Positions 1 to 55,601 of a stretch of 55,601 nt of DNA are shown piece after piece. Both the position numbers and the translations under genes were made by a program. The stretch's first letter is position 1. Every line of letters starts with the position of its first letter. Location of the stretch: NCBI GenBank assembly GCA_035687405.1, contig DASRXR010000480.1, forward strand, positions 1 to 55,601, read 5' to 3'. The notes below the pieces were generated by a model. The model was not told where the DNA came from. It ran no database searches and was given only the letters and a program-made list of their open reading frames with translations. This DNA comes from Polyangiales bacterium. GTDB taxonomy: Bacteria > Myxococcota_A > Polyangia > Polyangiales > JAFGIB01.

Positions 1-280
1 CGACGCGATCGACGCGCACACCCGTCGCATCGTGCGTCTGCAGCTGGGGCGTGAACTGATTCGCCGCGCGCGCCCACTCGATGGCTTCTTGGCCACCGAC
101 GACAGACCCAAACGTGAGCAGCGGAGCTTGAGCCCACGCCGCACCTTCACGTTGGATCGCCTCCACGAGCGGCTGATCGGTCTCGAATACGTTGTAATCC
201 GCGAGCGGAGGCGCCTGATTCGAGACTGCGTGTGTAGCGTGACCAGTGTCGCCTTCGGACGAATCCACTTCAGCAGTCAT
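1..280 (-). CDS. AidB-like acyl-CoA dehydrogenase, N-terminal fragment (gene continues past the left edge)
   Basis: Absent from the ORF track because it has no stop codon inside the window. The reverse complement from the ATG at 280-278 reads MTAEVDSSEGDTGHATHAVSNQAPPLADYNVFETDQPLVEAIQREGAAWAQAPLLTFGSVVGGQEAIEWARAANQFTPQLQTHDATGVRVDRV. The pattern TH.V.NQ.PPL..YN.F..D..L.EA..REGA.WA ... AN...P.L.THD..G.R.D.V matches my recollection of AidB-type N-termini. The start overlaps the stop of the upstream sigma gene as ATGA (277-280). Confidence 0.6.
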   Translation of the reverse strand, partial: MTAEVDSSEGDTGHATHAVSNQAPPLADYNVFETDQPLVEAIQREGAAWAQAPLLTFGSVVGGQEAIEWARAANQFTPQLQTHDATGVRVDRV

Positions 281-1560
281 GCGCTCGCTCCGTTCTCGGC
301 TTGCTTACGACAAGTTTCGGCGCGCTCGCGCAGCACGTCCTGCTCCCGCGTGTTGCGCGTCAGCGAGGCCGCACGCTCGAATTCGACCACTGCCTCCTGC
401 CAGCGTTCGAGCTTGCTGAGCAGGTCGCCCCGAACCGCAGGCAACAAGTGATAGTTCTGCATCATCGGTAGTGACGTCAGCTGATCCACGATCGGCAGCG
501 CTGCCGCAGCACCGAACGCCATCGACACCGCGACCGCGCGATTGAGCTCCACGACCGGCGACGGCGTGCGTTCCGCGAGCGTTTCATACACGGACGCGAT
601 GCGCGCCCAATCGGTCTCATCCGCAGTTTGCGCACGCGCGTGACAGGCAGCGATCGCAGCTTGCAACGCGTAAGGACCTCGATCACCACCGAGCTGTTCC
701 GCACGCTCGAGCGCCGCGAGCCCGCGGCGAATCAACAAGCGATCCCACAACGTGCGATTCTGCTCGAGCAGCAAGATCGGCTCGCCCTTCGGACCGATGC
801 GCGCGCGCGAACGCGACGCCTGAATCTCCATCAACGCGATCAGCCCCTGCACCTCGGGCTCTTGTTTCATGAGCTCGGCCAAGATGCGCCCGAGCCGAAT
901 CGCATCCTCACACAACCCAGGCCGCATCCAATCATCGCCCGCAGTCGCCGAGTAGCCCTCGTTGAACACGAGGTAGATCACCTCGAGCACCGATGCGAGC
1001 CGCGTCGAAAGCTCGGGGCCGCGCGGCACTTCAAAGGGCACTTGCGCGTCCGCGAGCGAGCGCTTCGCACGCACGATTCGCTGCGCGATCGTCGGCTCCG
1101 GCACCAGAAACGCACGCGCAATCTCGTCCGTCGTCAGGCCACCGAGCAAACGCAACGTCAGCGCGACACGCGCCTCGGTCGACAACACCGGATGGCACGC
1201 CGTGAACACGAGCCGCAGCAAGTCGTCGCCGATGTCGTCATCGAGCGCGGCTTCGAGGTCCGGGACCGCGTTCTGGCGCTCTTCGACTTCGGGCGCGAGC
1301 TCCGCATGTTTGCGCTCGAGCAGCTTGTTGCGACGAAGCTCGTCGATCGCGCGCCGCTTCGCAGTCGCCATCAACCAAGCGCCGGGATTGTCCGGCACCC
1401 CGGCCTCGGGCCACTTCTCGAGGGCAGTCACGAGCGCGTCCTGCGCCAACTCCTCCGCGCGTCCGACGTCGCGGACCATGCGCGCGAGACCCGCGATCAG
1501 CCGGGCCGATTCGATGCGAAAGACGGCGTGAATTGCACGATGTGTTTCGCTGTCGGCCAC
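277..1560 (-). CDS. ECF-type sigma-70 family factor with a long C-terminal helical extension
   Basis: ORF 277..1689 (-). Region 2 is AEELAQDALVTALEKWPEAGVPDNPGAWLMATAKRRAIDELRR and region 4 is LGGLTTDEIARAFLVPEPTIAQRIVRAKRSL. About 230 extra residues follow, which is the architecture of the large (~420 aa) ECF class. The track start at 1689 leaves only 19 nt to the divergent gene. I prefer the GTG at 1560, which follows a GGAG; the start is uncertain. Confidence 0.8.
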   Translation of the reverse strand: MADSETHRAIHAVFRIESARLIAGLARMVRDVGRAEELAQDALVTALEKWPEAGVPDNPGAWLMATAKRRAIDELRRNKLLERKHAELAPEVEERQNAVPDLEAALDDDIGDDLLRLVFTACHPVLSTEARVALTLRLLGGLTTDEIARAFLVPEPTIAQRIVRAKRSLADAQVPFEVPRGPELSTRLASVLEVIYLVFNEGYSATAGDDWMRPGLCEDAIRLGRILAELMKQEPEVQGLIALMEIQASRSRARIGPKGEPILLLEQNRTLWDRLLIRRGLAALERAEQLGGDRGPYALQAAIAACHARAQTADETDWARIASVYETLAERTPSPVVELNRAVAVSMAFGAAAALPIVDQLTSLPMMQNYHLLPAVRGDLLSKLERWQEAVVEFERAASLTRNTREQDVLRERAETCRKQAENGASA

Positions 1561-1708
1561 GGTCTCCGATGAAAGCACCTTCAGCCGTGAGCGCAAGTCT
1601 TCGAGCGGTTTCGAGGCTGCCGCCTGCAGATTTGCAGACGGATCACGGGGCGCCGGTGATCGGTTCCTCGAGTATGCTCGGACGCACACCCGAACCGAGG
1701 AGTCCCGC

Positions 1709-2407
1709 GTGGCCGAACTCGTGACCTACACGCTCGATGGCGCCGTCGCCACCATCACGATGGACGACGGCAAGGCGAACTCGCTGTCTCCGACCATGCT
1801 CGCAGCCCTGAACAGTGCGCTGGACCGCGCGGCCGCGGATAACGCAGTCGTCGTTCTGACGGGGCGGGAAGGGCGATTTTCCGCGGGTTTCGATCTCGGT
1901 GTGCTGCGTGCCGGGGGCAGCGAGGCGCACGGAATGCTGATGGGCGGCTTCAGGTTGTGCGAACGGCTGCTCTCGTTTCCGCTTCCCACCGTCGCGGCAT
2001 GTAATGGTCACGCGATCGCCGCCGGGTCGTTCCTCTTGCTGTCGTGTGACGTGCGGCTAGGAGCGGCAGGCGCGTTCAAGATCGGGGCGAACGAAGTCGC
2101 GATCGGCCTGACGATGCCTTACACCGCGATCGAGCTGATGCGCCAGCGACTCAATCCGCGCTTCTTTAGTCGTTGCGCGCTGACGGCCGAGATCTTGGCG
2201 CCGGACGACGCGGTGTTAGCTGGCTTCCTAGATCAAACCGTCCCCGCTGCAGAAGTGCTCGTAGACGCACTAGAGCTGGCGATCGGCTTCGCCAAGTTGG
2301 ACCTCAAAGCACACGCGGCGTCGAAACAACGGGTTCGCGAGACTACGTTCGCTGCAGTGCGCAAAGCGATCGAGCTCGACGACTCAGACCTGCGCTCCAG
2401 GTTCTAG
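1709..2407 (+). CDS. enoyl-CoA hydratase/isomerase (crotonase) family protein
   Basis: 232 aa. The N-terminus VTYTLDGAVATITMDDGKANSLSPTMLAALNSALDRAAADNAVVVLTGREGRFSAGFDL is the classic crotonase fold signature. Confidence 0.85.
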   Translation: MAELVTYTLDGAVATITMDDGKANSLSPTMLAALNSALDRAAADNAVVVLTGREGRFSAGFDLGVLRAGGSEAHGMLMGGFRLCERLLSFPLPTVAACNGHAIAAGSFLLLSCDVRLGAAGAFKIGANEVAIGLTMPYTAIELMRQRLNPRFFSRCALTAEILAPDDAVLAGFLDQTVPAAEVLVDALELAIGFAKLDLKAHAASKQRVRETTFAAVRKAIELDDSDLRSRF

Positions 2408-2426
2408 TCGTATACGTTGAGCGGGC

Positions 2427-3479
2427 ATGACACCGGAAGACCGGCCCATCCCGAGCGAGGTTCGCGCGCAGTTCGGCGAGTACTTCGAAAGTCCGCGCGC
2501 GAACGGACACTATCGCAATCCGTGGGGGCACCCAGCGCTTCCAACCGGCCGCGACGTTTTGCGTTGGAAAACGTCGCCGAACGATCAGCGCGTGAAAGGC
2601 TACCGCGCGCGCTCGCTCTCCGTGCCAAGCACCGGACTCGCCGACTTCGAAGCGCTCGTGGGTTATCCGACGCGGCTGTTTTGGATCGGCCATGCATCGT
2701 TTTTGTGCGAGCTCGACGGAACGCGTTTCGTGATCGATCCAATCTTCGGTCGAGCCGGTGGCGTCGTGAAGCGCGTGACGCCGCCAGCGGCAATGCCCGA
2801 TCAGCTGACTGACATCTCGGCGGTGCTCGTCACGCACGGACATCACGATCATCTCGACCCGGCATCGCTGCAAAAACTCGCGCAGGCGCAAAAGGGCCGA
2901 GCCGTGTTCGTCGTGCCTCGCGGGCTCGCGAGTGTTCTGCCGCGCGAGTGCACGCCGGCGATCGAGCTGGACTGGTGGCAGTTCGTGCAGATCGGCGCCG
3001 TACGCGTGCATCTCGTGCCCGCGCAGCACTGGCATCGTCGGGGCGCGTTCGACACGAACAAGAGCTTGTGGGGCGGCTACGTGATCGAGGGCACGCATCG
3101 CGTCTATCACACCGGTGACACGGGTTACTTCGGAGGCTTCGAAGCGATCGGTCGCGTGTTCGACGGTATCGACGTCGCGTGTCTCCCGCTCGGCGCATAC
3201 GAACCGCGCTGGTTCATGTCGGCGCAACACATGAGCCCCGAGCAGTCGCTGCAAGCACAAGTGGATCTGAATGCGACGCACTTCGTCGGCATGCACTGGG
3301 GGACTTACGACCTCAGCAACGAGCCGATCGAAGCCGGTCCGGTGCTCGTGCAACGGGTTGCAGCGGAGCGCGGCATCGGCCCGGATCGGTTACACGTCAT
3401 CGAGCCGGGCGGCAGCGTGGCGCTCGCCGGCGCGCGCGGCCAAACGCGCGCCGAGGTTCGCCACCGCTACGCGATGTAG
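2427..3479 (+). CDS. MBL-fold metallo-hydrolase (NAPE-PLD-like)
   Basis: 350 aa. It has the HxHxDH motif VLVTHGHHDHLD and later His/Asp ligands (YHTGDTGY, GMHWGTYDL), typical of beta-lactamase-fold hydrolases. Confidence 0.8.
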   Translation: MTPEDRPIPSEVRAQFGEYFESPRANGHYRNPWGHPALPTGRDVLRWKTSPNDQRVKGYRARSLSVPSTGLADFEALVGYPTRLFWIGHASFLCELDGTRFVIDPIFGRAGGVVKRVTPPAAMPDQLTDISAVLVTHGHHDHLDPASLQKLAQAQKGRAVFVVPRGLASVLPRECTPAIELDWWQFVQIGAVRVHLVPAQHWHRRGAFDTNKSLWGGYVIEGTHRVYHTGDTGYFGGFEAIGRVFDGIDVACLPLGAYEPRWFMSAQHMSPEQSLQAQVDLNATHFVGMHWGTYDLSNEPIEAGPVLVQRVAAERGIGPDRLHVIEPGGSVALAGARGQTRAEVRHRYAM

Positions 3480-4514
3480 TCACTGCGCCTTGATCTCGCC
3501 GCACGCGATGCGTTTCGTCGGGTCGTCGGGATCGTGAAGCACCATGACGTGGCCGACCACGTTCGACTCCATGGGCGGCCCCACCGTCCACGGCTTCGCG
3601 TCGGAGGAATCGCGTTGCGTGAGCACCATCCCGATCGCGTTCGAGCAAGCGACGTTTGGAATGCCTTCGCCGCGCGGCGGATCCCAGTGACCACCTTGGC
3701 TCATCTCATCGGCGCAGCTCGTGCCCGTGTGGATGTGAATCGGGTACGACTTGCCGTTCTGACACTGCGTCAGCGCGATCGAGATCTCGATGCTCGGGCC
3801 GAGGTTGGTGAACGTGACCACGCCCATGGTCGTCGTGAGCGGAACGCTCGCTGCGGAACCCGCGGCGCCAGCGCCCGCAGTTGAACCACCCGCACCTGCG
3901 GCTACGCCACCTGCGCCAGCGGTACCGCCAGCACCTGCCGTCACGCCTCCAGCGCCAGCGGTCATGCCGCCGGAACCACCACGGCCACCGGAGCCTCCGC
4001 GGCCACCCGATCCGCCGCGACCGCTCGCGCCGCTGCCGCCGCGGCCACCCGAACCACCGCGACCTCCACTGCCTGCAGTCATGCCTCCCGCACCCGCGGT
4101 TGCGCCGCCAGCGCCCCCACTCATTCCACCTGCACCCGCCGTTGCGCCGGCGCTTCCGCCCGCGCCGCCAGCACCTGCGCTGCCGCTCGCACCACCGGCA
4201 CCGGCCGCGCTTGGTGGCGCGAGTAGTGGAGTGAGGTTTGCGATGGCCTTCGCTAGATTTCCCTGCGGCACAGGTGCGGCTCGACCTGCGCGACCGCCTC
4301 CAGCGACGCCAGCTGCACCGCCTGCGCCGCGGCCTGCTGGACTGCCTGCTCGCACGTACGAGCCGCCACCAGCTCCACCGGTCGTCGTCGGATTTGTCGC
4401 CGAGCCTTCGTCGCCCCCGCATGCCGCCAGTACGAGCGAGCACGCTGCAGCAACGAGTCGTCTCGTGGATTGATTCGCCACGGGTTCCTCCCTCGGACGC
4501 GCGCGCACTGTCAT
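3480..4514 (-). CDS. lipoprotein with a long Gly/Ala-rich linker and a C-terminal Cu,Zn-superoxide-dismutase-like domain
   Basis: 344 aa. Lipobox LVLAAC|GG. The linker spans aa ~44-220. The C-terminal part carries IHIHTGTSC, GGHWDP, GHVMVLHDPDD and RIACGEIKAQ. These are collinear with SodC motifs HIHxxGSC, GGHxDP, GHAIxIH and RxACGVI. Confidence 0.7.
   Translation of the reverse strand: MTVRARPREEPVANQSTRRLVAAACSLVLAACGGDEGSATNPTTTGGAGGGSYVRAGSPAGRGAGGAAGVAGGGRAGRAAPVPQGNLAKAIANLTPLLAPPSAAGAGGASGSAGAGGAGGSAGATAGAGGMSGGAGGATAGAGGMTAGSGGRGGSGGRGGSGASGRGGSGGRGGSGGRGGSGGMTAGAGGVTAGAGGTAGAGGVAAGAGGSTAGAGAAGSAASVPLTTTMGVVTFTNLGPSIEISIALTQCQNGKSYPIHIHTGTSCADEMSQGGHWDPPRGEGIPNVACSNAIGMVLTQRDSSDAKPWTVGPPMESNVVGHVMVLHDPDDPTKRIACGEIKAQ
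3966..4070 (-). repeat. in-frame imperfect tandem coding repeat, (GGRGGS)n, inside the SodC-like linker
   Basis: It encodes SGGRGGSGGRGGSGASGRGGSGGRGGSGGRGGSGG (aa 149-183). The DNA units use varied codons, so the repeat is imperfect at nucleotide level. Confidence 0.8.
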
Positions 4515-4839
4515 GCTGACGAAACGCGCTATGACTCTGACGGTTCTCGCCCGAGAGCCTCGCGCGAGATCGGGTACAAGCTAACTAAGCGATCGCCGTA
4601 TCGTCGGATCCCGTCGACGAAACTCGATCGCTTCTAGTCCGACGCTCGTCGCGAGACAAGCACCTCGCGCTGCACTGCGCGCGCAAATCCTCGTTCACTT
4701 GGATTGTGCGCACCGAAGTGCTGCGATCAGCAACGCTGGTGTTCTTGCAGCGAGCTGGAAATGAGCCTGCGATCCAAACTCGAGCCGCCCGAGAGTGGTG
4801 AGAGTGAATCGCGAAACTCTGATGCCTTTGGGAGACGCG

Positions 4840-5106
4840 CTAGTTCGCGCGCAGCCGCAAGCCGGCTACACGCGACACGCCACCGGTAAAGAACGGCGGC
4901 GCTTCAGGGTCGCGTCCCAACCCGAAGTTGCTATCGGTTCGAGCCTCGATCCGACCCTTGCACGACAGCGTGAGCGTGAACCTCGTCGGGATGAAGCCAA
5001 CTTGTTCACCCGAAGGCGCGAACAGGTTCTTGATGAAGCGACCGCGGTAGGCGTTGCCGCCATCAGCTTCCGATCCGACTGCCCGCGACGATTCGACACG
5101 TCCCAT
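4840..5106 (-). CDS. hypothetical small protein (88 aa)
   Basis: Internal ATG of ORF 4840..5238 (-). The sequence is MGRVESSRAVGSEADGGNAYRGRFIKNLFAPSGEQVGFIPTRFTLTLSCKGRIEARTDSNFGLGRDPEAPPFFTGGVSRVAGLRLRAN. GC3 is about 72% by hand count and the composition looks protein-like. I recognise no family and see no signal peptide. The upstream part of the ORF overlaps the ndh-like start and looks like junk. Confidence 0.3.
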   Translation of the reverse strand: MGRVESSRAVGSEADGGNAYRGRFIKNLFAPSGEQVGFIPTRFTLTLSCKGRIEARTDSNFGLGRDPEAPPFFTGGVSRVAGLRLRAN

Positions 5107-5153
5107 GTCACACGCGTTCTGGCTGGCTCGTCTGATCTCTCGAGGAGCTAGAA

Positions 5154-6332
5154 ATGCACATCTTGGTTTTGGGAGCTGGGTATGCCGGCGTGATGGCTGC
5201 GTTGCGACTTGCGCGGGAGACCGCTGCGGGACCTGCACAGCAAAATCTACCGCCCACGCGAGTGACGCTGGTCAATGCACGCGATGAGTTCGTAGAACGG
5301 ATTCGCTTGCATCAAGTCGCGGCGGGGTGGACTGCGCCGGCACGTCCACTATCGGCAATGTTCGCGAACACCGGTGTCGAGCTGCGCGTCGGTGCGGTCC
5401 GCGCGATCGATCTTGCGGCTCGCCAGGTCGACGTCGCGGGCGAGAGGATCGGGTACGACCGCCTGGTGCTCGCGCTCGGCTCGAGCGTCGACCTCGAGTC
5501 GGTTCCGGGAGCGCGCGAGCACGCGTTCACGCTCGACCCGCAGCGCGCGCAGGTTTTGGCAGCGCGGATGCCGCAGCTGGCAGCTGCGGGCGCGAAGGTC
5601 GTGATCGCCGGCAATGGGTTGACCGGAATCGAAGCTGCGAGCGAGCTCGCCGAACACTGGCCAGGGTTGCGCGTGATACTCGTCGGCGCAGGACCCGTCG
5701 CGGCCGAGCTGTCCGAGCCGGCGCGCGCTCACGTCCGCCGGCAGCTAACGGCTGCAGGGATCGAAGTCCTCGAGTCGGTTCGAGTCGAACGCGTGACGGC
5801 CGATGCGGTCTGGACCGCTGCGGGGCAGATCGAGTGCGACGCATGTGTGTGGGCCGCCGGCTTCCGCGCGCCGGCACTCGCGCGAGATGCGGGCTTCGAT
5901 GTGAACGAACGCGGTCAAGTGCGCGTCGACGCGTGCTTGCGATCGCTCTCACACCCCGACGTCTACGTGGCTGGCGATCTCGCATGGCTTCCGCCAGAAC
6001 TCGGTGCACCTCTGCCGATGGGATGCAAGAGTGCCGGTCCGGCCGGCGGGCACGTCGCGCACAACTTGGTGCGCGAGCTCGCAGGAACAACTCCACGACA
6101 CATGCGGTTCCGCGCACCGGCGTATTGCATGAGTCTCGGACGGCGTGACGGCGTACTTCAACTGCGTGGTCGCGATGGTTCCATGACTGGACCGATCATG
6201 ACCGGTCGTTTAGCTGCGTACGTCAAGGAGCTCATCTGCAGCGGAGCGGTCTGGGTGCTGCGTTTCGAGCACAAACGTAGCCAGCGGAGAGCTGTGGATC
6301 GCGCGTTGGCGCCGATGGCTGCGGGTGGATAG
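5154..6332 (+). CDS. NAD(P)/FAD-dependent oxidoreductase, type II NADH dehydrogenase-like
   Basis: 392 aa. There are two Rossmann dinucleotide motifs: MHILVLGAGYAGV at the N-terminus and VVIAGNGLTGIEAASEL. VYVAGDL lies near the C-terminal third. GAGGAG lies upstream of the ATG. Confidence 0.85.
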   Translation: MHILVLGAGYAGVMAALRLARETAAGPAQQNLPPTRVTLVNARDEFVERIRLHQVAAGWTAPARPLSAMFANTGVELRVGAVRAIDLAARQVDVAGERIGYDRLVLALGSSVDLESVPGAREHAFTLDPQRAQVLAARMPQLAAAGAKVVIAGNGLTGIEAASELAEHWPGLRVILVGAGPVAAELSEPARAHVRRQLTAAGIEVLESVRVERVTADAVWTAAGQIECDACVWAAGFRAPALARDAGFDVNERGQVRVDACLRSLSHPDVYVAGDLAWLPPELGAPLPMGCKSAGPAGGHVAHNLVRELAGTTPRHMRFRAPAYCMSLGRRDGVLQLRGRDGSMTGPIMTGRLAAYVKELICSGAVWVLRFEHKRSQRRAVDRALAPMAAGG

Positions 6333-6460
6333 TTCACGCGATGCTGGCACTCCGCGTTCGCATGCTTATGTCGAGCGCGGTGTGGCCAACCTCGCTTGCA
6401 TCGTGCAGTGCCGTTGGCTAGTTCGCCGCGTTGGAACCCGTTTTGCCAGGGGCTTTGCAC

Positions 6461-7738
6461 ATGAAATTCTCAAGCGTGCTCGTGTTCGCTCTGTTCGTCG
6501 TGATGTGGCAGGGCTGTGACGACAATAAGAGCGAACAACAAGGCGGTATCCGCGACGACGATGGTGGAATACAGGACTCCAGCGTGAAGTCCGATAGCGG
6601 TAGCGGGCAGTCGAAGGACGCTGGCGACGATGGTGCGGGTAGCGGCGGTTCGGGTGGCACTTCGGGGTCTGGAGGCGAGGGCGACAGCGCTGGAGCCGGA
6701 GGCGAAGGCGTAGACACCGGCGGTGCAGGCAACGCGGGCGCGCCGGCAGCCGGAGCAGGTGGAATGAGTGGTGCGGGCGAAAGCGTCGCCGGAGCGGCGG
6801 CGAGTGGCGCTGGCAGTGGCGGCGCAGCCGGCACCGCTGAAGCAGGTGCCGGTGGCAGCGCGGGTGCCGGTGAAACCGCGGGCGCGGGCGGCGAATCGGG
6901 AACTGGTGCTGAAGCTGGTAGCGGCGGCGATGCCGGTAGCGGCGATGCCGGTGAGCCGAGCGACAGTCGCTGCGGAACGCGCGGCGGCGCAACCTGCGGC
7001 GACGCACAGTTCTGCAACTTCCAACCAGAGCCGAACCAGGAATGCGGCGGAACCGATCGCGGTGGCGTGTGCGAAGACAAGCCGCAGATTTGCAACGACC
7101 TGTATGAACCGGTCTGCGGCTGCGACAACCGCACGCACGCAAACGTTTGTTTCACGCATCTCGACGGCGTTTCGTTGAAGCACGAAGGGCTGTGCACGCG
7201 GGCCGAGTGCTCGTCCGCCGGCGGTCACGCAGTGTTGAGCGATGGCGCGAGCCAGCCGACGTGTGGGCAGGGCGAACGAAGCTGGAGCATCGACAGCGGC
7301 GGCGATGAGCCAGCCGTGTGTTGCGTGCAAGAGCAATCGAGCGGTCGGACGTGCGGTGGGATCGCCGCGCTCCAATGCGATACGCGCGAGTTCTGCAACT
7401 ACGAAGCGAGCGCGGGCGGTCAAGGTTGCGATGGAACGGTCAGCGATGCGGGCGGCATCTGCCAGGCGGTCCCGACCGTGTGCACGCGCGAGTACAATCC
7501 TGTCTGCGGTTGCGACAAGAAGTCGTACAGCAACGCGTGTGAAGCGCACTCCGTCGGCGTTGCGATCCTGCACGAAGGTGCGTGCACCGAGCTCGATTGT
7601 GCATCCGTGGCAGGTCGCGTCGTCTACGCGCCGGGTCCCGCTGCGATGTGCGCGCCGGGTGAAAACGAGTGGACCTTCGTCGTGAACAGCAGCGGATCGA
7701 TGGCGATCGAAGGCGCGATTTGCTGCCGGCAGCAGTGA
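6461..7738 (+). CDS. lipoprotein with an acidic Gly-rich linker and two Kazal-type (non-classical, 10-Cys) modules
   Basis: ORF 6431..7738, trimmed to the ATG at 6461 (MKFSSVLVFALFVVMWQGC, a lipobox). The two Kazal cores are ICNDLYEPVCGCDNRTHANVCFTHLDGVSLKHEGLC and VCTREYNPVCGCDKKSYSNACEAHSVGVAILHEGAC. Each is followed by a related ~45-aa Cys module. Confidence 0.75.
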   Translation: MKFSSVLVFALFVVMWQGCDDNKSEQQGGIRDDDGGIQDSSVKSDSGSGQSKDAGDDGAGSGGSGGTSGSGGEGDSAGAGGEGVDTGGAGNAGAPAAGAGGMSGAGESVAGAAASGAGSGGAAGTAEAGAGGSAGAGETAGAGGESGTGAEAGSGGDAGSGDAGEPSDSRCGTRGGATCGDAQFCNFQPEPNQECGGTDRGGVCEDKPQICNDLYEPVCGCDNRTHANVCFTHLDGVSLKHEGLCTRAECSSAGGHAVLSDGASQPTCGQGERSWSIDSGGDEPAVCCVQEQSSGRTCGGIAALQCDTREFCNYEASAGGQGCDGTVSDAGGICQAVPTVCTREYNPVCGCDKKSYSNACEAHSVGVAILHEGACTELDCASVAGRVVYAPGPAAMCAPGENEWTFVVNSSGSMAIEGAICCRQQ

Positions 7739-7759
7739 GTCGAGCGCGCGACTACCAGT

Positions 7760-7794
7760 GCGAGCACGCGCTCGATAAAAAGGCGCGTGCTCGC
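7760..7794 (+). terminator. stem-loop 22 nt downstream of the Kazal gene (12-bp perfect stem, 11-nt loop)
   Basis: GCGAGCACGCGC (7760-7771), loop tcgataaaaag, GCGCGTGCTCGC (7783-7794). No U-tract follows, so an intrinsic-terminator role is only plausible. Confidence 0.45.
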
Positions 7795-8067
7795 TCGGTA
7801 AACTGCGGACGAACCCCGGATGCCAATGGGTTCGCGTACTTTCCGAAGCTGATGGCTGCAAGACGCCAGGTCGCCTACATGTATGCGACGAGGTTGATGT
7901 GCGTTGGCACGCGTGCAGCTCGTAGCTGCACACATCCACCTTCTTGACGCCAGTGCAAGCTTGGAACAGCGTAGCCAACTGAGCCATGTCGTGTCTGTCG
8001 CGGGCACATAAGCATGGGCGGTACGCACTCTGTCGAGCGTACCGGTGGGCAATCAAGAGGTGTAGGA

Positions 8068-10074
8068 ATGGCGCGTAACTCGGCCGATGTCGTCGATCAT
8101 GAGATCGACGCAATGTTGTCTGCGGGCGATCACGACCAGGACGAAGCGGATGCACTCGCTGCGATCAACGAGAGTTGGTTCGACGAGTCGGAGCGTACCG
8201 GGGTGCTGGAGCCGCGCCACTTGCTGGCGCAGCTGCTCCCGCACTCGGCAGTTGCAGCCGAGTCGCGAGCGCGCGAGCCGGCTTCCGAGCAACGCCCGAT
8301 TCAACGCGCGCAGGTTTCAGCGGACGAAGATCCGAGGTGGGATGACGCGAGTGAGATGACCTCGTACGGCGAAGGTGATCGTCCCGCGTCTCTGGAAGTG
8401 CTCGACCTGAGCGGCACGGCCGAGTGGGAAGAAGAAGCGAAGACCGAGTACTTCGAACGCACCGCAAACTTCGAGCTACTCGATTCGACGTTCGTCAGTG
8501 AGTACACGGACCGGTTGCCCGGCGGCTTGAGCGAGCTCCTCTCGAGCGACGCAGACTCGGCGGCTTCCGCGCGTCCGAAGCCGCAACGCAAAAGCGGAGT
8601 GCGCGAGTCGGCTCGCGTGCTGCCGGCGGCCGCGTTGCTCGCTGAACCATCAGAGCTGCGCGACCCGCGCGAGGTCAGTTCACACTTCGCGTATGAAGTT
8701 GCACCCGAGACCCTGCCGGCGTCGAAGCAGACGCAGCGCTCCCTTCCGGTTGGCTCGCGCCCCACGCTTGCGCGCAAATCGAAGGCGTCGAGTCCCAAGC
8801 CTACGTTGAAGCGCCGCACAGGCTCGGAGACGATTCGCGATCGCGGTCGTGCGACCGTGCGAGCGGAGTCGATCACGAGCGATCCGATCGACTTCGAGCC
8901 GGACGCGTTGAACTTCGACGACGCGTCGGTTGCAACCGTGCGCGGAGGCCGGCGCTTCGCACCGAAGTCGGATAGCGTCTCGCAGCGGTCGACCGTCTCG
9001 CAGCGGACGGCGGCAGCACCTCGCAAACTCTCGAAGCCGGCGCCATCGCAGCCAGCCGCAACTGTCCCCGCGCAGTGGCTCGCGTCGCAGCCCACGCCGG
9101 TACCGACGTACGACACCGACTCGTTGCGTCCGCTCGTCGCGCGCAGCACGCGCCCCTCCGTGCCCTCGCAACCGGCCGCGCTCCCCGTGACGGCGGGCTA
9201 CGATTCCGACTTCGCCGAGCTACGTGCGCATCGGCGGCATCAAATCGCCGCGTGGGTCTGGCTCACGGCGAGCGCGCTTTCGGGCGTGGCGCTGATCCTC
9301 GGGATCCGCTCTTGGACGACGCAGCCGCTGCCGATCGCTGAGCCGACGCAGCAGCCGTCCGTCGCACTCGAAACGACGGTGAATGCGGCGCAGCAAGAGG
9401 AGAACGGCTTTTCGATCACGAGCCGACCAGAAGGCGCACAGATCTTCGTGGATGGAAAGCCGACTGGCTTCATCACGCCGGCGAGCATCAAGCGCTTGTC
9501 GCCGGGTCTGCACTCGGTGGAGCTCAAGCTCGACGGCTACTACGACACGACTTTGCCTGCCGCGTTGTCGGAGCACTCGACGCTCGAGCTCGCGCCGGTC
9601 GAGATGCGGGAACATCCGGCTTCGTCGCCCATCGCTGCCGCGGCTCCCACGGGCGCGATCGTCCCGAAGCTGATAGCGGCATCGCGTAGCCACGGGAAGA
9701 GCCGCGAGACACGTCGCTGGCATCGTCGTGGCATCACGCGCAACGCGCCGGTGCGCCTCTTGGATGAACGCGACACGGCCAGTGCGTCCGCGGCTGACGG
9801 TGCGGGCACACTTCGAATCAACAGCCGCCCATGGGCGCGCGTGATGGTCGACAACAAGTTCGTCGGCAACACGCCGCAGCGCGGGCTGAAAGTCGCGGCT
9901 GGTGAACACAGCGTGAAGCTCGTGAACGAGCCGCTCAACATGAGCAAGACGTTCCGAGTCGTCGTCCGCGACGGCGAGACGGTCACGCGCGTCGAGATGC
10001 TCAACGAAGACTCGGACCGATCGCAGGTCTCGCGAGCTTCGTCGAGCGATGCTTACGCGAAGGCCGGCCGCTGA
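8068..10074 (+). CDS. PEGA domain-containing membrane protein
   Basis: ORF 8014..10074; I prefer the ATG at 8068 (MARNSADVV, preceded by GAGG). The N-terminus is acidic, followed by a long Ser/Pro/Ala-rich disordered region and one TM segment (IAAWVWLTASALSGVALILGI). Two PEGA-type modules follow: ITSRPEGAQIFVDGKPTGFITPASIKRLSPGLHSVELKLDGY and LRINSRPWARVMVDNKFVGNTPQRGLKVAAGEHSVKLVNEP. Confidence 0.75.
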   Translation: MARNSADVVDHEIDAMLSAGDHDQDEADALAAINESWFDESERTGVLEPRHLLAQLLPHSAVAAESRAREPASEQRPIQRAQVSADEDPRWDDASEMTSYGEGDRPASLEVLDLSGTAEWEEEAKTEYFERTANFELLDSTFVSEYTDRLPGGLSELLSSDADSAASARPKPQRKSGVRESARVLPAAALLAEPSELRDPREVSSHFAYEVAPETLPASKQTQRSLPVGSRPTLARKSKASSPKPTLKRRTGSETIRDRGRATVRAESITSDPIDFEPDALNFDDASVATVRGGRRFAPKSDSVSQRSTVSQRTAAAPRKLSKPAPSQPAATVPAQWLASQPTPVPTYDTDSLRPLVARSTRPSVPSQPAALPVTAGYDSDFAELRAHRRHQIAAWVWLTASALSGVALILGIRSWTTQPLPIAEPTQQPSVALETTVNAAQQEENGFSITSRPEGAQIFVDGKPTGFITPASIKRLSPGLHSVELKLDGYYDTTLPAALSEHSTLELAPVEMREHPASSPIAAAAPTGAIVPKLIAASRSHGKSRETRRWHRRGITRNAPVRLLDERDTASASAADGAGTLRINSRPWARVMVDNKFVGNTPQRGLKVAAGEHSVKLVNEPLNMSKTFRVVVRDGETVTRVEMLNEDSDRSQVSRASSSDAYAKAGR

Positions 10075-12207
10075 TCAGCGCTTGTTCTTGTAACCGGCGT
10101 AGTTGAGAGCGGCTGGGATCTCGGCCTTCGAGACCTTCGCCGACGCGAGTGCTGCACTGGCCTCGTCTGCCGGTACTTCGTTCAAGCGCAACGCCAGCGC
10201 TACATCGCCCGGCGAGTAGTTCGACTTGCGCATGCTGTCCGCGATCTCCGTCGTCGGCGCGCCGAGCTTCTTCAACGCCTTTGCAACGAACGTGCGATCG
10301 GTTCCGGTTTCCTTCAACACGCCCGCGATGTCCTTGCGCGGCGTGCCCACGTCCGTGAGCGCAACTGCGATTTCGACCGGCTGGCACTTCGCGTCTTTGA
10401 GCCCGTTCGCGAGCTCGGTCTTGTTCGCCTTCGGAAAACCCTTGGCGACCTCGCTGCAGGTGAAGCCCGCGGTCTTGAGCGTGACTGCCGTCTTCGAAAG
10501 TGTCGCGCCATCGCCCTTCGTATCTTCGACGATCATCGGCGGTGTGTACCCCGCAGCCTTCAGCGTCTTGATCGTCTCGTCCTCGCTCAAGTTGAGCTTA
10601 CGCAGGCTCGCGACGATCTCCGGCCGTTTCACGCCGCTGCTCTTCAGCCCGGTGACAACTTCCGCCGGCGCCATCCCGCCCGCCTTCAACCCGAGTGCGA
10701 TCTCCGTGATCTTGTACTTCGCGGCGACGAGTGCACTGACTGCATCCTGCGGCGGCACACCCGCAGCGATGAACGCGCTCGAGAGATCGCCCGCGGCAAC
10801 GCCTTTCGTTTGCGCGGTCGCTGCGACGGACTTCGCAGTCGACTTCGCCGCGAGCAGCGCCGTCGCGATCGACTTCCACGGCATGTTCGCGCCTTGCATC
10901 GCCTCGATCATTTGCGAATCGGTCAGCTTGTTATCGCTCAGTGCCTTGCCGATCTCCGCATCCGTCGCCTTCTGTTGCTGCATCACCGTCACGAGCTCAG
11001 CCGGCTTTACACCGATCGCCTTGAGTGCACTCGCGCGCGCCGACGGGTCGGCATCGGCGACTTTCAACCCGCGCACGATGTTCGCCGCGTCGAAGCCGAC
11101 ATCCTTCAATGTGACCGCGATCTGATCGTAACTCTTGCCCTGCGACTTGAGCTCCTTTGCGAGATCACCCGCGAACACTTTGCCATCGCGCAGCGCGCTT
11201 GCGACTTGCGGCGGCGTGAGCTTGCGATCTTTCAGTGCAGCGGCGATGTCCGTGCCGGATTGATTCGCGCCTTTGAGCAGGACCACGATCTTTTCCGGCG
11301 CGACTCCCGCGAGCGAGAGCGCTTCTGCAACCTGAGTCGTGGTGTCACCGTACTTGATCAGCGCGCTCGTGATCTCCGCTTCGTCGACGCTGCTCTTCTG
11401 CAACGCACCGACGACCTCGCTCGGCTTGTACTTCGCCTGGGAAAGACCCGCGACGATCTCCGGCGTCCCGGCGTTGAGCGCCTTCAAGATCCCGACGATC
11501 TCGAGCGGCGTGAACGTGAATCGCAGCCCGGTTGCGATCTCAGCCGACTCGGTCAGCCCAAACGCGCCCAGGCCTTGGCCGATCTCCGCCTTCGAGTAAG
11601 CCGCATCGCGCATCGCTGCTGCCGCTTGCTTCGCATTTGCGCCATCCGACTTGAGTTCCGCCGCAGCTTCGCTCCCCGTCGCCTTCTTTTGCTTCAACTC
11701 TTTGGCCTTGGCGGTCCAGCTCGCCGCATCGGCGGGCCGAGCTGCTGTCGCGGACGGCACGACCGCATTCGACACCACGGGTGCAGGCGCGGGCGTCGGC
11801 CGCGGACCCATCGTTGGGCCGCCGGGGCCGCCGGGGCCGCCGGGGCCGCCGGGGCCGGCGGGCGCGGTAGGCGCAGGTGCAGGCGCGAGAACCGGTGCCG
11901 GTGCGGGGGCCGGAGCCGAAGCCACAGCTACTTGGGGAGGAGTTTTGTCACTTGCAGAATTACCTTTGTCGCTCGCTTGTTGAGCGAGCTTTTCGGCCTG
12001 TGCTTTCAGTTGGTCGGCCTGCTCCTTGAGCACCTCGGCTTGCTTCTTCAACTGCTCGGCTTGCTGCTTGAGCTCGGCCCTTTGTTGTGCGTCCGAGCTC
12101 GCGTTTGCGCTCGGCGCGATAGCGGGCTTTTTAGCCGGCTCCGCGAGAGCACTGGTGACCGGCACAGCGCATACGAAAAACAGCACTGTACGTGCGGCAA
12201 ACCTCAT
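10075..12207 (-). CDS. secreted repeat protein: signal peptide, coiled-coil-like segment, Pro/Gly-rich spacer, then 38 tandem short helical units
   Basis: 710 aa. Signal MRFAARTVLFFVCAVPVTSALA|EP. Heptad-like QQRAELKQQAEQLKKQAEVLKEQADQLKAQAEKLAQQ. Spacer APAPAPAPVLAPAPAPTAPAGPGGPGGPGGPGGP. Residues 178-705 parse into 36 units of exactly 14 aa plus two of 12 aa. Confidence 0.8.
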   Translation of the reverse strand: MRFAARTVLFFVCAVPVTSALAEPAKKPAIAPSANASSDAQQRAELKQQAEQLKKQAEVLKEQADQLKAQAEKLAQQASDKGNSASDKTPPQVAVASAPAPAPAPVLAPAPAPTAPAGPGGPGGPGGPGGPTMGPRPTPAPAPVVSNAVVPSATAARPADAASWTAKAKELKQKKATGSEAAAELKSDGANAKQAAAAMRDAAYSKAEIGQGLGAFGLTESAEIATGLRFTFTPLEIVGILKALNAGTPEIVAGLSQAKYKPSEVVGALQKSSVDEAEITSALIKYGDTTTQVAEALSLAGVAPEKIVVLLKGANQSGTDIAAALKDRKLTPPQVASALRDGKVFAGDLAKELKSQGKSYDQIAVTLKDVGFDAANIVRGLKVADADPSARASALKAIGVKPAELVTVMQQQKATDAEIGKALSDNKLTDSQMIEAMQGANMPWKSIATALLAAKSTAKSVAATAQTKGVAAGDLSSAFIAAGVPPQDAVSALVAAKYKITEIALGLKAGGMAPAEVVTGLKSSGVKRPEIVASLRKLNLSEDETIKTLKAAGYTPPMIVEDTKGDGATLSKTAVTLKTAGFTCSEVAKGFPKANKTELANGLKDAKCQPVEIAVALTDVGTPRKDIAGVLKETGTDRTFVAKALKKLGAPTTEIADSMRKSNYSPGDVALALRLNEVPADEASAALASAKVSKAEIPAALNYAGYKNKR
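10093..11676 (-). repeat. array of 42-nt coding repeats (14-residue protein units), diverged at DNA level
   Basis: Example consecutive units: VKRPEIVASLRKLN / LSEDETIKTLKAAG / YTPPMIVEDTKGDG / ATLSKTAVTLKTAG / FTCSEVAKGFPKAN ... APTTEIADSMRKSN / YSPGDVALALRLNE / VPADEASAALASAK / VSKAEIPAALNYAG. Residues 190-595 form 29 units with no phase break. Confidence 0.85.
11816..11857 (-). repeat. perfect 9-nt microsatellite, (GGGCCGCCG) x4 plus a 6-nt partial unit, in frame
   Basis: Read directly: gggccgccg at 11816, 11825, 11834 and 11843, then gggccg. On the minus strand it encodes the PGGPGGPGGPGGP segment of the repeat protein. Confidence 0.9.
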
Positions 12208-12790
12208 GGCGTCACACTCCCCTTAAGACGGCGTGAGACTAACCTGCGAACGCGTTCGGATGATAGAGCGGACGACACATGCTGATATGTACTGATTGTC
12301 CAGTTGTCTCATCTGGGTAGAGTCCGTGGCGCGGATGCCGTGAATTGCGCACGTGACGTTTGGAAGCGAACGCTCTCAATTCGAGTCCATTGCTGATGAG
12401 AATCAGCGGCAAAGTGAGACTCGATTTGCTCATCGGGTGGCACAACTAGACCAGCGTGGCTCGCCGTGATTGGCGTGATGGATGAAGTCGAGAGCGGATT
12501 GTTGGTTGCAGCCGTCAGCTGCGGTTGTTTGATGATGGTGGTCATTGAAGTGGCGTCGGGCTTGCCGTCGCCGTCGCCGTCAACGTCAACGACGTGAACC
12601 AGCCACCAACCGCTAGCTGACGCGGTTGTCATTCTTGGGTTGAGCTAGGACTTTCCCGCGCCAGGGAATGCTACCCTGGCGCCGTGTGTTGCAAGCGGTC
12701 GTAGCCACGGGTGCGCGCAGCGCTCGGCCGCGATCCCGCGCGGGTCCCGTACGCGCCCGCTTCTGCTTGCACGAATTGGAAGGAATGCTC

Positions 12791-13660
12791 ATGCGATTGA
12801 ACTCCCGGTGCATCTCGCTGTGCGTCTGTATGTGTCTCTTCTCGACTGCGTCGCTCGCGGCTGCACAACAACAAGCCGCGCCTGAATTGCCCCAACCGAG
12901 CCCGAAAGCGCGCATCGAGCAGCGCGTTGGGCTGACCGACTTCTCGGTCGACTACTCGAGCCCCGGCGTGAAGGGTCGCAAGATCTGGGGCGAGCTCGTG
13001 GCGTACGACAAACCGTGGCGCACCGGCGCGAACGCCGCGACGAAGCTGACCGCCAGCCGCGACTTCACGTTTGGAGGCAAGCCAGTGCCCGCCGGTAGCT
13101 ATGCGCTGTATACGGTTCCGGGGAAGACGGCGTGGCAAGTCGCTCTGAACACGAGCACTGACGCTTGGGGCAACGACGGCTTCGACGTCAAAAAGGACGT
13201 CGTTCGCGTGAGCGTGACGCCACAAGCGATCAAGGGTCGCGAGCGTCTGACGTTTCTGTTCAGCGACACGAGCGATGACGCAGTTCGCGTCGAGCTCGAG
13301 TGGGAAAAGCTGCGGGTCAGCATTCCGATCACTGTCGCGACCAAGCAGCAGGTGTTGACCGGGATCGACAAGGCAGTCGACGACGCATGGCGGCCCCACT
13401 TCGTGTCCGCGCGCTACCTGCTCGACAACAACGGCGATCTCACGAAGGCGCTCGGCTACATCGATCAATCGATCGCGATCAAGCCGACGTGGTGGAACAA
13501 CTGGGTCCGCGCGCAGATCCTCGCGAAACAAAACCGCGCGCAAGAAGCCGTCGCGACCGCGGAAAAAGCACTGCAGCTCGGCACCGGTGACCGCATGTTC
13601 GAGTCGTTCTTCAAAGAGGAAGTCACGAAGACGGTCGCTGGCTGGAAGAAGAAGGGCTGA
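12791..13660 (+). CDS. DUF2911 domain protein with a C-terminal TPR-like region, secreted
   Basis: ORF 12668..13660, trimmed to the ATG at 12791 (GGAAGGA upstream; MRLNSRCISLCVCMCLFSTASLAAAQ signal). FSVDYSSPGVKGRKIWGELVAYDKPWRTGANAATKLTASRDFTFGGKPVPAGSYALYTVPGKTAWQVALN matches my memory of the DUF2911 core. Confidence 0.8.
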   Translation: MRLNSRCISLCVCMCLFSTASLAAAQQQAAPELPQPSPKARIEQRVGLTDFSVDYSSPGVKGRKIWGELVAYDKPWRTGANAATKLTASRDFTFGGKPVPAGSYALYTVPGKTAWQVALNTSTDAWGNDGFDVKKDVVRVSVTPQAIKGRERLTFLFSDTSDDAVRVELEWEKLRVSIPITVATKQQVLTGIDKAVDDAWRPHFVSARYLLDNNGDLTKALGYIDQSIAIKPTWWNNWVRAQILAKQNRAQEAVATAEKALQLGTGDRMFESFFKEEVTKTVAGWKKKG

Positions 13661-13670
13661 GCACCAGCGC

Positions 13671-15260
13671 GTGACCGCGAGTATTTTCGACGCCTATCTG
13701 TCCGGCGGCGCAGGCGAGTTCTTTCCGAGCTCGTTTCTGCGCGCCGAGGATCGGCTTCGCGCGGTCGAACGGGCTGGGCGAATCACTCCGGCGGTGCTGT
13801 CCAGGCTCGAAGCGCAAAACGCGCGCTTCGGGCCGAGCCGAGCGCGCGCAGCGAATCTCGAGTCGCTCGCAGCTGGCGCGGCGGTGGTGGTCACCGGGCA
13901 GCAAGTCGGCTTGTTTCTCGGCCCGCTCTACACCGTCTACAAAGCGGCCACCGCGGTGCGCTGGGCACGTGCGCTCACTGAGCAAACCGGACGGCAGGTC
14001 GTGCCGGTGTTTTGGTTGCAGACCGAAGATCACGATCTCGAGGAGATCGCGCACTGTACCGTGGAGCGGCCACAGGCGGACCCGCTCCCACTCACAGTCC
14101 CGATCGAAGCCCACAACCACGTGTCGATCGCACATCTGGCGTTGCCGGAGTCGATTCGCGCGTGTCACGCGACGCTCGAAAGTGAGCTCGGCGGACTACC
14201 TGAAGCGCGGGTGCATCTCGACCGACTCGCACGACACTACCGGCCGGGTGCGCGCTGGAGCGACGCGTTTGCCGGAGTCTTGGCCGAGCTGTTCGAGCCG
14301 GAAGGGCTGCTCTTGATCGATCCGCGAGAGCGCGCGCTGGCGATCGAGTTGCGCGCGTTGCATCGCGCGGCGCTCGACAAATCGGAAGCCATCGGGACGC
14401 TATTGGTCGCTCGGCGCGATGCGCTCGAAGGCGCGGGTTACGAAGCGATCGTTCACGTGCGACCGGATGCGCCGCTCGCGTTTTTTCACGCCGAGGGTCC
14501 GGAGGGTCCGCGCCATCGGTTGGCGCCGTCGGGCGTGCGCCTGAGTGAGATCGGCGGCACCCGCAGCCATGAGCTGCCGGCGTTGCACGCGACGCTCGAG
14601 CGCGATCCGCTGTGCTTCAGCACGAGTGCACTACTCCGGCCGCTCGCGCAGGACACCCTGCTGCCCACGGCGGCGTACGTCGGCGGGCCGGCGGAAGTCG
14701 CGTACTACGCGCAGCTCGCGCCGCTGTACGCCGCGTTCGGAAAAGAGCTGCCACTCGTCGTACCACGCGCGCGATTTCGCGTGATCGAGCCGGCCGCCGC
14801 GCGGTTGTTGCAGCGCCACGGGCTCGAGCCGAGTGCGGCTGAGATGAGTGAGCAGGCGCTCTTACGCAAGCTCGCTTCGAGCGGTGACGGCGCGCCCGCG
14901 CCAGAGGCCTTCGCGTCGGAGCTGCGATCCGAGCTCGAAGCGGTGCTCGCGCGTGCTCTTGCAACGCTGCCGGAGCCGCTCGCTGCGCTCTCGGGGACGA
15001 TCGCAAAGACCCGGGCCAAGCTGGAGACGACCAGTCGAAAGCTCGCGGAGCGGTACGCCGACGTTCGAGCCACCGCCGACGAAGCGAGAGTGCGCGACGT
15101 ACGGCGCTTGCGAGTGATGTTGCAGCCGAACGGCGTGCCGCAGGAGCGCGAGTACGGCCTCGCGTACTTTGCCTCGAAGCTCGGTGAGCGCGCGTTTCTA
15201 GAGCGGGTGCTGCAGGCGATCGATCCATTCGATGCCGCGCGCAAGGAGTTGTGGTTATGA
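13671..15260 (+). CDS. bshC: bacillithiol biosynthesis cysteine-adding enzyme BshC
   Basis: ORF 13587..15260, trimmed to the GTG at 13671 (10 nt after the previous stop). It is collinear with B. subtilis YllA/BshC as I recall it. Shared motifs are VVVTGQQVGLFLGPLYTVYKAATAVRWA, VPVFWLQTEDHDLEEI, LLRPLAQDTLLPTAAYVGGPAEVAYYAQL and PQEREYGLAYFASKLG. Confidence 0.8.
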   Translation: MTASIFDAYLSGGAGEFFPSSFLRAEDRLRAVERAGRITPAVLSRLEAQNARFGPSRARAANLESLAAGAAVVVTGQQVGLFLGPLYTVYKAATAVRWARALTEQTGRQVVPVFWLQTEDHDLEEIAHCTVERPQADPLPLTVPIEAHNHVSIAHLALPESIRACHATLESELGGLPEARVHLDRLARHYRPGARWSDAFAGVLAELFEPEGLLLIDPRERALAIELRALHRAALDKSEAIGTLLVARRDALEGAGYEAIVHVRPDAPLAFFHAEGPEGPRHRLAPSGVRLSEIGGTRSHELPALHATLERDPLCFSTSALLRPLAQDTLLPTAAYVGGPAEVAYYAQLAPLYAAFGKELPLVVPRARFRVIEPAAARLLQRHGLEPSAAEMSEQALLRKLASSGDGAPAPEAFASELRSELEAVLARALATLPEPLAALSGTIAKTRAKLETTSRKLAERYADVRATADEARVRDVRRLRVMLQPNGVPQEREYGLAYFASKLGERAFLERVLQAIDPFDAARKELWL

Positions 15261-16429
15261 CACTGACTCGCGCGCGCACGGTCGCGATCGTTTGTTATCC
15301 GAGCCTGGGCGGCAGCGGCATCATCGCGAGCGAGCTCGGGGCAGGGCTGGCGCAACGTGGCCACACTGTCCACGTCATCGCAAGCTCGCAACCGAGCCGC
15401 GCGCTCCCTGTGTGCTCGCGCTTGTTCTTCCACGAGGTCAGTGCGCCGAGCTATCCGTTGTTCGAACAAGCGCCGTACACACTCGCGCTGGCTTCGACGA
15501 TCGCGCGCGTCGTTGGAGACCATCACATCGACATTGTGCACGTTCACTACGCGGTACCACACTCCGCGAGCGCGTATCTCGCACGCCAAGCACTCGGAGC
15601 CGCTGCGCCGCGGCTCGTGACGACACTGCACGGCACCGACGTCACGCGAGTCGGTGCCGATCCGAGCTATCAAACCATCACCCGTTTTTGCGTCGAAGCA
15701 TCGGATGCGATCAGCGTGCCTTCGGAGTATCTGCGCGAACAAGCCTGGAGCGCGCTCGGTATTTCAGCGTCGATGCCGATCGACGTCATTCCCAACTTCG
15801 TCGACGTCGATCGGTTTCGCAAACTCGAAGTGCGGGAGCCCCAACGCTTCGACGAGCTGTTCGAGGACTCGTCGACCGGGCCGCTCCTGTGTCACGTCTC
15901 CAATTTTCGCTCGGTGAAACGCGTCACGGATCTGCTCGAAGTGCTCGCTCGCGTCCGGCGCACGCTGCCGGCGAGGTTGTTGCTCGTCGGCGATGGTCCG
16001 GACCGGCCGGCCGCCGCGGCTCGCGCGCGCAGCCTCGGCATTCAGCGGAACGTTTGTTTTCTCGGCAAACGCTCGGACTTCGTCGACTTGCTGCAGCATG
16101 CCGATGTTTTCGTGCTCACGAGCGAGACCGAGAGCTTCGGCTTGGCAGCGCTCGAAGCTCTCAGCTGCGGTGTCCCGGTCGTCGGTTATCGCGTCGGCGG
16201 CGTTCCCGCGGTCGTGACCGAGGACGTCGGACGACTCGTCGCACCCTTCGATCTCGATGCGCTGGCAGCCGCCGTCGTGGAGGTCGTGTCCGAGCCAGCG
16301 TTGCGGGAGCGACTCGGCGATCGAGGCCGCGAACGCGTGCTCGCTAACTTTCGGCGCGAACCGGCGCTCGACGCGTACGAGCGCCTGTACGATCGCGCGC
16401 TGGCGGATCGCGGAGCTTCCGGAGCATGA
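15257..16429 (+). CDS. bshA: N-acetyl-alpha-D-glucosaminyl L-malate synthase BshA (GT4)
   Basis: ORF 15251..16429. The ATG at 15257 gives an ATGA overlap with the bshC stop. Motifs VAIVCYPSLGGSGIIASELGAGLAQRGHTVHVI, HVHYAVPH, TTLHGTDVT, HVSNFRSVKRV, LLLVGDGPD and ETESFGLAALEALSCGVPVVG are collinear with B. subtilis YpjH/BshA from memory. Confidence 0.8.
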   Translation: MTLTRARTVAIVCYPSLGGSGIIASELGAGLAQRGHTVHVIASSQPSRALPVCSRLFFHEVSAPSYPLFEQAPYTLALASTIARVVGDHHIDIVHVHYAVPHSASAYLARQALGAAAPRLVTTLHGTDVTRVGADPSYQTITRFCVEASDAISVPSEYLREQAWSALGISASMPIDVIPNFVDVDRFRKLEVREPQRFDELFEDSSTGPLLCHVSNFRSVKRVTDLLEVLARVRRTLPARLLLVGDGPDRPAAAARARSLGIQRNVCFLGKRSDFVDLLQHADVFVLTSETESFGLAALEALSCGVPVVGYRVGGVPAVVTEDVGRLVAPFDLDALAAAVVEVVSEPALRERLGDRGRERVLANFRREPALDAYERLYDRALADRGASGA

Positions 16430-19107
16430 TGCGTTTTCACGCGGTGGTTCTCGGTTGTGTGCTCGCAGTGCAGCCCGTGCGAGCACAGGAGGTGGCGATG
16501 GATGCGGGAAGACTCGCGCACGCGCTGGACCGGCTCTCGAGCACGGCGCGGGTGCTGTACGTCGCGGCGCATCCCGACGACGAGAACACGCGGCTGCTCG
16601 CCTACCTCGCGAACGCCCGGCACGTGAATGCGACCTATCTGTCGATGACGCGCGGAGGCGGCGGCCAGAACCTGATCGGACGCGAACAGGACTCGATGCT
16701 CGACGTGCTGCGGACGCAGGAGCTGCTCGCGGCGCGGCGGCTCGATAGTGCGCGCCAGCGGTTTACGCGCATGCGCGACTTCGGCTACTCGAAGTCGGCG
16801 CAGGAGACGCTTTCGATTTGGGGCCACGACGACGCGCTCGGCGACGTGGTGCGCGCGATTCGCTCGCTCCAGCCCGATGTGATCATCACGCGCTTCGACG
16901 AAAAGCCGCCCAACCACGGGCATCACACGGCATCGGCGATCCTTGCGCGCGAAGCATTTAGCGCTGCGGCCGATCCGAAGCAGTTTCCGGAGCAGCTCAC
17001 GCAAGGGCTGGCGGTGTGGCAGGCGAAGCGTCTGCTTCAAAACTGGCCGTTCTGGAAAGACGAGCAACCGCCCGCGGGCGCGATCAGCTTGGACGTCGGC
17101 GGCTACGACGTGCGGCTCGGCCTGTCGTACGGCGAGCTCGCAGCGCGTTCGCGCAGCCAACACAAGAGTCAGGGTTTTGGTGCAGCCGGTGAACGCGGGC
17201 CGCTGATCGAGCGGTTCGTCCAGGTTGCGGGGACACCTGCGACGGATGATCTCCTCGATGGAGTCGAGCTCGGCTGGGCGCGTTACGGAGCGCCCGGTCG
17301 AGTCTTTGCGGCGGCATTGCAAAAGGCGCGAAGTGCGCTGCACCGGGATTACCCGGAGCGCGCTTTGCCCGGGTTGGCGGAAGCCTGGCGAGCGCTTGCA
17401 GCGCTACCGGCAGCCGAACCGCGCGTGCGAGATGCGAAGACTGACCTGGCGAAGCTGATGGCGGCGGCGAGCGGGCTGTACGTTCGCGCGAATGCGACCA
17501 AGCCTGCGTGTTCGCCCGGCTCGATCACGCCGGTGCGCGTGGAGGTCGTGTTGCGTCGCCCCGCAGTCTTGCGGCTGTCGAAGCTGACGCTGCCGGATGG
17601 ATCTCCTGCCCCGCTGGCGCCGACCCCTACGCTGAAGACTGGCGCGGCCGAGCACGCGTGGCCGCCCAAGGATGCGCTCGCATCGACAATCGTCCCGGAC
17701 AGCGCGCTCCAGCTTGCGGCACAAGCGGTTCCGCAAAAGAGCCCGCAGCTGGCAGCTGCGGGGCAGGTCGCGCCGGTGCCGGCCGCCAGCACGACTGACC
17801 CTGCGGTGCTCGGGGTGCACGAGAAGCGTGAGATCAGCATCGAGCTCAAATGTCCTGCCAGCGCCGCTGTTTCGACGCCGTATTGGCTCGCCCAACCGCC
17901 CGAAGCCGGGCACTTCGTTCTCTCCGATCCGAACCTCGCCGATGATCCGGAAGGCAAACCGCCGCTGATGGCTTCACTCGACGTGAACCTCGCCGGCGTC
18001 GATCTCCGCCTTCCCGTTCCGGTCGTGTACACTTGGCTCGACCGCGTGCATGGGGAGCGCGAACGCCGCGTGCAGATCGAGCCTCCTGCGACCGCCACGC
18101 CCGCGCGCGACGCGGTCATGTTTCCGAACGGCCGGAGCGCAAAAGTGATCCTTCGCGTCCGCGCTGCGAAAGACGCGCTCGACGCTCGTGCGTTCTTGCG
18201 CTTACCGCCCGGCTACAAAGCCGAGCCCGCCGAGCAACGCGTGCAGCTCGCACGCCAGGGTGACGACACGACTGTCGAGTTCGTGGTCACGCCGCCGGCA
18301 GCCGCGAAGACTCCTGTGACCTCACGTGTGTACGCCGAACCGGTGATCGCAGTCGAGGGCCGCGACTACTCGTATCGCGAAGACGTGATCGACTATCCGC
18401 ACGTACCGCTACAAACAGTCCTGCAACCCGCGCGGATTCGGCTGTCGTCAGTGGCGCTCCAAAAGCCGCGCGGGCTCATCGGCTACGTCGAAGGCTCGGG
18501 TGACACGATCCCAGCCGACCTCGCGCACATCGGCGCGCAAGTCGAGTTGCTCAGCGACGCCACGCTGCTCGAGGGTGACTTGTCGCGCTTCTCCGCGATC
18601 GTGCTCGGCGTGCGTGCGTACAACACCCGCGACGTGCTTCCGCGCGTCCACGCTCGGTTGACGAAGTTCGCGGAGCAGGGCGGAACCCTGGTCGTGCAGT
18701 ACGTCACGCGCAGCTCGATCTCTCCGCTCGATGCGCCGGTCGGCCCGTATCCACTCGACGTCGGTCGTGGTCGCGTGACGGACGAAAACGCCGCCGTCCA
18801 CGCGATCGATCCCAACGATCGCGTGTTGCGCAGCCCGAACAAGATCGGACCCGAAGACTTTGCCGGTTGGGTTCAAGAGCGAGGCTTGTACTTCGGCGAA
18901 AAGTGGGACGAGCGCTACAAGCCCGTGTTCGAGATCGCCGATCCCGGAGAGCCCGCGCAACGCGGCGCGTTGTTAGTCGCGAAGGTCGGCCGTGGCCGCT
19001 ATGTCTACACCGGCCTCGCGTTCTTCCGGCAGTTGCCGGCAGGCGTGCCCGGCGCCTACCGCTTGTTTACGAATCTCTTGGCGCGCGCCACCGACGAGGC
19101 GCCGTGA
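16426..19107 (+). CDS. large PIG-L/LmbE-family deacetylase with an N-terminal signal peptide and a C-terminal GATase1/ThuA-like module
   Basis: 893 aa. The ATG overlaps the bshA stop (ATGA). Signal-like MMRFHAVVLGCVLAVQPVRA|QE. PIG-L motif VLYVAAHPDDENTRLLAYLANARHVNATYLSMTRGGGGQN. The C-terminal part reads GLIGYVEGSGDTIPADL...FSAIVLGVRAYNTRD...GGTLVVQYVT...GRYVYTGLAFFRQLPAGVPGAYRLFTNLL. Confidence 0.8.
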   Translation: MMRFHAVVLGCVLAVQPVRAQEVAMDAGRLAHALDRLSSTARVLYVAAHPDDENTRLLAYLANARHVNATYLSMTRGGGGQNLIGREQDSMLDVLRTQELLAARRLDSARQRFTRMRDFGYSKSAQETLSIWGHDDALGDVVRAIRSLQPDVIITRFDEKPPNHGHHTASAILAREAFSAAADPKQFPEQLTQGLAVWQAKRLLQNWPFWKDEQPPAGAISLDVGGYDVRLGLSYGELAARSRSQHKSQGFGAAGERGPLIERFVQVAGTPATDDLLDGVELGWARYGAPGRVFAAALQKARSALHRDYPERALPGLAEAWRALAALPAAEPRVRDAKTDLAKLMAAASGLYVRANATKPACSPGSITPVRVEVVLRRPAVLRLSKLTLPDGSPAPLAPTPTLKTGAAEHAWPPKDALASTIVPDSALQLAAQAVPQKSPQLAAAGQVAPVPAASTTDPAVLGVHEKREISIELKCPASAAVSTPYWLAQPPEAGHFVLSDPNLADDPEGKPPLMASLDVNLAGVDLRLPVPVVYTWLDRVHGERERRVQIEPPATATPARDAVMFPNGRSAKVILRVRAAKDALDARAFLRLPPGYKAEPAEQRVQLARQGDDTTVEFVVTPPAAAKTPVTSRVYAEPVIAVEGRDYSYREDVIDYPHVPLQTVLQPARIRLSSVALQKPRGLIGYVEGSGDTIPADLAHIGAQVELLSDATLLEGDLSRFSAIVLGVRAYNTRDVLPRVHARLTKFAEQGGTLVVQYVTRSSISPLDAPVGPYPLDVGRGRVTDENAAVHAIDPNDRVLRSPNKIGPEDFAGWVQERGLYFGEKWDERYKPVFEIADPGEPAQRGALLVAKVGRGRYVYTGLAFFRQLPAGVPGAYRLFTNLLARATDEAP

Positions 19108-19247
19108 ATCCGGAGCCGCAACAAGCCCCGTCGGACGAAGATCCGCCGCCGATCCTCGGCAGCTGGCAGCGGCTTTACGCGCTCGTCGTGATCGAGCTTT
19201 TGTTGTGCGCTGGGCTGCTCTACCTCCTCGCGAGGTGGGCCGCGTGA
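19104..19247 (+). CDS. 47-aa single-pass membrane peptide (micro-ORF between the deacetylase and the symporter)
   Basis: The GTG at 19104 overlaps the upstream stop (GTGA). Its own TGA (19245-19247) overlaps the GTG start of the symporter (GTGA). Sequence: VNPEPQQAPSDEDPPPILGSWQRLYALVVIELLLCAGLLYLLARWAA, with one hydrophobic helix. It is listed in the ORF track only as the tail of 18867..19247. Confidence 0.5.
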   Translation: MNPEPQQAPSDEDPPPILGSWQRLYALVVIELLLCAGLLYLLARWAA

Positions 19248-20959
19248 GCGTTCTCGACTGGGTCGTGATGGCCGGTACGATCGCGTTCATCGTGATCTAC
19301 GGCACGTGGCGTACGCGCGGTGTGCGCGACGTCGAAGGCTACTTTCATGGCGGCCACACGCTCAAGTGGCCGACGATCGGCCTCAGCATCATGGCCACGC
19401 AAGCGAGCGCGATCACGTTCTTGTCCACGCCCGGCCAAGCGTTCGACGACGGACTGCGCTTCGTGCAGTTCTACTTCGGCTTGCCGCTCGCGATGGTCGT
19501 GATCGCCGCCGTGTTCGTGCCGATCTACCACCGGCTCAACGTCTACACGGCGTACGAATACCTCGAACATCGCTTCGACGTGCGCGTTCGCTACTTCGGC
19601 GCGGTGCTGTTCCTGATCCAGCGTGGGCTCGCGACCGGCGTCACGATCTACGCTCCATCCATCATTCTCAGCTCGCTGCTCGGTTGGTCACTTCAAGCGA
19701 CGAACGCCGGTATGGGCTTGGTCGTGATCCTCTACACGGTGTTCGGCGGCACGCGCGCGGTCAGCGAGACGCAAAAGCAGCAGATGATCGTGATGATGGG
19801 CGGCATGGTCCTCGCGCTCGTGCTGATTGTATGGCGTTTGCCCGAGGGCGTGTCGCTGCCCAACGCGGTGAAGGTCGCCGGCGCGCTCGATCGCATGAAC
19901 GCGGTGAGCTTCGAGTTCGACTTCGCAAACCGCTACAATTTCTGGTCCGGGATCACAGGCGGCTTCTTTCTCGCGCTCGCGTACTTCGGCACCGATCAGT
20001 CGCAAGTGCAGCGGTACTTGTCCGGCCGTTCGATCGCAGAGAGTCGCCTCGGACTCCTGTTCAACGGCATGTTCAAAGTGCCGATGCAGTTCATCATCTT
20101 GTTCAGCGGCGTGATGGTGTTCGTGTTCTACCTGTTCACGCAGCCGCCGCTGTTCTTCAACACGCCCGTGCTCGATCAAGTCGAAGCGACGCCCCACGCA
20201 GCCGAGTTGCACGCGCTGGAACGCGAGTACGGGCAGGCATTCGAACGCCAGCGCAGCGCCGCGCTCGGCTACATTGCGGCGCTCGATGCGAGCCGCGACG
20301 TCGACGCCCAGCGGCAAGTGTTACGCGACGCAGCCCACGACGCCGACCAGGTGCGCGACCGCGCGAAGCACTTGATCGCGAAGGCTGTTCCGACCGCCGA
20401 GTTGAAAGACACCGACTACGTGTTTCTCGGGTTCGTGATCCAATACGTGCCGGTCGGGCTCGTCGGCCTCTTGATCGCGGTCATCATGTGCGCCGCAATG
20501 AGCTCGATCGCGAGCGAGCTGACGGCGCTAGGGTCGACGACGACGCTCGACCTGTATCAGCGGATTCGAGGTAAACCCGTCGAAAGCGAACGCGGCCTGC
20601 TGATCTCCAAGCTGTTCACGGCATTGTGGGGTGTGCTGGCAGTCGGATTTGCGAGCTTTGCTGCGCTGCTCGACAATTTGATCGAAGCCGTGAACATCCT
20701 CGGGTCGCTGTTTTACGGAACGCTCCTCGGCTTGTTTTTAGTCGGCTTCTTCTTGCGCAAGATCACCGGCACACCGACGTTGATTGCGGCGTTCCTCGCA
20801 GAGGCGCTCGTCCTCGGCCTGTTCTTCGCCTCGAACCTAGGCTTCCTCTGGTACAACGTCGTCGGCGCCGGGGCGGTCGTCGGATTTGCAATCGTGTTGC
20901 AACCGTTCGTGGGAACACCGCGAACACCACAGACTCCGCAAACTGCCGCTCAGAACTGA
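19244..20959 (+). CDS. sodium:solute symporter (SSF/SLC5) family transporter
   Basis: ORF 18992..20959, trimmed to the GTG at 19244 (VSVLDWVVMAGTIAFIVIYG...). The upstream part is Arg/Pro-rich and overlaps other genes. It is multi-TM. GGHTLKWPTIGLSIMATQASAITFLSTPGQAFDDGL is typical of the first SSF helices. Confidence 0.85.
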   Translation: MSVLDWVVMAGTIAFIVIYGTWRTRGVRDVEGYFHGGHTLKWPTIGLSIMATQASAITFLSTPGQAFDDGLRFVQFYFGLPLAMVVIAAVFVPIYHRLNVYTAYEYLEHRFDVRVRYFGAVLFLIQRGLATGVTIYAPSIILSSLLGWSLQATNAGMGLVVILYTVFGGTRAVSETQKQQMIVMMGGMVLALVLIVWRLPEGVSLPNAVKVAGALDRMNAVSFEFDFANRYNFWSGITGGFFLALAYFGTDQSQVQRYLSGRSIAESRLGLLFNGMFKVPMQFIILFSGVMVFVFYLFTQPPLFFNTPVLDQVEATPHAAELHALEREYGQAFERQRSAALGYIAALDASRDVDAQRQVLRDAAHDADQVRDRAKHLIAKAVPTAELKDTDYVFLGFVIQYVPVGLVGLLIAVIMCAAMSSIASELTALGSTTTLDLYQRIRGKPVESERGLLISKLFTALWGVLAVGFASFAALLDNLIEAVNILGSLFYGTLLGLFLVGFFLRKITGTPTLIAAFLAEALVLGLFFASNLGFLWYNVVGAGAVVGFAIVLQPFVGTPRTPQTPQTAAQN

Positions 20960-21579
20960 ACGCGCACCGGTACGGTCTGCGTCGCGCCCTCGGGGAACAA
21001 CAGCCCTTTGACGCGAATCGTCGTGCCCTTCATCAGCACGTCGGCTTCGTATTTACCGGGCGTGATCGCCGCAGGCTTCGCGCCGCTCTTCATCTCGGCG
21101 ACCACCGCCCCGTTGCGGAGCAGCTTCACGGGGATCCCATTCTGCGAGCGTCCGCCGACGAGCACATTGAGCGTGACCTTCGCCCACGGAAACGTCGCTT
21201 CGACCTGCGTCGTCTTGCCCGACTCGAGAAACACTTCGCGAGTCTGTTTCGGCGTATCCGCGAGTGAGGCAGCGTCACTGATCTGCAGCTCGATCTTGTG
21301 CGAGCCTGCGCGCAACGCGATCGTCGTCCCGCTCTCGCCTTCGCTCGCGATCTTGCCCGTTTCATCGAGCACGCGGATCCGCGCTGCCACCACTTGCCCT
21401 GCAACCAGCGCGCGGACGTTCATGCTCGCGGAACCCGTGTCGCGTGCCGGGCCATCCGAGATCACGAACGCACCCAGCTCGGTGCCGGAGCTCTCGGACA
21501 CCGGCGCGTAAGTCGCGCTCTGCAGCCAAGAGCTGCAAGCCATAATTCCGAAAAGCGACAACACGAGCGGGAAACGCAT
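20950..21579 (-). CDS. hypothetical lipoprotein, two beta-sandwich-like repeats
   Basis: 209 aa. MRFPLVLSLFGIMAC lipobox. There are two related halves (...AGSHKIELQISD... and ...PGKYEADVLMKG...). I recognise no family. The 3' end overlaps the symporter 3' end by 10 nt. Confidence 0.65.
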   Translation of the reverse strand: MRFPLVLSLFGIMACSSWLQSATYAPVSESSGTELGAFVISDGPARDTGSASMNVRALVAGQVVAARIRVLDETGKIASEGESGTTIALRAGSHKIELQISDAASLADTPKQTREVFLESGKTTQVEATFPWAKVTLNVLVGGRSQNGIPVKLLRNGAVVAEMKSGAKPAAITPGKYEADVLMKGTTIRVKGLLFPEGATQTVPVRVQF

Positions 21580-21786
21580 GAGTGCCTCCGGGCGGTATGA
21601 ACGTACGTGGAGTTAGCGCGCGATCGCTGCGGGTCGCAAGCCGAAAGCCGTGCGCCCGCCGGCGAGTCCCCGCGCGTGGTACGCACAGTCAGCGTCCGGC
21701 CGAACGGTTGAAGTCACGATTGGGGACGCATCTCACTGCGCGACCAACCGGGATTTCTGCGAGTATCCGAGGGTGGAGAACGCGTC

Positions 21787-22656
21787 ATGCGGCTCGCGTT
21801 AGCGATCCTCGGGCTGGTTGCGATCACGTCGACAGCCCGCGCGTGGGGCAAAGACGGGCATGCCATCGTCGCCGAGCTCGCCGAGTTGTACCTCGCCCCG
21901 CAAACCCGGGCTGCGATCGAACCGCTGCTCGCACCGGGCGAGGACCTCGCAGCCGTCGGCAGCTGGGCGGACGACTATCGCAAAATGTGTCTGAACACCG
22001 GGGCGTGGCACTACGTGAACATTCCGCTTACGGCCGCGAGCTACGATCCGGCGCGCGATTGCCCGGAGCCCCGAGGTTGCGTCATCAGCGCGGCGGATCG
22101 CGAGCTCGCGATCCTCGCCGACGCAAACGCTCCACTGGAAGACCGCAGCCGTGCGCTGCGCTTGGTCGTGCATTTCATCGGCGACCTTCACCAACCTCTC
22201 CACAGTGGCGATCGAGCGGATCGCGGCGGTAACGATCTGCGCGTGCGCTTCGCTGGACGCATCGCGAACCTGCACAGTGTCTGGGACTCGGAGCTGATCG
22301 CTTGGACGGGTCGCAACGTCTCCGACTACGTCGCGATGCTCGCGCGTTCGCTGAAGCCGCCGGAGGCGCGCCGCTTCAAGCGCAGCGGTGTCCACGATTG
22401 GGTGCTCGAAGCGCAACGGGTCGCGCGGCGGGTCTATGCGAAGCTACCCGCTGGGGCCGATTCAAAGCAGACGGTCGAGCTCGGCGACGACTATGCAAAA
22501 CGCATCTTGCCGATGCTCGACGAGCAACTCCTGCGCGCGGGAGTGCGGCTCGCGGCGGCGCTCGATCGCGCGTTTGCCCGCCCGGGGCCGACCGTCACCG
22601 AGTTGCAGCTGGCGGCGGCGCGGGCGTGCCTGGCGCCCGCGCCGAAGCATAAATAG
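21787..22656 (+). CDS. S1/P1-type nuclease, secreted
   Basis: 289 aa. Signal ...ITSTARA|WGKDGH, giving the mature N-terminal Trp typical of P1 nuclease. Other motifs are GSWADDYR, WHYVNIP, VHFIGDLHQPLH, GGNDLRVRF and NLHSVWDSELI. Confidence 0.85.
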   Translation: MRLALAILGLVAITSTARAWGKDGHAIVAELAELYLAPQTRAAIEPLLAPGEDLAAVGSWADDYRKMCLNTGAWHYVNIPLTAASYDPARDCPEPRGCVISAADRELAILADANAPLEDRSRALRLVVHFIGDLHQPLHSGDRADRGGNDLRVRFAGRIANLHSVWDSELIAWTGRNVSDYVAMLARSLKPPEARRFKRSGVHDWVLEAQRVARRVYAKLPAGADSKQTVELGDDYAKRILPMLDEQLLRAGVRLAAALDRAFARPGPTVTELQLAAARACLAPAPKHK

Positions 22657-22658
22657 GC

Positions 22659-23120
22659 TCAGCCGTGCTTCTCGTAGGTTCCGATGAGCGCCGCCTGCGC
22701 GACGATGTGACCTTGCATGGCCGACTCGAGCTCTTCTTTAGTCGGCTGTTCGAGGTCGACCAGCGCATCGAGCGCATACAACTTGAACGCGTACCGGTGG
22801 CGGCCGCTCGGAGGGCAGGGGCCGCCGTAAGCTGCTCGCTTCCAGCTGTTTTTCCCGTGCGTGCCCGTCTTCGGCAGATCGCGAATGCCCTCCGGTAAAC
22901 CAGTGGTCATCTTGGGTAGGTTGAAGACGACCCAGTGAACCCAGACCTGCGAGGCAGCGCTCGAAACGGGCGCGTCTGGATCGTCGACGATCAAGGCGAT
23001 CGACTCCGTTCCTGCGGGCACGCCCGACCACTCGAGTGGTGGCGAGGTGTCGGAACCTTCGCACGTGTACTGGCTCGGTATTTCCCCGTTATGTTCGAAT
23101 ACCGACGAGTAGAGACGCAT
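22659..23120 (-). CDS. YbhB/YbcL family Raf-kinase-inhibitor-like (PEBP) protein
   Basis: 153 aa. Motifs are FEHNGEIPSQYTCEGSDTSPPLEWSGVPAGTESIALIVDDPDAP, WVHWVVFNLP and YGGPCPPSGRHRYAFKLYALD. Confidence 0.9.
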   Translation of the reverse strand: MRLYSSVFEHNGEIPSQYTCEGSDTSPPLEWSGVPAGTESIALIVDDPDAPVSSAASQVWVHWVVFNLPKMTTGLPEGIRDLPKTGTHGKNSWKRAAYGGPCPPSGRHRYAFKLYALDALVDLEQPTKEELESAMQGHIVAQAALIGTYEKHG

Positions 23121-23183
23121 GCTTGTCCTCCAAGGGCGGTGATCGCCTGGCTAGAGGCTTAAATGCGCCCGTGCGGCTCGATG

Positions 23184-23204
23184 GCAACCCTGGAGCAACC
23201 CTGG
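23184..23204. repeat. direct 10-mer repeat GCAACCCTGG-a-GCAACCCTGG in the gloA/PEBP intergenic region
   Basis: Read directly: 23184-23193 and 23195-23204. It lies 64-84 nt upstream of the PEBP start (23120, minus strand) and 8 nt past the gloA stop. Confidence 0.6.
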
Positions 23205-23211
23205 GGGTGAC

Positions 23212-23631
23212 CTACCACTCGCCCGTGTTAGGCATCGACCGCCAAGGCTCGCGCGGCGGGAGCGCGTCGCCTTGCTGCAAGAGCTCGATCGAGATGTCAT
23301 CGGGCGAGCGTACGAACGCCATTCGCCCATCGCGCGGCGGGCGACGGATCACGACGCCGGCTGCCTGCAAGCGCTCGCAGGTTGCGTAGATGTCTTCGAC
23401 CGCGTAGGCGACGTGTCCGAAGTTTCGCCCGCCGCGATACTCCTGATCGTCCCAGTTGTACGTGAGCTCGATCTGCGCTTGATCGTCGTTCGGAGCGGCC
23501 AGGAACACGAGCGTGAAGCGACCTTGTTCGTGCTCGCGCCGGCGCAGCTCGCGCAGGCCGAGCGCATTGCAGTAGAACGCGAGCGACTTTTCCAGATCGC
23601 TGACGCGCACCATCGTATGAAGGTATTTCAT
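23212..23631 (-). CDS. gloA: lactoylglutathione lyase (glyoxalase I)
   Basis: 139 aa. [26 protein letters not shown]...IELTYNWD...[18 protein letters not shown]...ISIELLQ is collinear with E. coli GloA ([20 protein letters not shown]...IELTYNW...GHIALSVDN...KIELIE). Confidence 0.9.
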
Positions 23632-23682
23632 GCCGACCTCCGCTTAGGCTTACACTCAGCCGTCCGCTAAGACTAGCCGAGC

Positions 23683-24837
23683 ATGCCTGTTTTGCACGAA
23701 CCCACGCTGTCCGAAGACGAGCTTCGCCCGACCCACCTCGAGGTGGATCTAGCCGTTCTTGCCGAGAACTATCGCGTGCTTGCAGCGCACGTGGCTCCGG
23801 CGCGCGTGATGCCGATCCTGAAGGCGAACGCCTACGGGCACGGCCTCGTCGCAGTCGCGCAGAAACTGGAAAATGTGGGCGCACCGTACGTCGGAGTGGC
23901 GTACTTGGAAGAAGGGCTGCGGCTGCGTCAGGCCGGCGTGCAGCTTCCGGTGCTCGTGCTCGGTGGCATCATCGGCTCGCAGATCCCGCGCTTCGTCGAA
24001 CACGACCTGACGCTGACGGCGTCGTCGGTCGACAAGCTCGCGGCGATCGAGGCTTGCGCCGAGCGGCTCGGCAAGCAGGCCCGCGTGCACTTGAAGATCG
24101 ACACCGGCATGGAGCGGATCGGGGTGCACTGGTACAGCGCCGAGCCGCTGCTCGAAGCGGCGGCCCGATCGCGCCACGTGCTCGTCGAAGGTGTGTTCAC
24201 GCATTTCGCGAACGCCGACGAATCGGATCTCACGCACGCGCGCCTCCAGCTCGAGCGATTCGACGAAGTGCTCCGCTTCTACGAGCAGCGCTCACTACCG
24301 ATGCCGATGCGGCACGCGGCAAACTCCGGCGCGATCTTGCAGTTGCCGGAGAGCTGGTTCGATCTCGTGCGTCCTGGGATCTTGTTTTACGGCGCGAGCC
24401 CGGCGAACGAATTGCAGCTGTCGATCCCGGTGCGACAGGCGTTGCGCTGGTCGACTCGCGTCGTGTTCTTCAAGGTCGTGAAGCCGGGCAGTCCGGTGAG
24501 CTACGGATCGACGTGGTCACCCACCGAGCAGACGCGCGTGATCACGCTACCGGTCGGCTACGGCGATGGCTACTTGCGCTCGCTGAGCGGACACGCCGAA
24601 GTGATCGTGCACGGCGTGCGGCGCAAGGTGGTCGGCCGGATCTGCATGGATCAAGTGATGGTCGACTTGGGCTTGAACACTGCTTACAACGGCGACGAAG
24701 TCGTGCTGCTGGGAGCGGCACGCGACGCGAGCTCTTCGATTCGCATCGAAGAGCTCGCGCGCTGGGCGGGCACGATCCCTCACGAAGTACTCACCAACAT
24801 CAACACTCGCGTGCCGCGCGTGTACTTCAATCCTTGA
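23683..24837 (+). CDS. alr: alanine racemase
   Basis: 384 aa. The PLP-lysine region is VMPILKANAYGHGL. Other motifs are VAYLEEGLRLRQAG, HLKIDTGMERIGV, THFANADE, HAANSGA, LPVGYGDGY and GRICMDQVMVDL. Confidence 0.9.
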   Translation: MPVLHEPTLSEDELRPTHLEVDLAVLAENYRVLAAHVAPARVMPILKANAYGHGLVAVAQKLENVGAPYVGVAYLEEGLRLRQAGVQLPVLVLGGIIGSQIPRFVEHDLTLTASSVDKLAAIEACAERLGKQARVHLKIDTGMERIGVHWYSAEPLLEAAARSRHVLVEGVFTHFANADESDLTHARLQLERFDEVLRFYEQRSLPMPMRHAANSGAILQLPESWFDLVRPGILFYGASPANELQLSIPVRQALRWSTRVVFFKVVKPGSPVSYGSTWSPTEQTRVITLPVGYGDGYLRSLSGHAEVIVHGVRRKVVGRICMDQVMVDLGLNTAYNGDEVVLLGAARDASSSIRIEELARWAGTIPHEVLTNINTRVPRVYFNP

Positions 24838-24840
24838 GGC

Positions 24841-25770
24841 TCAGCCCGGGCCGGGGCCGCCATCCGGATTGTCGTCGTCACCCGGGGGTGGCGGCGGCGG
24901 AGGCGGGGTCGTCGGCGGGGGTGGTGGAGTCGTGGGCGGTTCGTCCGGGTCCCCCGCACACGCGGCGAGGCCAGCGTCCGAGTCGTCGTCGAACGTCACG
25001 CGATACTTCTCGCCGCTATCGGCTCCGATCACACCGCGCTGGTCGTGATCGACGATCACGGCACACACGCCTTCGGTCGCATTGCCGTTTCCATCGACGA
25101 CCCGCACACCGAGCTTGTAGACGCGCCCGTCTTTCGGGCCTTGGCGTTCGGATCGAACACAGGCGTGGCGGCCGTCCGCACTTACGCCGATGTCCGGAGA
25201 GTGATGTCCATCGCCGATGTCGTCGATCGGCTCATCGCTGCTCGCCCAAATGAACTCGCCGCGCAGCGTGCCGTCGCACGCATCGACTGCCGTCACGCAA
25301 TCTTCGACCGCGATGTCGTGGAACTTGTGGTTCGGCGGCCACAGCGCGATCGTGTGAGTCTCGAGGACCGGGGGCGTGTCGTCGATGACCTCCAGCTGCG
25401 TCGTACACAGCGTCGCGCCGGCGCGATCGCTGACGCGAATCGTGCGGACGTTCGAACCCGCGGCGCGCGTCTCCGTGATTCGCAAATCGTCGGTGTCGCA
25501 CGTCGTGCCGCTCGGGCTCTGGACGCGGATCGGTGTCAAGTCGTCGGCGTCGTCGCACGTAATCGAGGCGGGCGCGCTGCACTCCCAGCCGCTGCCAGCT
25601 GCAGAGCCGGCGGCGCACTCTGCCACCAGCGGCAAGGCTTGAGCCGTTTGCGCGGCGGATGTCGGTGCTGGTGAGGGGCCACCGGTATGGCTCGAGTTAC
25701 AGCCCGCGCCAGCCAGCCACAATGCGATTCCCGCCCATTGCTGCCATTTCAAAGTCGAATTGCGGTCCAT
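24841..25770 (-). CDS. hypothetical lipoprotein with a polyproline C-terminal tail
   Basis: ORF 24841..26328, trimmed to the ATG at 25770 (MDRNSTLKWQQWAGIALWLAGAGC lipobox). The upstream part overlaps the next gene and is Arg-rich junk. It contains TPPVLETHTIALWPPNHKFHDIAVEDCVTAVDACDG. The tail is PPTTPPPPPTTPPPPPPPPGDDDNPDGGPGPG. Confidence 0.65.
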   Translation of the reverse strand: MDRNSTLKWQQWAGIALWLAGAGCNSSHTGGPSPAPTSAAQTAQALPLVAECAAGSAAGSGWECSAPASITCDDADDLTPIRVQSPSGTTCDTDDLRITETRAAGSNVRTIRVSDRAGATLCTTQLEVIDDTPPVLETHTIALWPPNHKFHDIAVEDCVTAVDACDGTLRGEFIWASSDEPIDDIGDGHHSPDIGVSADGRHACVRSERQGPKDGRVYKLGVRVVDGNGNATEGVCAVIVDHDQRGVIGADSGEKYRVTFDDDSDAGLAACAGDPDEPPTTPPPPPTTPPPPPPPPGDDDNPDGGPGPG

Positions 25771-25814
25771 GCACAGACGGTGGGTGGACCCGGCTGCGCG
25801 GTTGAAAGAAAGTT

Positions 25815-26948
25815 TCAAAAGCGTGCAGTGAGCTCCAAGCCTACACGTGCGCGAACCCGGCCGAGGTCGACCAGCTCGTCGTCGTTCACGTCGAGGTGTA
25901 GGTGACGCGCCAGCGCTTGCAGTTGCATGCCCGCGAGCAGACTCACGAAACGCGTGAGTGGAACCTCCGCGTCGAGGCCCAGTGACAGTGCCCACGACGT
26001 CGGAGCCGCGTTTCCAGGGGTATCGGCGCGCGTGGTTCCGTGCGCCTCCAAGCCGACGAGCTGTGGTCCAGCGCGTGCTCCGAGCCAAAGTGGTCCGCTC
26101 TGCATTTGAGCGTGCAGCGCGGCGCCGACGGTCCATTCCCAGAAGCGAGCCGAGTTGCCCGCGCGCTCGACCTCGATGCTCGGAAATGCATCGAATCCGA
26201 GCGCGACCGCCAATCGGAATTGACGAAGGTCGAGGACGGGCCCGGCGCCGAGGCCGAAGCCCCATCGGCCGAGTCCCAGGTCCGGTTGAGAGCCGAGCCG
26301 GATGCCGGCCGACGCGAACGCGGTCCATCCCGGCGCGGTCGGAGGCGGCTCGTCGGGCTGTTCGTTCGGAAGTGCCGCTGATGACTGCGCCGCTGATGGC
26401 TGCGCCGCCACCGGCAGCTGCTCCTCGGCGCCCGAGGGGCCCGCAGCTGTCGGCGGCCGCCCCTCGGTTTGCAGAAGCTGCCCTGCCTCGGCCCGGGCGG
26501 CTTGGCCGCGCAGCATCGCCGCCACGAGCTCGCGAATTTTGAGCGCAGTCGTCCGCTCGAGCTCAGGTCCGCGATCTCCGGGCACCCGTACGACCTCGAT
26601 CAGGGCTCGGCCTTGCCGGTCTCCGACGACGTAGGCGACGACCGGGCCCCCGCCCTCAGCCGGACCCCGGTCGACCCAGACGGCTGCGAGCGCCCCCTGG
26701 TCGCGGACGAGTTGGCTCGCCCGCTCGATCGCCTCCGCCGCGCTCGCCGCGGGTGCCACGATGTGACGTTCCGGCTGCGCGAGCCCGGAGAGCTGGATCT
26801 GGAGCGCGACAAGAAAGCCTTTGGGTGCGCCGCTTTGCTCGAGCACCAGGACCCGGGGCTGGGCGGCGTGGGCCAAAGGCGCCCAAACGCCCACAAGCGC
26901 ACACGCCACCAGCAGAAAGGCGTGGCTGAGCTGGCTACGCGACCGCAT
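25815..26948 (-). CDS. hypothetical exported protein, C-terminal half resembles an outer-membrane beta-barrel
   Basis: 377 aa. Signal MRSRSQLSHAFLLVACALVGVWAPLAHA|AQ. The C-terminal ~170 aa has an alternating hydrophobic pattern rich in G/L/A and ends ...RVGLELTARF. A terminal Phe is typical of OMPs. Confidence 0.6.
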   Translation of the reverse strand: MRSRSQLSHAFLLVACALVGVWAPLAHAAQPRVLVLEQSGAPKGFLVALQIQLSGLAQPERHIVAPAASAAEAIERASQLVRDQGALAAVWVDRGPAEGGGPVVAYVVGDRQGRALIEVVRVPGDRGPELERTTALKIRELVAAMLRGQAARAEAGQLLQTEGRPPTAAGPSGAEEQLPVAAQPSAAQSSAALPNEQPDEPPPTAPGWTAFASAGIRLGSQPDLGLGRWGFGLGAGPVLDLRQFRLAVALGFDAFPSIEVERAGNSARFWEWTVGAALHAQMQSGPLWLGARAGPQLVGLEAHGTTRADTPGNAAPTSWALSLGLDAEVPLTRFVSLLAGMQLQALARHLHLDVNDDELVDLGRVRARVGLELTARF

Positions 26949-26990
26949 TTTCTTTCAACCCGCGCACGCGAGCTTCCACAATTCAGAACG

Positions 26991-27605
26991 ATGGGTCGCG
27001 TCGTCAACCTGGCGCCCGAATTCTCGGCGCAGGAGCTCGACCAGATCGAGGCGTGTCGGAAGGGAGATCGCCGCGCACTGCAGGCTGTGTTTCTGGCTCA
27101 CGCGCCGTACTTGGAACGGCTGCTGGGTCGAGTCGCAGGATCGGCGCTCGAAGTGGAAGACTTGCTTCAAAGTACGTTCCTGGCTGCGATTCACGCTTTT
27201 CCGCGGTTCCGCGCTGAAGCTCAAGTACGCACGTGGCTCGCGCGCATCGCGATCCGCATCGCGCAGGAGCGACTGCGGAGCGCGTCTCATCGCCGGCGCG
27301 GGGAGCTCCCCGATCTCGAAGACAGCGTCGACCCGCGCACACTTTTCGACGTCTCGGAGTCGAGCGTGGATACGCGACGCCAGGTCCAGCGGCTCAACCA
27401 TCACCTCCAGGCGATCTCGCCGAAGAAACGCATCGCATTCGTGCTGCATGTGTTCGAAGGTCTTCCGATCGAAGAAGTGGCTGCGCTCACCGCAGCGAGC
27501 GTGACTGCGACGAAGTCACGGGTGTTCTGGGCGCGTCGCGAGCTGATCAAGCGCGCGCAACGCGACCCGATCCTACGCGACATCGCATCGGAGGCGGTGC
27601 CATGA
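26991..27605 (+). CDS. ECF sigma factor
   Basis: ORF 26469..27605, trimmed to the ATG at 26991 (204 aa). Region 2 is LLQSTFLAAIHAFPRFRAEAQVRTWLARIAIRIAQERLR. Region 4 is RIAFVLHVFEGLPIEEVAALTAASVTATKSRVFWARRELIK. Confidence 0.85.
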   Translation: MGRVVNLAPEFSAQELDQIEACRKGDRRALQAVFLAHAPYLERLLGRVAGSALEVEDLLQSTFLAAIHAFPRFRAEAQVRTWLARIAIRIAQERLRSASHRRRGELPDLEDSVDPRTLFDVSESSVDTRRQVQRLNHHLQAISPKKRIAFVLHVFEGLPIEEVAALTAASVTATKSRVFWARRELIKRAQRDPILRDIASEAVP

Positions 27606-28843
27606 TCCGTTTGCAATGTACGCGTATTGCAGCGCTGCTCCAGGCGCGAGCTGCCGGCTTGTCGCAGGCAAATGCGCTGGTTCTCGAGGAGCACTTGGCG
27701 CAATGCCGGGACTGCAGCGAGCAGGCGCAGTTGCTGGATGGCCTCCGGGCACTCAGTGACGCGGGCGCGGCGCCGCTTTCGAGCGGCGCTCGGCAGCGAG
27801 CGGTGTTGCAGGCATTCGCGGTGGCGGAGCGGCCGTCGCAGCCCACCGCTGCAGGCTCGAGTTGGCTGTTCCCGAGCGCGTTCGGCGCGCTGGCCGCTAC
27901 GGCGATTGTAGTCCTCTCGATTCTGCGCCAGCCCGATCTCTCGCTGCGCGCGGACTACCACCTGATCTCCGGCTCGCTCGAGCACTCCGTGCGCGCCGCT
28001 GAGAGCGGCGAGGTTGAAACTGCGATCGCGAGCCGGTCCGGTGGCGTCGTCGCGCTCGCACACGCCAGGGTAGAGTTTCGGTCGCAGACGCGCGCAGCTT
28101 GGTTCGGGGGTGCGCGCGTCTTGCGGCTCGAGAGTGGTAGCGTCGTGGCGGACGTCGACCCGGCGCAACATCAGGCGTTTCGGGTCGACACCGCGCGGTT
28201 TCGTGTGCTCGTGCTCGGCACGCGCTTCGAGGTATCGAGCGCGGCCGTGCGGGTGACGCGCGGTCGCGTGCGGGTGGAGCGTCCGGATGGAACCGAGCTC
28301 GCGGAGCTCGGGCCGGGTGATAGCTACGCGTGTCCGAGCGCGCCGTGCCAGCTGAGGAAAACTACGGTGGTCTCGGCCGAACCAATCGCAGCTTCCAGCG
28401 TCGTACCGGAGCCGCCGCCAGTTGCAATGCCCGAACGCAGCAACTCACCCGCCCGGGTGGAGCGCCAACTCGATCAAGCTCGCCTCGCCCTGGCCCAGCG
28501 CAACCTCGCTCGCGCGCGCGAGCTCGTCTCGAACGTGCTCGGCGAGGACCTGCAAGCGCGCCAGCGTGCAGAGGCGCTCTCACTTCGCGCGGAATCCGCG
28601 CTCGTCGCGGGGGATCTCTCGGAAGCTGCGGCGGCTTATCGCCTCGTCGCGCAGAAGTTCGCCAACCTTCCCGCCGGCGAGAACGCACTCTTCGCGAGCG
28701 CGCGTATCGACGCGGAACGCCTGTCGGGCACGCGCGCACAAGCCGGCCTCATGCGCTATCTTTTGCGCTATCCGAAGGGGCGATTCGTGAAGGAAGCTAC
28801 GACGCGTTTGCGCGAGCTACGAGAAGCCACTCCCGCGCCATGA
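27602..28843 (+). CDS. anti-sigma factor: zf-HC2, TM, FecR-like and TPR-like domains
   Basis: ATGA overlap with the sigma gene stop. 413 aa. EEHLAQCRDC gives the H-x3-C-x2-C motif. TM segment WLFPSAFGALAATAIVVLSIL. FecR-like FRVDTARFRVLVLGTRFEVSSAAVRVTRGRVRVERPDG. The tail is helical and TPR-like. Confidence 0.8.
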   Translation: MIRLQCTRIAALLQARAAGLSQANALVLEEHLAQCRDCSEQAQLLDGLRALSDAGAAPLSSGARQRAVLQAFAVAERPSQPTAAGSSWLFPSAFGALAATAIVVLSILRQPDLSLRADYHLISGSLEHSVRAAESGEVETAIASRSGGVVALAHARVEFRSQTRAAWFGGARVLRLESGSVVADVDPAQHQAFRVDTARFRVLVLGTRFEVSSAAVRVTRGRVRVERPDGTELAELGPGDSYACPSAPCQLRKTTVVSAEPIAASSVVPEPPPVAMPERSNSPARVERQLDQARLALAQRNLARARELVSNVLGEDLQARQRAEALSLRAESALVAGDLSEAAAAYRLVAQKFANLPAGENALFASARIDAERLSGTRAQAGLMRYLLRYPKGRFVKEATTRLRELREATPAP

Positions 28844-29727
28844 CTTCTAAGCGCATCGCGCTGTGGCTCGCCGCGGCGGGCACGTCCAGCTTTGCGTGGT
28901 ACTGCCTCGTCTCGTGCTTCGTCGTGTGCGGATGCTCGAATCGACATATCTCGCTCGCCCGCGATCGGGTGCGGGATGCCGGCAGCGGTCAGAGCGACGC
29001 TGCAGTCCCCGGAATCCGGGATGCAGCTGTGAGCGACGCCGCGATGGGCCGGGCCGACTCCTCGACTGCGCCGGGGCCCGATGCAGGCTCGGCTGCTCGA
29101 TGCGGCAACGGCCCGTGCGCTTGCGACGACGGTCTCGACAACGACGCGGACGGCCTCATCGATGGCCTCGACCCGGAATGCACTGGAGCGCTCGACCAAG
29201 ACGAAGCGACGTTCGCGACCGGCAGACTGAGCAAAGCGAAGAGCTGTCGCGACTGCTTTTGGGATGAAGATCAAGGTACGGGCATCGACGCCTGTCGCTA
29301 TCCGAGCGCGTGTCTGCGTGGCGAGAAGCCTAACGGGAACGGCAACTGCAGCAGCTGTCAGGTCGCGCAAGAGTGTCTGAACACTTGCGCCACGCGCACG
29401 CCAAACGGTTGCGACTGTTTCGGCTGCTGCGAGGTCGCGCGCGCCGACGGCGTGAGCGTGACGATCGAGCTCGGTGAACGCTGCTCGCTCGACAAGATCG
29501 ACGACACCGCCGCCTGCCCGCGCTGCACCCAGAGCTCCCAGTGTCGAAACGAATGTGGCCGCTGCGAGCTGTGCCCGGGCCGGACGCTGAAAGATCTGCC
29601 CGCCGACTGCCTCGCGCGCACTCCGCCGAACCAATGCGACGAAGGTCAACCCGTGTGTGAATTCTCCCCAGATTGCACCACAGACCAGTATTGCCAGCAG
29701 GGGTGCTGTTTCGTCTCGTTGCTCTGA
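28840..29727 (+). CDS. exported Cys-rich protein (about 30 Cys) with a DGLDNDADGLID metal-binding-like motif
   Basis: ATGA overlap with the anti-sigma stop. 295 aa. N-terminal TM/signal MTSKRIALWLAAAGTSSFAWYCLVSCFVVCGC. Then CGNGPCACDDGLDNDADGLIDGLDPEC and dense CxxC/CC motifs (CDCFGCCEV, CPRCTQSSQCRNECGRCELCPG, CQQGCCF). Confidence 0.7.
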   Translation: MTSKRIALWLAAAGTSSFAWYCLVSCFVVCGCSNRHISLARDRVRDAGSGQSDAAVPGIRDAAVSDAAMGRADSSTAPGPDAGSAARCGNGPCACDDGLDNDADGLIDGLDPECTGALDQDEATFATGRLSKAKSCRDCFWDEDQGTGIDACRYPSACLRGEKPNGNGNCSSCQVAQECLNTCATRTPNGCDCFGCCEVARADGVSVTIELGERCSLDKIDDTAACPRCTQSSQCRNECGRCELCPGRTLKDLPADCLARTPPNQCDEGQPVCEFSPDCTTDQYCQQGCCFVSLL

Positions 29728-29906
29728 GCGATCGCTCGGTGACATCTCGCGAATTCGGAATCCCGAGCCCTAGGCGAGGTTTGCGCGGCACCGTTGCGAT
29801 CAGCTACAGTTGTGGCCGGGGGCTTCGCAATTTTTGCGACCCCGCCTGGCATGGAATCCGTGTGTCGGGTGTTGATCGAGGACCCCTTTTGGAGGAGGCC
29901 ACCGTC

Positions 29907-30626
29907 ATGCAGCAACCTGCCTTTTACGACGCCGCGCCAGTCGTGGCCCACGCGACGCCGGACCAGCGCGCCGCGTTCATCACGCGAACGTACCTGCACC
30001 TGGTCGGTGCAATCCTGATGTTCGTCGCGCTCGAGACCTTCTGGTTCGTGACTCCGGTCGCGGCCGGCATGATCTCGTTCCTGCAGATGAGCAAGTACAT
30101 GTGGCTCATCGTGATGGCCGGCTTCGTCGGCACGAGCTACCTCGCCGATCGCTGGGCGCAAAACTCCACGTCGGTACCGCTCCAGTACGCAGGCCTCGGG
30201 CTTTACACCGTGCTGCAGTCGCTCTTGTTCCTGCCGCTGATCGCGATGGCGATCATGCTCGGCGCGCAAGGCGATGAGAACATCCTGTCCAAAGCGGCGA
30301 TGATCACGTCGATGCTGTTCATCTCGCTGACCGGCATCGTGTTCATCACGCGCAAAGACTTCTCGTTCCTGCGCGGCATCCTGATGTTCGGTGGTATCGC
30401 AGCGATGGGCTTCATCGTCGCGTCGATCGTGTTCGGCTTCACGCTGGGCATGTTCTTCAGCTACGCGATGGTCGCCTTCGCGTGCGGCTACATCCTCTAC
30501 GACACGTCGAACGTCATGTTGCGCTACCGCACGAGCCAGCACGTCGCAGCCGCGCTCGCGCTGTTCGCGTCGGTCATGCTGTTGTTCTGGTACGTGCTGC
30601 GGATCCTGATCGACCGCCGCCGCTAA
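29907..30626 (+). CDS. BAX inhibitor-1/YccA family membrane protein
   Basis: ORF 29673..30626, trimmed to the ATG at 29907 (239 aa). QRAAFITRTYLHLVGAILMF is followed by seven hydrophobic helices. The C-terminal tail is basic (LIDRRR). Confidence 0.85.
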   Translation: MQQPAFYDAAPVVAHATPDQRAAFITRTYLHLVGAILMFVALETFWFVTPVAAGMISFLQMSKYMWLIVMAGFVGTSYLADRWAQNSTSVPLQYAGLGLYTVLQSLLFLPLIAMAIMLGAQGDENILSKAAMITSMLFISLTGIVFITRKDFSFLRGILMFGGIAAMGFIVASIVFGFTLGMFFSYAMVAFACGYILYDTSNVMLRYRTSQHVAAALALFASVMLLFWYVLRILIDRRR

Positions 30627-30660
30627 TCCCAAGTGGATGCTGGCACAGCCGGCACCCGGT

Positions 30661-33600
30661 TCAGGCTGGTTCAGCGACAGGTTCACTCAGATCGGCGAGG
30701 GGCGTTTGCTCCTCGCCGATTAACATTCCGTCGCGAAGCGACAGCGAATTGCTCTGCAGCGCGGGGATGCGCGGACCCGGTAACACGATCCCGACCAGGT
30801 TGAGCGGATCGCAGCCCGACAAGCGCACCAGCTCTCCATCGTGGGGTTGCCGGCGAACCTGGCGCAGCAAATCGACCGCTTCGGGCAACGCGTATTGCTC
30901 GCCGACGAAGCCGTTCACGAACCGGCCGCCGCGCACCGTGCCGCGTGCCTCGAGCCGCCGCAGCGCCCACACGATGTCGCGCCAAGGCAGCGCCAGGGAC
31001 TCGCGCACGAGCAGGTCGCGAAACACGACGCCGTAGCGCGCGAGCAGCTGTTCTGCGACGGCTTCCGCCAGCTCCTCGCGGTCGGCGCCGCTGTGAGCGG
31101 CAGCGCCTTGCGGCAAGAGCGCCCAGCGGCCCTCGTTTGCGATCGCGCCGCGTGCGCCGCGCCGCAGGCCGCGCCGCCGATCGGGTACGTTCATGCTGCG
31201 CTGCGCTGCACGCGGAACGAGCAAGCTGCGAAGCGCTTGCCAGCCGTCGGCCGTGACCCAGCCGAGCGCGACCGTTTCCCACAACGCGTCGCGAACGCGC
31301 GGCTCGGGCAGTCCGGTGCACGCGGCAAGCTGCGAGAAGAACAACGCGCCGTGCTGCCGGAGTGCTTGAACGACGAGCCCGGCATCGCCCTCGGGAACTG
31401 GCAGCGACTCGAGATCCGGGTTCTGGACCGCATCGAGCGGCCCGCGCGCGGCTTCGAGCAGCCAGTTCAGATCCGAGCGGCTGACGAGCGACAGCGGCGT
31501 CGCGCGGTTGGGTAGGGCGCGCGCACCGGAGAGCCGTGGCGCGCGCACCTGCAAACGGCCCCAAGTCACTTGGCCAGACAGGCACAGCGCATCGAGCCAC
31601 TCCGGCCGATACGACTCGACGCGGCTCGCGAGAATGTCGCGCTCCCAACCCGCCACTGCGAGCTCGCAGCCCTGCAGCTGCTCGATCACCCCGAGCACGC
31701 CGCGCGTACCACTCAGCTGAGTCCCGGGCTGCACGTGCTGAAAGCGCAGCAAAAAGCGCATGAGGTCTTGTGCGGTGACGGGCTCGATCTCACGGCGGAG
31801 CCGCGCTTGCGTGTACGAGTGGATTCGGCCGAGCAAACGTCTCGCGCACCACTGCTCGACTCCGGCGACACCAGCTTCGAACGCTCCGCGAATCGAGAAC
31901 CCTTGGCTTTCGAGCTTCGCGAGTGCGGCGACGACGGCGTCCTCGCCGAGGCCGGTTGCAGCCGTGAGCTGCGAAACCGTCGTCGGCCCGAGCGTCTCGA
32001 GGTGACCGCGCACGACGAACGCAGCCGCGTCGTCGATCTCGAGATCGGGCGCGGCCCCTTCGAGCTGCAAGTCCGGCTCGAAGCTCGCGCTCGGAAACAG
32101 CGGGGCGATGTGTTCGCGACGCTCGACCGCACACCAAAAGCGCAACTCGCCGTGGTGAAGCGTCAGCACGCGGCGCTCTGCGGCCAAGTGATCGAACCAG
32201 GCTTGCCACGCTGCTTGCGGCTGCGCGACACCGAGCCAAAGCAGCCAGTCGTGGAGCTCGTCGCGATCGCGCGGCTGCGCTGCCGCTTCTGCGCGCACAC
32301 GTGCGATCGCAGAGGGATCGAGCGAGCCGAGCTCGCGTGCGACCACCGGCAGGCCACGGCGCAGCTGCACCGCGCGCGTGCGCCGCTCCTCGAGTGGGGC
32401 GTCATCCAAGAACGTGTATGGGCGGCTGCTCAGGATCTCGTGGGCGAGGAGTGATGGCTCGGTCGACTCGCGGAACTGCACTTCGACTTCGCCGCTCGCG
32501 ATCCGCGCGAGCAGCGCTTCGAGCGCGGTCACGTCCATCGCTTCGTTCAGACAGTCGTCGAGCGTCTGCCGCACCAGCACGTGATCTGGAATCTCGCGCG
32601 GGCCGGTCGCGTTGTCTTGGCAGGCCGCCAGCGCGGGAAACACGGCGACCATGACGTCGTCTGCTTCCATCCGCTGCAGAGGCGGAGGGTTCTTTTTGCC
32701 GCCGCGAAACCGCAACACGACGAGCGAGCGATTGAGGTTCCAACGCCATCGCGCGCCGAACATCGGCGTTACGATCACGGCGTTCGTCAGCGACTCGCGC
32801 ACCCGACTCCCGCGCAAGAACCCCAGCATGTCCGACATCGGAAAGCTGTGCTGGGGACCGAGCGACAGCACGATCGCGTCGTCGTTCGCCGCCGCTTGCA
32901 GTTCGAAATCGAACGAGGTGCAAAAGCGCTTTCGCAAGAGCAGCCCGAGCGCGCGATTGACCCGGCCCCCGAACGGCGCATGCACGACGAGCTGCATTCC
33001 GCCCGTGTCGTCGAAGAAGCGCTCGAACACGATCTTGTTCTGGCTCGGCAGCACGCCGAGCATGTCGCGCACGGCGCCGAGGTACGCGAGCAGCTCGCGC
33101 GCAGCGACGACATCGAAGCCGGTCTCGGCCATCGTCCACTGCAAGGCCGCTTCGAGACCTTCGGTTCCGAGCTTGGCATCGAGGGCCTCGCGCAGGTTCG
33201 AGACCGCCGCCGATAGCTCCAACGTGCGTGCCGGAGCTTCGCCGAGCCAGAACGGAACCGTCGGCGATGCACCCTTCGCATCGACGACGCGCACCGTACC
33301 CGCGCTCACGCGCATGATCCGCCACGACGTGCTGCCGAGTAGAAACACGTCGCCGGCCATGCTCTCGATCGCGAAGTCTTCGTTGACCGTGCCGACGAAA
33401 GTCTCGTCGGGCTCCGCGACCACGCGATAGTCGGCCATCTCCGGAATCGCGCCGCCCGAAGTGAGCGCCGATAGCCGCGCGCCACGCCGCGCGTGAAGCC
33501 GCGACTGCACGCGATCGTGCTGCACGTACGCCGCGCGCCGGCCGCGACCGGTTTGCACGCCTTCGGTGACGAGCTCGATGACGTCTTGAAATGCCTCCCA

Positions 33601-34929
33601 AGTGAGCGACGCGTAGGGAGCTGCCCGCCGCATCAACCCGTAGAGCGCATCTTCTTGCCAGTCTTCCGCCGCGCACTCCGCGACGACCTGCTGCGCGAGG
33701 ATGTCGAGCGGAGCTTCCGGCAAGCTGACCGAGTCGAGCTCACCTGCGCGAATCGAACGCAGCAGCGCCGCGCACTCCACGAGCTCATCGCGAGTCAACG
33801 GGTATAGGCGACCGACCGGAGTTCCAAAGCGCGTGTGCCCGGAACGGCCGACGCGCTGCAGCAACGTCGCGATGCTGCGCGGCGAACCGATCTGGCACAC
33901 GAGCTCGACCGGCCCGATGTCGATACCGAGCTCGAGCGACGCGGTGGCCACGACCGCACGCAGGTCGCCGGCGCGCAGCCGCGCTTCGACGCGCTGGCGC
34001 CGATCCTTCGACAAGCTTCCGTGATGCGCTGCAACCTTTTCTTCGCCGAGCCGCTCGGCGAGCTGATGCGCGAGCCGCTCCGACATGCGGCGCGTGTTCA
34101 CGAACACCAAGGTCGTGCGCCGCTGCTCGATGTGCTTCGCGATCTTCTCGAGCACGTCCGCCATCTGCTCTTTCGACACGACGGCTTCGAGCTCGGTCTC
34201 CGGCAACTCGACTTGCAGGTCGATCTCGCGGCTGTGACCGGTGTCGACGATCGAACACTCGGCGTTCGTCACGCCGATCAACAGACGTGCGATGCGATCG
34301 ATCGGCCGCTGAGTCGCCGACAAACCGATCCGCATCAGCGGAGCGGTCGCGACGTGTGCGAGCCGCTCGATCGACAGTGCGAGGTGCGCCCCGCGTTTGT
34401 CGCGAGCGAGCGCGTGGATCTCGTCCACGATCACCGTGTTCACGCCCCTCAACGCCTCGCGGCTTCGCTGCGACGTGAGCAACAAGTAGAGCGACTCCGG
34501 CGTCGTGATCATCACGTGCGGCGGATGCTTCAGCATCATCAACCGACTGCGCGCCGGTGTGTCGCCGGTCCGCAGACCCACGCGGATCTCCGGCGACGGC
34601 CAGCCGAGCTCCTTTGCGACCAGCGCGATTTCCGCCAAGGGAATCTCTAGGTTTTGATGCACGTCGACGGCGAGCGCTTTGAGCGGCGAGACGTAGATGA
34701 CTTGCGTCCCCAACTGTTCGAGCTCGCCGCTCAAGGCGGCGCGGTACAAGCGGTCGATGCACACCAGAAACGCGCTCAGTGTCTTGCCCGAACCGGTAGG
34801 TGCGGCGATCAGCGTGTGCCGCTGCGCTGCGATCTCGGGCCAGCCGCGCTCCTGTGCCGGCGTCGGCCCGTGAGGGAACCGGCGCTCGAACCAGACGCGG
34901 ACGGGCAGGGAGAACAGCTCGAGGCTCAT
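30661..34929 (-). CDS. lhr: Lhr-family ATP-dependent DEAD/DEAH-box helicase
   Basis: 1422 aa. The N-terminus is VRVWFERRFPHGPTPAQERGWPEIAAQRHTLIAAPTGSGKTL, which includes Walker A. It also has VIVDEIHAL (DExH), GLSATQ, VATASLELGIDIG and QRVGRSGH. The long C-terminal extension is typical of Lhr. Confidence 0.9.
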   Translation of the reverse strand: MSLELFSLPVRVWFERRFPHGPTPAQERGWPEIAAQRHTLIAAPTGSGKTLSAFLVCIDRLYRAALSGELEQLGTQVIYVSPLKALAVDVHQNLEIPLAEIALVAKELGWPSPEIRVGLRTGDTPARSRLMMLKHPPHVMITTPESLYLLLTSQRSREALRGVNTVIVDEIHALARDKRGAHLALSIERLAHVATAPLMRIGLSATQRPIDRIARLLIGVTNAECSIVDTGHSREIDLQVELPETELEAVVSKEQMADVLEKIAKHIEQRRTTLVFVNTRRMSERLAHQLAERLGEEKVAAHHGSLSKDRRQRVEARLRAGDLRAVVATASLELGIDIGPVELVCQIGSPRSIATLLQRVGRSGHTRFGTPVGRLYPLTRDELVECAALLRSIRAGELDSVSLPEAPLDILAQQVVAECAAEDWQEDALYGLMRRAAPYASLTWEAFQDVIELVTEGVQTGRGRRAAYVQHDRVQSRLHARRGARLSALTSGGAIPEMADYRVVAEPDETFVGTVNEDFAIESMAGDVFLLGSTSWRIMRVSAGTVRVVDAKGASPTVPFWLGEAPARTLELSAAVSNLREALDAKLGTEGLEAALQWTMAETGFDVVAARELLAYLGAVRDMLGVLPSQNKIVFERFFDDTGGMQLVVHAPFGGRVNRALGLLLRKRFCTSFDFELQAAANDDAIVLSLGPQHSFPMSDMLGFLRGSRVRESLTNAVIVTPMFGARWRWNLNRSLVVLRFRGGKKNPPPLQRMEADDVMVAVFPALAACQDNATGPREIPDHVLVRQTLDDCLNEAMDVTALEALLARIASGEVEVQFRESTEPSLLAHEILSSRPYTFLDDAPLEERRTRAVQLRRGLPVVARELGSLDPSAIARVRAEAAAQPRDRDELHDWLLWLGVAQPQAAWQAWFDHLAAERRVLTLHHGELRFWCAVERREHIAPLFPSASFEPDLQLEGAAPDLEIDDAAAFVVRGHLETLGPTTVSQLTAATGLGEDAVVAALAKLESQGFSIRGAFEAGVAGVEQWCARRLLGRIHSYTQARLRREIEPVTAQDLMRFLLRFQHVQPGTQLSGTRGVLGVIEQLQGCELAVAGWERDILASRVESYRPEWLDALCLSGQVTWGRLQVRAPRLSGARALPNRATPLSLVSRSDLNWLLEAARGPLDAVQNPDLESLPVPEGDAGLVVQALRQHGALFFSQLAACTGLPEPRVRDALWETVALGWVTADGWQALRSLLVPRAAQRSMNVPDRRRGLRRGARGAIANEGRWALLPQGAAAHSGADREELAEAVAEQLLARYGVVFRDLLVRESLALPWRDIVWALRRLEARGTVRGGRFVNGFVGEQYALPEAVDLLRQVRRQPHDGELVRLSGCDPLNLVGIVLPGPRIPALQSNSLSLRDGMLIGEEQTPLADLSEPVAEPA

Positions 34930-34951
34930 GATCGCGAGACTGTACCCCTGC

Positions 34952-36709
34952 TCAGTGGCTGCCGGCCACCGGCATTGAGGACAGGTTTGTTCCGTCAGCG
35001 AGGTTCGAGAGCAAAACCTTCAGCGTCTGGCTGAGCATACCGAGCAGTCCGCGCCCAATTTCGACCGGTTTCGTCGAGCCCACCGCGATCATTCCGAGCA
35101 CCTGCGCAGCCTCGTAGTCCCGAAGCACGATCGGTACGTCGCTCGCGCCCTCCGCCGTGACGAACAGCCCGCCCGCCGCTTCGCCTGTGACCGTCACGGA
35201 GTCCGTCTCTTCCGCGAGCACGTGTTCGATGTACTTCGCCAACTTCAGCTCGAGCGCTGGATTGAGCGGCGCGGCTCCGCACTGTGCGAGCTGCCGCAAC
35301 GTGTGACGCTCGACAACTGGTAGAGGTAGCCGCTCGCAGCTGCAGCCTCGTCGAGCACGATGCCGAGCAGTTGGCGGAATTGCTCGTCGCTTCGGGCCGG
35401 GCCGATCCCTGAACGGACTTGCGTCACGGTCAGCATGCGTTCGTGAACGTCGTTGCGAACGAGCCCGCTACCACTCCACTGCGAGAGCTGACGACGTCCG
35501 GTCGCGACGAGGCGCTCGTAGCGCGCGACCAGACCGGGGTGTTTGCCGCGCGAGTAGATGCGCTTGACCTCTTCGAGAGCGCGCTGAAATGTCGAGGTGT
35601 CCGTCTCGAGCAGGGCGATCTCCGCGACCGTCTCGTACAACGCCGCGATCGGGACCCCGTTCGGTCCGACGGCTTCGAAGTCGCGAATCGTCGCTTCGAG
35701 GCGCGCCTTCGCGGCCGCAATCGAACCCGCAGCTGCGAGCGCGCGGGCCTGCGCCGCGATCAATCGGTCCTCGTAGCGCGGGTCGAGCTGCACGCTTCGA
35801 AGCTGCGCTTCAGCGCGATCCGCACACGCACCGGCTTCGCGACTCGGTCGAGCGCGAGTCGGGCTTGCGTCTCGACCCGCGCGAGCTCGCGCCCACACGC
35901 GTGCGTGAGCGGCGGTGCGAGTGCTCGCCCGGCATGCACTTCGGCGAGCGAGCGCTCGGGCTCCGCTGCGAGGAGCAGATATTGCGCGCGCAACATGTGG
36001 AGCAGCGGTTGCGCGCCTGGAAAGCGTGCTGCGCGTGCCGTCTGCGCTTGGATCAGCTGTTTGAGGCCGAGTAGATCCGCTGCGCGATAGATCGCGACCG
36101 CTTCCCAGCGCACGCTCGTCTCGCGGTGCTGGTCGGTGAACGTGCTCTGCAGCGACAGAAGCTCGCGTTCTTCGCGCGCTCGTCGCGTGCCTTCGAAGTC
36201 CCCTTGTGAGAGCGCCGCCACGAGCCGCAGCTGCTTGCCGAGCGTGGCGTACATCGGAGCCGCTTCGAGCTCTTCGGCCGTGCCGAGTCCGCCCTCGCTG
36301 CCGCGCGATGCAAGCTCGAGCTGGATGTAAAACGAGCTCAGCGAGTACGCGCCGTTTTGCGTGATCGGATCCATGCCGGCGACGGGCTCGCTCAGCCTGC
36401 GAACGAGAGCCTGGCGTGGCTCGAGAAAGAAGCAGCCGCGCACGTCGAATCTGCGGCGGACTTCGCGAGCTAGCACACGACATCGAGTACCGGTGCGAGC
36501 CCGCGCAGTGGCTCGATCAGGCTGGGCAGCGCATCCGTCAACTGTTTGAGCGCGAGCGTCGCACCCGTCTGAATGTCAGTCGCGCGCGAGACCGAACCCA
36601 TCCCGCCTCGACCGAGGATCGCGTCGACGCGATAGCGTTCGGCAAAGACGGAGACGCCCGGCTGGTGTTCGACCACGATTGTGATCGTACGCCAGGCCGG
36701 GCGTTTCAC
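34952..36709 (-). pseudogene. decayed Ser/Thr protein kinase-like gene: kinase N-lobe stub, TPR-like region and GAF-like C-terminus, split over at least four frames
   Basis: 36470..36709 encodes ERYRVDAILGRGGMGSVSRATDIQTGATLALKQL (Gly loop plus VAIK-like Lys), then stops with no HRD or DFG motif anywhere downstream. Protein-like sequence continues in 35760..36476. It then continues in the distal half of 35245..36483 (AEAQLRSVQLDPRYEDRLIAAQARALAAAG...GIVLDEAAAASGYLYQ). It finishes in 34952..35299 (LRQLAQCGAAPLNPALELKLAKYIEHVL...). Frame switches fall near 36470, ~35820 and ~35325. Confidence 0.55.
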
Positions 36710-36775
36710 TGGCGTGCAACAAGGTAGCTCGAGCCGCCAATCTCACGCAGTCGTGCGCGGATGTAGATCGCGCGC

Positions 36776-38560
36776 TTACTTCACGCGCCCTTCTTTCCAC
36801 GCGGTCAGCAGCGTTTCATAGGGCACGGTCTCGCCCTTCGGCTTCTCGTTCGCGAGCTTCGGCTTCGGCGCGCCGGGCTGGTCGTACCAGTACTTCGCGG
36901 GCTTCGGCTCGTTCAACTTGGGCGGGCAGTTCTTCATGCCGGCGCGCTGCAACCGCGCCATCGTCTCGTCCATCTGCGTCGCGAGGTTGTCCATCGCCGC
37001 TTGCGCGGTCTTCTCGCCGGTGACTGCCAAGCTGATGTTCTGCCACCACAGCTGAGCGAGCTTCGGATAGTCGGGGACGTTAGTTCCAGTCGGTGTCCAC
37101 GCGACGCGCGCGGGGCTGCGATAGAACTCGACGAGGCCGCCGAGTTTGGGCGCGATTTTAGTCGTGTGCTCGGAGTCGAGGTCCGACTTACGAATCGGAG
37201 TCAGGCCGGTGAAGAACTTCTTCATCGACGTCGACTTCGCGATCGTGAACTGCGCGTAGAGCCACGCCATCTTGCGCTGCTCGAGCGGCGTGCTCTTCAG
37301 CATCGTCCAAGAGCCGGCGTCCTGATAGCCGAGCTTCATGCCTTCCTCCCAGTACGGCCCGTGAGGCGAGGGGGCCATGCGCCACTTCGGCGTGCCGTCT
37401 GCATTCACGACCGGCAGACCCGGCTTCGTGAGTGCTGCGGTGAACGCGGTGTACCAGAAGATCTGCTGTGCGATTTGGCCTTGGCCGGGCACCGGTCCCG
37501 CTTCCGAGAACGTCATGCCCGGAGCTTCCGGCGGCGCGTACTTCTTCAACCAGTCGAGGTACTTTTGAACCGCATACACGGCAGCGGGACCATTCACGTC
37601 GCCACCGCGTGTGACCGAAGAACCAGCCGGGTTGCAACCCTCGACGCGGATACCCCATTCATCGACCGGCTTGCCGTTCGGAATGCCTTTGTCGCCGACA
37701 CCAGCCATCGACAACCATGCGTCGGTGAAACGCCAACCGAGCGAGGGGTCCTTCTTGCCGTAGTCCATGTGACCGTAGACGCGAACGCCGTCGATCTCTT
37801 TGACCGTGTTGGTGAAGAAGTCGGCGATGTCTTCGTAGGCCGACCAGTTGACCGGCACGCCGAGCTCGTACCCGTACTTGTCTTTGAACTTCTTCTGCAG
37901 GTCTGGGCGGCTGAACCAGTCGTAGCGGAACCAGTACAGGTTCGCGAACTGCTGATCCGGGAGCTGATAGAGCTTGTCGTCCGGCGCCGTTCCGAAGCTC
38001 TTGCCGATGAAGTCATCGATGTCGAGCGTCGGCAACGTCACGTCTTTGCCTTCGCCCGTCATGAAGTCCGACAGCGGCGTGACGAACCCGTAGCGGAAGT
38101 GCGTACCGATCAAGTCACTGTCGTTGATCCACATGTCGTAGATCGTCTCGCCCGACTGCGTCGCAGTCTGGAGCTTCTCGATCACGTCGCCTTCTTGGAT
38201 CAGGTCGTGTTTGACCTTGACGCCGGTGATCTCTTCGAAGGCTTTCGCCATCGTCTTCGACTCGTACACGTGCGTGTCGATCGTCTCGGAGACCACCTTG
38301 ATCGTCTTGCCGCGATACGGCTTCGCGGCCTCGCGGAACCACTTGAATTCCTCGAGTTGCTTCTCGCGCGTCAGGCTGCTGGGCTGGAACTCCGTGTCCA
38401 CCCACTTTTCAGCCGCCTTCTCGAGCTCCGCCGAGGGATCGGGCGCGGCTTCTTGTGCCGGCGCGGCGACCTCTACCTGCTTAGGCTCCTCTTTCTTAGC
38501 GCAACCAACTGCTGCAAGCAGCAGACATACAGCGACACAACGTCTCGATAGTCGAGTCAT
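36776..38560 (-). CDS. ABC transporter substrate-binding lipoprotein (large, carbohydrate/glycerol type)
   Basis: 594 aa. Lipobox LLLAAVGC|AKKEE. The sequence is rich in W/Y/F throughout, as in family-1 extracellular solute-binding proteins. It is the last gene of the ABC operon. Confidence 0.85.
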   Translation of the reverse strand: MTRLSRRCVAVCLLLAAVGCAKKEEPKQVEVAAPAQEAAPDPSAELEKAAEKWVDTEFQPSSLTREKQLEEFKWFREAAKPYRGKTIKVVSETIDTHVYESKTMAKAFEEITGVKVKHDLIQEGDVIEKLQTATQSGETIYDMWINDSDLIGTHFRYGFVTPLSDFMTGEGKDVTLPTLDIDDFIGKSFGTAPDDKLYQLPDQQFANLYWFRYDWFSRPDLQKKFKDKYGYELGVPVNWSAYEDIADFFTNTVKEIDGVRVYGHMDYGKKDPSLGWRFTDAWLSMAGVGDKGIPNGKPVDEWGIRVEGCNPAGSSVTRGGDVNGPAAVYAVQKYLDWLKKYAPPEAPGMTFSEAGPVPGQGQIAQQIFWYTAFTAALTKPGLPVVNADGTPKWRMAPSPHGPYWEEGMKLGYQDAGSWTMLKSTPLEQRKMAWLYAQFTIAKSTSMKKFFTGLTPIRKSDLDSEHTTKIAPKLGGLVEFYRSPARVAWTPTGTNVPDYPKLAQLWWQNISLAVTGEKTAQAAMDNLATQMDETMARLQRAGMKNCPPKLNEPKPAKYWYDQPGAPKPKLANEKPKGETVPYETLLTAWKEGRVK

Positions 38561-38582
38561 GGCACCACCCCAATTTAATGAA

Positions 38583-38855
38583 CTAACCCCAACGCCCGAT
38601 CGCGATCATCAACGGCACCCAGATCGCGACGGCCAACCACTGCGACGCTTCCGTGACTCCGGCCCAGACCAGGTTCACGTAAGCGCTGAACAGTAAACCT
38701 ACGAACAAGCGGTCGCCGCGCGTCGTCGGCATCGGCAGAAGACCGCGCCGCGGATCCGAAGGCGACACTACACCCCACACCGTATACACCGCGAGTACGA
38801 GTGCAATCGCGGCGAAGAAGCCGGCGGTCGGTGGTGTCCATGCCATCCATCTCAT
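38583..38855 (-). CDS. DUF2160-like small integral membrane protein
   Basis: 90 aa: MRWMAWTPPTAGFFAAIALVLAVYTVWGVVSPSDPRRGLLPMPTTRGDRLFVGLLFSAYVNLVWAGVTEASQWLAVAIWVPLMIAIGRWG. It has three hydrophobic helices. Its position between permease and SBP genes matches the DUF2160 context I recall. Confidence 0.7.
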   Translation of the reverse strand: MRWMAWTPPTAGFFAAIALVLAVYTVWGVVSPSDPRRGLLPMPTTRGDRLFVGLLFSAYVNLVWAGVTEASQWLAVAIWVPLMIAIGRWG

Positions 38856-38864
38856 CGGCGACTC

Positions 38865-39662
38865 TCAGACGCGACCAAGCGCGAAACCCTTCGCGATGTA
38901 GTTGCGGACGAATCCAATCACGATCGCACCCGGCACGATCGTGAGCACGCCAGCGGCGGCCAACACGCCCCAATCCATACCGGCGGCGCTCACGGTGCGC
39001 GTCATCGTCGCGGCGATCGGTTTTGCTTCGACCGACGTGAGCGTGCGCGCGAGCAAGAGCTCCACCCAACTGAACATGAAGCAGAAGAATGCGGTCACGC
39101 CGATGCCGGAGCGAATCAGCGGCATGAAGATCCGAAAGAAAAACCGGCCGAACCCGTAGCCGTCGAGATAGGCCGTCTCGTCGATCTCGCGCGGAATGCC
39201 GGACATGAAACCTTCGAGGATCCAGACCGCGAGCGGGACCGTGAACAACGTGTGCGAGAGCGCAACGGCCCACGGCGTGTCGAACAAGCCGATGCTCGAA
39301 TACAGCTGAAAGAACGGCAGCAGGAACACGGCGGGCGGCGACATCCGGTTCGTCAGCAGCCAGAAGAACAAGTGCTTGTCGCCCATGAAGCGATAACGCG
39401 AAAACGCGTAGGCGCCGGGCAACGCGACGATGACCGACACGACGGTGTTGATCGTGACGTAAGTGATCGAGTTGATGTAGCCCTGATACCAATCTGGATC
39501 AGTCAGGATCGTCGCGAAATTCGCCCACGTGATCTCGGTCGGAAAGACGTGGAACGCACCGAGGATCCGCTCGTTGGTTTGGAGCGCCATCGCGACCAAC
39601 CAGTAGATCGGCACGACCGACAACAGCAGATACACGCACAGCAATACGCTCGGCATGATCAA
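38865..39662 (-). CDS. ABC transporter permease (carbohydrate type)
   Basis: 265 aa. The EAA-like loop is DETAYLDGYGFGRFFFRIFMPLIRSG. The track start is a TTG that overlaps the upstream stop. An ATG at 39656 is an alternative start. Confidence 0.9.
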   Translation of the reverse strand: MIMPSVLLCVYLLLSVVPIYWLVAMALQTNERILGAFHVFPTEITWANFATILTDPDWYQGYINSITYVTINTVVSVIVALPGAYAFSRYRFMGDKHLFFWLLTNRMSPPAVFLLPFFQLYSSIGLFDTPWAVALSHTLFTVPLAVWILEGFMSGIPREIDETAYLDGYGFGRFFFRIFMPLIRSGIGVTAFFCFMFSWVELLLARTLTSVEAKPIAATMTRTVSAAGMDWGVLAAAGVLTIVPGAIVIGFVRNYIAKGFALGRV

Positions 39663-40525
39663 TGTTCTCGAGTCATCGCCGTATAGAACACGTAGCTGAA
39701 CGAGAGAATCACCAAAAAGTAGATGATCGAAAATGCTGACGCTGGACCAAGGTCGAACTGTCCGACAGCAAGTCGCGTCAAATATTGACTCAAGAACGTC
39801 GTGGCATTGCCTGGACCGCCACCAGTCAGCACAAAAGGCTCCGTGTAGATCATAAAGCTATCCATGAAGCGCAACAGGATTGCGATTGTGAGCACGCCGC
39901 GCAGCTTCGGCAGCTCGATGTAGCGAAAGATCGCAGTGCGCGAAGCACCATCGATATGTGCCGCTTGGTAGTACGCCGGTGGGATCGCGCGCAGACCCGA
40001 GTACGACAGCAAGGCGACGAGCGGTGTCCAGTGCCAGACGTCCATGACAACGACAGTGAGCCACGCGGCGACGGGATCGGCGGTGTAGTTGTAGGCAAAC
40101 CCGAGCTTGTTGACCGTCCAGCCCAACAAGCCGATGTCGCCACGCGCGAAGATCTGCCAGATCGTGCCGACGACGTTCCAGGGAATCAGCAGCGGGATCG
40201 CGAGCACGATCAACGTGAGCGACGACCGCAAGCCCGTTGCCGGCATGCACAGCGCGACCGCCACACCGAGGGGAAGTTCGAGCACCAGGACGACCGCTGA
40301 ATAAAGCAACTGCCGCAAGAACGCGCCGTGCAGCTCGGGGTCGTTCAGGACCTTGTGGTACCACTCGCCTGCGACGAACACGCGCTGATCGGGACCGAGG
40401 ATGTCCTGTACCGAGTAGTTCACGACTGTCATCAGCGGAACCACGGCGCTGAACGCCACCATCACGACCACGGGTAACACGAGGAACCAGGCGCGCTGCT
40501 CGGTGGGTTTCGTCATGTCTGTCAC
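39659..40525 (-). CDS. ABC transporter permease (carbohydrate type)
   Basis: 288 aa. The EAA-like loop is AAHIDGASRTAIFRYIELPKLRG. The GTG at 40525 overlaps the upstream stop (GTGA). An ATG at 40516 is an alternative start. Confidence 0.9.
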   Translation of the reverse strand: MTDMTKPTEQRAWFLVLPVVVMVAFSAVVPLMTVVNYSVQDILGPDQRVFVAGEWYHKVLNDPELHGAFLRQLLYSAVVLVLELPLGVAVALCMPATGLRSSLTLIVLAIPLLIPWNVVGTIWQIFARGDIGLLGWTVNKLGFAYNYTADPVAAWLTVVVMDVWHWTPLVALLSYSGLRAIPPAYYQAAHIDGASRTAIFRYIELPKLRGVLTIAILLRFMDSFMIYTEPFVLTGGGPGNATTFLSQYLTRLAVGQFDLGPASAFSIIYFLVILSFSYVFYTAMTREH

Positions 40526-41601
40526 TCGATCAGGCGGCCACCCTGATACACGTGTGTCTGCTCATCGGGGAACTCGAGCCAGCACTCTGTTCCGAGTGCG
40601 GGCTGCTGCTCCGGCCGCGTCTTCACGTGCACTGTATGCTCGCCGAGCTCGACCGACGCAACGTTGAACCCACCGAGCTCTGCGAGTCGCTTCACGATTA
40701 CGCGCGCTGCTGCAGTCTTCGGAGGTTCTTCGGTGAGACGTAGGAACTCAGGCCGGATACCGATCTCACACTCGCCTTGCAACTTTATGGAGTCGGCTAG
40801 CTGGCGCGGTAGGCTTACAGTTTGACCTGCGATGCGCGCTGTTCCATTCGCGATCGTGCACGGCAATACATTCATGCCTGGGCTACCGATGAAGTGTCCT
40901 ACGAACGTATGTTCGGGCCGTTCGAAGAGTTCAGCGGGCGTACCCTGTTGAAGCACGTACCCTTCGCGCATGACCACGACCTGATCGGCTAGGGTCAGGG
41001 CCTCCAGCTGATCGTGGGTCACGTAGATCAACGTGACTTTGAGCTCGGCGTGAATCTCCATCAGCTTACGGCGCAGCTGCCAGCGCAAGTGCGGGTCGAT
41101 GACGGTCAGCGGTTCGTCGAGCAAGATCGCCGCGACGTCTTTGCGCACGAGACCGCGCCCGAGCGCGATGCGTTGCTTCAGATCGCCCGGTAGGCCGCTC
41201 GCCGTGCGCGAGAGCTCCGAGCTGAGATCGAGCAGGGCGGCGATTTGTTCGACGCGACTGCGGACTTCCGCTGGTTTCACGCGACGGTTGCGCAGCGGGA
41301 ACGCGAGATTGTCGAACACGGTCATCGTGTCGTAGAGCACCGGGAACTGAAACACTTGAGCCACGTTGCGTTCGCGCGGCGCGAGCGTCGTCACGTCGCG
41401 GTCGTCGATCCACACCGAGCCTTCAGTCGGCCGCAGTAACCCGGAGATGATGCCGAGCAGCGTGGATTTGCCGCAGCCCGAAGGACCGAGCAACGCGTAC
41501 GCGCCACCGTCGTCCCAGATCAGGTCGAGAGGCTGAACCGCGTAGGTCGAGTCGGTGGCGTTGTAGCGATGTGCGACACGTCGCAGTTCAATGCGAGCCA
41601 T
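40522..41601 (-). CDS. ABC transporter ATP-binding protein (MalK/UgpC-like), degenerate signature motif
   Basis: 359 aa. Walker A is GPSGCGKST and Walker B is ILLDEPL. The signature position reads GLPGDLKQRIALGR rather than LSGGQ. It has a C-terminal regulatory/TOBE-like domain. Confidence 0.9.
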   Translation of the reverse strand: MARIELRRVAHRYNATDSTYAVQPLDLIWDDGGAYALLGPSGCGKSTLLGIISGLLRPTEGSVWIDDRDVTTLAPRERNVAQVFQFPVLYDTMTVFDNLAFPLRNRRVKPAEVRSRVEQIAALLDLSSELSRTASGLPGDLKQRIALGRGLVRKDVAAILLDEPLTVIDPHLRWQLRRKLMEIHAELKVTLIYVTHDQLEALTLADQVVVMREGYVLQQGTPAELFERPEHTFVGHFIGSPGMNVLPCTIANGTARIAGQTVSLPRQLADSIKLQGECEIGIRPEFLRLTEEPPKTAAARVIVKRLAELGGFNVASVELGEHTVHVKTRPEQQPALGTECWLEFPDEQTHVYQGGRLIE

Positions 41602-42691
41602 GGCTGCTCGCTGGCGTTTGCGTTGGATTCATCGGTTCGAAGATCAACACGTGTTCGGGTGCGATGAAGAGCTCGAGCTCGGTGCCGAGCGCGTGCTGTT
41701 GGACTCCGTGGACCTGCGCAGTCCAGATCAGTGGCCCGGCCGCCGCTCGCAGCAGCGTCTCGCCGCCGTTGATCTCTTCGAGTTGGACGACCGCTTTCAC
41801 GCGTACGTCGTGCTCGCTTCGGGGACTAAACCGAACATCGTGCGCGCGAACGCCTGCCCGATACTGACCCGCCGTTAGTTTTCGCAGCGGTCCGACGGCA
41901 TCGAACACGAGCTCGGGATGCTGCGTCGCACGGGCGGAAGCCCCATCGACCGTCAGATCGAACACGTTCATCTCCGGGTCGCTGAACACCCGACCGGCGA
42001 ACTCCGTGCGCGGCGCAGCGTAGACCTCGCGCGCGGAGCCGATTTGCAGCAAGCGCCCTTCGTGCATCACCGCAACCGTGCCGCCGAACCACAACGCCTC
42101 GTTCGGCTCCGAAGTGGCGTACACGACGGACGTATCACCGCCCGTGAACAAATCTCGGAGCTCGTCTCGCAACTCCTCGCGCAGCTTGTAGTCGAGGTTT
42201 GCGAGGGGCTCGTCCAGCAGCACGAGCTTGGCCGACTTTGCGAGCGCACGCGCGATCGCGGTGCGCTGCTGCTGGCCGCCGCTGAGCTCGCCGGGCAAGC
42301 GCTGGAGCAGGTTGCCGATCCGCAAGATCTCCGCGACTTCGTGGACGCGGCGGTCGATCTCGGCGCGCGTGTGGCGCTTTTGAATGCGAAGCGGCGACGC
42401 GATGTTCTCGTAGACGCTCAGCGATGGATAGTTCACGAACTGCTGGTAGACCATCGCCACGTCGCGCGTGCGCACGTTCTGCCGAGTGACGTCGTGCCCT
42501 TGCCACAGGACGTGTCCTGAGTCGGGATGATCGAGCCCGGCCATCGCGCGCAAGAGCGAGGTCTTGCCGGAGCTCACGCGACCGAGCAACACCGTGAGTG
42601 TGCCCGGCTCGCATTGGAGCGAGACGTCCTCGAGATAGCGCTCACCGCCAACGAACTTATTGATGCCACGAAGCTCGAGTCCTGCGGTCAT
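41588..42691 (-). CDS. ABC transporter ATP-binding protein
   Basis: ORF 41588..42790, trimmed to the ATG at 42691 (MTAGLELRGINKF, 367 aa). Walker A is GRVSSGKTS, the signature is LSGGQQQRTAIARAL and Walker B is LVLLDEPL. Confidence 0.9.
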   Translation of the reverse strand: MTAGLELRGINKFVGGERYLEDVSLQCEPGTLTVLLGRVSSGKTSLLRAMAGLDHPDSGHVLWQGHDVTRQNVRTRDVAMVYQQFVNYPSLSVYENIASPLRIQKRHTRAEIDRRVHEVAEILRIGNLLQRLPGELSGGQQQRTAIARALAKSAKLVLLDEPLANLDYKLREELRDELRDLFTGGDTSVVYATSEPNEALWFGGTVAVMHEGRLLQIGSAREVYAAPRTEFAGRVFSDPEMNVFDLTVDGASARATQHPELVFDAVGPLRKLTAGQYRAGVRAHDVRFSPRSEHDVRVKAVVQLEEINGGETLLRAAAGPLIWTAQVHGVQQHALGTELELFIAPEHVLIFEPMNPTQTPASSHGSH

Positions 42692-42821
42692 TCTGCGCTC
42701 GACGGACAAGAAAGGGCGTAGCTTAGAGCGGCCGGACCGCGCAGTGTCAAGACAGACCTGCGCGATTCCTCGCTCGCAAGCTACGCCCAAGTTCGCTGAT
42801 CGCGAACGGCGTCGCGAATGG

Positions 42822-43946
42822 CTACTGATCCATCATCTTACGCATCGTGGTCCAGGTCGCCGTGTCTTTGCAGACTGAGCAGTCGCCGTAGAACATCGGG
42901 CGAAGGGCCGTGTCGTTCATGAGGTGAACGCGGAACCACGCGGTCGTGATCACCCAGAAGGGATTGAACGCACCGGCCGAGAAGATCCAGTTCGTGTGGT
43001 CGGCGGCCTTGAGCTCGGCGTACATCACAGGTTGGTTCGTGACGGCGTTGAACGCGCTCAGGTTTTGAGCGCAGGGCAAGGTCGTGTCCATGCCTCCGCA
43101 CAGTGCGAGGGCTGGACCGTGGAGCGAGCGAGCTCGGCTCAAGATCTCAATCGGGGCAATCGTCTTGATGCGTTCGTCTGCGCCCGCGCTAGTCGAGGCG
43201 ATGGCGCCTTGCGAGTGCCCCGTCGCGCCGATGCGATCTCGGTCGACGTGACCGAAGAGCGGCGTGCCAGCAGTCGTGTCCTGCTCCAGCACCCACGTCA
43301 CTCCGTCGAGCATGGGCGGGGGCATTCCTTGTCCGACGTTCATGCTGTTCGACGCGATCACGATGAAGCCGTGCGATGCGTAGAGCGAGAGCATCCGGCC
43401 GTACGTGGGCGGCGTCGTACCAGTGCCGTTGCCCCACGTGATCACGGGGTGGCGCTGGGTGAGATCTTTCGGGCGGTACATCGTGTACGCCATGTTCGGG
43501 CCGACCATCGTCTCCGTGACCGTCGCAAACGGACCCATCTTTGCGGGGTCGGCTGCCGGCCACGTGCCGGGCGGTCCGGCGGGCGGCGGCGGCGTCACCA
43601 TGCCGCTGCCAGCTGCAGGCATCCCTGGTGCTGGCACGCCGGCTGCACCGCTCGGGGGTGGGCGATTCGGCATGGTCGGAGGCGGAATCACCGGGCCGGG
43701 GCTGCCGCCGATGGCTGCAGGCGATCCGGCGACCCCTGGCGTGATGCCGCTACCAGCTGTACCGGTGCCGGTTCTGCCTGCGAGGGCGCTGCCGATCGTG
43801 CCGCCCGTCGCGCCTGCCGTTGCCGTGCCGCCGGACCCGCCTTGCGTAATGCCGCGCGGACCGCTGTCGGTGTCGCTGCCGCAGCTCGCGCCGACGAGAC
43901 TGACGCACAAAGCGAGGCAGCTAGTTGCGAGTCGCTGGTTTGCCAT
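42822..43946 (-). CDS. secreted alpha/beta hydrolase lipoprotein (cutinase/dienelactone-hydrolase-like) with a Gly/Pro-rich linker
   Basis: ORF 42822..44177, trimmed to the ATG at 43946 (MANQRLATSCLALCVSLVGASC lipobox, 374 aa). Motifs are HPVITWGNGTGTTPPTYGRMLSLYASHGFIVIASNS, the nucleophile elbow GATGHSQGA, and a late ADH. Confidence 0.7.
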   Translation of the reverse strand: MANQRLATSCLALCVSLVGASCGSDTDSGPRGITQGGSGGTATAGATGGTIGSALAGRTGTGTAGSGITPGVAGSPAAIGGSPGPVIPPPTMPNRPPPSGAAGVPAPGMPAAGSGMVTPPPPAGPPGTWPAADPAKMGPFATVTETMVGPNMAYTMYRPKDLTQRHPVITWGNGTGTTPPTYGRMLSLYASHGFIVIASNSMNVGQGMPPPMLDGVTWVLEQDTTAGTPLFGHVDRDRIGATGHSQGAIASTSAGADERIKTIAPIEILSRARSLHGPALALCGGMDTTLPCAQNLSAFNAVTNQPVMYAELKAADHTNWIFSAGAFNPFWVITTAWFRVHLMNDTALRPMFYGDCSVCKDTATWTTMRKMMDQ

Positions 43947-44261
43947 CGAGTACCTCCGTGTACCGTTCCTGCACACGAGGTATGTCCCTTTGAGCGACCG
44001 CTCAAGCCCACAATTGGGACGCGTGGCGCAAAGAGATCCGAAATCGCTGGCAACTTTCCCGAGTAGTCGCGGGCATTTGCCTTCATACGCCAACGACTGT
44101 GAACCTTCGAGGACACGTAGCGTCGACAGCCAGTACGCCGCGCACCACTCGTGATCGGTCACGCGCGCCGGTGACATTTCAATAGTTGCAAACGCTAGTC
44201 GGGCGCTTGCGTTGGCTCACTCCAACATCGTATCGAGGACGCAATCGGTGGGGGCGGATGC

Positions 44262-45887
44262 GTGATGTTCAGAGTTTCTCGACGAAGCATCCGCGCTAGG
44301 GCTGCGTTCGCAGTTTTAGCAGTTCCGGTCGTGCGGCTCGCCCTATGCGTTACGGCGCTGGCCTGTACGCCGGTCGCGAAGACAATCGTTCCGGCGGAGG
44401 AGATTGCCGGGGAGGGCGCTCTCGGCGTGACTGCGGGAGAATCCGGGGCCGGAACGATCACGAACGGTGTTGGTACGGGTGGTGTCGGCGTAGGCGCGGC
44501 TGCAGGAGGAGCGGCTACGAACGGCGCGGCAGCAAGTGGTGCTGCTGCGAGCGGCGCGGCAGCGAGCGGCGCCAATCCTTCGAATCCGAGTGCGGGCAGT
44601 GGCGCTGGGGCGAACAGCTCCAGCGGACCGAGTGCGAGCGGCGGGACCGCAGGTGGAGTGGCGCCTCCGCCGAACTGCATGCCCACGGCCGAGACGTGCG
44701 ACGGAATCGACAACGACTGCGATGGGCAGACCGACGAGCAGGTGAAAAAGAAGTGTTGGGCCGATCTCGATGGCGACGGCGTCGCAGCTGCGATGGCTGA
44801 GGCGACTGAGAGTTGCGACGAGTGCGGAGCGATGACGACGCCGACGGCGCCGGGCACGTTGGAGTCGATCGATTGCGACGACAACGACAAAACGAAGGCT
44901 CCGGGCGCGACGGACATCTGTGGCGACGGCGTCGACAACGATTGCAATGGAACGCCCGACGATAAGGCCAACAATGCGTGCGACGGCCCGTGCACGACGC
45001 AGCTCCCGGGCAAGCCTGGCGATCCCTGCAGCAACGGCTTGAAGGGCGCGTGCGCGAAGATGGGCACGTACGCGTGTATGCCCGACCACTCACTCACCTG
45101 TTCGGCTGAAATCGTGATGGGTACGATGGAGAAATGCGGCGACAACAGTGACAACGACTGCGACGGCGTGGTCGACAACAGCTGCGTCAAGAACAAGTGT
45201 GGTGGTTGGACTCAGTTGGCGCCCGACAAAGGCGACTCGTGCAGTATGGGTGAAGGCACCTGCCGGGCCACTGGAAGCTACGAATGCGACGGCACCGACA
45301 AGACTGTTTGCAGCGTGCAACCCAAAACGCCGAACGACTGCGGCGGTTGCACGCCACTTCCTACTTATGGACGGAGCTGCACCGCGACGTGTTCCTCGGA
45401 CGGACAATATGTATGCAACGGAACGGACGCGACCAAGTGCAGTGTCAGCGCCAAACCCGAAAACCGTTGCGGCGGTTGTACGATACTGGCGAACGACGTC
45501 GGCAAAACATGCACCGGGGCGTGTAGCGCGCGAGGAAGTTACATCTGCGTGCCGGGACAAACGGACGCGACGACGTGTTCGGTCACGAGCACAGCTACGA
45601 GAAATTCGTGTGGCGGGTGCGGTTCGAACCCGCCAGGCGTCGCGGAAGGAATGATGTGCACTGCCGGAATGAATTCCTGCGCGTCGCTGGGCCATTGGTC
45701 GTGCACAGGAGCCGGCGATGCGTCCCATCTAGAATGCGATGCGATAACGCAGGAACAGACGAACGGTTGCGGCGGCTGCGTGGGAGAGAGGCTCGGCAGA
45801 GGATGCGTCACGCCTGACGCCTCTGGCATTGATGTGCCTGGTACCTACGTATGTGATGGCGAGTTGACGTACTGCCAAGCGTCATGA
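44262..45887 (+). CDS. exported Cys-rich protein: three CDGxDNDCDG (MopE-like putative metal-binding) motifs plus five CGGC-headed modules
   Basis: 541 aa. Signal/lipobox ...LCVTALAC. Gly/Ala linker. The three motifs are CDGIDNDCDGQTDE, CGDGVDNDCNGTPDD and CGDNSDNDCDGVVDNSC. Five ~40-50-aa repeats follow, starting with CGGW/CGGC and each containing G.Y.C.G.....C. Confidence 0.75.
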   Translation: MMFRVSRRSIRARAAFAVLAVPVVRLALCVTALACTPVAKTIVPAEEIAGEGALGVTAGESGAGTITNGVGTGGVGVGAAAGGAATNGAAASGAAASGAAASGANPSNPSAGSGAGANSSSGPSASGGTAGGVAPPPNCMPTAETCDGIDNDCDGQTDEQVKKKCWADLDGDGVAAAMAEATESCDECGAMTTPTAPGTLESIDCDDNDKTKAPGATDICGDGVDNDCNGTPDDKANNACDGPCTTQLPGKPGDPCSNGLKGACAKMGTYACMPDHSLTCSAEIVMGTMEKCGDNSDNDCDGVVDNSCVKNKCGGWTQLAPDKGDSCSMGEGTCRATGSYECDGTDKTVCSVQPKTPNDCGGCTPLPTYGRSCTATCSSDGQYVCNGTDATKCSVSAKPENRCGGCTILANDVGKTCTGACSARGSYICVPGQTDATTCSVTSTATRNSCGGCGSNPPGVAEGMMCTAGMNSCASLGHWSCTGAGDASHLECDAITQEQTNGCGGCVGERLGRGCVTPDASGIDVPGTYVCDGELTYCQAS

Positions 45888-45898
45888 GCGCCGCAGCC

Positions 45899-46618
45899 CT
45901 ACCAACGTTCGCTGAACCGGCGCAGGCGCAAATCGATCAGGTCTTGGGCGACGCCTGCGATGCGCTTCCATCCCGTCGACTTTGAGACGCCCGCGCGTCG
46001 GGGGCGGCAGTCTATGACAACGTTGCGCGTGGGTCGTCGCGCGGCGAGTACGCGGATGGGGAACTCGAAGTTCAGAAAGAACGTATCGGGAACGAGCTCT
46101 TCTGGAATGAACAGCTCGCGGCGAAACAGGTACGGGCCATCGCTCCGCATTCGCACGCCGTGCACTGCGAAGATCAACGCGCGTACGCCGAACGAGAGCA
46201 GCTTGCGATGCACGCCGTCGTCGCGCGCAGCGTACGTGCTCATCACGACGTCGACCGGCTCGCCGCTCGCAGCCGCACGCAGCGTTCCGATCGCGCTCGG
46301 CTCGATCTGGCCGTCGGCCGGCATGAACGTCACCCATGGGGCTTCGCAGGCGCGGACACCGGTCTTCAGCGCAGCGCCGATCCCGCGGTTCCGCTCGTGC
46401 CGCAGGAACTTCGCCCGCGAACCGGCGAGCGCCGACCGGGCGGTTTCGAGCGTCGAATCTTTACTGCCGTCATCGACGAAGACGAGCTCTGCGTTCGGCT
46501 CGTTTTGCGCGAGCCAATCGCGCAACTCGCCGAGGACCGGCGTGATGTTCTCCGCTTCGTTGTAGGCGAAAACGATGACAGACAGACTCGGCGCGGCGAT
46601 CTGCGGTTGCGCGCTCAC
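45899..46618 (-). CDS. family 2 glycosyltransferase (polyprenol-phosphate sugar transferase-like)
   Basis: 239 aa. LSVIVFAYNEAENITPVL...ELVFVDDGSKDSTLE...GIGAALKTG. The GTG start overlaps the upstream stop (GTGA). Confidence 0.85.
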   Translation of the reverse strand: MSAQPQIAAPSLSVIVFAYNEAENITPVLGELRDWLAQNEPNAELVFVDDGSKDSTLETARSALAGSRAKFLRHERNRGIGAALKTGVRACEAPWVTFMPADGQIEPSAIGTLRAAASGEPVDVVMSTYAARDDGVHRKLLSFGVRALIFAVHGVRMRSDGPYLFRRELFIPEELVPDTFFLNFEFPIRVLAARRPTRNVVIDCRPRRAGVSKSTGWKRIAGVAQDLIDLRLRRFSERW

Positions 46619-47133
46619 GCCGGCCGCTCACGGAGCACCCGGGCCGGTGAACCCGCCGCGACGCTGTAGGCTGCGATGTCGCGTGTCACGACCGCGCCTG
46701 CACCGATGCGCGCACCGCGACCGATCCGCACGCCGGGTAAAACGATGCACCCGACGCCGAGGTTTACTTCGTCTTCGATCACAACCGGCGCCATGTCGAC
46801 CGGGGAGAGCAGGGGAGCGGTCGCTCGGCCGAGCTCGCGATGCTCGGACGTCAGGATCATCACGCCCGGGCCGATGCCGACTCGCGCACCAATCGTGATC
46901 CCCGCGGCGCTGTGGAAGAAGCAGTTTTGCCCGATCCACGTCTCATCGCCGATCCGCATTTCGTTCTGGTAGTAGCCTTTGAGAATCGTCCGGTGCCCGA
47001 CGTATACGTTGGTGCCCAAGTAGACGTTCTCGGGGTGAAACACCAGGACGTCGGCTTCGAACACGCACTCGGGTCCGCAGCCGCCGAGCTGCTCGGGCGC
47101 GAACTGCCCGGTGCCATGACTGCGGTTTCGCAT
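46615..47133 (-). CDS. hexapeptide-repeat (LbH) acyl/acetyltransferase
   Basis: 172 aa. The imperfect hexapeptides are IGDETWIGQNCFFHSAAGITIGARVGIGPGVMIL and VVIEDEVNLGVGCIVLPGVRIGRGARIGAGAVVTRDI. Confidence 0.85.
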   Translation of the reverse strand: MRNRSHGTGQFAPEQLGGCGPECVFEADVLVFHPENVYLGTNVYVGHRTILKGYYQNEMRIGDETWIGQNCFFHSAAGITIGARVGIGPGVMILTSEHRELGRATAPLLSPVDMAPVVIEDEVNLGVGCIVLPGVRIGRGARIGAGAVVTRDIAAYSVAAGSPARVLRERPA

Positions 47134-47161
47134 CTCCGCAGCATATCAAAACGAACACGAT

Positions 47162-47212
47162 GTTGGCGGCGCCGCTCGGCTCGGGGGGAATCAGACGAGC
47201 GGCGCCGCCAAC
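47162..47212 (-). terminator. strong hairpin (17-bp perfect stem, 17-nt loop) downstream of the vWA gene
   Basis: GTTGGCGGCGCCGCTCG (47162-47178) pairs with CGAGCGGCGCCGCCAAC (47196-47212). On the minus strand it is followed by ...GTTCGTTTTGATAT, which is weakly T-rich. It lies between the vWA stop (47279) and the LbH start (47133). Confidence 0.55.
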
Positions 47213-47278
47213 GGCAGCGATGTGAGCTGAGTCGCCGAGCACACCCGCTCGTCGAGCTCAGGAAACGCGGTGTTCGGT

Positions 47279-48448
47279 TCAGTCGGGCCGGAACACCTCG
47301 CACGGAAACATCGCATAGACCATGGACGCCTTACTCAGGAAGGTGGTGCAGGCAGTGCCATTGAGTTGGAACGTGTTTTCGTCCACGAGCTTCCAACCAT
47401 TGTCGTTGTTGCACTCGAGATCCTTGCCATCCAGCGTGACCTTGCCGCTGCAGGCTGCGCCCGTATCGACTTGCCCTTTCAGATCGATCTGGCAGCTCGC
47501 GCCGCTCACGATCTTTTGAAACGTCGAGATTAGCTCGCCCCTAGTCGAAGGAACGAACGGGGGAGTCTTCGTCGCAGTTGCAGCTGCGACCTTGTCGAGG
47601 TGGCTCTGAAGCCGATTGTCGCCACCGGCCATGCTGATCACGAACATGTTCATGCCGGCGTCGGTGCCGCGCTTCGTGACGTCGATGACGTTCTGCTCGA
47701 CCATCGGATCGTTGCCGTTCAGATCGCCGCAACCCTTGTTCGGGGAACCATCGGTTGCAAACACGACGTAGACCGGACCGGATTTGTCGTCCGGCGCAGA
47801 CATGTTGGTGACCGGTAAGTTCGTGACCACGTAGTCGAGGGCCTGGTCCGACGGTGTGCCGCTCGCCACCGGGTTCATCGGGTACATCGCCGCGATCGCG
47901 TCGCGGTTGTTGAGCGCAGGTTCGACCGTGATCAGTTGCACGCAGTTGTCAGGCGTCGCGGCGTTGCCGGCGTAAACCACCAGCCCGAAGCGCACGACCG
48001 ACTGCAGGCTGTCGACGACCGCGCCTTGATCCATCAACGTGGCGCGCAGGGCTTGCCAGCGGTTTTGGCCCGCGTCGAAGTTGTTGCTCATGCTGCTGCT
48101 GCCGTCGACGACCAGCCAGACGGTGGGTGTCACCGGCTCGGTGTCCGCGACCGCGTTCGCACACGTCCCACCGGGTAGGCCCGCCGCTCCTGGCTGCGAA
48201 TTCGGGCCACCCGACTTTCCGCCGCTACCTGCTTTGCCCGCACCTTTGCCGGCCGTCTGGCCAGGCATGCCGAAGCCGGACGCGCCGTCGAGCCCGCCGT
48301 TGCCGGCAAAGCCTTCTGGAGTCGGTAACTCGTTCTTCTTCTCGTCCGAGCCGCAGCCGACCGCTGCAGCGCACACCAGAAGAAAGAGGCTCCCGAGGCG
48401 AGCGCGCTCGACCCAGCCGTAGCCTCGCACCCGAAGCGAATACTTCAT
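47279..48448 (-). CDS. von Willebrand factor A domain lipoprotein with a C-terminal Cys-containing domain
   Basis: 389 aa. Lipobox LLVCAAAVGC|GSD. Gly-rich linker. MIDAS motif VWLVVDGSSSMS, then VVFATDGSPN. The C-terminal ~70 aa has 6 Cys. Confidence 0.8.
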   Translation of the reverse strand: MKYSLRVRGYGWVERARLGSLFLLVCAAAVGCGSDEKKNELPTPEGFAGNGGLDGASGFGMPGQTAGKGAGKAGSGGKSGGPNSQPGAAGLPGGTCANAVADTEPVTPTVWLVVDGSSSMSNNFDAGQNRWQALRATLMDQGAVVDSLQSVVRFGLVVYAGNAATPDNCVQLITVEPALNNRDAIAAMYPMNPVASGTPSDQALDYVVTNLPVTNMSAPDDKSGPVYVVFATDGSPNKGCGDLNGNDPMVEQNVIDVTKRGTDAGMNMFVISMAGGDNRLQSHLDKVAAATATKTPPFVPSTRGELISTFQKIVSGASCQIDLKGQVDTGAACSGKVTLDGKDLECNNDNGWKLVDENTFQLNGTACTTFLSKASMVYAMFPCEVFRPD

Positions 48449-48540
48449 GCTAGTTGGCCCACTGACGCACGTGACTGCCGTGCGAAAGTACGTTCCAAAT
48501 CCGTCCGGGTCCGGCTCAGAAAACCCGTGTTGTCGCGGAT

Positions 48541-48560
48541 CAGCGAGCCTAGGCTCGCTG
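48541..48560. repeat. perfect 20-bp palindrome CAGCGAGCCTAGGCTCGCTG
   Basis: Read directly; it is its own reverse complement. It sits in the 208-nt gap between the OM-protein stop (48657) and the vWA start (48448). It could be an operator or a short hairpin. Confidence 0.9.
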
Positions 48561-48656
48561 GCCTAGCCAACTACGCTGGCAGCTCCGAGCGGCGGGACCT
48601 GACCGTTTTGTCACCGGAAGTAGTGCTTCGTCGAGCTAACGTGCCTTCGACCGGTG

Positions 48657-50360
48657 TCAGATCGACAGACGCAGTGCGATCCCGGTGTCGAATAGGCCTG
48701 CAGGCAGGAGCTGCACGCCTTCGAACTCCACGCGTAGCCGAAACTCACCGCTCGGCCGACCATAATGAGCGGCGACGTAGGCTTCGAACCGCAGATGTGT
48801 AAGCAGTACGAGCGAATAGCTGAGTTGCGTCAAGAACGAGCGGTCCGACAGGTTGGCGAGCGTCGAGAGTGTGAACGAGTGCAAGTCGAGCGAGAACGGC
48901 GAGGGCGCCACGAGCACGAGCGCTGCGTAGTGTTGGCCGAGATAGAAGTACGTCGCTGGATCGCGTAGCGGGTCCGTCCGTGGCGCGAGCAACCCGGGAT
49001 AGACGTTCGAGTTCGAATAACCGAGCGGGTTGTAGAAGTACTCGGCGCTGATCGTGAACACGTCGTTCTCGTGGTACTTGAACGAGTACGAGAGGCCTGC
49101 GACGGCCTGCGGGCGGTAGCCCTTCGCGCGGTAGCGTGGGAACCGCGCTTCGGCGACTTCCAGCACTTGCGCTTGCATGTACTCCTGGTCCGTTTGCCAC
49201 GACTCGCGCTCGGGCGGATCTGGCAGCGACGCGTTCGGTGCGTAGCGGACTCGGTCGACGTCGTTGCGATTGCGCAGCGCGACCTCGAAAAACAGATCGA
49301 AGTCTCCGATGCCGGTCGATACGTCTGCAGCAAACTTCGGGTCGCTGCCTTTTTGCGCGAATGCGCCGAAGCTGAGCTCGGTGATGTCGAAGACGAGCTC
49401 GGCGCGCACTGCAGCTCCTAGCTGCGCCACGGTCGGCACGCCTTCCGGACCTTCGGCGACACCGTAGGCGTAGAAGTTCCAGGCCTTGCTCTCGATCGGC
49501 AGGTGCAGCTTCAGCATCGTCGTACCGGTCCGCGCGTCGAAGACTTCGAGCGGATTGCGGTGTTGGACGTGCAGGTAGTCGCTCGGCGACCAGACGTGGC
49601 CGACGCCCCAGCGCACGTGCTGCTTGCCTGCGGACACGAACAGCTTGTGATCGACGTCGAAGCGCAGCCACATCTGATCGAGTCGGACTTGCGGGCCGGT
49701 GCGCGGCGTCCCGAACAAGCTCGTGAGATCGGCGCTGCCGGTGGCCGCCTCCGTCGCCGAGAGCTGCGGGCGGTTGCCCGAAACCGTCGGGTCGTAGGTC
49801 ATGCGGCCGAGCACGTAGCCGCGCACCCGGTCGTTCGGGCGTGCGTCGAGGAAGACGTCGAGCAGCGTGGGGAGGTTGAAGACCGAGTCGCCGAGCGAGA
49901 CGTCTTCGAAGCTGCGCGTCTGAGCCCGTAGGTAGAGCTGACCTCCGATGCTCAGCGGATCGTCCGGCGGGAACTGCCCGTCGAACATCGGGCGTGATTC
50001 GCCGCCGAGGATCGCGTCGTCGCGGCTATCCGGAACATTCGGCGAGATCGTGGGTGGTGCAGCTGCGAGCGGCACAGCGGGGCTCGCTTCCGGAATGGGA
50101 GCGCCGACTCCGGGAGTCTCGAGCGTGTCGGGCGCAGCCGCGGCTGCTGGCGTCTCCGGAACAGGCGCCGGCGCGCCCGCCGCCGGCGGCTCGCTGCCGC
50201 TGGGAGCGGCAGGTGCACCGAACATGTCGGCTTCGCTCGGGCGATCTTGCGCAGCCGCGACGGCAGACGCGAGCGCCAAGCAACACGCACACGCGAGCGC
50301 GATGTACGACCGGCCAGATGCCGGACGTGAACCGGGCCTACCTGCAAAAGAAGAAGGCAT
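48657..50360 (-). CDS. hypothetical outer-membrane protein (large beta-barrel-like) with a Pro/Ala-rich N-terminal region
   Basis: 567 aa. Signal ...LALASAVAAAQ|D. A PAAP-rich stretch is followed by ~450 aa rich in alternating aromatic/Gly/Asp patterns (YAYGVAEG, FDITELSFGAFAQKG, YSFKYHENDVFTISAEYFYNPLGY). I recognise no family. Confidence 0.6.
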   Translation of the reverse strand: MPSSFAGRPGSRPASGRSYIALACACCLALASAVAAAQDRPSEADMFGAPAAPSGSEPPAAGAPAPVPETPAAAAAPDTLETPGVGAPIPEASPAVPLAAAPPTISPNVPDSRDDAILGGESRPMFDGQFPPDDPLSIGGQLYLRAQTRSFEDVSLGDSVFNLPTLLDVFLDARPNDRVRGYVLGRMTYDPTVSGNRPQLSATEAATGSADLTSLFGTPRTGPQVRLDQMWLRFDVDHKLFVSAGKQHVRWGVGHVWSPSDYLHVQHRNPLEVFDARTGTTMLKLHLPIESKAWNFYAYGVAEGPEGVPTVAQLGAAVRAELVFDITELSFGAFAQKGSDPKFAADVSTGIGDFDLFFEVALRNRNDVDRVRYAPNASLPDPPERESWQTDQEYMQAQVLEVAEARFPRYRAKGYRPQAVAGLSYSFKYHENDVFTISAEYFYNPLGYSNSNVYPGLLAPRTDPLRDPATYFYLGQHYAALVLVAPSPFSLDLHSFTLSTLANLSDRSFLTQLSYSLVLLTHLRFEAYVAAHYGRPSGEFRLRVEFEGVQLLPAGLFDTGIALRLSI

Positions 50361-50407
50361 CGACTCGTTCTCGGTTGAGGGGTCTGGCGCCGGCGCGCGA
50401 GCAAACG

Positions 50408-51307
50408 CTATCGCGACTTACTCTCGAGCCACGCCTTCGTAAACAGGTTCTGTTCGAGCGAGTGCAGATCGACCGCCTTGATCAGCACGAGCGTCGAGTT
50501 TTCCTTCTCGACCTCGTCGTAGAAGCGGATCTCTTGCGGGAACCACACGTCCTGTTTTTTCGACTCGCTGAAGACTTTCTTCCACTTCGGATAATACGAC
50601 GTGCGGAGCAAGCGACCCGACAGCGCGAACTCTTGGCGCTTGAGGACGTTGTGCGTGTCTTTGTCGACCCAGAGCTTGATCACCGGGAACGCGAGATCGA
50701 GCCCCGACTTGCCTTTGAGGTCGACGCGCTGCGCGTTGTATGCGCCGAGCTTTTCTTCGCCGGCGTCGCTTGGGTCATACTCTTCCGCGAGCCGCGATTC
50801 GTCGAAGTCCGAGCGGCGCGAGTTCGTGCCGCCGATTCGCTCGCGTTCGGTCCGGCGCTCCCACTTACCGACTGCCGGATCGTAGAACCACAAGTTCTTG
50901 TCGACGCGCAGATAGCCTTGGCCGACGACATTTTTTGGCGCGGTGAACAAGATGATGAAGCGCTGATCGGCGCTGCGCCGATACACGATCGCGTTGTAGA
51001 CGACCGCGACTTTGCCCTTTTCTTTTTGCTCGATGTACACGTCCGACCGCCAGTCGCCTTGGTTGCGCTGCCGCTCGTCGATGGTCTTCAGCAGCGAGAC
51101 GAGCTCGGTCTTCGAGGTTTGAGGGCGTTGCGTGGTCGCGGGGGCCGGTGCAGCCGGCGCGGATTCCTGCTTGGCAGCCGACTGGGCCGGTGCAGCTGGG
51201 GGCTGCTGTGCCTGGGCATGAGTCGACGCCGTGACCCAAGTCAGCGTAGCGACGGTAAGCGCCGCTGAGAGCAGGCCGCGGAGCGAGTGGGCAATGCGTT
51301 GTGTCAT
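50408..51307 (-). CDS. LolA-like outer-membrane lipoprotein-sorting family protein
   Basis: 299 aa. Signal ...VTASTHAQA|QQ. The core RFIILFTAPKNVVGQGYLRVDKNLWFYDPAVGKWERRTERERIGGTNSRRSDFDESRLAEEY matches my memory of the LolA_like family pattern (P....G...L......W.Y.P......RI.......GS.FS..D). Confidence 0.7.
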   Translation of the reverse strand: MTQRIAHSLRGLLSAALTVATLTWVTASTHAQAQQPPAAPAQSAAKQESAPAAPAPATTQRPQTSKTELVSLLKTIDERQRNQGDWRSDVYIEQKEKGKVAVVYNAIVYRRSADQRFIILFTAPKNVVGQGYLRVDKNLWFYDPAVGKWERRTERERIGGTNSRRSDFDESRLAEEYDPSDAGEEKLGAYNAQRVDLKGKSGLDLAFPVIKLWVDKDTHNVLKRQEFALSGRLLRTSYYPKWKKVFSESKKQDVWFPQEIRFYDEVEKENSTLVLIKAVDLHSLEQNLFTKAWLESKSR

Positions 51308-51319
51308 GTCTTCCTCGAC

Positions 51320-52636
51320 TCAACCGAAGTGCGCCATCGCGTCGACTGGTTTCAGCCGCGCTGCGCGCAGGGAGGGGTAGAGCGCCGCAGCGGCGGTGAC
51401 GATCGTGATGAGTACAATTGCGTTGAGCAGCGCGCGCGGTTCGAGCGCGAGCACGAGTGTGTCGCGCATCAGGAATAGCTGGACGGAAATCGGTACGTGG
51501 ATCTGGGCGGCGTTCAACGCCATCGCGATCGCGCAGCCCAGCGCGACACCCGCCGTCGCGCCGAACACTCCGAGCAGCGTCGTTTCGATCAAAAACATCC
51601 GGAGCACACCGGAGCGCGGCATGCCGATCGCGCGCAGCGCACCGATCTCGCGCGTGCGTTCGCGAATCGCGATCCAGAGTGTGTTCATGATGCCGGTCAC
51701 GACGATCGCGATCAGGATCACGAGCAGGAGTGCGCTCAAGCCTTGCAATGCGTTCATCGTCCACATCATGAACGACAGCTCGTCCTGCCAGGTCGTCACA
51801 TCGAGCTTTTGACCGGTCCACGACTCGCGCGAGACAGTTTGGAACTTCAAGAAGAACGCACGTGGGTCCGGTTCCATCACGCGATAGCCCGCGTCCTCGA
51901 GCGTCTTGCGCAGTCGCGCGGCAAGCGGCGTGAGGTTTTCGACCGCTCCTGGTTTGAGGTGCAACTGCAACACGCCGGTCGTGGTCGGATTGAGCTGGTA
52001 GATCGTCCGGAGCGACTCGCTCGAGATAAACACATTCCATTGGCTCAACAAGCCGATGTCCTGCGCAACCGCGACGACGCGGGCATCGAGCGTATTTGCG
52101 ACGCCGCGCGAGGTCTGCGCCGAGATCGTCAACGCGTCCCCGACGTCGACGCCTAGTTTTTTCGCCTGCCCTTCGAAGATCAGGATCGTGTTCGGCTCTG
52201 ACAGCTGATCGATGTCACCCCGATTGATCTTGAGCACAGACTTGAAGTTCGGCTCCTGGGCGATGTCGATGCCACCGATACCGGCTTGCATCGAGCCTTG
52301 ATCCGACACGAGCTTGCCCCAGCCGCGGCCGCGCACGACCATGAAGTCGAGCTCGGGAACTGCCTTGATCACGAGCTTGCGGAGCTTCGGGTACTCCGCT
52401 ACGAGCGGCGCCGCTTGACCGGCGGTGATCTTGTAGAAGCCGCCGACGTTCAAGTGCCCACTCGCGAGTGTGGTCGCCGTGTCGACGAGCGCGTGCGAGA
52501 TCCCGCTCGAGAGCGCGCCGAGGAGCACGAACATGCTCGTGACCACCGCGATCGCGCCGCCGAGGAACGCGGTGCGGCGACCGTGCTGGATCAAGTTCAT
52601 GAGTGCGATGCGAAAGTCGAGAATCAGCGCGCCCAT
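51320..52636 (-). CDS. ABC transporter permease, FtsX/MacB type
   Basis: ORF 51320..52663, trimmed to the ATG at 52636 (GGAGGA upstream; MGALILDFRIALMNLIQHGRRT, 438 aa). There is a periplasmic domain between TM1 and TM2. The FtsX core is NTLWIAIRERTREIGALRAIGMPRSGVLRMFLIET. Confidence 0.85.
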   Translation of the reverse strand: MGALILDFRIALMNLIQHGRRTAFLGGAIAVVTSMFVLLGALSSGISHALVDTATTLASGHLNVGGFYKITAGQAAPLVAEYPKLRKLVIKAVPELDFMVVRGRGWGKLVSDQGSMQAGIGGIDIAQEPNFKSVLKINRGDIDQLSEPNTILIFEGQAKKLGVDVGDALTISAQTSRGVANTLDARVVAVAQDIGLLSQWNVFISSESLRTIYQLNPTTTGVLQLHLKPGAVENLTPLAARLRKTLEDAGYRVMEPDPRAFFLKFQTVSRESWTGQKLDVTTWQDELSFMMWTMNALQGLSALLLVILIAIVVTGIMNTLWIAIRERTREIGALRAIGMPRSGVLRMFLIETTLLGVFGATAGVALGCAIAMALNAAQIHVPISVQLFLMRDTLVLALEPRALLNAIVLITIVTAAAALYPSLRAARLKPVDAMAHFG

Positions 52637-52637
52637 G

Positions 52638-54758
52638 TCACTCCTCCGCCTGCATGGCTTCACGCGGGCTCACGCGCATCGCGAGCCACGCCGGGTAGAT
52701 GCCCGAGATCACACTGACGAACATCACGAGCGTGAGCGCGAGCCCGAGCTGTGGCGCCCCGAGTTGCGGGTACAAGCGTGGCCCGGAGAAGAAGAACGTC
52801 ATGACGTCGCTCGTCGCCGGGATGCCGGTCGAGCCGAGCACCGTGAGCACGATCGAACCGATGAACACTCCGAGCGCGCCGGCGAGAGCGCCGATCACGA
52901 CCGCTTCGACGAGCAGCATCGCGAGCACGAACCGCCGTTGTGCGCCGATCGCGCGCAACGTGCCGATCTCGGCGACGCGCTCGAGCGTGGCCATGACGAG
53001 CGCGTTGTTGATCACCACGAGCGCGACCATGAAGATGATCAACACCGCGGCGTAGAGGACTGCGCGCATCAAGGTGGCAAACTGGCCGATGATGCCGGCA
53101 GCTTGCTGCCACGAGATCGCTTTGAGTGGGATGTTCGCGGATTTGGCAGCTTGCTCGATCGCGACGATGGTCTCCGGGATCTTTCGGTCGTCGCGCACGA
53201 TCACCGCCGCATTCATCACGACGCCCGTCTCGAGCTGGCGTGGATCGTAGCCGGCGAGTTCTTTGGACCGGCGCGTACTGCCGCGTAGACCGGCGAGTGC
53301 GGTTTCGCTGGTTTCTGCTGCGGTCGTCGGCAGTGCGACTTCGGCGTTTTCGGGTGCATCTCGCGAACCGAACAACTCTGCTTCGGCCTGATCGCGATCG
53401 ATCTCCTTCGCGCCGGAAGCAGCTCGAAGCGCCGCGATCTCGCGCTCTCGGTCGGCCGTCATGAACCCGTAGAGCTCGCGGAACGACACGAGGTCCATCA
53501 TGTTGAGCGCGCCCGCCTGTGGAGACTTCTCGAGGCCTTTGAACGCGAACGTTCCGTAGACTTTGAGGTTGGCCGATTGCACGTAGCCGCTGCGTGTGAA
53601 CGCTTTGATCGGCAAAGTATCCCCGATGCGCACGCGGTAAAGCTCGAGTTGCGGCGCGAGCTCGGCGTAGAAGAACTTGTAACGCTCGTCCAAGTTCTCG
53701 TCGGTCGTGTTGAAGAACTGCGCGAGCAGCTTGCCGACGTCGCTTTCAGTACTCCCGAGCAGGCTCTGTAACTTCTCGCGAAAGAGCACGGTCTTGACGT
53801 CATCGAGTTGGAGCAGAAGCTCGCGCACACCCGTCGTGTTTTCGCGCACGATGCGCTGCAGGTCTTGGTCCTCCGCGATCAGCTGTTTGCGGTTGTCCCG
53901 GGCAAGCTTCAGCTTGTCGAGACCCCGTGCAGCCTTCAGCTTCACTTGCTCTTCGTAGACGTATTTCGAAAACAAAAAGCCGCGTTGACCTTGCGGGATC
54001 GCATGGCCATCGACGATCTGCATCCGGTCGAACGACTTTGCGAATTCTTCCGGATCAGTGCCGACGTAGCGCAGGCCGAGCATGTCGGCGTCTGCCGCCA
54101 GCGGAGCGACGCGATTTTCGAGAAACTCGAGGTGTTCGTACGGGTCCGCGTCGAACGTCTTCCAAAAGTCGTCCGAGGACACGCGCGTCATGACTTCCGC
54201 GTCTTCGGCCGCCAGCGCGTGTTCGTCTGCGATCACGAGGGCGTTTGCGGTGTCGCGGCCGAGCACGTTTACGATCTGCCGCACGTGCGCCTTTTGCGTC
54301 GCGTACGCGCGACCGAGCTCGGGAGAGCTCTCGCCGTTGAGGCGGCGCGTGACGGTTTCGCGCAAGCGCCCGAGGGCTTGATCGACCGTGTTGCCTGAAG
54401 TGACGACCGCAGTGTTCACGCCCATCGGCACGACGGCTTCGACGTTCGGAACCTTCAGCAAGATCTCGTGCAGCTTCTCGAACTCGGGGAGCGGCTCGAT
54501 GTCTGGCGAATCGCCGCCGAGCCCACCCATGATTTCGAGCGCGTCTTTCGACTTCGACGAATAGACTTGGATGTGGCCTGCGACGCTGCCGGTGATGCTG
54601 CCGCGCATCGCGCGATCGATGCCGTCCAGCAGCGACGTGCCGACCACGACGAGAATCGCCCCGAACGCGATGATCCCGCCGACGATCATCGTCTTCCAGC
54701 GGCTTGCGAACAAATTACGGAGCGCGATCTGAATGATGACGCCGAGAGTGCCGCTCAT
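52638..54758 (-). CDS. ABC transporter permease, FtsX/MacB type with a very large (~430 aa) periplasmic domain
   Basis: ORF 52638..55343, trimmed to the ATG at 54758, which makes an ATGA overlap with the ATPase stop (MSGTLGVIIQIALRNLFASRWKT, 706 aa). The FtsX core is NNALVMATLERVAEIGTLRAIGAQRRFVLAMLLVEA. Confidence 0.8.
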   Translation of the reverse strand: MSGTLGVIIQIALRNLFASRWKTMIVGGIIAFGAILVVVGTSLLDGIDRAMRGSITGSVAGHIQVYSSKSKDALEIMGGLGGDSPDIEPLPEFEKLHEILLKVPNVEAVVPMGVNTAVVTSGNTVDQALGRLRETVTRRLNGESSPELGRAYATQKAHVRQIVNVLGRDTANALVIADEHALAAEDAEVMTRVSSDDFWKTFDADPYEHLEFLENRVAPLAADADMLGLRYVGTDPEEFAKSFDRMQIVDGHAIPQGQRGFLFSKYVYEEQVKLKAARGLDKLKLARDNRKQLIAEDQDLQRIVRENTTGVRELLLQLDDVKTVLFREKLQSLLGSTESDVGKLLAQFFNTTDENLDERYKFFYAELAPQLELYRVRIGDTLPIKAFTRSGYVQSANLKVYGTFAFKGLEKSPQAGALNMMDLVSFRELYGFMTADREREIAALRAASGAKEIDRDQAEAELFGSRDAPENAEVALPTTAAETSETALAGLRGSTRRSKELAGYDPRQLETGVVMNAAVIVRDDRKIPETIVAIEQAAKSANIPLKAISWQQAAGIIGQFATLMRAVLYAAVLIIFMVALVVINNALVMATLERVAEIGTLRAIGAQRRFVLAMLLVEAVVIGALAGALGVFIGSIVLTVLGSTGIPATSDVMTFFFSGPRLYPQLGAPQLGLALTLVMFVSVISGIYPAWLAMRVSPREAMQAEE

Positions 54759-55507
54759 CCGGGGCTCCCCGAGGACTGAAGGACGGCCGGCGGCAGCGAA
54801 TCGCGTGCGGCCGCTTCTTCCGGTGTGCCGGCGACGGCGAGCTTGCCGTCCGCGAGGCGGACGACGCGCTGGGCGTGCGACATGACCCGGGCATCGTGGG
54901 TCGAGAATACGAACGTCGTTTGCTGTTCGTGGTTCAGCTCTTTCATCAGATCGATGATGTTTTGGCCGGTCACGGAGTCGAGGTTGGCGGTCGGTTCGTC
55001 TGCCAGCACGAGCTTCGGTTTGCTCACGAGCGCGCGCGCGATCGCGACGCGCTGCCGTTGGCCGCCCGAGAGCTCGCCCGGGCGATGTTTGATGAAGTCG
55101 CGCAGCCCGACTTTCGTGAGCAGATCCATCACGCGCGTTTTGCGTTCCTCCGCTTTGTGCACGCGTTGCAGGAGCAGTGGCAGCTCCACGTTGCGATACA
55201 CGTCGAGCACGTTCACGAGGTTGAAGCTCTGAAAGATGAAGCCGATCGTGTGCAGGCGCAGCGACGTCAACTCGCGTTCGCTCATCTTCGAGATGTCGTG
55301 ACCGTCGACGTGAACGGTGCCCGCGGTGGGCACGTCCACACAACCGATGAGGTTCAACAGCGTGGTCTTGCCGCTACCCGACGGGCCGGCGATCGCCATG
55401 AACTCACCGGCTTCGATGTCCAGGCTCACCCCGCGCAGTGCGGGAACGACAACCTTGCCCAGGTTGTAGCTCTTGGTTGCGTCGCGGATCGACACGATGC
55501 TCGGCAT
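54755..55507 (-). CDS. ABC transporter ATP-binding protein (LolD/MacB-like)
   Basis: 250 aa. Walker A is GPSGSGKTT, the signature is LSGGQRQRVAIARAL and Walker B is LVLADEPT. The N-terminus VSIRDATKSYNLGKVVVPALRGVSLDIEAGEFMAIAG is typical of this family. Confidence 0.9.
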   Translation of the reverse strand: MPSIVSIRDATKSYNLGKVVVPALRGVSLDIEAGEFMAIAGPSGSGKTTLLNLIGCVDVPTAGTVHVDGHDISKMSERELTSLRLHTIGFIFQSFNLVNVLDVYRNVELPLLLQRVHKAEERKTRVMDLLTKVGLRDFIKHRPGELSGGQRQRVAIARALVSKPKLVLADEPTANLDSVTGQNIIDLMKELNHEQQTTFVFSTHDARVMSHAQRVVRLADGKLAVAGTPEEAAARDSLPPAVLQSSGSPG

Positions 55508-55601
55508 AGGCGGTTCCTCTTGCTCGACTGCTTGCCCGATTGTCTCGCATTGATTTAGCGAGGCAATGATGCAGTTGCAAAATATCTTAGTTCGCGTGAT
55601 G

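Follow-up and report, generated by a model that had tools for sequence, protein, structure and literature searches.

A putatively exported protein of a Polyangiales-like bacterium with an array of 38 short units predicted to form an alpha-solenoid

The window, meaning the whole 55,601-nt stretch of DNA that was analysed, carries on its minus strand a complete gene for a protein of 710 residues. Its features are as follows, with the basis of each in brackets.

10075..12207, minus strand: complete ORF, 710 aa plus stop (ORF listing, GC3, homologues)
12217..12224, minus strand: Shine-Dalgarno-like AAGGGGAG, 9 nt 5' of the ATG at 12207 (direct sequence reading)
12142..12207, minus strand: predicted Sec-type signal peptide, residues 1-22 (MRFAAR, hydrophobic core and SALA/EP, the slash marking the cleavage site; translation reading)
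11959..12096, minus strand: Leu/Ala heptad (xxLKxQA) helix, presumed coiled coil, residues 38-83 (AlphaFold2 helix, 21-nt period)
11728..11958, minus strand: Pro/Ala/Gly low-complexity linker (PAPAPAP..., GPGGPGGPGGPGGP), residues 84-160 (pLDDT, short DNA repeats)
10093..11676, minus strand: array of 38 units (36 of 14 aa, two of 12 aa), residues 178-705 (register print, autocorrelation, column counts, AlphaFold2 helices)
10423..11514, minus strand: 26 units in strict phase, residues 232-595 (register print, column counts)
10078..10386, minus strand: most conserved block, the last seven units plus the ...YAG[YF]K tail, residues 608-710 (identity, unit matching, alignment)

The ORF has a GC3 of about 0.77-0.80, as in the neighbouring genes. 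It is monocistronic, lying between a convergent PEGA-domain gene and a divergent DUF2911/TPR gene. None of its neighbours is conserved at the homologue loci L001 or L004, so we rejected operon-based inference of its function, and no genetically linked partner gene was found at the locus or in the homologue loci compared. Two plus-strand shadow ORFs (10226-11125 and 10810-12285) were dismissed for their atypical codon-position GC; what they match in L001 and L004 merely echoes the real gene in antisense. Elsewhere in the window, an alanine racemase has its best named matches in Myxococcales and Polyangiales MAGs, at 77-78% identity.

The protein begins with MRFAAR, followed by TVLFFVCAVPVTS and then ALA/EP, and the motif MRFAART...SALAEPAKK, cleavage motif included, is kept in the syntenic orthologue. 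Cys13 is not part of a lipobox, as the same place is occupied by Ser in that orthologue, and the translation contains no lipobox and no membrane anchor. We infer from these features that the protein is exported. Residues 38-83 were modelled as one continuous helix (pLDDT 74-87) containing five xxLKxQA heptads, with hydrophobic residues at a/d as in a coiled coil. The underlying DNA has a 21-nt period (2.9 copies, 12014-12073, by Tandem Repeats Finder), and the L004 orthologue shares 56% identity over this stretch. That orthologue also has an Ala/Pro-rich linker. In our protein the linker was modelled at pLDDT <50 (residues 83-158), and Tandem Repeats Finder reports in its DNA a 9-nt repeat (5.2 copies, 11816-11862) and a 6-nt repeat (4.5 copies, 11892-11918). 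The heptad segment is absent from two further homologues, P0001 and P0044; since both lack coiled coil and linker alike, neither part is essential to the role of the family.

Most of the remaining protein is a tandem array. An earlier reading made from the sequence alone had divided residues 178-705 without gaps into 38 units, and this division holds (12 + 29x14 + 12 + 7x14 = 528). BLOSUM62 autocorrelation over these residues gave z = 13.8, 14.1, 10.1, 11.2 and 9.9 at lags of 14, 28, 42, 56 and 70, against z < 2.5 at every other lag (200 shuffles), and residues 176-705 keep their register when set out in rows of 14. The sequence-only reading had also seen 29 consecutive units in perfect phase across residues 190-595. 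This stands for the 26 units of residues 232-595 and fails for residues 204-231, where the register slips locally by +1/-1. Unit 554-567 is degenerate: its helix is short and the pLDDT dips there. Unit 596-607 has only 12 residues. As had been claimed, the units are well diverged, with a mean pairwise identity of 22% in amino acids and 42% in DNA (DNA maximum 64%), and Tandem Repeats Finder reported no repeat inside the array. The alternative of a 28-residue double unit, raised in the same reading, found no support within the array (even/odd test, p=0.77). No super-period of three to six units was found either, and, given this lack of a detectable super-period, all units appear to be structurally equivalent, with one helix each.

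Column counts reproduced the consensus proposed earlier, and the four units offered as examples are all present in the register print. The array consensus is hydrophobic-[TSD]-[PA]-x-[EQD]-[IV]-[AV]-x-[AG]-L-[KR]-x-A-[GNK]. By these counts, unit positions 1-2-3-5-6 are hydrophobic, T/S/D, P, E/Q/D and I/V, position 11 near the helix C-terminus is K/R, and position 14 is G/N/K. In helix-capping rules, G, N and K are typical of the C' position. Judged from residue preferences, positions 1-2-3-5-6 are a hydrophobic staple and capping box with Pro at N1, and position 14 is of the C' type. The core positions 6, 7 and 10 (I/V, A/V, L) and small residues at 9 and 13 are kept in every unit and across the family of relatives described below.

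The proposal that each unit is a helix of about 10 residues followed by a 4-residue turn was supported by these capping signals and, independently, by AlphaFold2, which gave such helices and turns at a pLDDT of about 88-90. We note that the models of the full-length protein and of a 112-aa array fragment were both made from the single sequence with no alignment. The full-length model contains 38 helices of ~10 residues spaced 14 apart, with pLDDT ~85-93 over residues 160-705 and a pTM of 0.51. The best fragment model reached pLDDT 88.4 and pTM 0.79, and two of the five fragment models were confident (pLDDT 88, 86, 61, 44 and 42). The helix-turn units are thus predicted to stack into a solenoid, where the stacking comes from single-sequence prediction only and the AlphaFold2 output consists of confidence and secondary structure.

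Searches of Pfam, NCBIfam, PDB sequences and Foldseek turned up neither a family nor a fold to which the array could be assigned, in agreement with the earlier statement that no standard alpha-repeat family has a 14-residue period. No Pfam or NCBIfam model reached its cutoff in the protein. TPR, Sel1, HEAT, ARM, ANK, PPR and TALE were not listed by Pfam for this protein even at E<=10, nor did they appear in Pfam scans of its relatives. Repeats of the TPR/HEAT type have units of about 30-44 residues with two or three non-equivalent helices, whereas the array has a period of 14 and one predicted helix per unit. LRV, the leucine-rich variant, is a 24-residue alpha/3-10 repeat; it had no match in the Pfam scan of the protein, whose period is 14 rather than 24. 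The best Pfam match, DUF7626 (PF24625), was rejected at 24.2 bits against a gathering threshold of 27, having no significant stretch and covering 26 residues of a 55-column profile. UBA_3 (15.7 bits vs. a cutoff of 20.4) and HTH_53 (12 vs. 30.6) also fell below cutoff. A TrbI domain had no match, so the protein is not a member of the VirB10/DotG (TrbI) family, and no adhesion, lectin or sorting domain was recognisable by Pfam or NCBIfam.

In the PDB sequence search no natural protein matched the array significantly, the best being the Ddi1 UBA (E=0.15), Tn3 resolvase (0.47) and the RuvA C-terminus (2). Foldseek returned no match at E<=1e-3 for the 112-aa fragment against PDB and BFVD and no meaningful match for the full model against PDB. 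Pfam, NCBIfam and PDB-sequence searches of the protein, its units and its relatives yielded only sub-threshold or summed partial matches, and a literature search found nothing relevant on 14-residue or single-helix alpha-solenoids, nor on DUF7626. None of the family or structure libraries that were searched has an entry for this type of repeat.

To find relatives, we built a unit profile of 42 columns from 10 non-overlapping array segments; overlapping 42-aa segments were unsuitable for the profile, as MAFFT staggered them by identity. Against 1.84 billion proteins, the profile matched 242 cluster representatives at E<=1e-3, of which 49 reached E<=1e-10. HMMER may give over-optimistic E-values for repeats rich in Ala, and periodicity served as an independent check of the family: the best period was 14n or 29/44/58 in 144 of the 151 sequences examined. 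Common to the relatives is the consensus [YF]-[ST]-x-x-[EQ]-I-A-x-A-L-K-x-A-G; in most of them the unit is doubled to 29 residues (14+15) and the flanking domains are different. Many have a putative signal peptide: hydropathy, as a crude test, shows an N-terminal hydrophobic segment in 24 of 43 Met-started period-14 proteins. Relatives P0001-P0150 are unannotated or were auto-named from spurious partial matches ('methyl-accepting chemotaxis protein', 'lambda repressor-like', 'RecX'); where their summed Pfam matches exceeded threshold, no individual stretch was significant.

Several relatives place the repeat in a recognisable context. P0035, P0037 and P0061 consist of a membrane anchor, the array and a TrbI domain, as homologues of DotG/IcmE, and the gene for P0037 is flanked by DotH/IcmK on one side and by more Dot/Icm genes on the other. 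P0132, from Paenibacillus roseus, is an SLH-domain protein, P0012 and P0013 contain CARDB domains, and the gene for P0005 comes after pilin-like N_methyl genes. The DotG, SLH and CARDB contexts are those of distant relatives, and our protein is without any such domain. The repeat is thus not unique to this protein. It is shared by a sparse family, which other microbes use in extracytoplasmic, cell-envelope proteins.

Closer to the window protein, the orthologue-like homologues are P0001, P0014, P0024, P0044, P0051 and the product (692 aa) of a syntenic gene located at one edge of locus L005. All known orthologues are metagenomic, and one, in a close relative, is syntenic. The contig of a second close relative stops short of the array locus, and there is no synteny in a Myxococcales genome that is more distantly related. 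A homologue search with the array alone recovered only P0001, and one with the whole protein gave no match, its 8000 candidates probably swamped by low-complexity N-terminal words. Pattern scans built on orthologue alignments found no relative in 185,579 GTDB species genomes or in JGI metagenomes, which is weak evidence with two peptide patterns each. An exact-DNA search of the metagenome collection for the syntenic 692-aa orthologue also gave no match.

Comparison with P0001 speaks to the age of the array. At 36% identity, the two arrays differ by a 2-aa indel and one complete unit of 14 aa. The P0001 unit at the same position was the best match for 13 of 33 units, where ~1 is expected by chance, and the surface positions 4, 8 and 12 are 2-3x more conserved in orthologous than in paralogous unit pairs. 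This unit-by-unit orthology bears out the view that the array is a maintained fold and not a recent expansion. The orthologues keep both the number and the individual identity of their units, most strongly towards the C-terminus. There, across residues 608-710, the same-position P0001 unit was the best or second-best match for all seven units, and the invariant columns of a three-sequence alignment cluster in this block. The L004 orthologue is 60% identical over residues 559-713. By contrast, the N-terminal units 232-315 showed no positional conservation against P0001. Residues 608-710 are the candidate partner-binding tip. Cys584 and Cys608 both occur in our protein and in the L004 orthologue, and the pair is consistent with an oxidising compartment.

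We propose that an uncultured Myxococcota (Polyangiales-like) bacterium exports this protein, which would retain three parts once its signal peptide is cleaved: a heptad helix of 45 residues built on Leu/Ala, which probably mediates oligomerisation, a low-complexity tether of ~75 residues made of Pro/Ala/Gly, and a 528-residue alpha-helical solenoid of 38 one-helix units. Each unit would be a self-contained capped helix: it would open with a hydrophobic staple residue and a T/S/D N-cap, carry Pro at N1 and Glu/Gln at N3, form its core from I/V, A/V and L, and end with Lys near the C-terminus and Gly/Asn as the C-cap. The array could then act as a rigid rod or scaffold of defined length in the periplasm or at the cell surface, with its conserved C-terminal units binding a specific partner; oligomerisation and reach would come from the coiled coil and the tether at the N-terminal end. 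We consider the structural identity of the array quite probable, and the functional mechanism a tentative proposal that may well prove wrong. Taken jointly, structure and function as a rod-like envelope or extracellular scaffold with a partner-binding tip stand in even balance between belief and doubt.

Other readings account for parts of the same evidence. The unit-specific surface conservation and the strongly conserved C-terminal block could also belong to a ligand- or protein-binding adaptor or chaperone, working in the manner of periplasmic TPR/Sel1 proteins. Its long concave face would then receive a single client or several, with no selection on length or rigidity. Alpha-solenoids are typically protein-protein interaction modules (PMC11514114). 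However, no partner gene is linked, units 232-315 lack positional conservation, and relatives place the repeat at spacer positions (the gap between anchor and TrbI in DotG, and next to SLH), and we regard an adaptor as unlikely, if still a serious contender. A signal peptide with neither lipobox nor membrane anchor would also suit a secreted matrix protein or adhesin, released or displayed at the surface and binding extracellular polysaccharide, cells or prey. CARDB and SLH domains in the relatives fit such a role, and myxobacteria are known to secrete many matrix proteins. Yet the protein has no recognisable adhesion, lectin or sorting domain, and the present data do not separate a periplasmic from an extracellular location, which leaves this role improbable.

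A different concern is that the array is only a chain of amphipathic helices, each independent of the others or marginally stable, on which AlphaFold2 was over-confident for so idealised a repeat. The alignment-free runs, the three low-confidence fragment models and the full-length pTM speak for this, as does the fact that the best matches come from de novo design, where AlphaFold2 is known to be confident. This is nevertheless very doubtful: isolated helices would not be expected to conserve the core and small positions across units and family, positional orthology at such low identity indicates long-term constraint, and the fragment pTM was high. Least probable of all, to the point of being barely credible, is that each unit of the array recognises one monomer of a linear polymer (extracellular DNA, glycan or peptide), in the way known from TALE, PPR and PUF proteins. 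Many equivalent units with variable residues at the fixed positions 4, 8 and 12 recall such readers, and designed PPR proteins were among the weak Foldseek matches. Still, those matches had an E of about 0.8 at TM <= 0.27, the array has almost no net charge (63 K/R vs. 58 D/E), its variable positions lack a two-state or code-like alphabet, and the protein is putatively exported.

Returning to the rod-like scaffold, we infer a scaffold or ruler function. The DotG/IcmE middle-region, SLH and CARDB contexts suggest, by analogy, a reusable envelope-spanning spacer, and with such a role the ruler idea becomes testable by unit deletion. In its broadest form, the proposal is of an undescribed natural class of alpha-solenoid, built from a 14-residue capped-helix unit and serving as a length-setting envelope rod in bacteria and archaea, including as the trans-periplasmic segment of some Dot/Icm DotG proteins; we hold this as a plausible conjecture, a little short of an even prospect. 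The family is without a Pfam or NCBIfam model or a solved structure, and its members are unannotated or mis-named from summed partial HTH/UBA matches. A family model would correct the 'RecX', 'lambda repressor-like' and 'MCP' annotations.

Compared with known systems, the array is closest in general form to the canonical alpha-solenoids, sharing tandem helical units that are predicted to stack into an elongated, non-globular shape. The TPR repeat has 34 residues, ANK 33, and ARM 42 with three helices, and three array units amount to 42 residues and three helices, the length of one ARM repeat. Unlike the canonical forms, the array has a 14-aa single-helix unit, no two- or three-unit super-period and no HMM match. 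ANK, ARM, HEAT, PPR, PUF, Sel1, TAL and TPR are all multi-helix repeats, with unit lengths of 31-36 residues for PPR, 36-44 for Sel1-like repeats and 42 for ARM (PMC11514114). If the prediction holds, one helix per 14 residues in a natural alpha-helical repeat would be far below the unit lengths given there.

The VirB10 family offers a functional analogy for a periplasm-spanning repeat. In P0035, P0037 and P0061, the 14-residue array sits where the variable middle repeats of VirB10-family proteins (DotG/IcmE, CagY) sit. DotG couples the inner- and outer-membrane complexes, and the middle region of Legionella DotG has pentapeptide-type repeats (PMC6761968). Our protein differs from this family in having no membrane anchor and no TrbI domain.

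At the level of the single unit, the array resembles UBA, CUE and HTH three-helix modules, with helices of ~10 residues, G-[YF] or G-x-S turns and ~14 residues from helix to helix. This likeness explains the sub-threshold matches to UBA_3, UBA_DHX29, CUE, HTH_38, RecX_HTH and DUF7626, and likewise the non-significant natural PDB matches. In the fragment model, a stretch of 55-56 aligned columns, the equivalent of about four units, fits small three-helix bundles to an rmsd of 2.1-2.6 A, with non-significant E-values. However, those modules are closed domains of 40-55 residues, whereas the array is open and iterates its motif 38 times.

The best sequence and Foldseek matches of all are de novo designs, namely DHR4 and its derivatives (PDB 5cwb, 8cwy, 8cws and 7mwr). 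The profile matched these designs at E 1e-15 to 5e-9 through AEIVEALKRSGTSEDEIAE, which comprises an idealised helix end, a G-T-S loop and a capping box. However, the designs have two long helices per ~50-aa repeat, of which the array match covers 19 residues, and their Foldseek matches had TM-scores of 0.08-0.46 and rmsd of 9-34 A. The likeness is convergent use of textbook capping signals and not homology. If our reading is true, the period of the array would rank with the shortest known for helical repeats, and nature would have its own equivalent of these idealised designs. Its unit, as a compact self-capping block, might find use in repeat-protein engineering.

The repeat gene very probably encodes a real, exported protein, with its C-terminal 530 residues forming a helical array of one-helix, 14-residue units, and represents a sparse family absent from the libraries we searched. 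The gene and its start signal are as follows:

10075-12207, minus strand: repeat ORF, encoding 710 aa
9 nt upstream of the ATG, minus strand: ribosome-binding site of the repeat gene, sequence AAGGGGAG

GC content at the third codon position is 0.77 in the ORF and 0.80 in the array, and neighboring genes are alike. When residues 176-705 were printed in rows of 14, the register held, and every unit quoted in the sequence-only reading was found. BLOSUM62 autocorrelation across residues 178-705 peaked only at multiples of 14 (z = 13.8, 14.1, 10.1, 11.2, and 9.9 for the five lags from 14 through 70; z < 2.5 at all other lags), and column counts reproduced the unit consensus proposed earlier. Together, these three approaches confirm a tandem 14-residue repeat. 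Three minor caveats apply. Because of a +1/-1 register slip in units 204-231, the strictly phased block is 232-595, or 26 units, and not the 29 units (190-595) proposed earlier. In addition, unit 554-567 is degenerate, and unit 596-607 is 12 residues long.

As had been suggested, the units are well diverged at the DNA level, with mean identities of 42% for DNA (maximum 64%) and 22% for amino acids. Tandem Repeats Finder reported nothing in the array and, within the gene, only repeats of the heptad segment (21 nt, 2.9 copies, window 12014-12073) and of the Pro/Gly/Ala linker (window 11816-11918), where 9 nt × 5.2 gives (GPG)n and 6 nt × 4.5 gives (PA)n. Such slippage-prone microrepeats of the N-terminal part may explain length differences between orthologues (710 vs. 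692 aa). A 28-residue double unit, also considered in the sequence-only reading, was not borne out, as units at even and odd separations were equally alike (p = 0.77). Multiples of 3, 4, 5, or 6 units likewise gave no super-period signal (p > 0.13). All helices of the array therefore appear equivalent, unlike those of canonical alpha-solenoids, in which helices within one unit occupy different environments.

Residues at each unit position, from column counts
Position 1: V/F/Y/L/M
Position 2: T/S/D/K
Position 3: P/A
Position 5: E/Q/D
Position 6: I/V
Position 7: A/V
Position 9: A/G
Position 10: L in 20/26 units
Position 11: K/R
Position 13: A
Position 14: G/N/K

Under established helix-capping rules, position 1 would be a hydrophobic staple residue (N'), position 2 the N-cap, position 3 a proline at N1, position 5 the acidic capping-box residue (N3), and position 6 N4, while the unit end reads as a basic residue close to the C-terminal end of the helix, followed by Gly or Asn at C'. 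Read in this way, the column pattern provides explicit helix-start and helix-stop signals in each 14 residues, which supports, independently of any predictor, the suggested partition into a 10-residue helix and a 4-residue turn. A helical wheel drawn from the consensus groups positions 6, 7, and 10 with the small residues at 3, 9, and 13 on a single continuous face of ~160 degrees, which suits helices wrapped about a shared core more than it suits a flat ribbon.

AlphaFold2, run on the single sequence of the window protein, also predicted a ~10-residue helix per unit, placing 39 short helices across residues 161-703, mostly 10 residues long and spaced by 14 (pLDDT about 85-93). Upstream, it predicted a disordered signal peptide, a single long helix at 38-83, and disorder at 83-158. 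A 112-residue fragment (232-343) reached a mean pLDDT of 88.4 and a pTM of 0.79, with confidence in only two of the five models. Foldseek matched the full model only to de novo designs and generic solenoids in the PDB (TM <= 0.22), and for the fragment neither the PDB nor BFVD gave a match at E <= 1e-3 (best global TM 0.46-0.51). About four units of the fragment (55-56 columns) superpose on small three-helix bundles at an rmsd of 2.1-2.6 Å; these include the Pex14 N-domain, and the E-values of such matches are non-significant. As a rod, the 38 helices would span an estimated 13-20 nm, a very rough figure from typical solenoid spacing.

A word-indexed search returned one homologue, P0001 (674 aa; 36% identity, 99% of the array covered). 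An exhaustive search of 1.84 billion proteins with A2, a profile of ten non-overlapping 42-aa segments of the array, returned 242 cluster representatives at E <= 1e-3, 49 of them at E <= 1e-10. As a check independent of HMMER statistics, we determined the best self-similarity period within the matched region of 151 proteins: this was 14, 28, 42, or 56 in 47; 29, 44, or 58 (14+15 types) in 97; and another value in seven. The consensus of the relatives is [YF]-[ST]-x-x-[EQ]-I-A-x-A-L-K-x-A-G. Their source names are "hypothetical" or spurious (MCP, lambda-repressor-like, RecX), and named sources include Micrarchaeota, Chloroflexota, KSB1, Omnitrophota, and Paenibacillus roseus. An N-terminal hydrophobic segment occurs in 24 of 43 Met-started period-14 proteins by a crude hydropathy test.

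Five relatives are orthologue-like (P0001, P0014, P0024, P0044, and P0051). P0001 differs from the window array by a single insertion, exactly 14 residues long, and by a 2-residue indel that brings the 12-residue unit back to 14. For 13 of 33 units, the same-position P0001 unit was the best of 33 possible matches (~1 expected by chance), and from unit 316 on it ranks first or second for most units. Surface positions 4, 8, and 12 show conservation two to three times higher in orthologous than in paralogous units, and the most conserved part of the protein is the last seven units plus the ...YAG[YF]K tail. The coiled coil is absent from P0001 and P0044. A frameshifted orthologue on a low-coverage contig (L004) also has a signal peptide, QQADLLKQQ heptads, and an Ala/Pro linker. 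A 692-aa gene starting MRFAARTALLLVSLPLASALAEPAKK occupies the same position in a close relative (alanine racemase 87% identical to that of the window), where it is divergent from the DUF2911-BshC-GT4-PIG-L block. No orthologues were found by pattern scans, each using two peptide patterns, in GTDB species genomes or JGI metagenomes.

The repeat gene is monocistronic and convergent with a PEGA-domain gene (window 8014-10074, plus strand; 686 aa, with a long N-terminal half of low complexity and two PEGA domains). The intergenic gap is zero because the stop ending at 10074 abuts the opposite-strand stop at 10075-10077. Neighbors are not conserved at either locus compared (L001 and L004), and genomic context is no help for function. 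The best named matches of the window alanine racemase are Myxococcales and Polyangiales MAGs (77-78% identity). Elsewhere in the window, Kazal-type serine-protease-inhibitor domains, uncommon in bacteria, occur in a 435-aa ORF (6431-7738, plus strand; Kazal_1, E = 4e-12), and a 451-aa ORF (42822-44177, minus strand) carries a PET-hydrolase-like domain (PF12740, E = 3.7e-12). A plus-strand block (13587-19107) comprises BshC (13587-15260), a GT4 glycosyltransferase (15251-16429), and a PIG-L deacetylase-domain protein of unusual length (893 aa; 16426-19107). This gene order is kept in two related metagenomic contigs; the GT4 is 80% identical to that of the L005 block (1650-7083). These genes appear to form a complete block for bacillithiol-type biosynthesis, here in a Myxococcota genome.

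The relatives occur in varied contexts. P0035, P0037, and P0061 run from a membrane anchor through the array to a TrbI domain. P0037 (L008 8001-10004) belongs to a Dot/Icm T4BSS locus, where it follows DotI/IcmL and DotH/IcmK, with IcmT also flanking, and is therefore a DotG/IcmE homologue with the 14-residue repeat as its variable middle region; P0035 and P0061 are DotG/IcmE homologues as well. Legionella DotG couples inner- and outer-membrane complexes, and its middle region carries pentapeptide repeats (PMC6761968); by contrast, the anchor-to-TrbI region of these three relatives is built of 14-residue helical repeats. Among the others, P0132 belongs to the SLH-domain proteins, P0012 and P0013 have CARDB domains at their C-terminal ends, and P0121 contains a C39 peptidase domain. 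The gene for P0005 (L002 7217-12949; 982 aa, signal peptide, period-14 repeats) directly follows two pilin-like N_methyl genes and a DUF7305 gene, an arrangement suggestive of a connection with a type IV pilus or a type II secretion-like apparatus. Many period-29 arrays are C-terminal in 1200-2500-aa proteins without recognized domains. The giant proteins P0006, P0007, P0017, P0105, and others (1200-2500 aa), one from a Chloroflexota MAG, share a ~1200-aa N-terminal region without a Pfam match and terminate in long arrays of a 29-residue (14+15) version of the repeat. In P0114 and P0077, a signal peptide and a repeat array precede a strongly hydrophobic, predicted transmembrane stretch in mid-protein, which is followed by a second, acidic repeat array; this implies arrays on both membrane sides. 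Overall, the contexts of the relatives suggest that the repeat serves as a modular extracytoplasmic spacer or scaffold.

For the window protein, we tentatively favor a role as a rigid rod or scaffold of defined length, located in the periplasm or on the cell surface. Indirect support comes from the conserved unit number and identity, the spacer position that the repeat takes in DotG homologues, and its pairing with SLH and CARDB domains in other relatives. In this reading, a partner would dock onto the conserved C-terminal units, the Leu/Ala coiled coil at the N-terminus would mediate oligomerization, and the Pro/Ala/Gly segment would provide reach, comparable to the Pro-rich hinge in OmpA and the Pro-rich spacer in TonB. 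Among rival readings, a binding adaptor is less likely, a secreted matrix or adhesin protein is unlikely, a non-folded helix string or an AlphaFold2 artefact is highly improbable, and a polymer-reading code is scarcely credible.

In a Pfam and NCBIfam scan, the window protein reached no model at its cutoff. The best family model, DUF7626, scored 24.2 bits (cutoff 27) and had zero significant stretches. None of the relatives scanned has a dedicated Pfam or NCBIfam family, and above-threshold family totals among them are summed partial matches with no single significant stretch. A PDB sequence search with the whole protein returned nothing significant. The earlier impression that no standard alpha-repeat family has a period of 14 is supported by these searches of Pfam, NCBIfam, and PDB sequences. 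Against PDB sequences, A2 was significant only for de novo designs derived from the designed helical repeat protein DHR4 (E 1e-15 to 5e-9). This match passes through AEIVEALKRSGTSEDEIAE, an idealized helix end, loop, and capping box, and the resemblance is convergent use of textbook capping signals. Natural proteins began at a non-significant E = 0.085 (Ddi1 UBA 0.15, Tn3 resolvase HTH 0.47, RuvA C-terminus 2). UBA, CUE, HTH, and RecX-type domains share with the array ~10-residue helices and G-[YF] or G-x-S turns ~14 residues apart, and we read their scattered sub-threshold matches as probable local resemblance; the array has the same helix-turn element but iterates it as an open array. The protein is of a known kind, a tandem helical repeat or alpha-solenoid, with a unit not itself represented in Pfam, NCBIfam, or the PDB. 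What is new is a 14-residue unit with a single helix, full predicted capping, and no super-period. The repeat is notable for both repeat-protein structure and annotation.

Follow-up and report, generated by a model that had tools for sequence, protein, structure and literature searches.

A bacillithiol operon of a Polyangiales bacterium joined to a conserved module for a predicted exported PIG-L hydrolase, a micro-protein and a symporter

The window analysed here, meaning the whole stretch of 55,601 nt, carries at positions 12791-20959 a single operon in which the cytoplasmic bacillithiol (BSH) genes bshC and bshA are combined with an envelope module. The open reading frames read from the sequence bear out the six same-strand genes and the five junctions described in an earlier note on this DNA. 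The genes and their borders are:

10075-12207, minus strand, divergent gene 5' of the operon, followed by a 583-nt intergenic region
12791-13660, plus strand, DUF2911 gene, stop TGA at 13658-13660
13671-15260, plus strand, bshC, start GTG at 13671 after a 10-nt gap from the DUF2911 gene
15257-16429, plus strand, bshA, ATGA overlap with bshC at 15257-15260
16426-19107, plus strand, large PIG-L gene (893 aa), ATGA overlap with bshA at 16426-16429
19104-19247, plus strand, micro-ORF (47 aa), GTGA overlap with the PIG-L gene at 19104-19107
19244-20959, plus strand, SSF symporter gene, GTGA overlap with the micro-ORF at 19244-19247
20950-21579, minus strand, convergent ORF bordering the 3' end of the SSF gene, reached where the latter ends (20959)

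For bshC the start at 13671 is favoured over another open in-frame GTG at 13587, since TIGR03998 aligns from residue 16 onwards (model position 18) and bshC as called in locus L081, from a Polyangiales MAG (67% identity), leaves a 13-nt gap. Terminator-like sites do not exceed background at any of the junctions (12 in the sequence, 8.2 +/- 3.2 in shuffled versions). Gene order is identical and coupling near-identical in L081, and the layout is therefore conserved rather than made of chance ORFs in GC-rich DNA.

The product of bshC is assigned by sequence as the bacillithiol cysteine-adding enzyme, with 388.1 bits against a cut-off of 265.8 for the NCBIfam equivalog TIGR03998, 507 of 529 aa covered, and matches to both PF10079 and PF24850 of Pfam. 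That of bshA is likewise assigned as the GT4 enzyme N-acetylglucosaminyl-L-malate synthase (NCBIfam equivalog TIGR03999, 426.3 bits, cut-off 273.7), the runner-up GT4 model giving only 136 bits. Both identities had been proposed from motif matches to B. subtilis YllA and YpjH, and in the HMM check both lie above the trusted cut-offs.

In Bacillus subtilis the gene order is mgsA-bshB1-bshA and bshC is located elsewhere. The operon described here also has bshA beside a gene of the PIG-L family, but bshC adjoins bshA, there is no mgsA, and the PIG-L neighbour is multidomain and predicted to be exported. A gloA-like gene nearby had been read as an echo of the link between BSH and methylglyoxal. 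This parallel is not supported, as the gene lies on the opposite strand with three unrelated genes between it and the operon and is of the glutathione type (117.5 bits, just under the lactoylglutathione lyase cut-off of 120), and none of the 161 related loci contains it.

The large PIG-L protein is organised as follows:

16426-16485, plus strand, Sec-type signal peptide MMRFHAVVLGCVLAVQPVRA, with the predicted cleavage before QE (N-terminal K/R, hydrophobic core, AxA-Q site)
16555-16956, plus strand, PIG-L catalytic core (Pfam match over aa 44-177) containing the motifs AHPDDE, TRGGGGQN and NHGHH
17476-18453, plus strand, beta-sandwich (Ig/macroglobulin-like) middle domains, from DSSP on the AF2 model and Foldseek
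17626-17793, plus strand, low-confidence insert, aa 401-456, lineage-specific (only in the window protein and its closest relatives)
18454-19104, plus strand, ThuA-like / class-I glutamine-amidotransferase-like C-terminal domain, from the predicted fold and Foldseek

The earlier description as a signal-peptide-bearing PIG-L enzyme was confirmed: PF02585 gave 57.6 bits (cut-off 28.2), and 78 of 79 homologues, covering all phyla sampled, start with a signal peptide, its actual sequence not being conserved. The protein is accordingly predicted to be extracytoplasmic, and because the signal peptide is conserved it is unlikely that this segment is non-functional, which was one of the two alternatives raised previously. 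Homologues of about 800-900 aa made up 7999 of the 8000 scored candidates, with 54-66% identity across Polyangiales, Binatia and Acidobacteriota.

In a profile alignment to 1Q74, H49/D51/D52 pair with MshB H13/D15/D16, and H164-G-H166-H167 with MshB H144-P-D146-H147; the residues aligned to the MshB metal site are invariant in the homologue alignment. Motifs 2 and 3 are altered, with TRGGGGQN against TLGEEGE in MshB and HGHH against HPDH in BshB and MshB, and the substrate chemistry can for this reason not be safely extrapolated from those enzymes. None of the NCBIfam models for BshB1, BshB2 and MshB is passed (16.2 bits against 182.5 for BshB1), and the top thiol-family match is the amidase Mca with 39.1 bits. 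By sequence the protein is thus a PIG-L/LmbE hydrolase and not the biosynthetic deacetylase BshB. With the small cytoplasmic enzymes BshB1/BshB2 (Bca) and MshB/Mca it has in common the PIG-L fold, the zinc-site residues (AHPDD, and H...H at MshB H144/H147) and the genetic association with bshA and bshC. It differs from them in being 3-4 times bigger, in its cleavable signal peptide, in its added beta-sandwich and ThuA-like domains, in the GGGGQN and HGHH motifs, in scoring far under all four equivalog cut-offs, and in having a true BshB1 alongside in other lineages.

The AF2 model of the whole protein has a pLDDT of 72.9. Residues 351-676 are all-beta by DSSP and their Foldseek matches are macroglobulin, FXIII and GH2 beta-sandwiches; some homologues carry PF10633 (NEW3/NPCBM-associated). 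The model of the C-terminal domain (pLDDT 86, pTM 0.88) matched STM3548 (2gk3), the ThuA-like 1t0b, 4jqs and the GH42 oligomerisation domain 5e9a in the PDB (E from 4e-7, probability 1.0, TM 0.5-0.57), so the GATase1/ThuA-like module suggested earlier is borne out at the level of predicted fold. The C-terminal 220 aa share this fold with the non-catalytic domains of GH42 beta-galactosidase (oligomerisation domain), STM3548 and 1t0b. Here, however, there is no conserved nucleophile, and the domain is fused to PIG-L: the catalytic Cys-His triad is absent, no Cys or His is invariant, the Pfam ThuA model does not match these ~220 aa, and PDB searches found no counterpart of the fusion among solved structures.

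The 47-aa micro-protein is predicted to be a single-pass membrane protein and is coupled translationally to both flanking genes. In most of the loci, whatever the phylum, an equivalent ORF of 33-63 aa ends at the start of the SSF gene or within a few nt of it (the gene called in L081 has 43 aa). The last ~35 aa align without gaps and hold a PP motif, the TM helix, a Tyr that is invariant and a Trp that is nearly so, one sequence having Phe. Among 1.84 billion proteins, 78 representative clusters of 39-105 aa matched at E<=1e-3, with one outlier, a 253-aa multi-stretch hit. The micro-ORF is consequently a real gene of a small-protein family conserved across phyla, and its product probably serves the symporter as a small subunit. 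Tiny membrane proteins coupled just 5' of an SSF gene are likewise found in ActP/YjcH (DUF485), PanF/YhdT (DUF997) and the VC_2705 family/DUF4212. The 47-aa peptide differs from these in matching no Pfam or NCBIfam model and in having its own PP...W...Y motif.

The symporter is an SLC5-type Na+/solute carrier by TIGR00813 (218.5 bits, cut-off 184) and PF00474 (131.6 bits), and passes no equivalog model (PRK10484, 143 bits against 401). Its closest solved structures are SMCT1, NIS, SiaT (sialic acid) and SMVT (131-147 bits), with only the ~300 N-terminal residues, half of the protein, aligning strongly; vSGLT and SGLT1/2 are weaker (71-95 bits). Within SLC5 the carrier is thus closest to the carboxylate/anion branch and not to the neutral-sugar SGLT type, which would fit a malate-bearing substrate. 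In contrast to ActP/PanF-type systems it has a family-specific hydrophilic loop of ~100 aa (aa ~300-400), found in 63 of 63 homologues, and in one clade three bsh genes lie between peptide and transporter. The gene that opens the operon encodes a predicted exported protein with a signal-like N-terminus, MRLNSRCISLCVCMCLFSTASLAAAQQ, a PF11138 (DUF2911) match of 169.3 bits over aa 37-180 and a TPR-like C-terminal region (weak TPR matches, aa 238-267).

The large PIG-L gene, the micro-peptide gene (40-50 aa) and the SSF gene, often with DUF2911, constitute by comparative sequence analysis an independently conserved module. It occurs in at least six phyla, including Bacteroidota, Acidobacteriota, Myxococcota, Ignavibacteria, Eisenbacteria and Chthoniobacterales. 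In 63 of the 73 informative genomes the gene immediately 3' of the PIG-L gene is the SSF gene, and 42 of 80 genomes have a DUF2911 homologue no more than 10 kb away from the PIG-L gene; no other neighbours conserved across phyla were found. The module is found in many phyla without adjoining bsh genes, as in the majority of the genomes that carry it (Bacteroidota, Terriglobia-like Acidobacteriota), and no module was within reach of 62 distant BshC loci. A literature search found no paper on it.

Neighbourhood comparison showed the module joined to bsh genes in at least four arrangements and at least three bacterial lineages:

Polyangia: DUF2911-bshC-bshA-PIGL-micro-SSF (window, L081, L001, L004)
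Other Myxococcota: bshC-(bshB1)-bshA divergent from PIGL-micro-SSF (L002, L008, L009, L010, L014)
Aminicenantes-type: DUF2911-PIGL-micro-bshC-bshB1-bshA-SSF (L029)
Chthoniobacterales: PIGL-micro-SSF-x-bshB1-like-bshA (L036)

The third order is kept in 16 of the 18 metagenome contigs whose BshC shares 47% identity or more with the L029 protein, over a GC range of 0.44-0.64. As bshC-bshB1-bshA stands there between micro-peptide and SSF, the large PIG-L has a canonical BshB1 (253 bits, cut-off 182.5) alongside it, which rules out simple replacement of BshB in these loci. Myxococcus also has a canonical small BshB1 together with the module beside bsh genes; the small BshB1-like gene of Chthoniobacterales scores under the cut-off. 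The large protein therefore does not fill the PIG-L slot of a bsh operon, as had been thought, and belongs instead to the PIG-L/micro-peptide/SSF/DUF2911 module.

This repeated joining points to an arm of bacillithiol metabolism in which compounds are processed in the periplasm and taken up, and the comparative data favour the second alternative of the earlier note, namely that thiol biosynthesis is coupled to extracytoplasmic hydrolysis and Na+-dependent uptake. We tentatively propose, at somewhat less than even confidence, that the operon serves periplasmic processing of BSH-related compounds and Na+-coupled uptake, for salvage or turnover, in diderm bacteria; substrate, direction of flux and the role of the DUF2911 protein are what we infer in this scheme. 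The large PIG-L would hydrolyse a BSH-related GlcNAc- or GlcN-amide compound in the periplasm, which may be BSH, BSSB or BS-conjugates cut at the Cys-GlcN amide, as by Bca and Mca, or GlcNAc-malate, which it would deacetylate. The symporter with its micro-peptide subunit would then take up the carboxylate product, for instance GlcN-malate, with Na+, and BshC could re-use it. BSH is not known to be exported to the periplasm by these bacteria. Gram-negative glutathione salvage, with periplasmic gamma-glutamyltranspeptidase and uptake, offers a functional analogy only, an exported hydrolase with re-import of fragments; the families are unrelated (Ntn-hydrolase against PIG-L) and the substrate here is putative. 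The proposal is supported by the fact that module-bearing phyla are diderm lineages reported or annotated with bshA-C (Bacteroidota, Acidobacteriota, Ignavibacteria, Myxococcota), such lineages being among those in which these genes were reported (PMC6282198).

A rather unlikely alternative is general scavenging of N-acetylated amino sugars or sugar acids (chitin, peptidoglycan or exopolysaccharide fragments), deacetylated in the periplasm and then taken up, the bsh link reflecting a shared GlcN/GlcNAc to UDP-GlcNAc supply or co-regulation, with no BSH-derived substrate. The PIG-L family does take in chitobiose and other GlcNAc-glycoside deacetylases, beta-sandwich and ThuA-like domains are typical of glycan-active enzymes (GH42, GH2), PF10633 in some homologues agrees with this, and the sole paper mentioning DUF2911 that our literature search found deals with the metasecretome of a lignocellulolytic consortium. 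The separation of the module from bsh genes in most Bacteroidota also suits it. Nevertheless, three or four independent bsh fusions would be unexpected for generic sugar scavenging, as would the insertion of bshC-bshB1-bshA between micro-peptide and symporter, kept across contigs of such varied GC; a glycoside hydrolase, SusC/D or sugar kinase/deaminase is conserved beside the module in no phylum, and the symporter clusters with carboxylate/anion carriers. Rearrangement accident, with bshC/bshA adjacency kept by vertical descent and no functional link, appears improbable. The linkage is missing from most module-bearing genomes and a single ancestral juxtaposition could explain all seven Myxococcota loci, but the gene orders of Myxococcota, the Aminicenantes-type clade and Chthoniobacterales clearly differ and so require independent events. 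Moreover a 4-nt start/stop overlap joins bshA to the PIG-L gene, and in the Aminicenantes-type order the bsh genes split the tightly coupled micro-peptide/SSF pair with the module not dispersed.

Least probable is that the 893-aa protein is the functional BshB here, its N-terminal segment being non-exporting or GlcNAc-Mal being exported, deacetylated and re-imported before BshC acts. Its gene follows bshA directly with an ATGA overlap, its metal-binding residues are intact, and no small BshB1-type gene was found in the operon, the window, the ~14 kb of flanking contig examined or the loci L081, L001 and L004. Yet absence from ~70 kb says little, because bsh genes are commonly scattered over genomes and this genome is probably many times larger; PGAP annotates BshB1 throughout Myxococcaceae. 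The BshB1 score, the retention of the signal peptide in nearly all homologues and the coexistence with a genuine BshB1 in loci of Myxococcus and of the Aminicenantes type all speak against it, and a periplasmic detour of a biosynthetic intermediate would be costly.

If what we propose for this operon is correct, bacillithiol metabolism would extend to the periplasm through a route of hydrolysis and uptake that has so far not been described.

Six open reading frames on the same strand, at 12791-20959, encode in this order a DUF2911 protein, BshC, BshA, an 893-aa PIG-L protein, a 47-aa micro-peptide and a symporter of the SSF family. Each junction described in the earlier note was read in the sequence as it had been stated.

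Junctions within the six-gene operon
GTG start at 13671, + strand: DUF2911 gene/bshC, 10-nt gap before the start
15257-15260, + strand: bshC/bshA, ATGA overlap
16426-16429, + strand: bshA/PIG-L gene, ATGA overlap
19104-19107, + strand: PIG-L gene/47-aa ORF, GTGA overlap
19244-19247, + strand: 47-aa ORF/SSF gene, GTGA overlap

Upstream the operon is limited by a 583-nt intergenic region followed by a divergent gene, and downstream by a convergent ORF which overlaps the stop codon of the symporter gene. A simple scan found no excess of terminator-like sites (12 vs 8.2 +/- 3.2) and none at any junction. A terminator-like hairpin of 7 pairs followed by a T-rich tail is placed at 12607-12628 (+), about 160 nt upstream of the DUF2911 start, and may insulate the operon from upstream transcription. 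The window, with a G+C content of about 65%, corresponds to approximately 18.5-74.1 kb, reversed, of contig k141_246650 (241,497 bp) in the ENA metagenome assembly ERZ27268082. The same six genes in the same order were found in a Polyangiales MAG (L081), with three of the four 4-nt overlaps and a large protein that is 67% identical.

The identification of the two bacillithiol (BSH) biosynthesis genes held against the family models. BshC scored 388.1 bits with TIGR03998 (equivalog cut-off 265.8) over model positions 18-524 of 529, and displays the expected architecture of a Rossmann-like N-domain (PF10079, 235.5 bits, aa 39-366) and a coiled-coil C-domain (PF24850, 38.3 bits, aa 371-522). BshA scored 426.3 bits with TIGR03999 (cut-off 273.7), the next best GT4 model reaching 136.5 bits, which is under its own cut-off. 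Both proteins therefore stand above the trusted cut-offs, and the scores below cut-off that the earlier note had named as grounds for abandoning these calls did not occur. The product of the first gene matches PF11138 (DUF2911) with 169.3 bits, against a gathering threshold of 27, over the full length of the model; its N-terminus is signal-like and its tail TPR-like, and a direct sequence search of the PDB with DUF2911 gave no matches.

Several other genes of the contig surround the operon. Three sizeable flanking ORFs have no significant Pfam or NCBIfam family, and PEGA-domain proteins recur on the contig.

Genes surrounding the operon
8014-10074, + strand: PEGA-domain protein (a further one lies on the contig at L164:3603-4847)
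10075-12207, - strand: 710-aa ORF, with a sub-threshold DUF7626 match alone (24.2 bits vs cut-off 27)
20950-21579, - strand: 209-aa ORF
24841-26328, - strand: 495-aa ORF, an uncertain call that overlaps other candidate ORFs in GC-rich DNA
29673-30626, + strand: Bax1-I family membrane protein, adjoining the helicase gene
30661-34929, - strand: large helicase of the Lhr type (1422 aa), all Lhr winged-helix domains present
36776-44177, - strand: ABC carbohydrate-type uptake operon

The ABC operon encodes a solute-binding protein, two permeases and two separate ATPases, one of them MalK-like with OB/TOBE domains, and is preceded by a gene for a 451-aa PETase-like alpha/beta hydrolase. Further upstream on the contig (gene calls in L162) a Kazal-like inhibitor-domain protein and a small Cu/Zn-SOD-like ORF were found.

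The earlier note had also seen in a nearby gloA an echo of the link between BSH and methylglyoxal, a suggestion that did not survive. The gloA-like gene (23212-23631, - strand) lies on the opposite strand, separated from the operon by three genes (a convergent ORF without family, an S1/P1 nuclease and a PEBP protein), and no homologue was found in any of 161 related loci. It scored 117.5 bits with TIGR00068 (lactoylglutathione lyase), borderline to the cut-off of 120 which it does not reach, and 98.6 vs 165 with NF050074. We treat its proximity as a coincidence. The gene is of the glutathione GloA type, and the genome region in which it lies encodes bacillithiol synthesis. A Pyr_redox_2 gene at 5154-6332 was considered as a YpdA/Bdr-type reductase of bacillithiol disulfide and was rejected, as it had no such NCBIfam match.

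The 893-aa protein matches PF02585 (PIG-L) at aa 44-177 with 57.6 bits (gathering threshold 28.2) and no other Pfam domain. It belongs to a very large and very conserved family: of 8000 candidates 7999 were scored, every one of these being a homologue of about 800-900 aa, and the best matches are 54-66% identical and come from Polyangiales, Binatia and Acidobacteriota. In databases these proteins are named solely 'PIG-L family deacetylase' or 'LmbE family N-acetylglucosaminyl deacetylase'. When the family profile was aligned with MshB, H49/D51/D52 paired with MshB H13/D15/D16, and H164-G-H166-H167 with H144-P-D146-H147, so that MshB D146 is replaced by His (H166). Since the aligned residues H49/D51/D52 and H164/H167 are invariant in 22 homologues and matched to MshB, the alignment indicates an intact PIG-L metal site. 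Motifs 2 (TRGGGGQN) and 3 (NHGHH) are unlike those of BshB and MshB.

N-termini were reconstructed for 79 homologues from 80 genomes of several phyla, and 78 of them combine a basic residue and a hydrophobic core with a cleavage site of the AxA-Q type. As this canonical layout is kept while the sequences themselves are mutually unrelated, it is the hallmark of a genuine Sec signal peptide. The signal could have been an artefact of an upstream start, given that Met25 is invariant among close relatives and that three database entries start there. This was rejected: no Met stands at this position in homologues from Bacteroidota, Acidobacteriota and elsewhere, and 78 of 79 have the canonical signal peptide, so that the Met25 of the close relatives is no evidence for a downstream start.

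In the AlphaFold model of the full protein (pLDDT 72.9) four regions are predicted, namely the PIG-L domain, a helical linker, all-beta domains and a C-terminal alpha/beta domain. An Ala/Pro/Gln-rich, disordered insert (aa 401-456; 17626-17793) with pLDDT below 50 is located inside the first beta-sandwich region and is lineage-specific: apart from the window protein, its nearest relatives P0002 and P0008 alone have it. Foldseek with the full-length model was uninformative since beta-sandwich matches dominated, and the C-terminal domain was modelled separately (pLDDT 86, pTM 0.88). It then matched 2gk3, 1t0b, 4jqs and a domain of 5e9a (GH42 oligomerisation) with E values of 4e-7 to 1e-4, probability 1.0 and TM 0.5-0.57, which supports a ThuA-like, class-I glutamine amidotransferase-like fold for the modelled domain. 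The ThuA-like module proposed in the earlier note is thus confirmed as a fold and is probably non-catalytic. The Cys-His-Glu triad of active amidotransferases was looked for in two alignments of homologues (A1, A2): within aa 677-893 no Cys is invariant or nearly so, and no His is invariant. The 893-aa protein also has no ThuA or GATase Pfam match.

The symporter is a member of the SSF family (TIGR00813, 218.5 bits vs 184; PF00474, 131.6 bits vs 22.8) which reaches none of the more specific models: PRK10484 (YidK-type) gave 142.8 vs 401, PanF 56 vs 328, PutP 53 vs 515 and TIGR03648 (VC_2705 family) 41 vs 321. The nearest solved structures are SMCT1, NIS, SiaT and SMVT (131-147 bits), with vSGLT and SGLT1/2 lower (71-95 bits); by these similarities the putative transporter groups with the carboxylate/anion branch of SLC5, as would be fitting for a solute that bears malate. 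All 63 module-linked homologues examined (63/63) have a hydrophilic loop of about 100 aa (aa ~300-400; 20141-20440) that is specific to the family. This loop lies between the two membrane halves, is probably helical and only 23-34% conserved, and weakly matches part of the MbfA (iron exporter) model.

In Pfam and NCBIfam the 47-aa protein matches no family at E<=0.01, DUF485, DUF997 and DUF4212 included; it is like these known small subunits of SSF transporters in position and coupling only. In most loci a micro-peptide ORF of 33-63 aa is found between the PIG-L and SSF genes, ending at or within a few nt of the SSF start. The peptides align without gaps across phyla. They have one TM helix and a Pro-Pro motif; a Tyr is invariant, and a Trp nearly so, with Phe in its place in one sequence. 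When 1.84 billion representative proteins were searched with phmmer, 78 clusters matched, 77 of which are 39-105 aa long and align end to end, the exception being a 253-aa multi-stretch match.

The neighbourhood of the large PIG-L gene was scanned using one genome per GTDB species, and the best 80 of at least 599 loci were kept. These came from Myxococcota, Acidobacteriota (Holophagae, Bryobacterales, Pyrinomonadaceae, Aminicenantes and Thermoanaerobaculia), many Bacteroidota, Ignavibacteria, Eisenbacteria and Chthoniobacterales. Because ORF clustering was noisy in GC-rich loci (wrong-strand ORFs), tblastn counts were used instead. In 63 of the 73 loci with enough sequence the large PIG-L gene is followed directly by an SSF gene, DUF2911 is found within 10 kb in 42/80, and no other neighbour of the module is conserved beyond family level in the best 80 loci. 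The real unit is therefore a module of exported PIG-L, micro-peptide, SSF and, often, exported DUF2911, and it is ancient and widespread. Conserved neighbours in Flavobacteriaceae were rejected as partners, being housekeeping genes (KdsC-like HAD, Maf, UbiA, CorA, MscS). In nine genomes (L017, L028, L031, L038, L044, L052, L059, L061 and L065), among them Dyadobacter, Spirosoma, Emticicia and a Bryobacteraceae MAG, no SSF gene adjoins the gene for the large exported PIG-L; the enzyme thus does not always come coupled to the transporter.

The bsh genes adjoin this module in four different layouts, and the linkage is thus a recurrent one.

Layouts in which bsh genes adjoin the module
(i) Window, L081, L001 and L004: DUF2911-bshC-bshA-PIGL-micro-SSF
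(ii) Other Myxococcota (L002, L008, L009, L010, L014): bshC-bshA divergent from PIGL-micro-SSF
(iii) Aminicenantes MAG L029 (L029:9306-17906): DUF2911-PIGL-micro-bshC-bshB1-bshA-SSF
(iv) Chthoniobacterales MAG L036: DUF2911-PIGL-micro-SSF-orf-bshB1-like-bshA

In layout (iii) a complete bshC-bshB1-bshA set is inserted between the micro-peptide and SSF genes, splitting a pair that is elsewhere tightly coupled, and all three bsh products of L029 are above the equivalog cut-offs (BshC 496, BshB1 253.3 with cut-off 182.5, BshA 532 bits). A metagenome scan seeded with BshC gave 18 contigs with a BshC at least 47% identical to the L029 protein, and 16 of them have this layout, judged as far as each contig extends (L082-L091, L093-L095, L097, L122 and L161; GC 0.44-0.64, BshC identities 47-75%). 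Another 62 more distant BshC loci (32-38% identity, Terriglobia-like) had neither the module nor other bsh genes nearby. In layout (iv) BshA scored 394 bits and the small PIG-L 127 bits, below the BshB1 cut-off of 182.5. The L036 locus also has a 256-aa ORF without family between the SSF and bshB1-like genes (L036:14289-15059) and, upstream of DUF2911, a 510-aa protein with a weak palmitoyl-thioesterase-like match (L036:7462-8994). The different gene orders in different phyla imply that the fusions were independent events, and this recurrence in different orders is the strongest evidence for what would be a functional connection between bsh genes and module. In three related Flavobacteriaceae genomes (Maribacter/Flagellimonas; L046, L050, L051) a BshB1-like gene lies upstream of the large PIG-L gene at a distance of about 8-9 kb, on the opposite strand and with housekeeping genes between, which is probably lineage synteny and not coupling.

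The possibility that the large enzyme is itself BshB was rejected on its HMM scores, its signal peptide and its coexistence with BshB1. It scored 16.2 bits with the BshB1 model (TIGR04001, cut-off 182.5), was not reported at E<=0.01 with BshB2 (TIGR04000), and reached 21 bits with MshB (cut-off 224). Its best thiol-pathway model is Mca (TIGR03446, mycothiol/bacillithiol S-conjugate amidase), yet the 39.1 bits obtained are far below the cut-off of 277.2. BshB1 and BshB2 are single-domain cytoplasmic proteins of about 220-240 aa; the protein studied here has 893 aa, at least four domains and a conserved signal peptide. Moreover it is not the sole PIG-L partner of the bsh genes, since orthologues share one operon with true BshB1 in L029-type loci and one stands alongside BshB1 in Myxococcus L002, where the BshB1 gene is placed between bshC and bshA. 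Layout (iii) in particular shows, at the level of gene content, a large enzyme that would work alongside canonical BshB1 and not in its place. In favour of a BshB role in Polyangia, which we consider unlikely, tblastn found no small BshB in the window, all six reading frames of which hold a single HPDD motif, and no PF02585 gene is present in an extra 8 kb + 6 kb (about 14 kb) of contig ERZ27268082:k141_246650. In Myxococcaceae BshB1 is common and already carries this name in the PGAP annotation, which means that the presence of BSH genes in myxobacteria is in itself no novelty.

Two bona fide BSH genes thus share an operon with a predicted extracytoplasmic hydrolase and a putative uptake system. 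From comparative genomics we infer that the exported PIG-L could process a BSH-related GlcNAc/GlcN-amide compound in the periplasm, and that the symporter with its micro-peptide could retrieve a GlcN-malate-type product for BshC, a salvage loop that would be analogous to the GGT-based turnover of glutathione. Under the main rival reading the module would be an amino-sugar scavenging system of a generic kind, linked indirectly to the bsh genes. Glycan-enzyme-like accessory domains and the many genomes in which the module stands alone speak for it, but it leaves unexplained the repeated bsh fusions as well as the absence of a conserved glycan-utilisation partner. Returning to the salvage loop, we are tempted to suggest a 'bacillithiol cycle' of BSH-using diderms, in which periplasmic BSH, its disulfide or its S-conjugates would be cleaved by the exported PIG-L amidase, GlcN-malate recaptured by micro-peptide and SSF, and cysteine re-added by BshC; this proposal is tentative and we regard it as possible, if rather doubtful. 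In such a cycle DUF2911 would possibly be a binding partner of the exported PIG-L, and in Polyangia, whose operons have no bshB1, deacetylation itself might even depend on the PIG-L enzyme alone.

To our knowledge the known biology of bacillithiol is entirely cytoplasmic and derives largely from Gram-positive bacteria, and we know of no transporter or extracytoplasmic enzyme described for its metabolism. Searches of the full-text literature found no description of the module, of the large exported PIG-L proteins, of a DUF2911 function, or of a BSH transporter or periplasmic BSH enzyme; those combining BSH with periplasm or symporter, and those on myxobacterial BSH, likewise gave no prior description. 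All the parts belong to known superfamilies, and the novelty appears to lie in the architecture, in the micro-peptide family and in the putative extracytoplasmic branch of BSH metabolism. Bacillithiol has been proposed as the most widespread low-molecular-weight thiol in bacteria (PMC6282198).

The locus and its relatives provide a testable set of candidates for the missing transport and extracytoplasmic functions of BSH, and since Myxococcus species carry the module beside bshC-bshB1-bshA, genetically tractable hosts are available. If the cycle exists, bacillithiol metabolism would gain through it an extracytoplasmic enzyme and a transporter, each the first to be assigned to it. Should the link to BSH be wrong, the module is still a widespread and unannotated pairing of an exported hydrolase with a symporter. 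Soil and marine Bacteroidota, Acidobacteriota and Myxococcota carry the four-gene module in thousands of genomes, and it offers a first functional context for three uncharacterised families, namely DUF2911, the 'LmbE family' proteins of 800-900 aa and a new membrane peptide of 40-50 aa.
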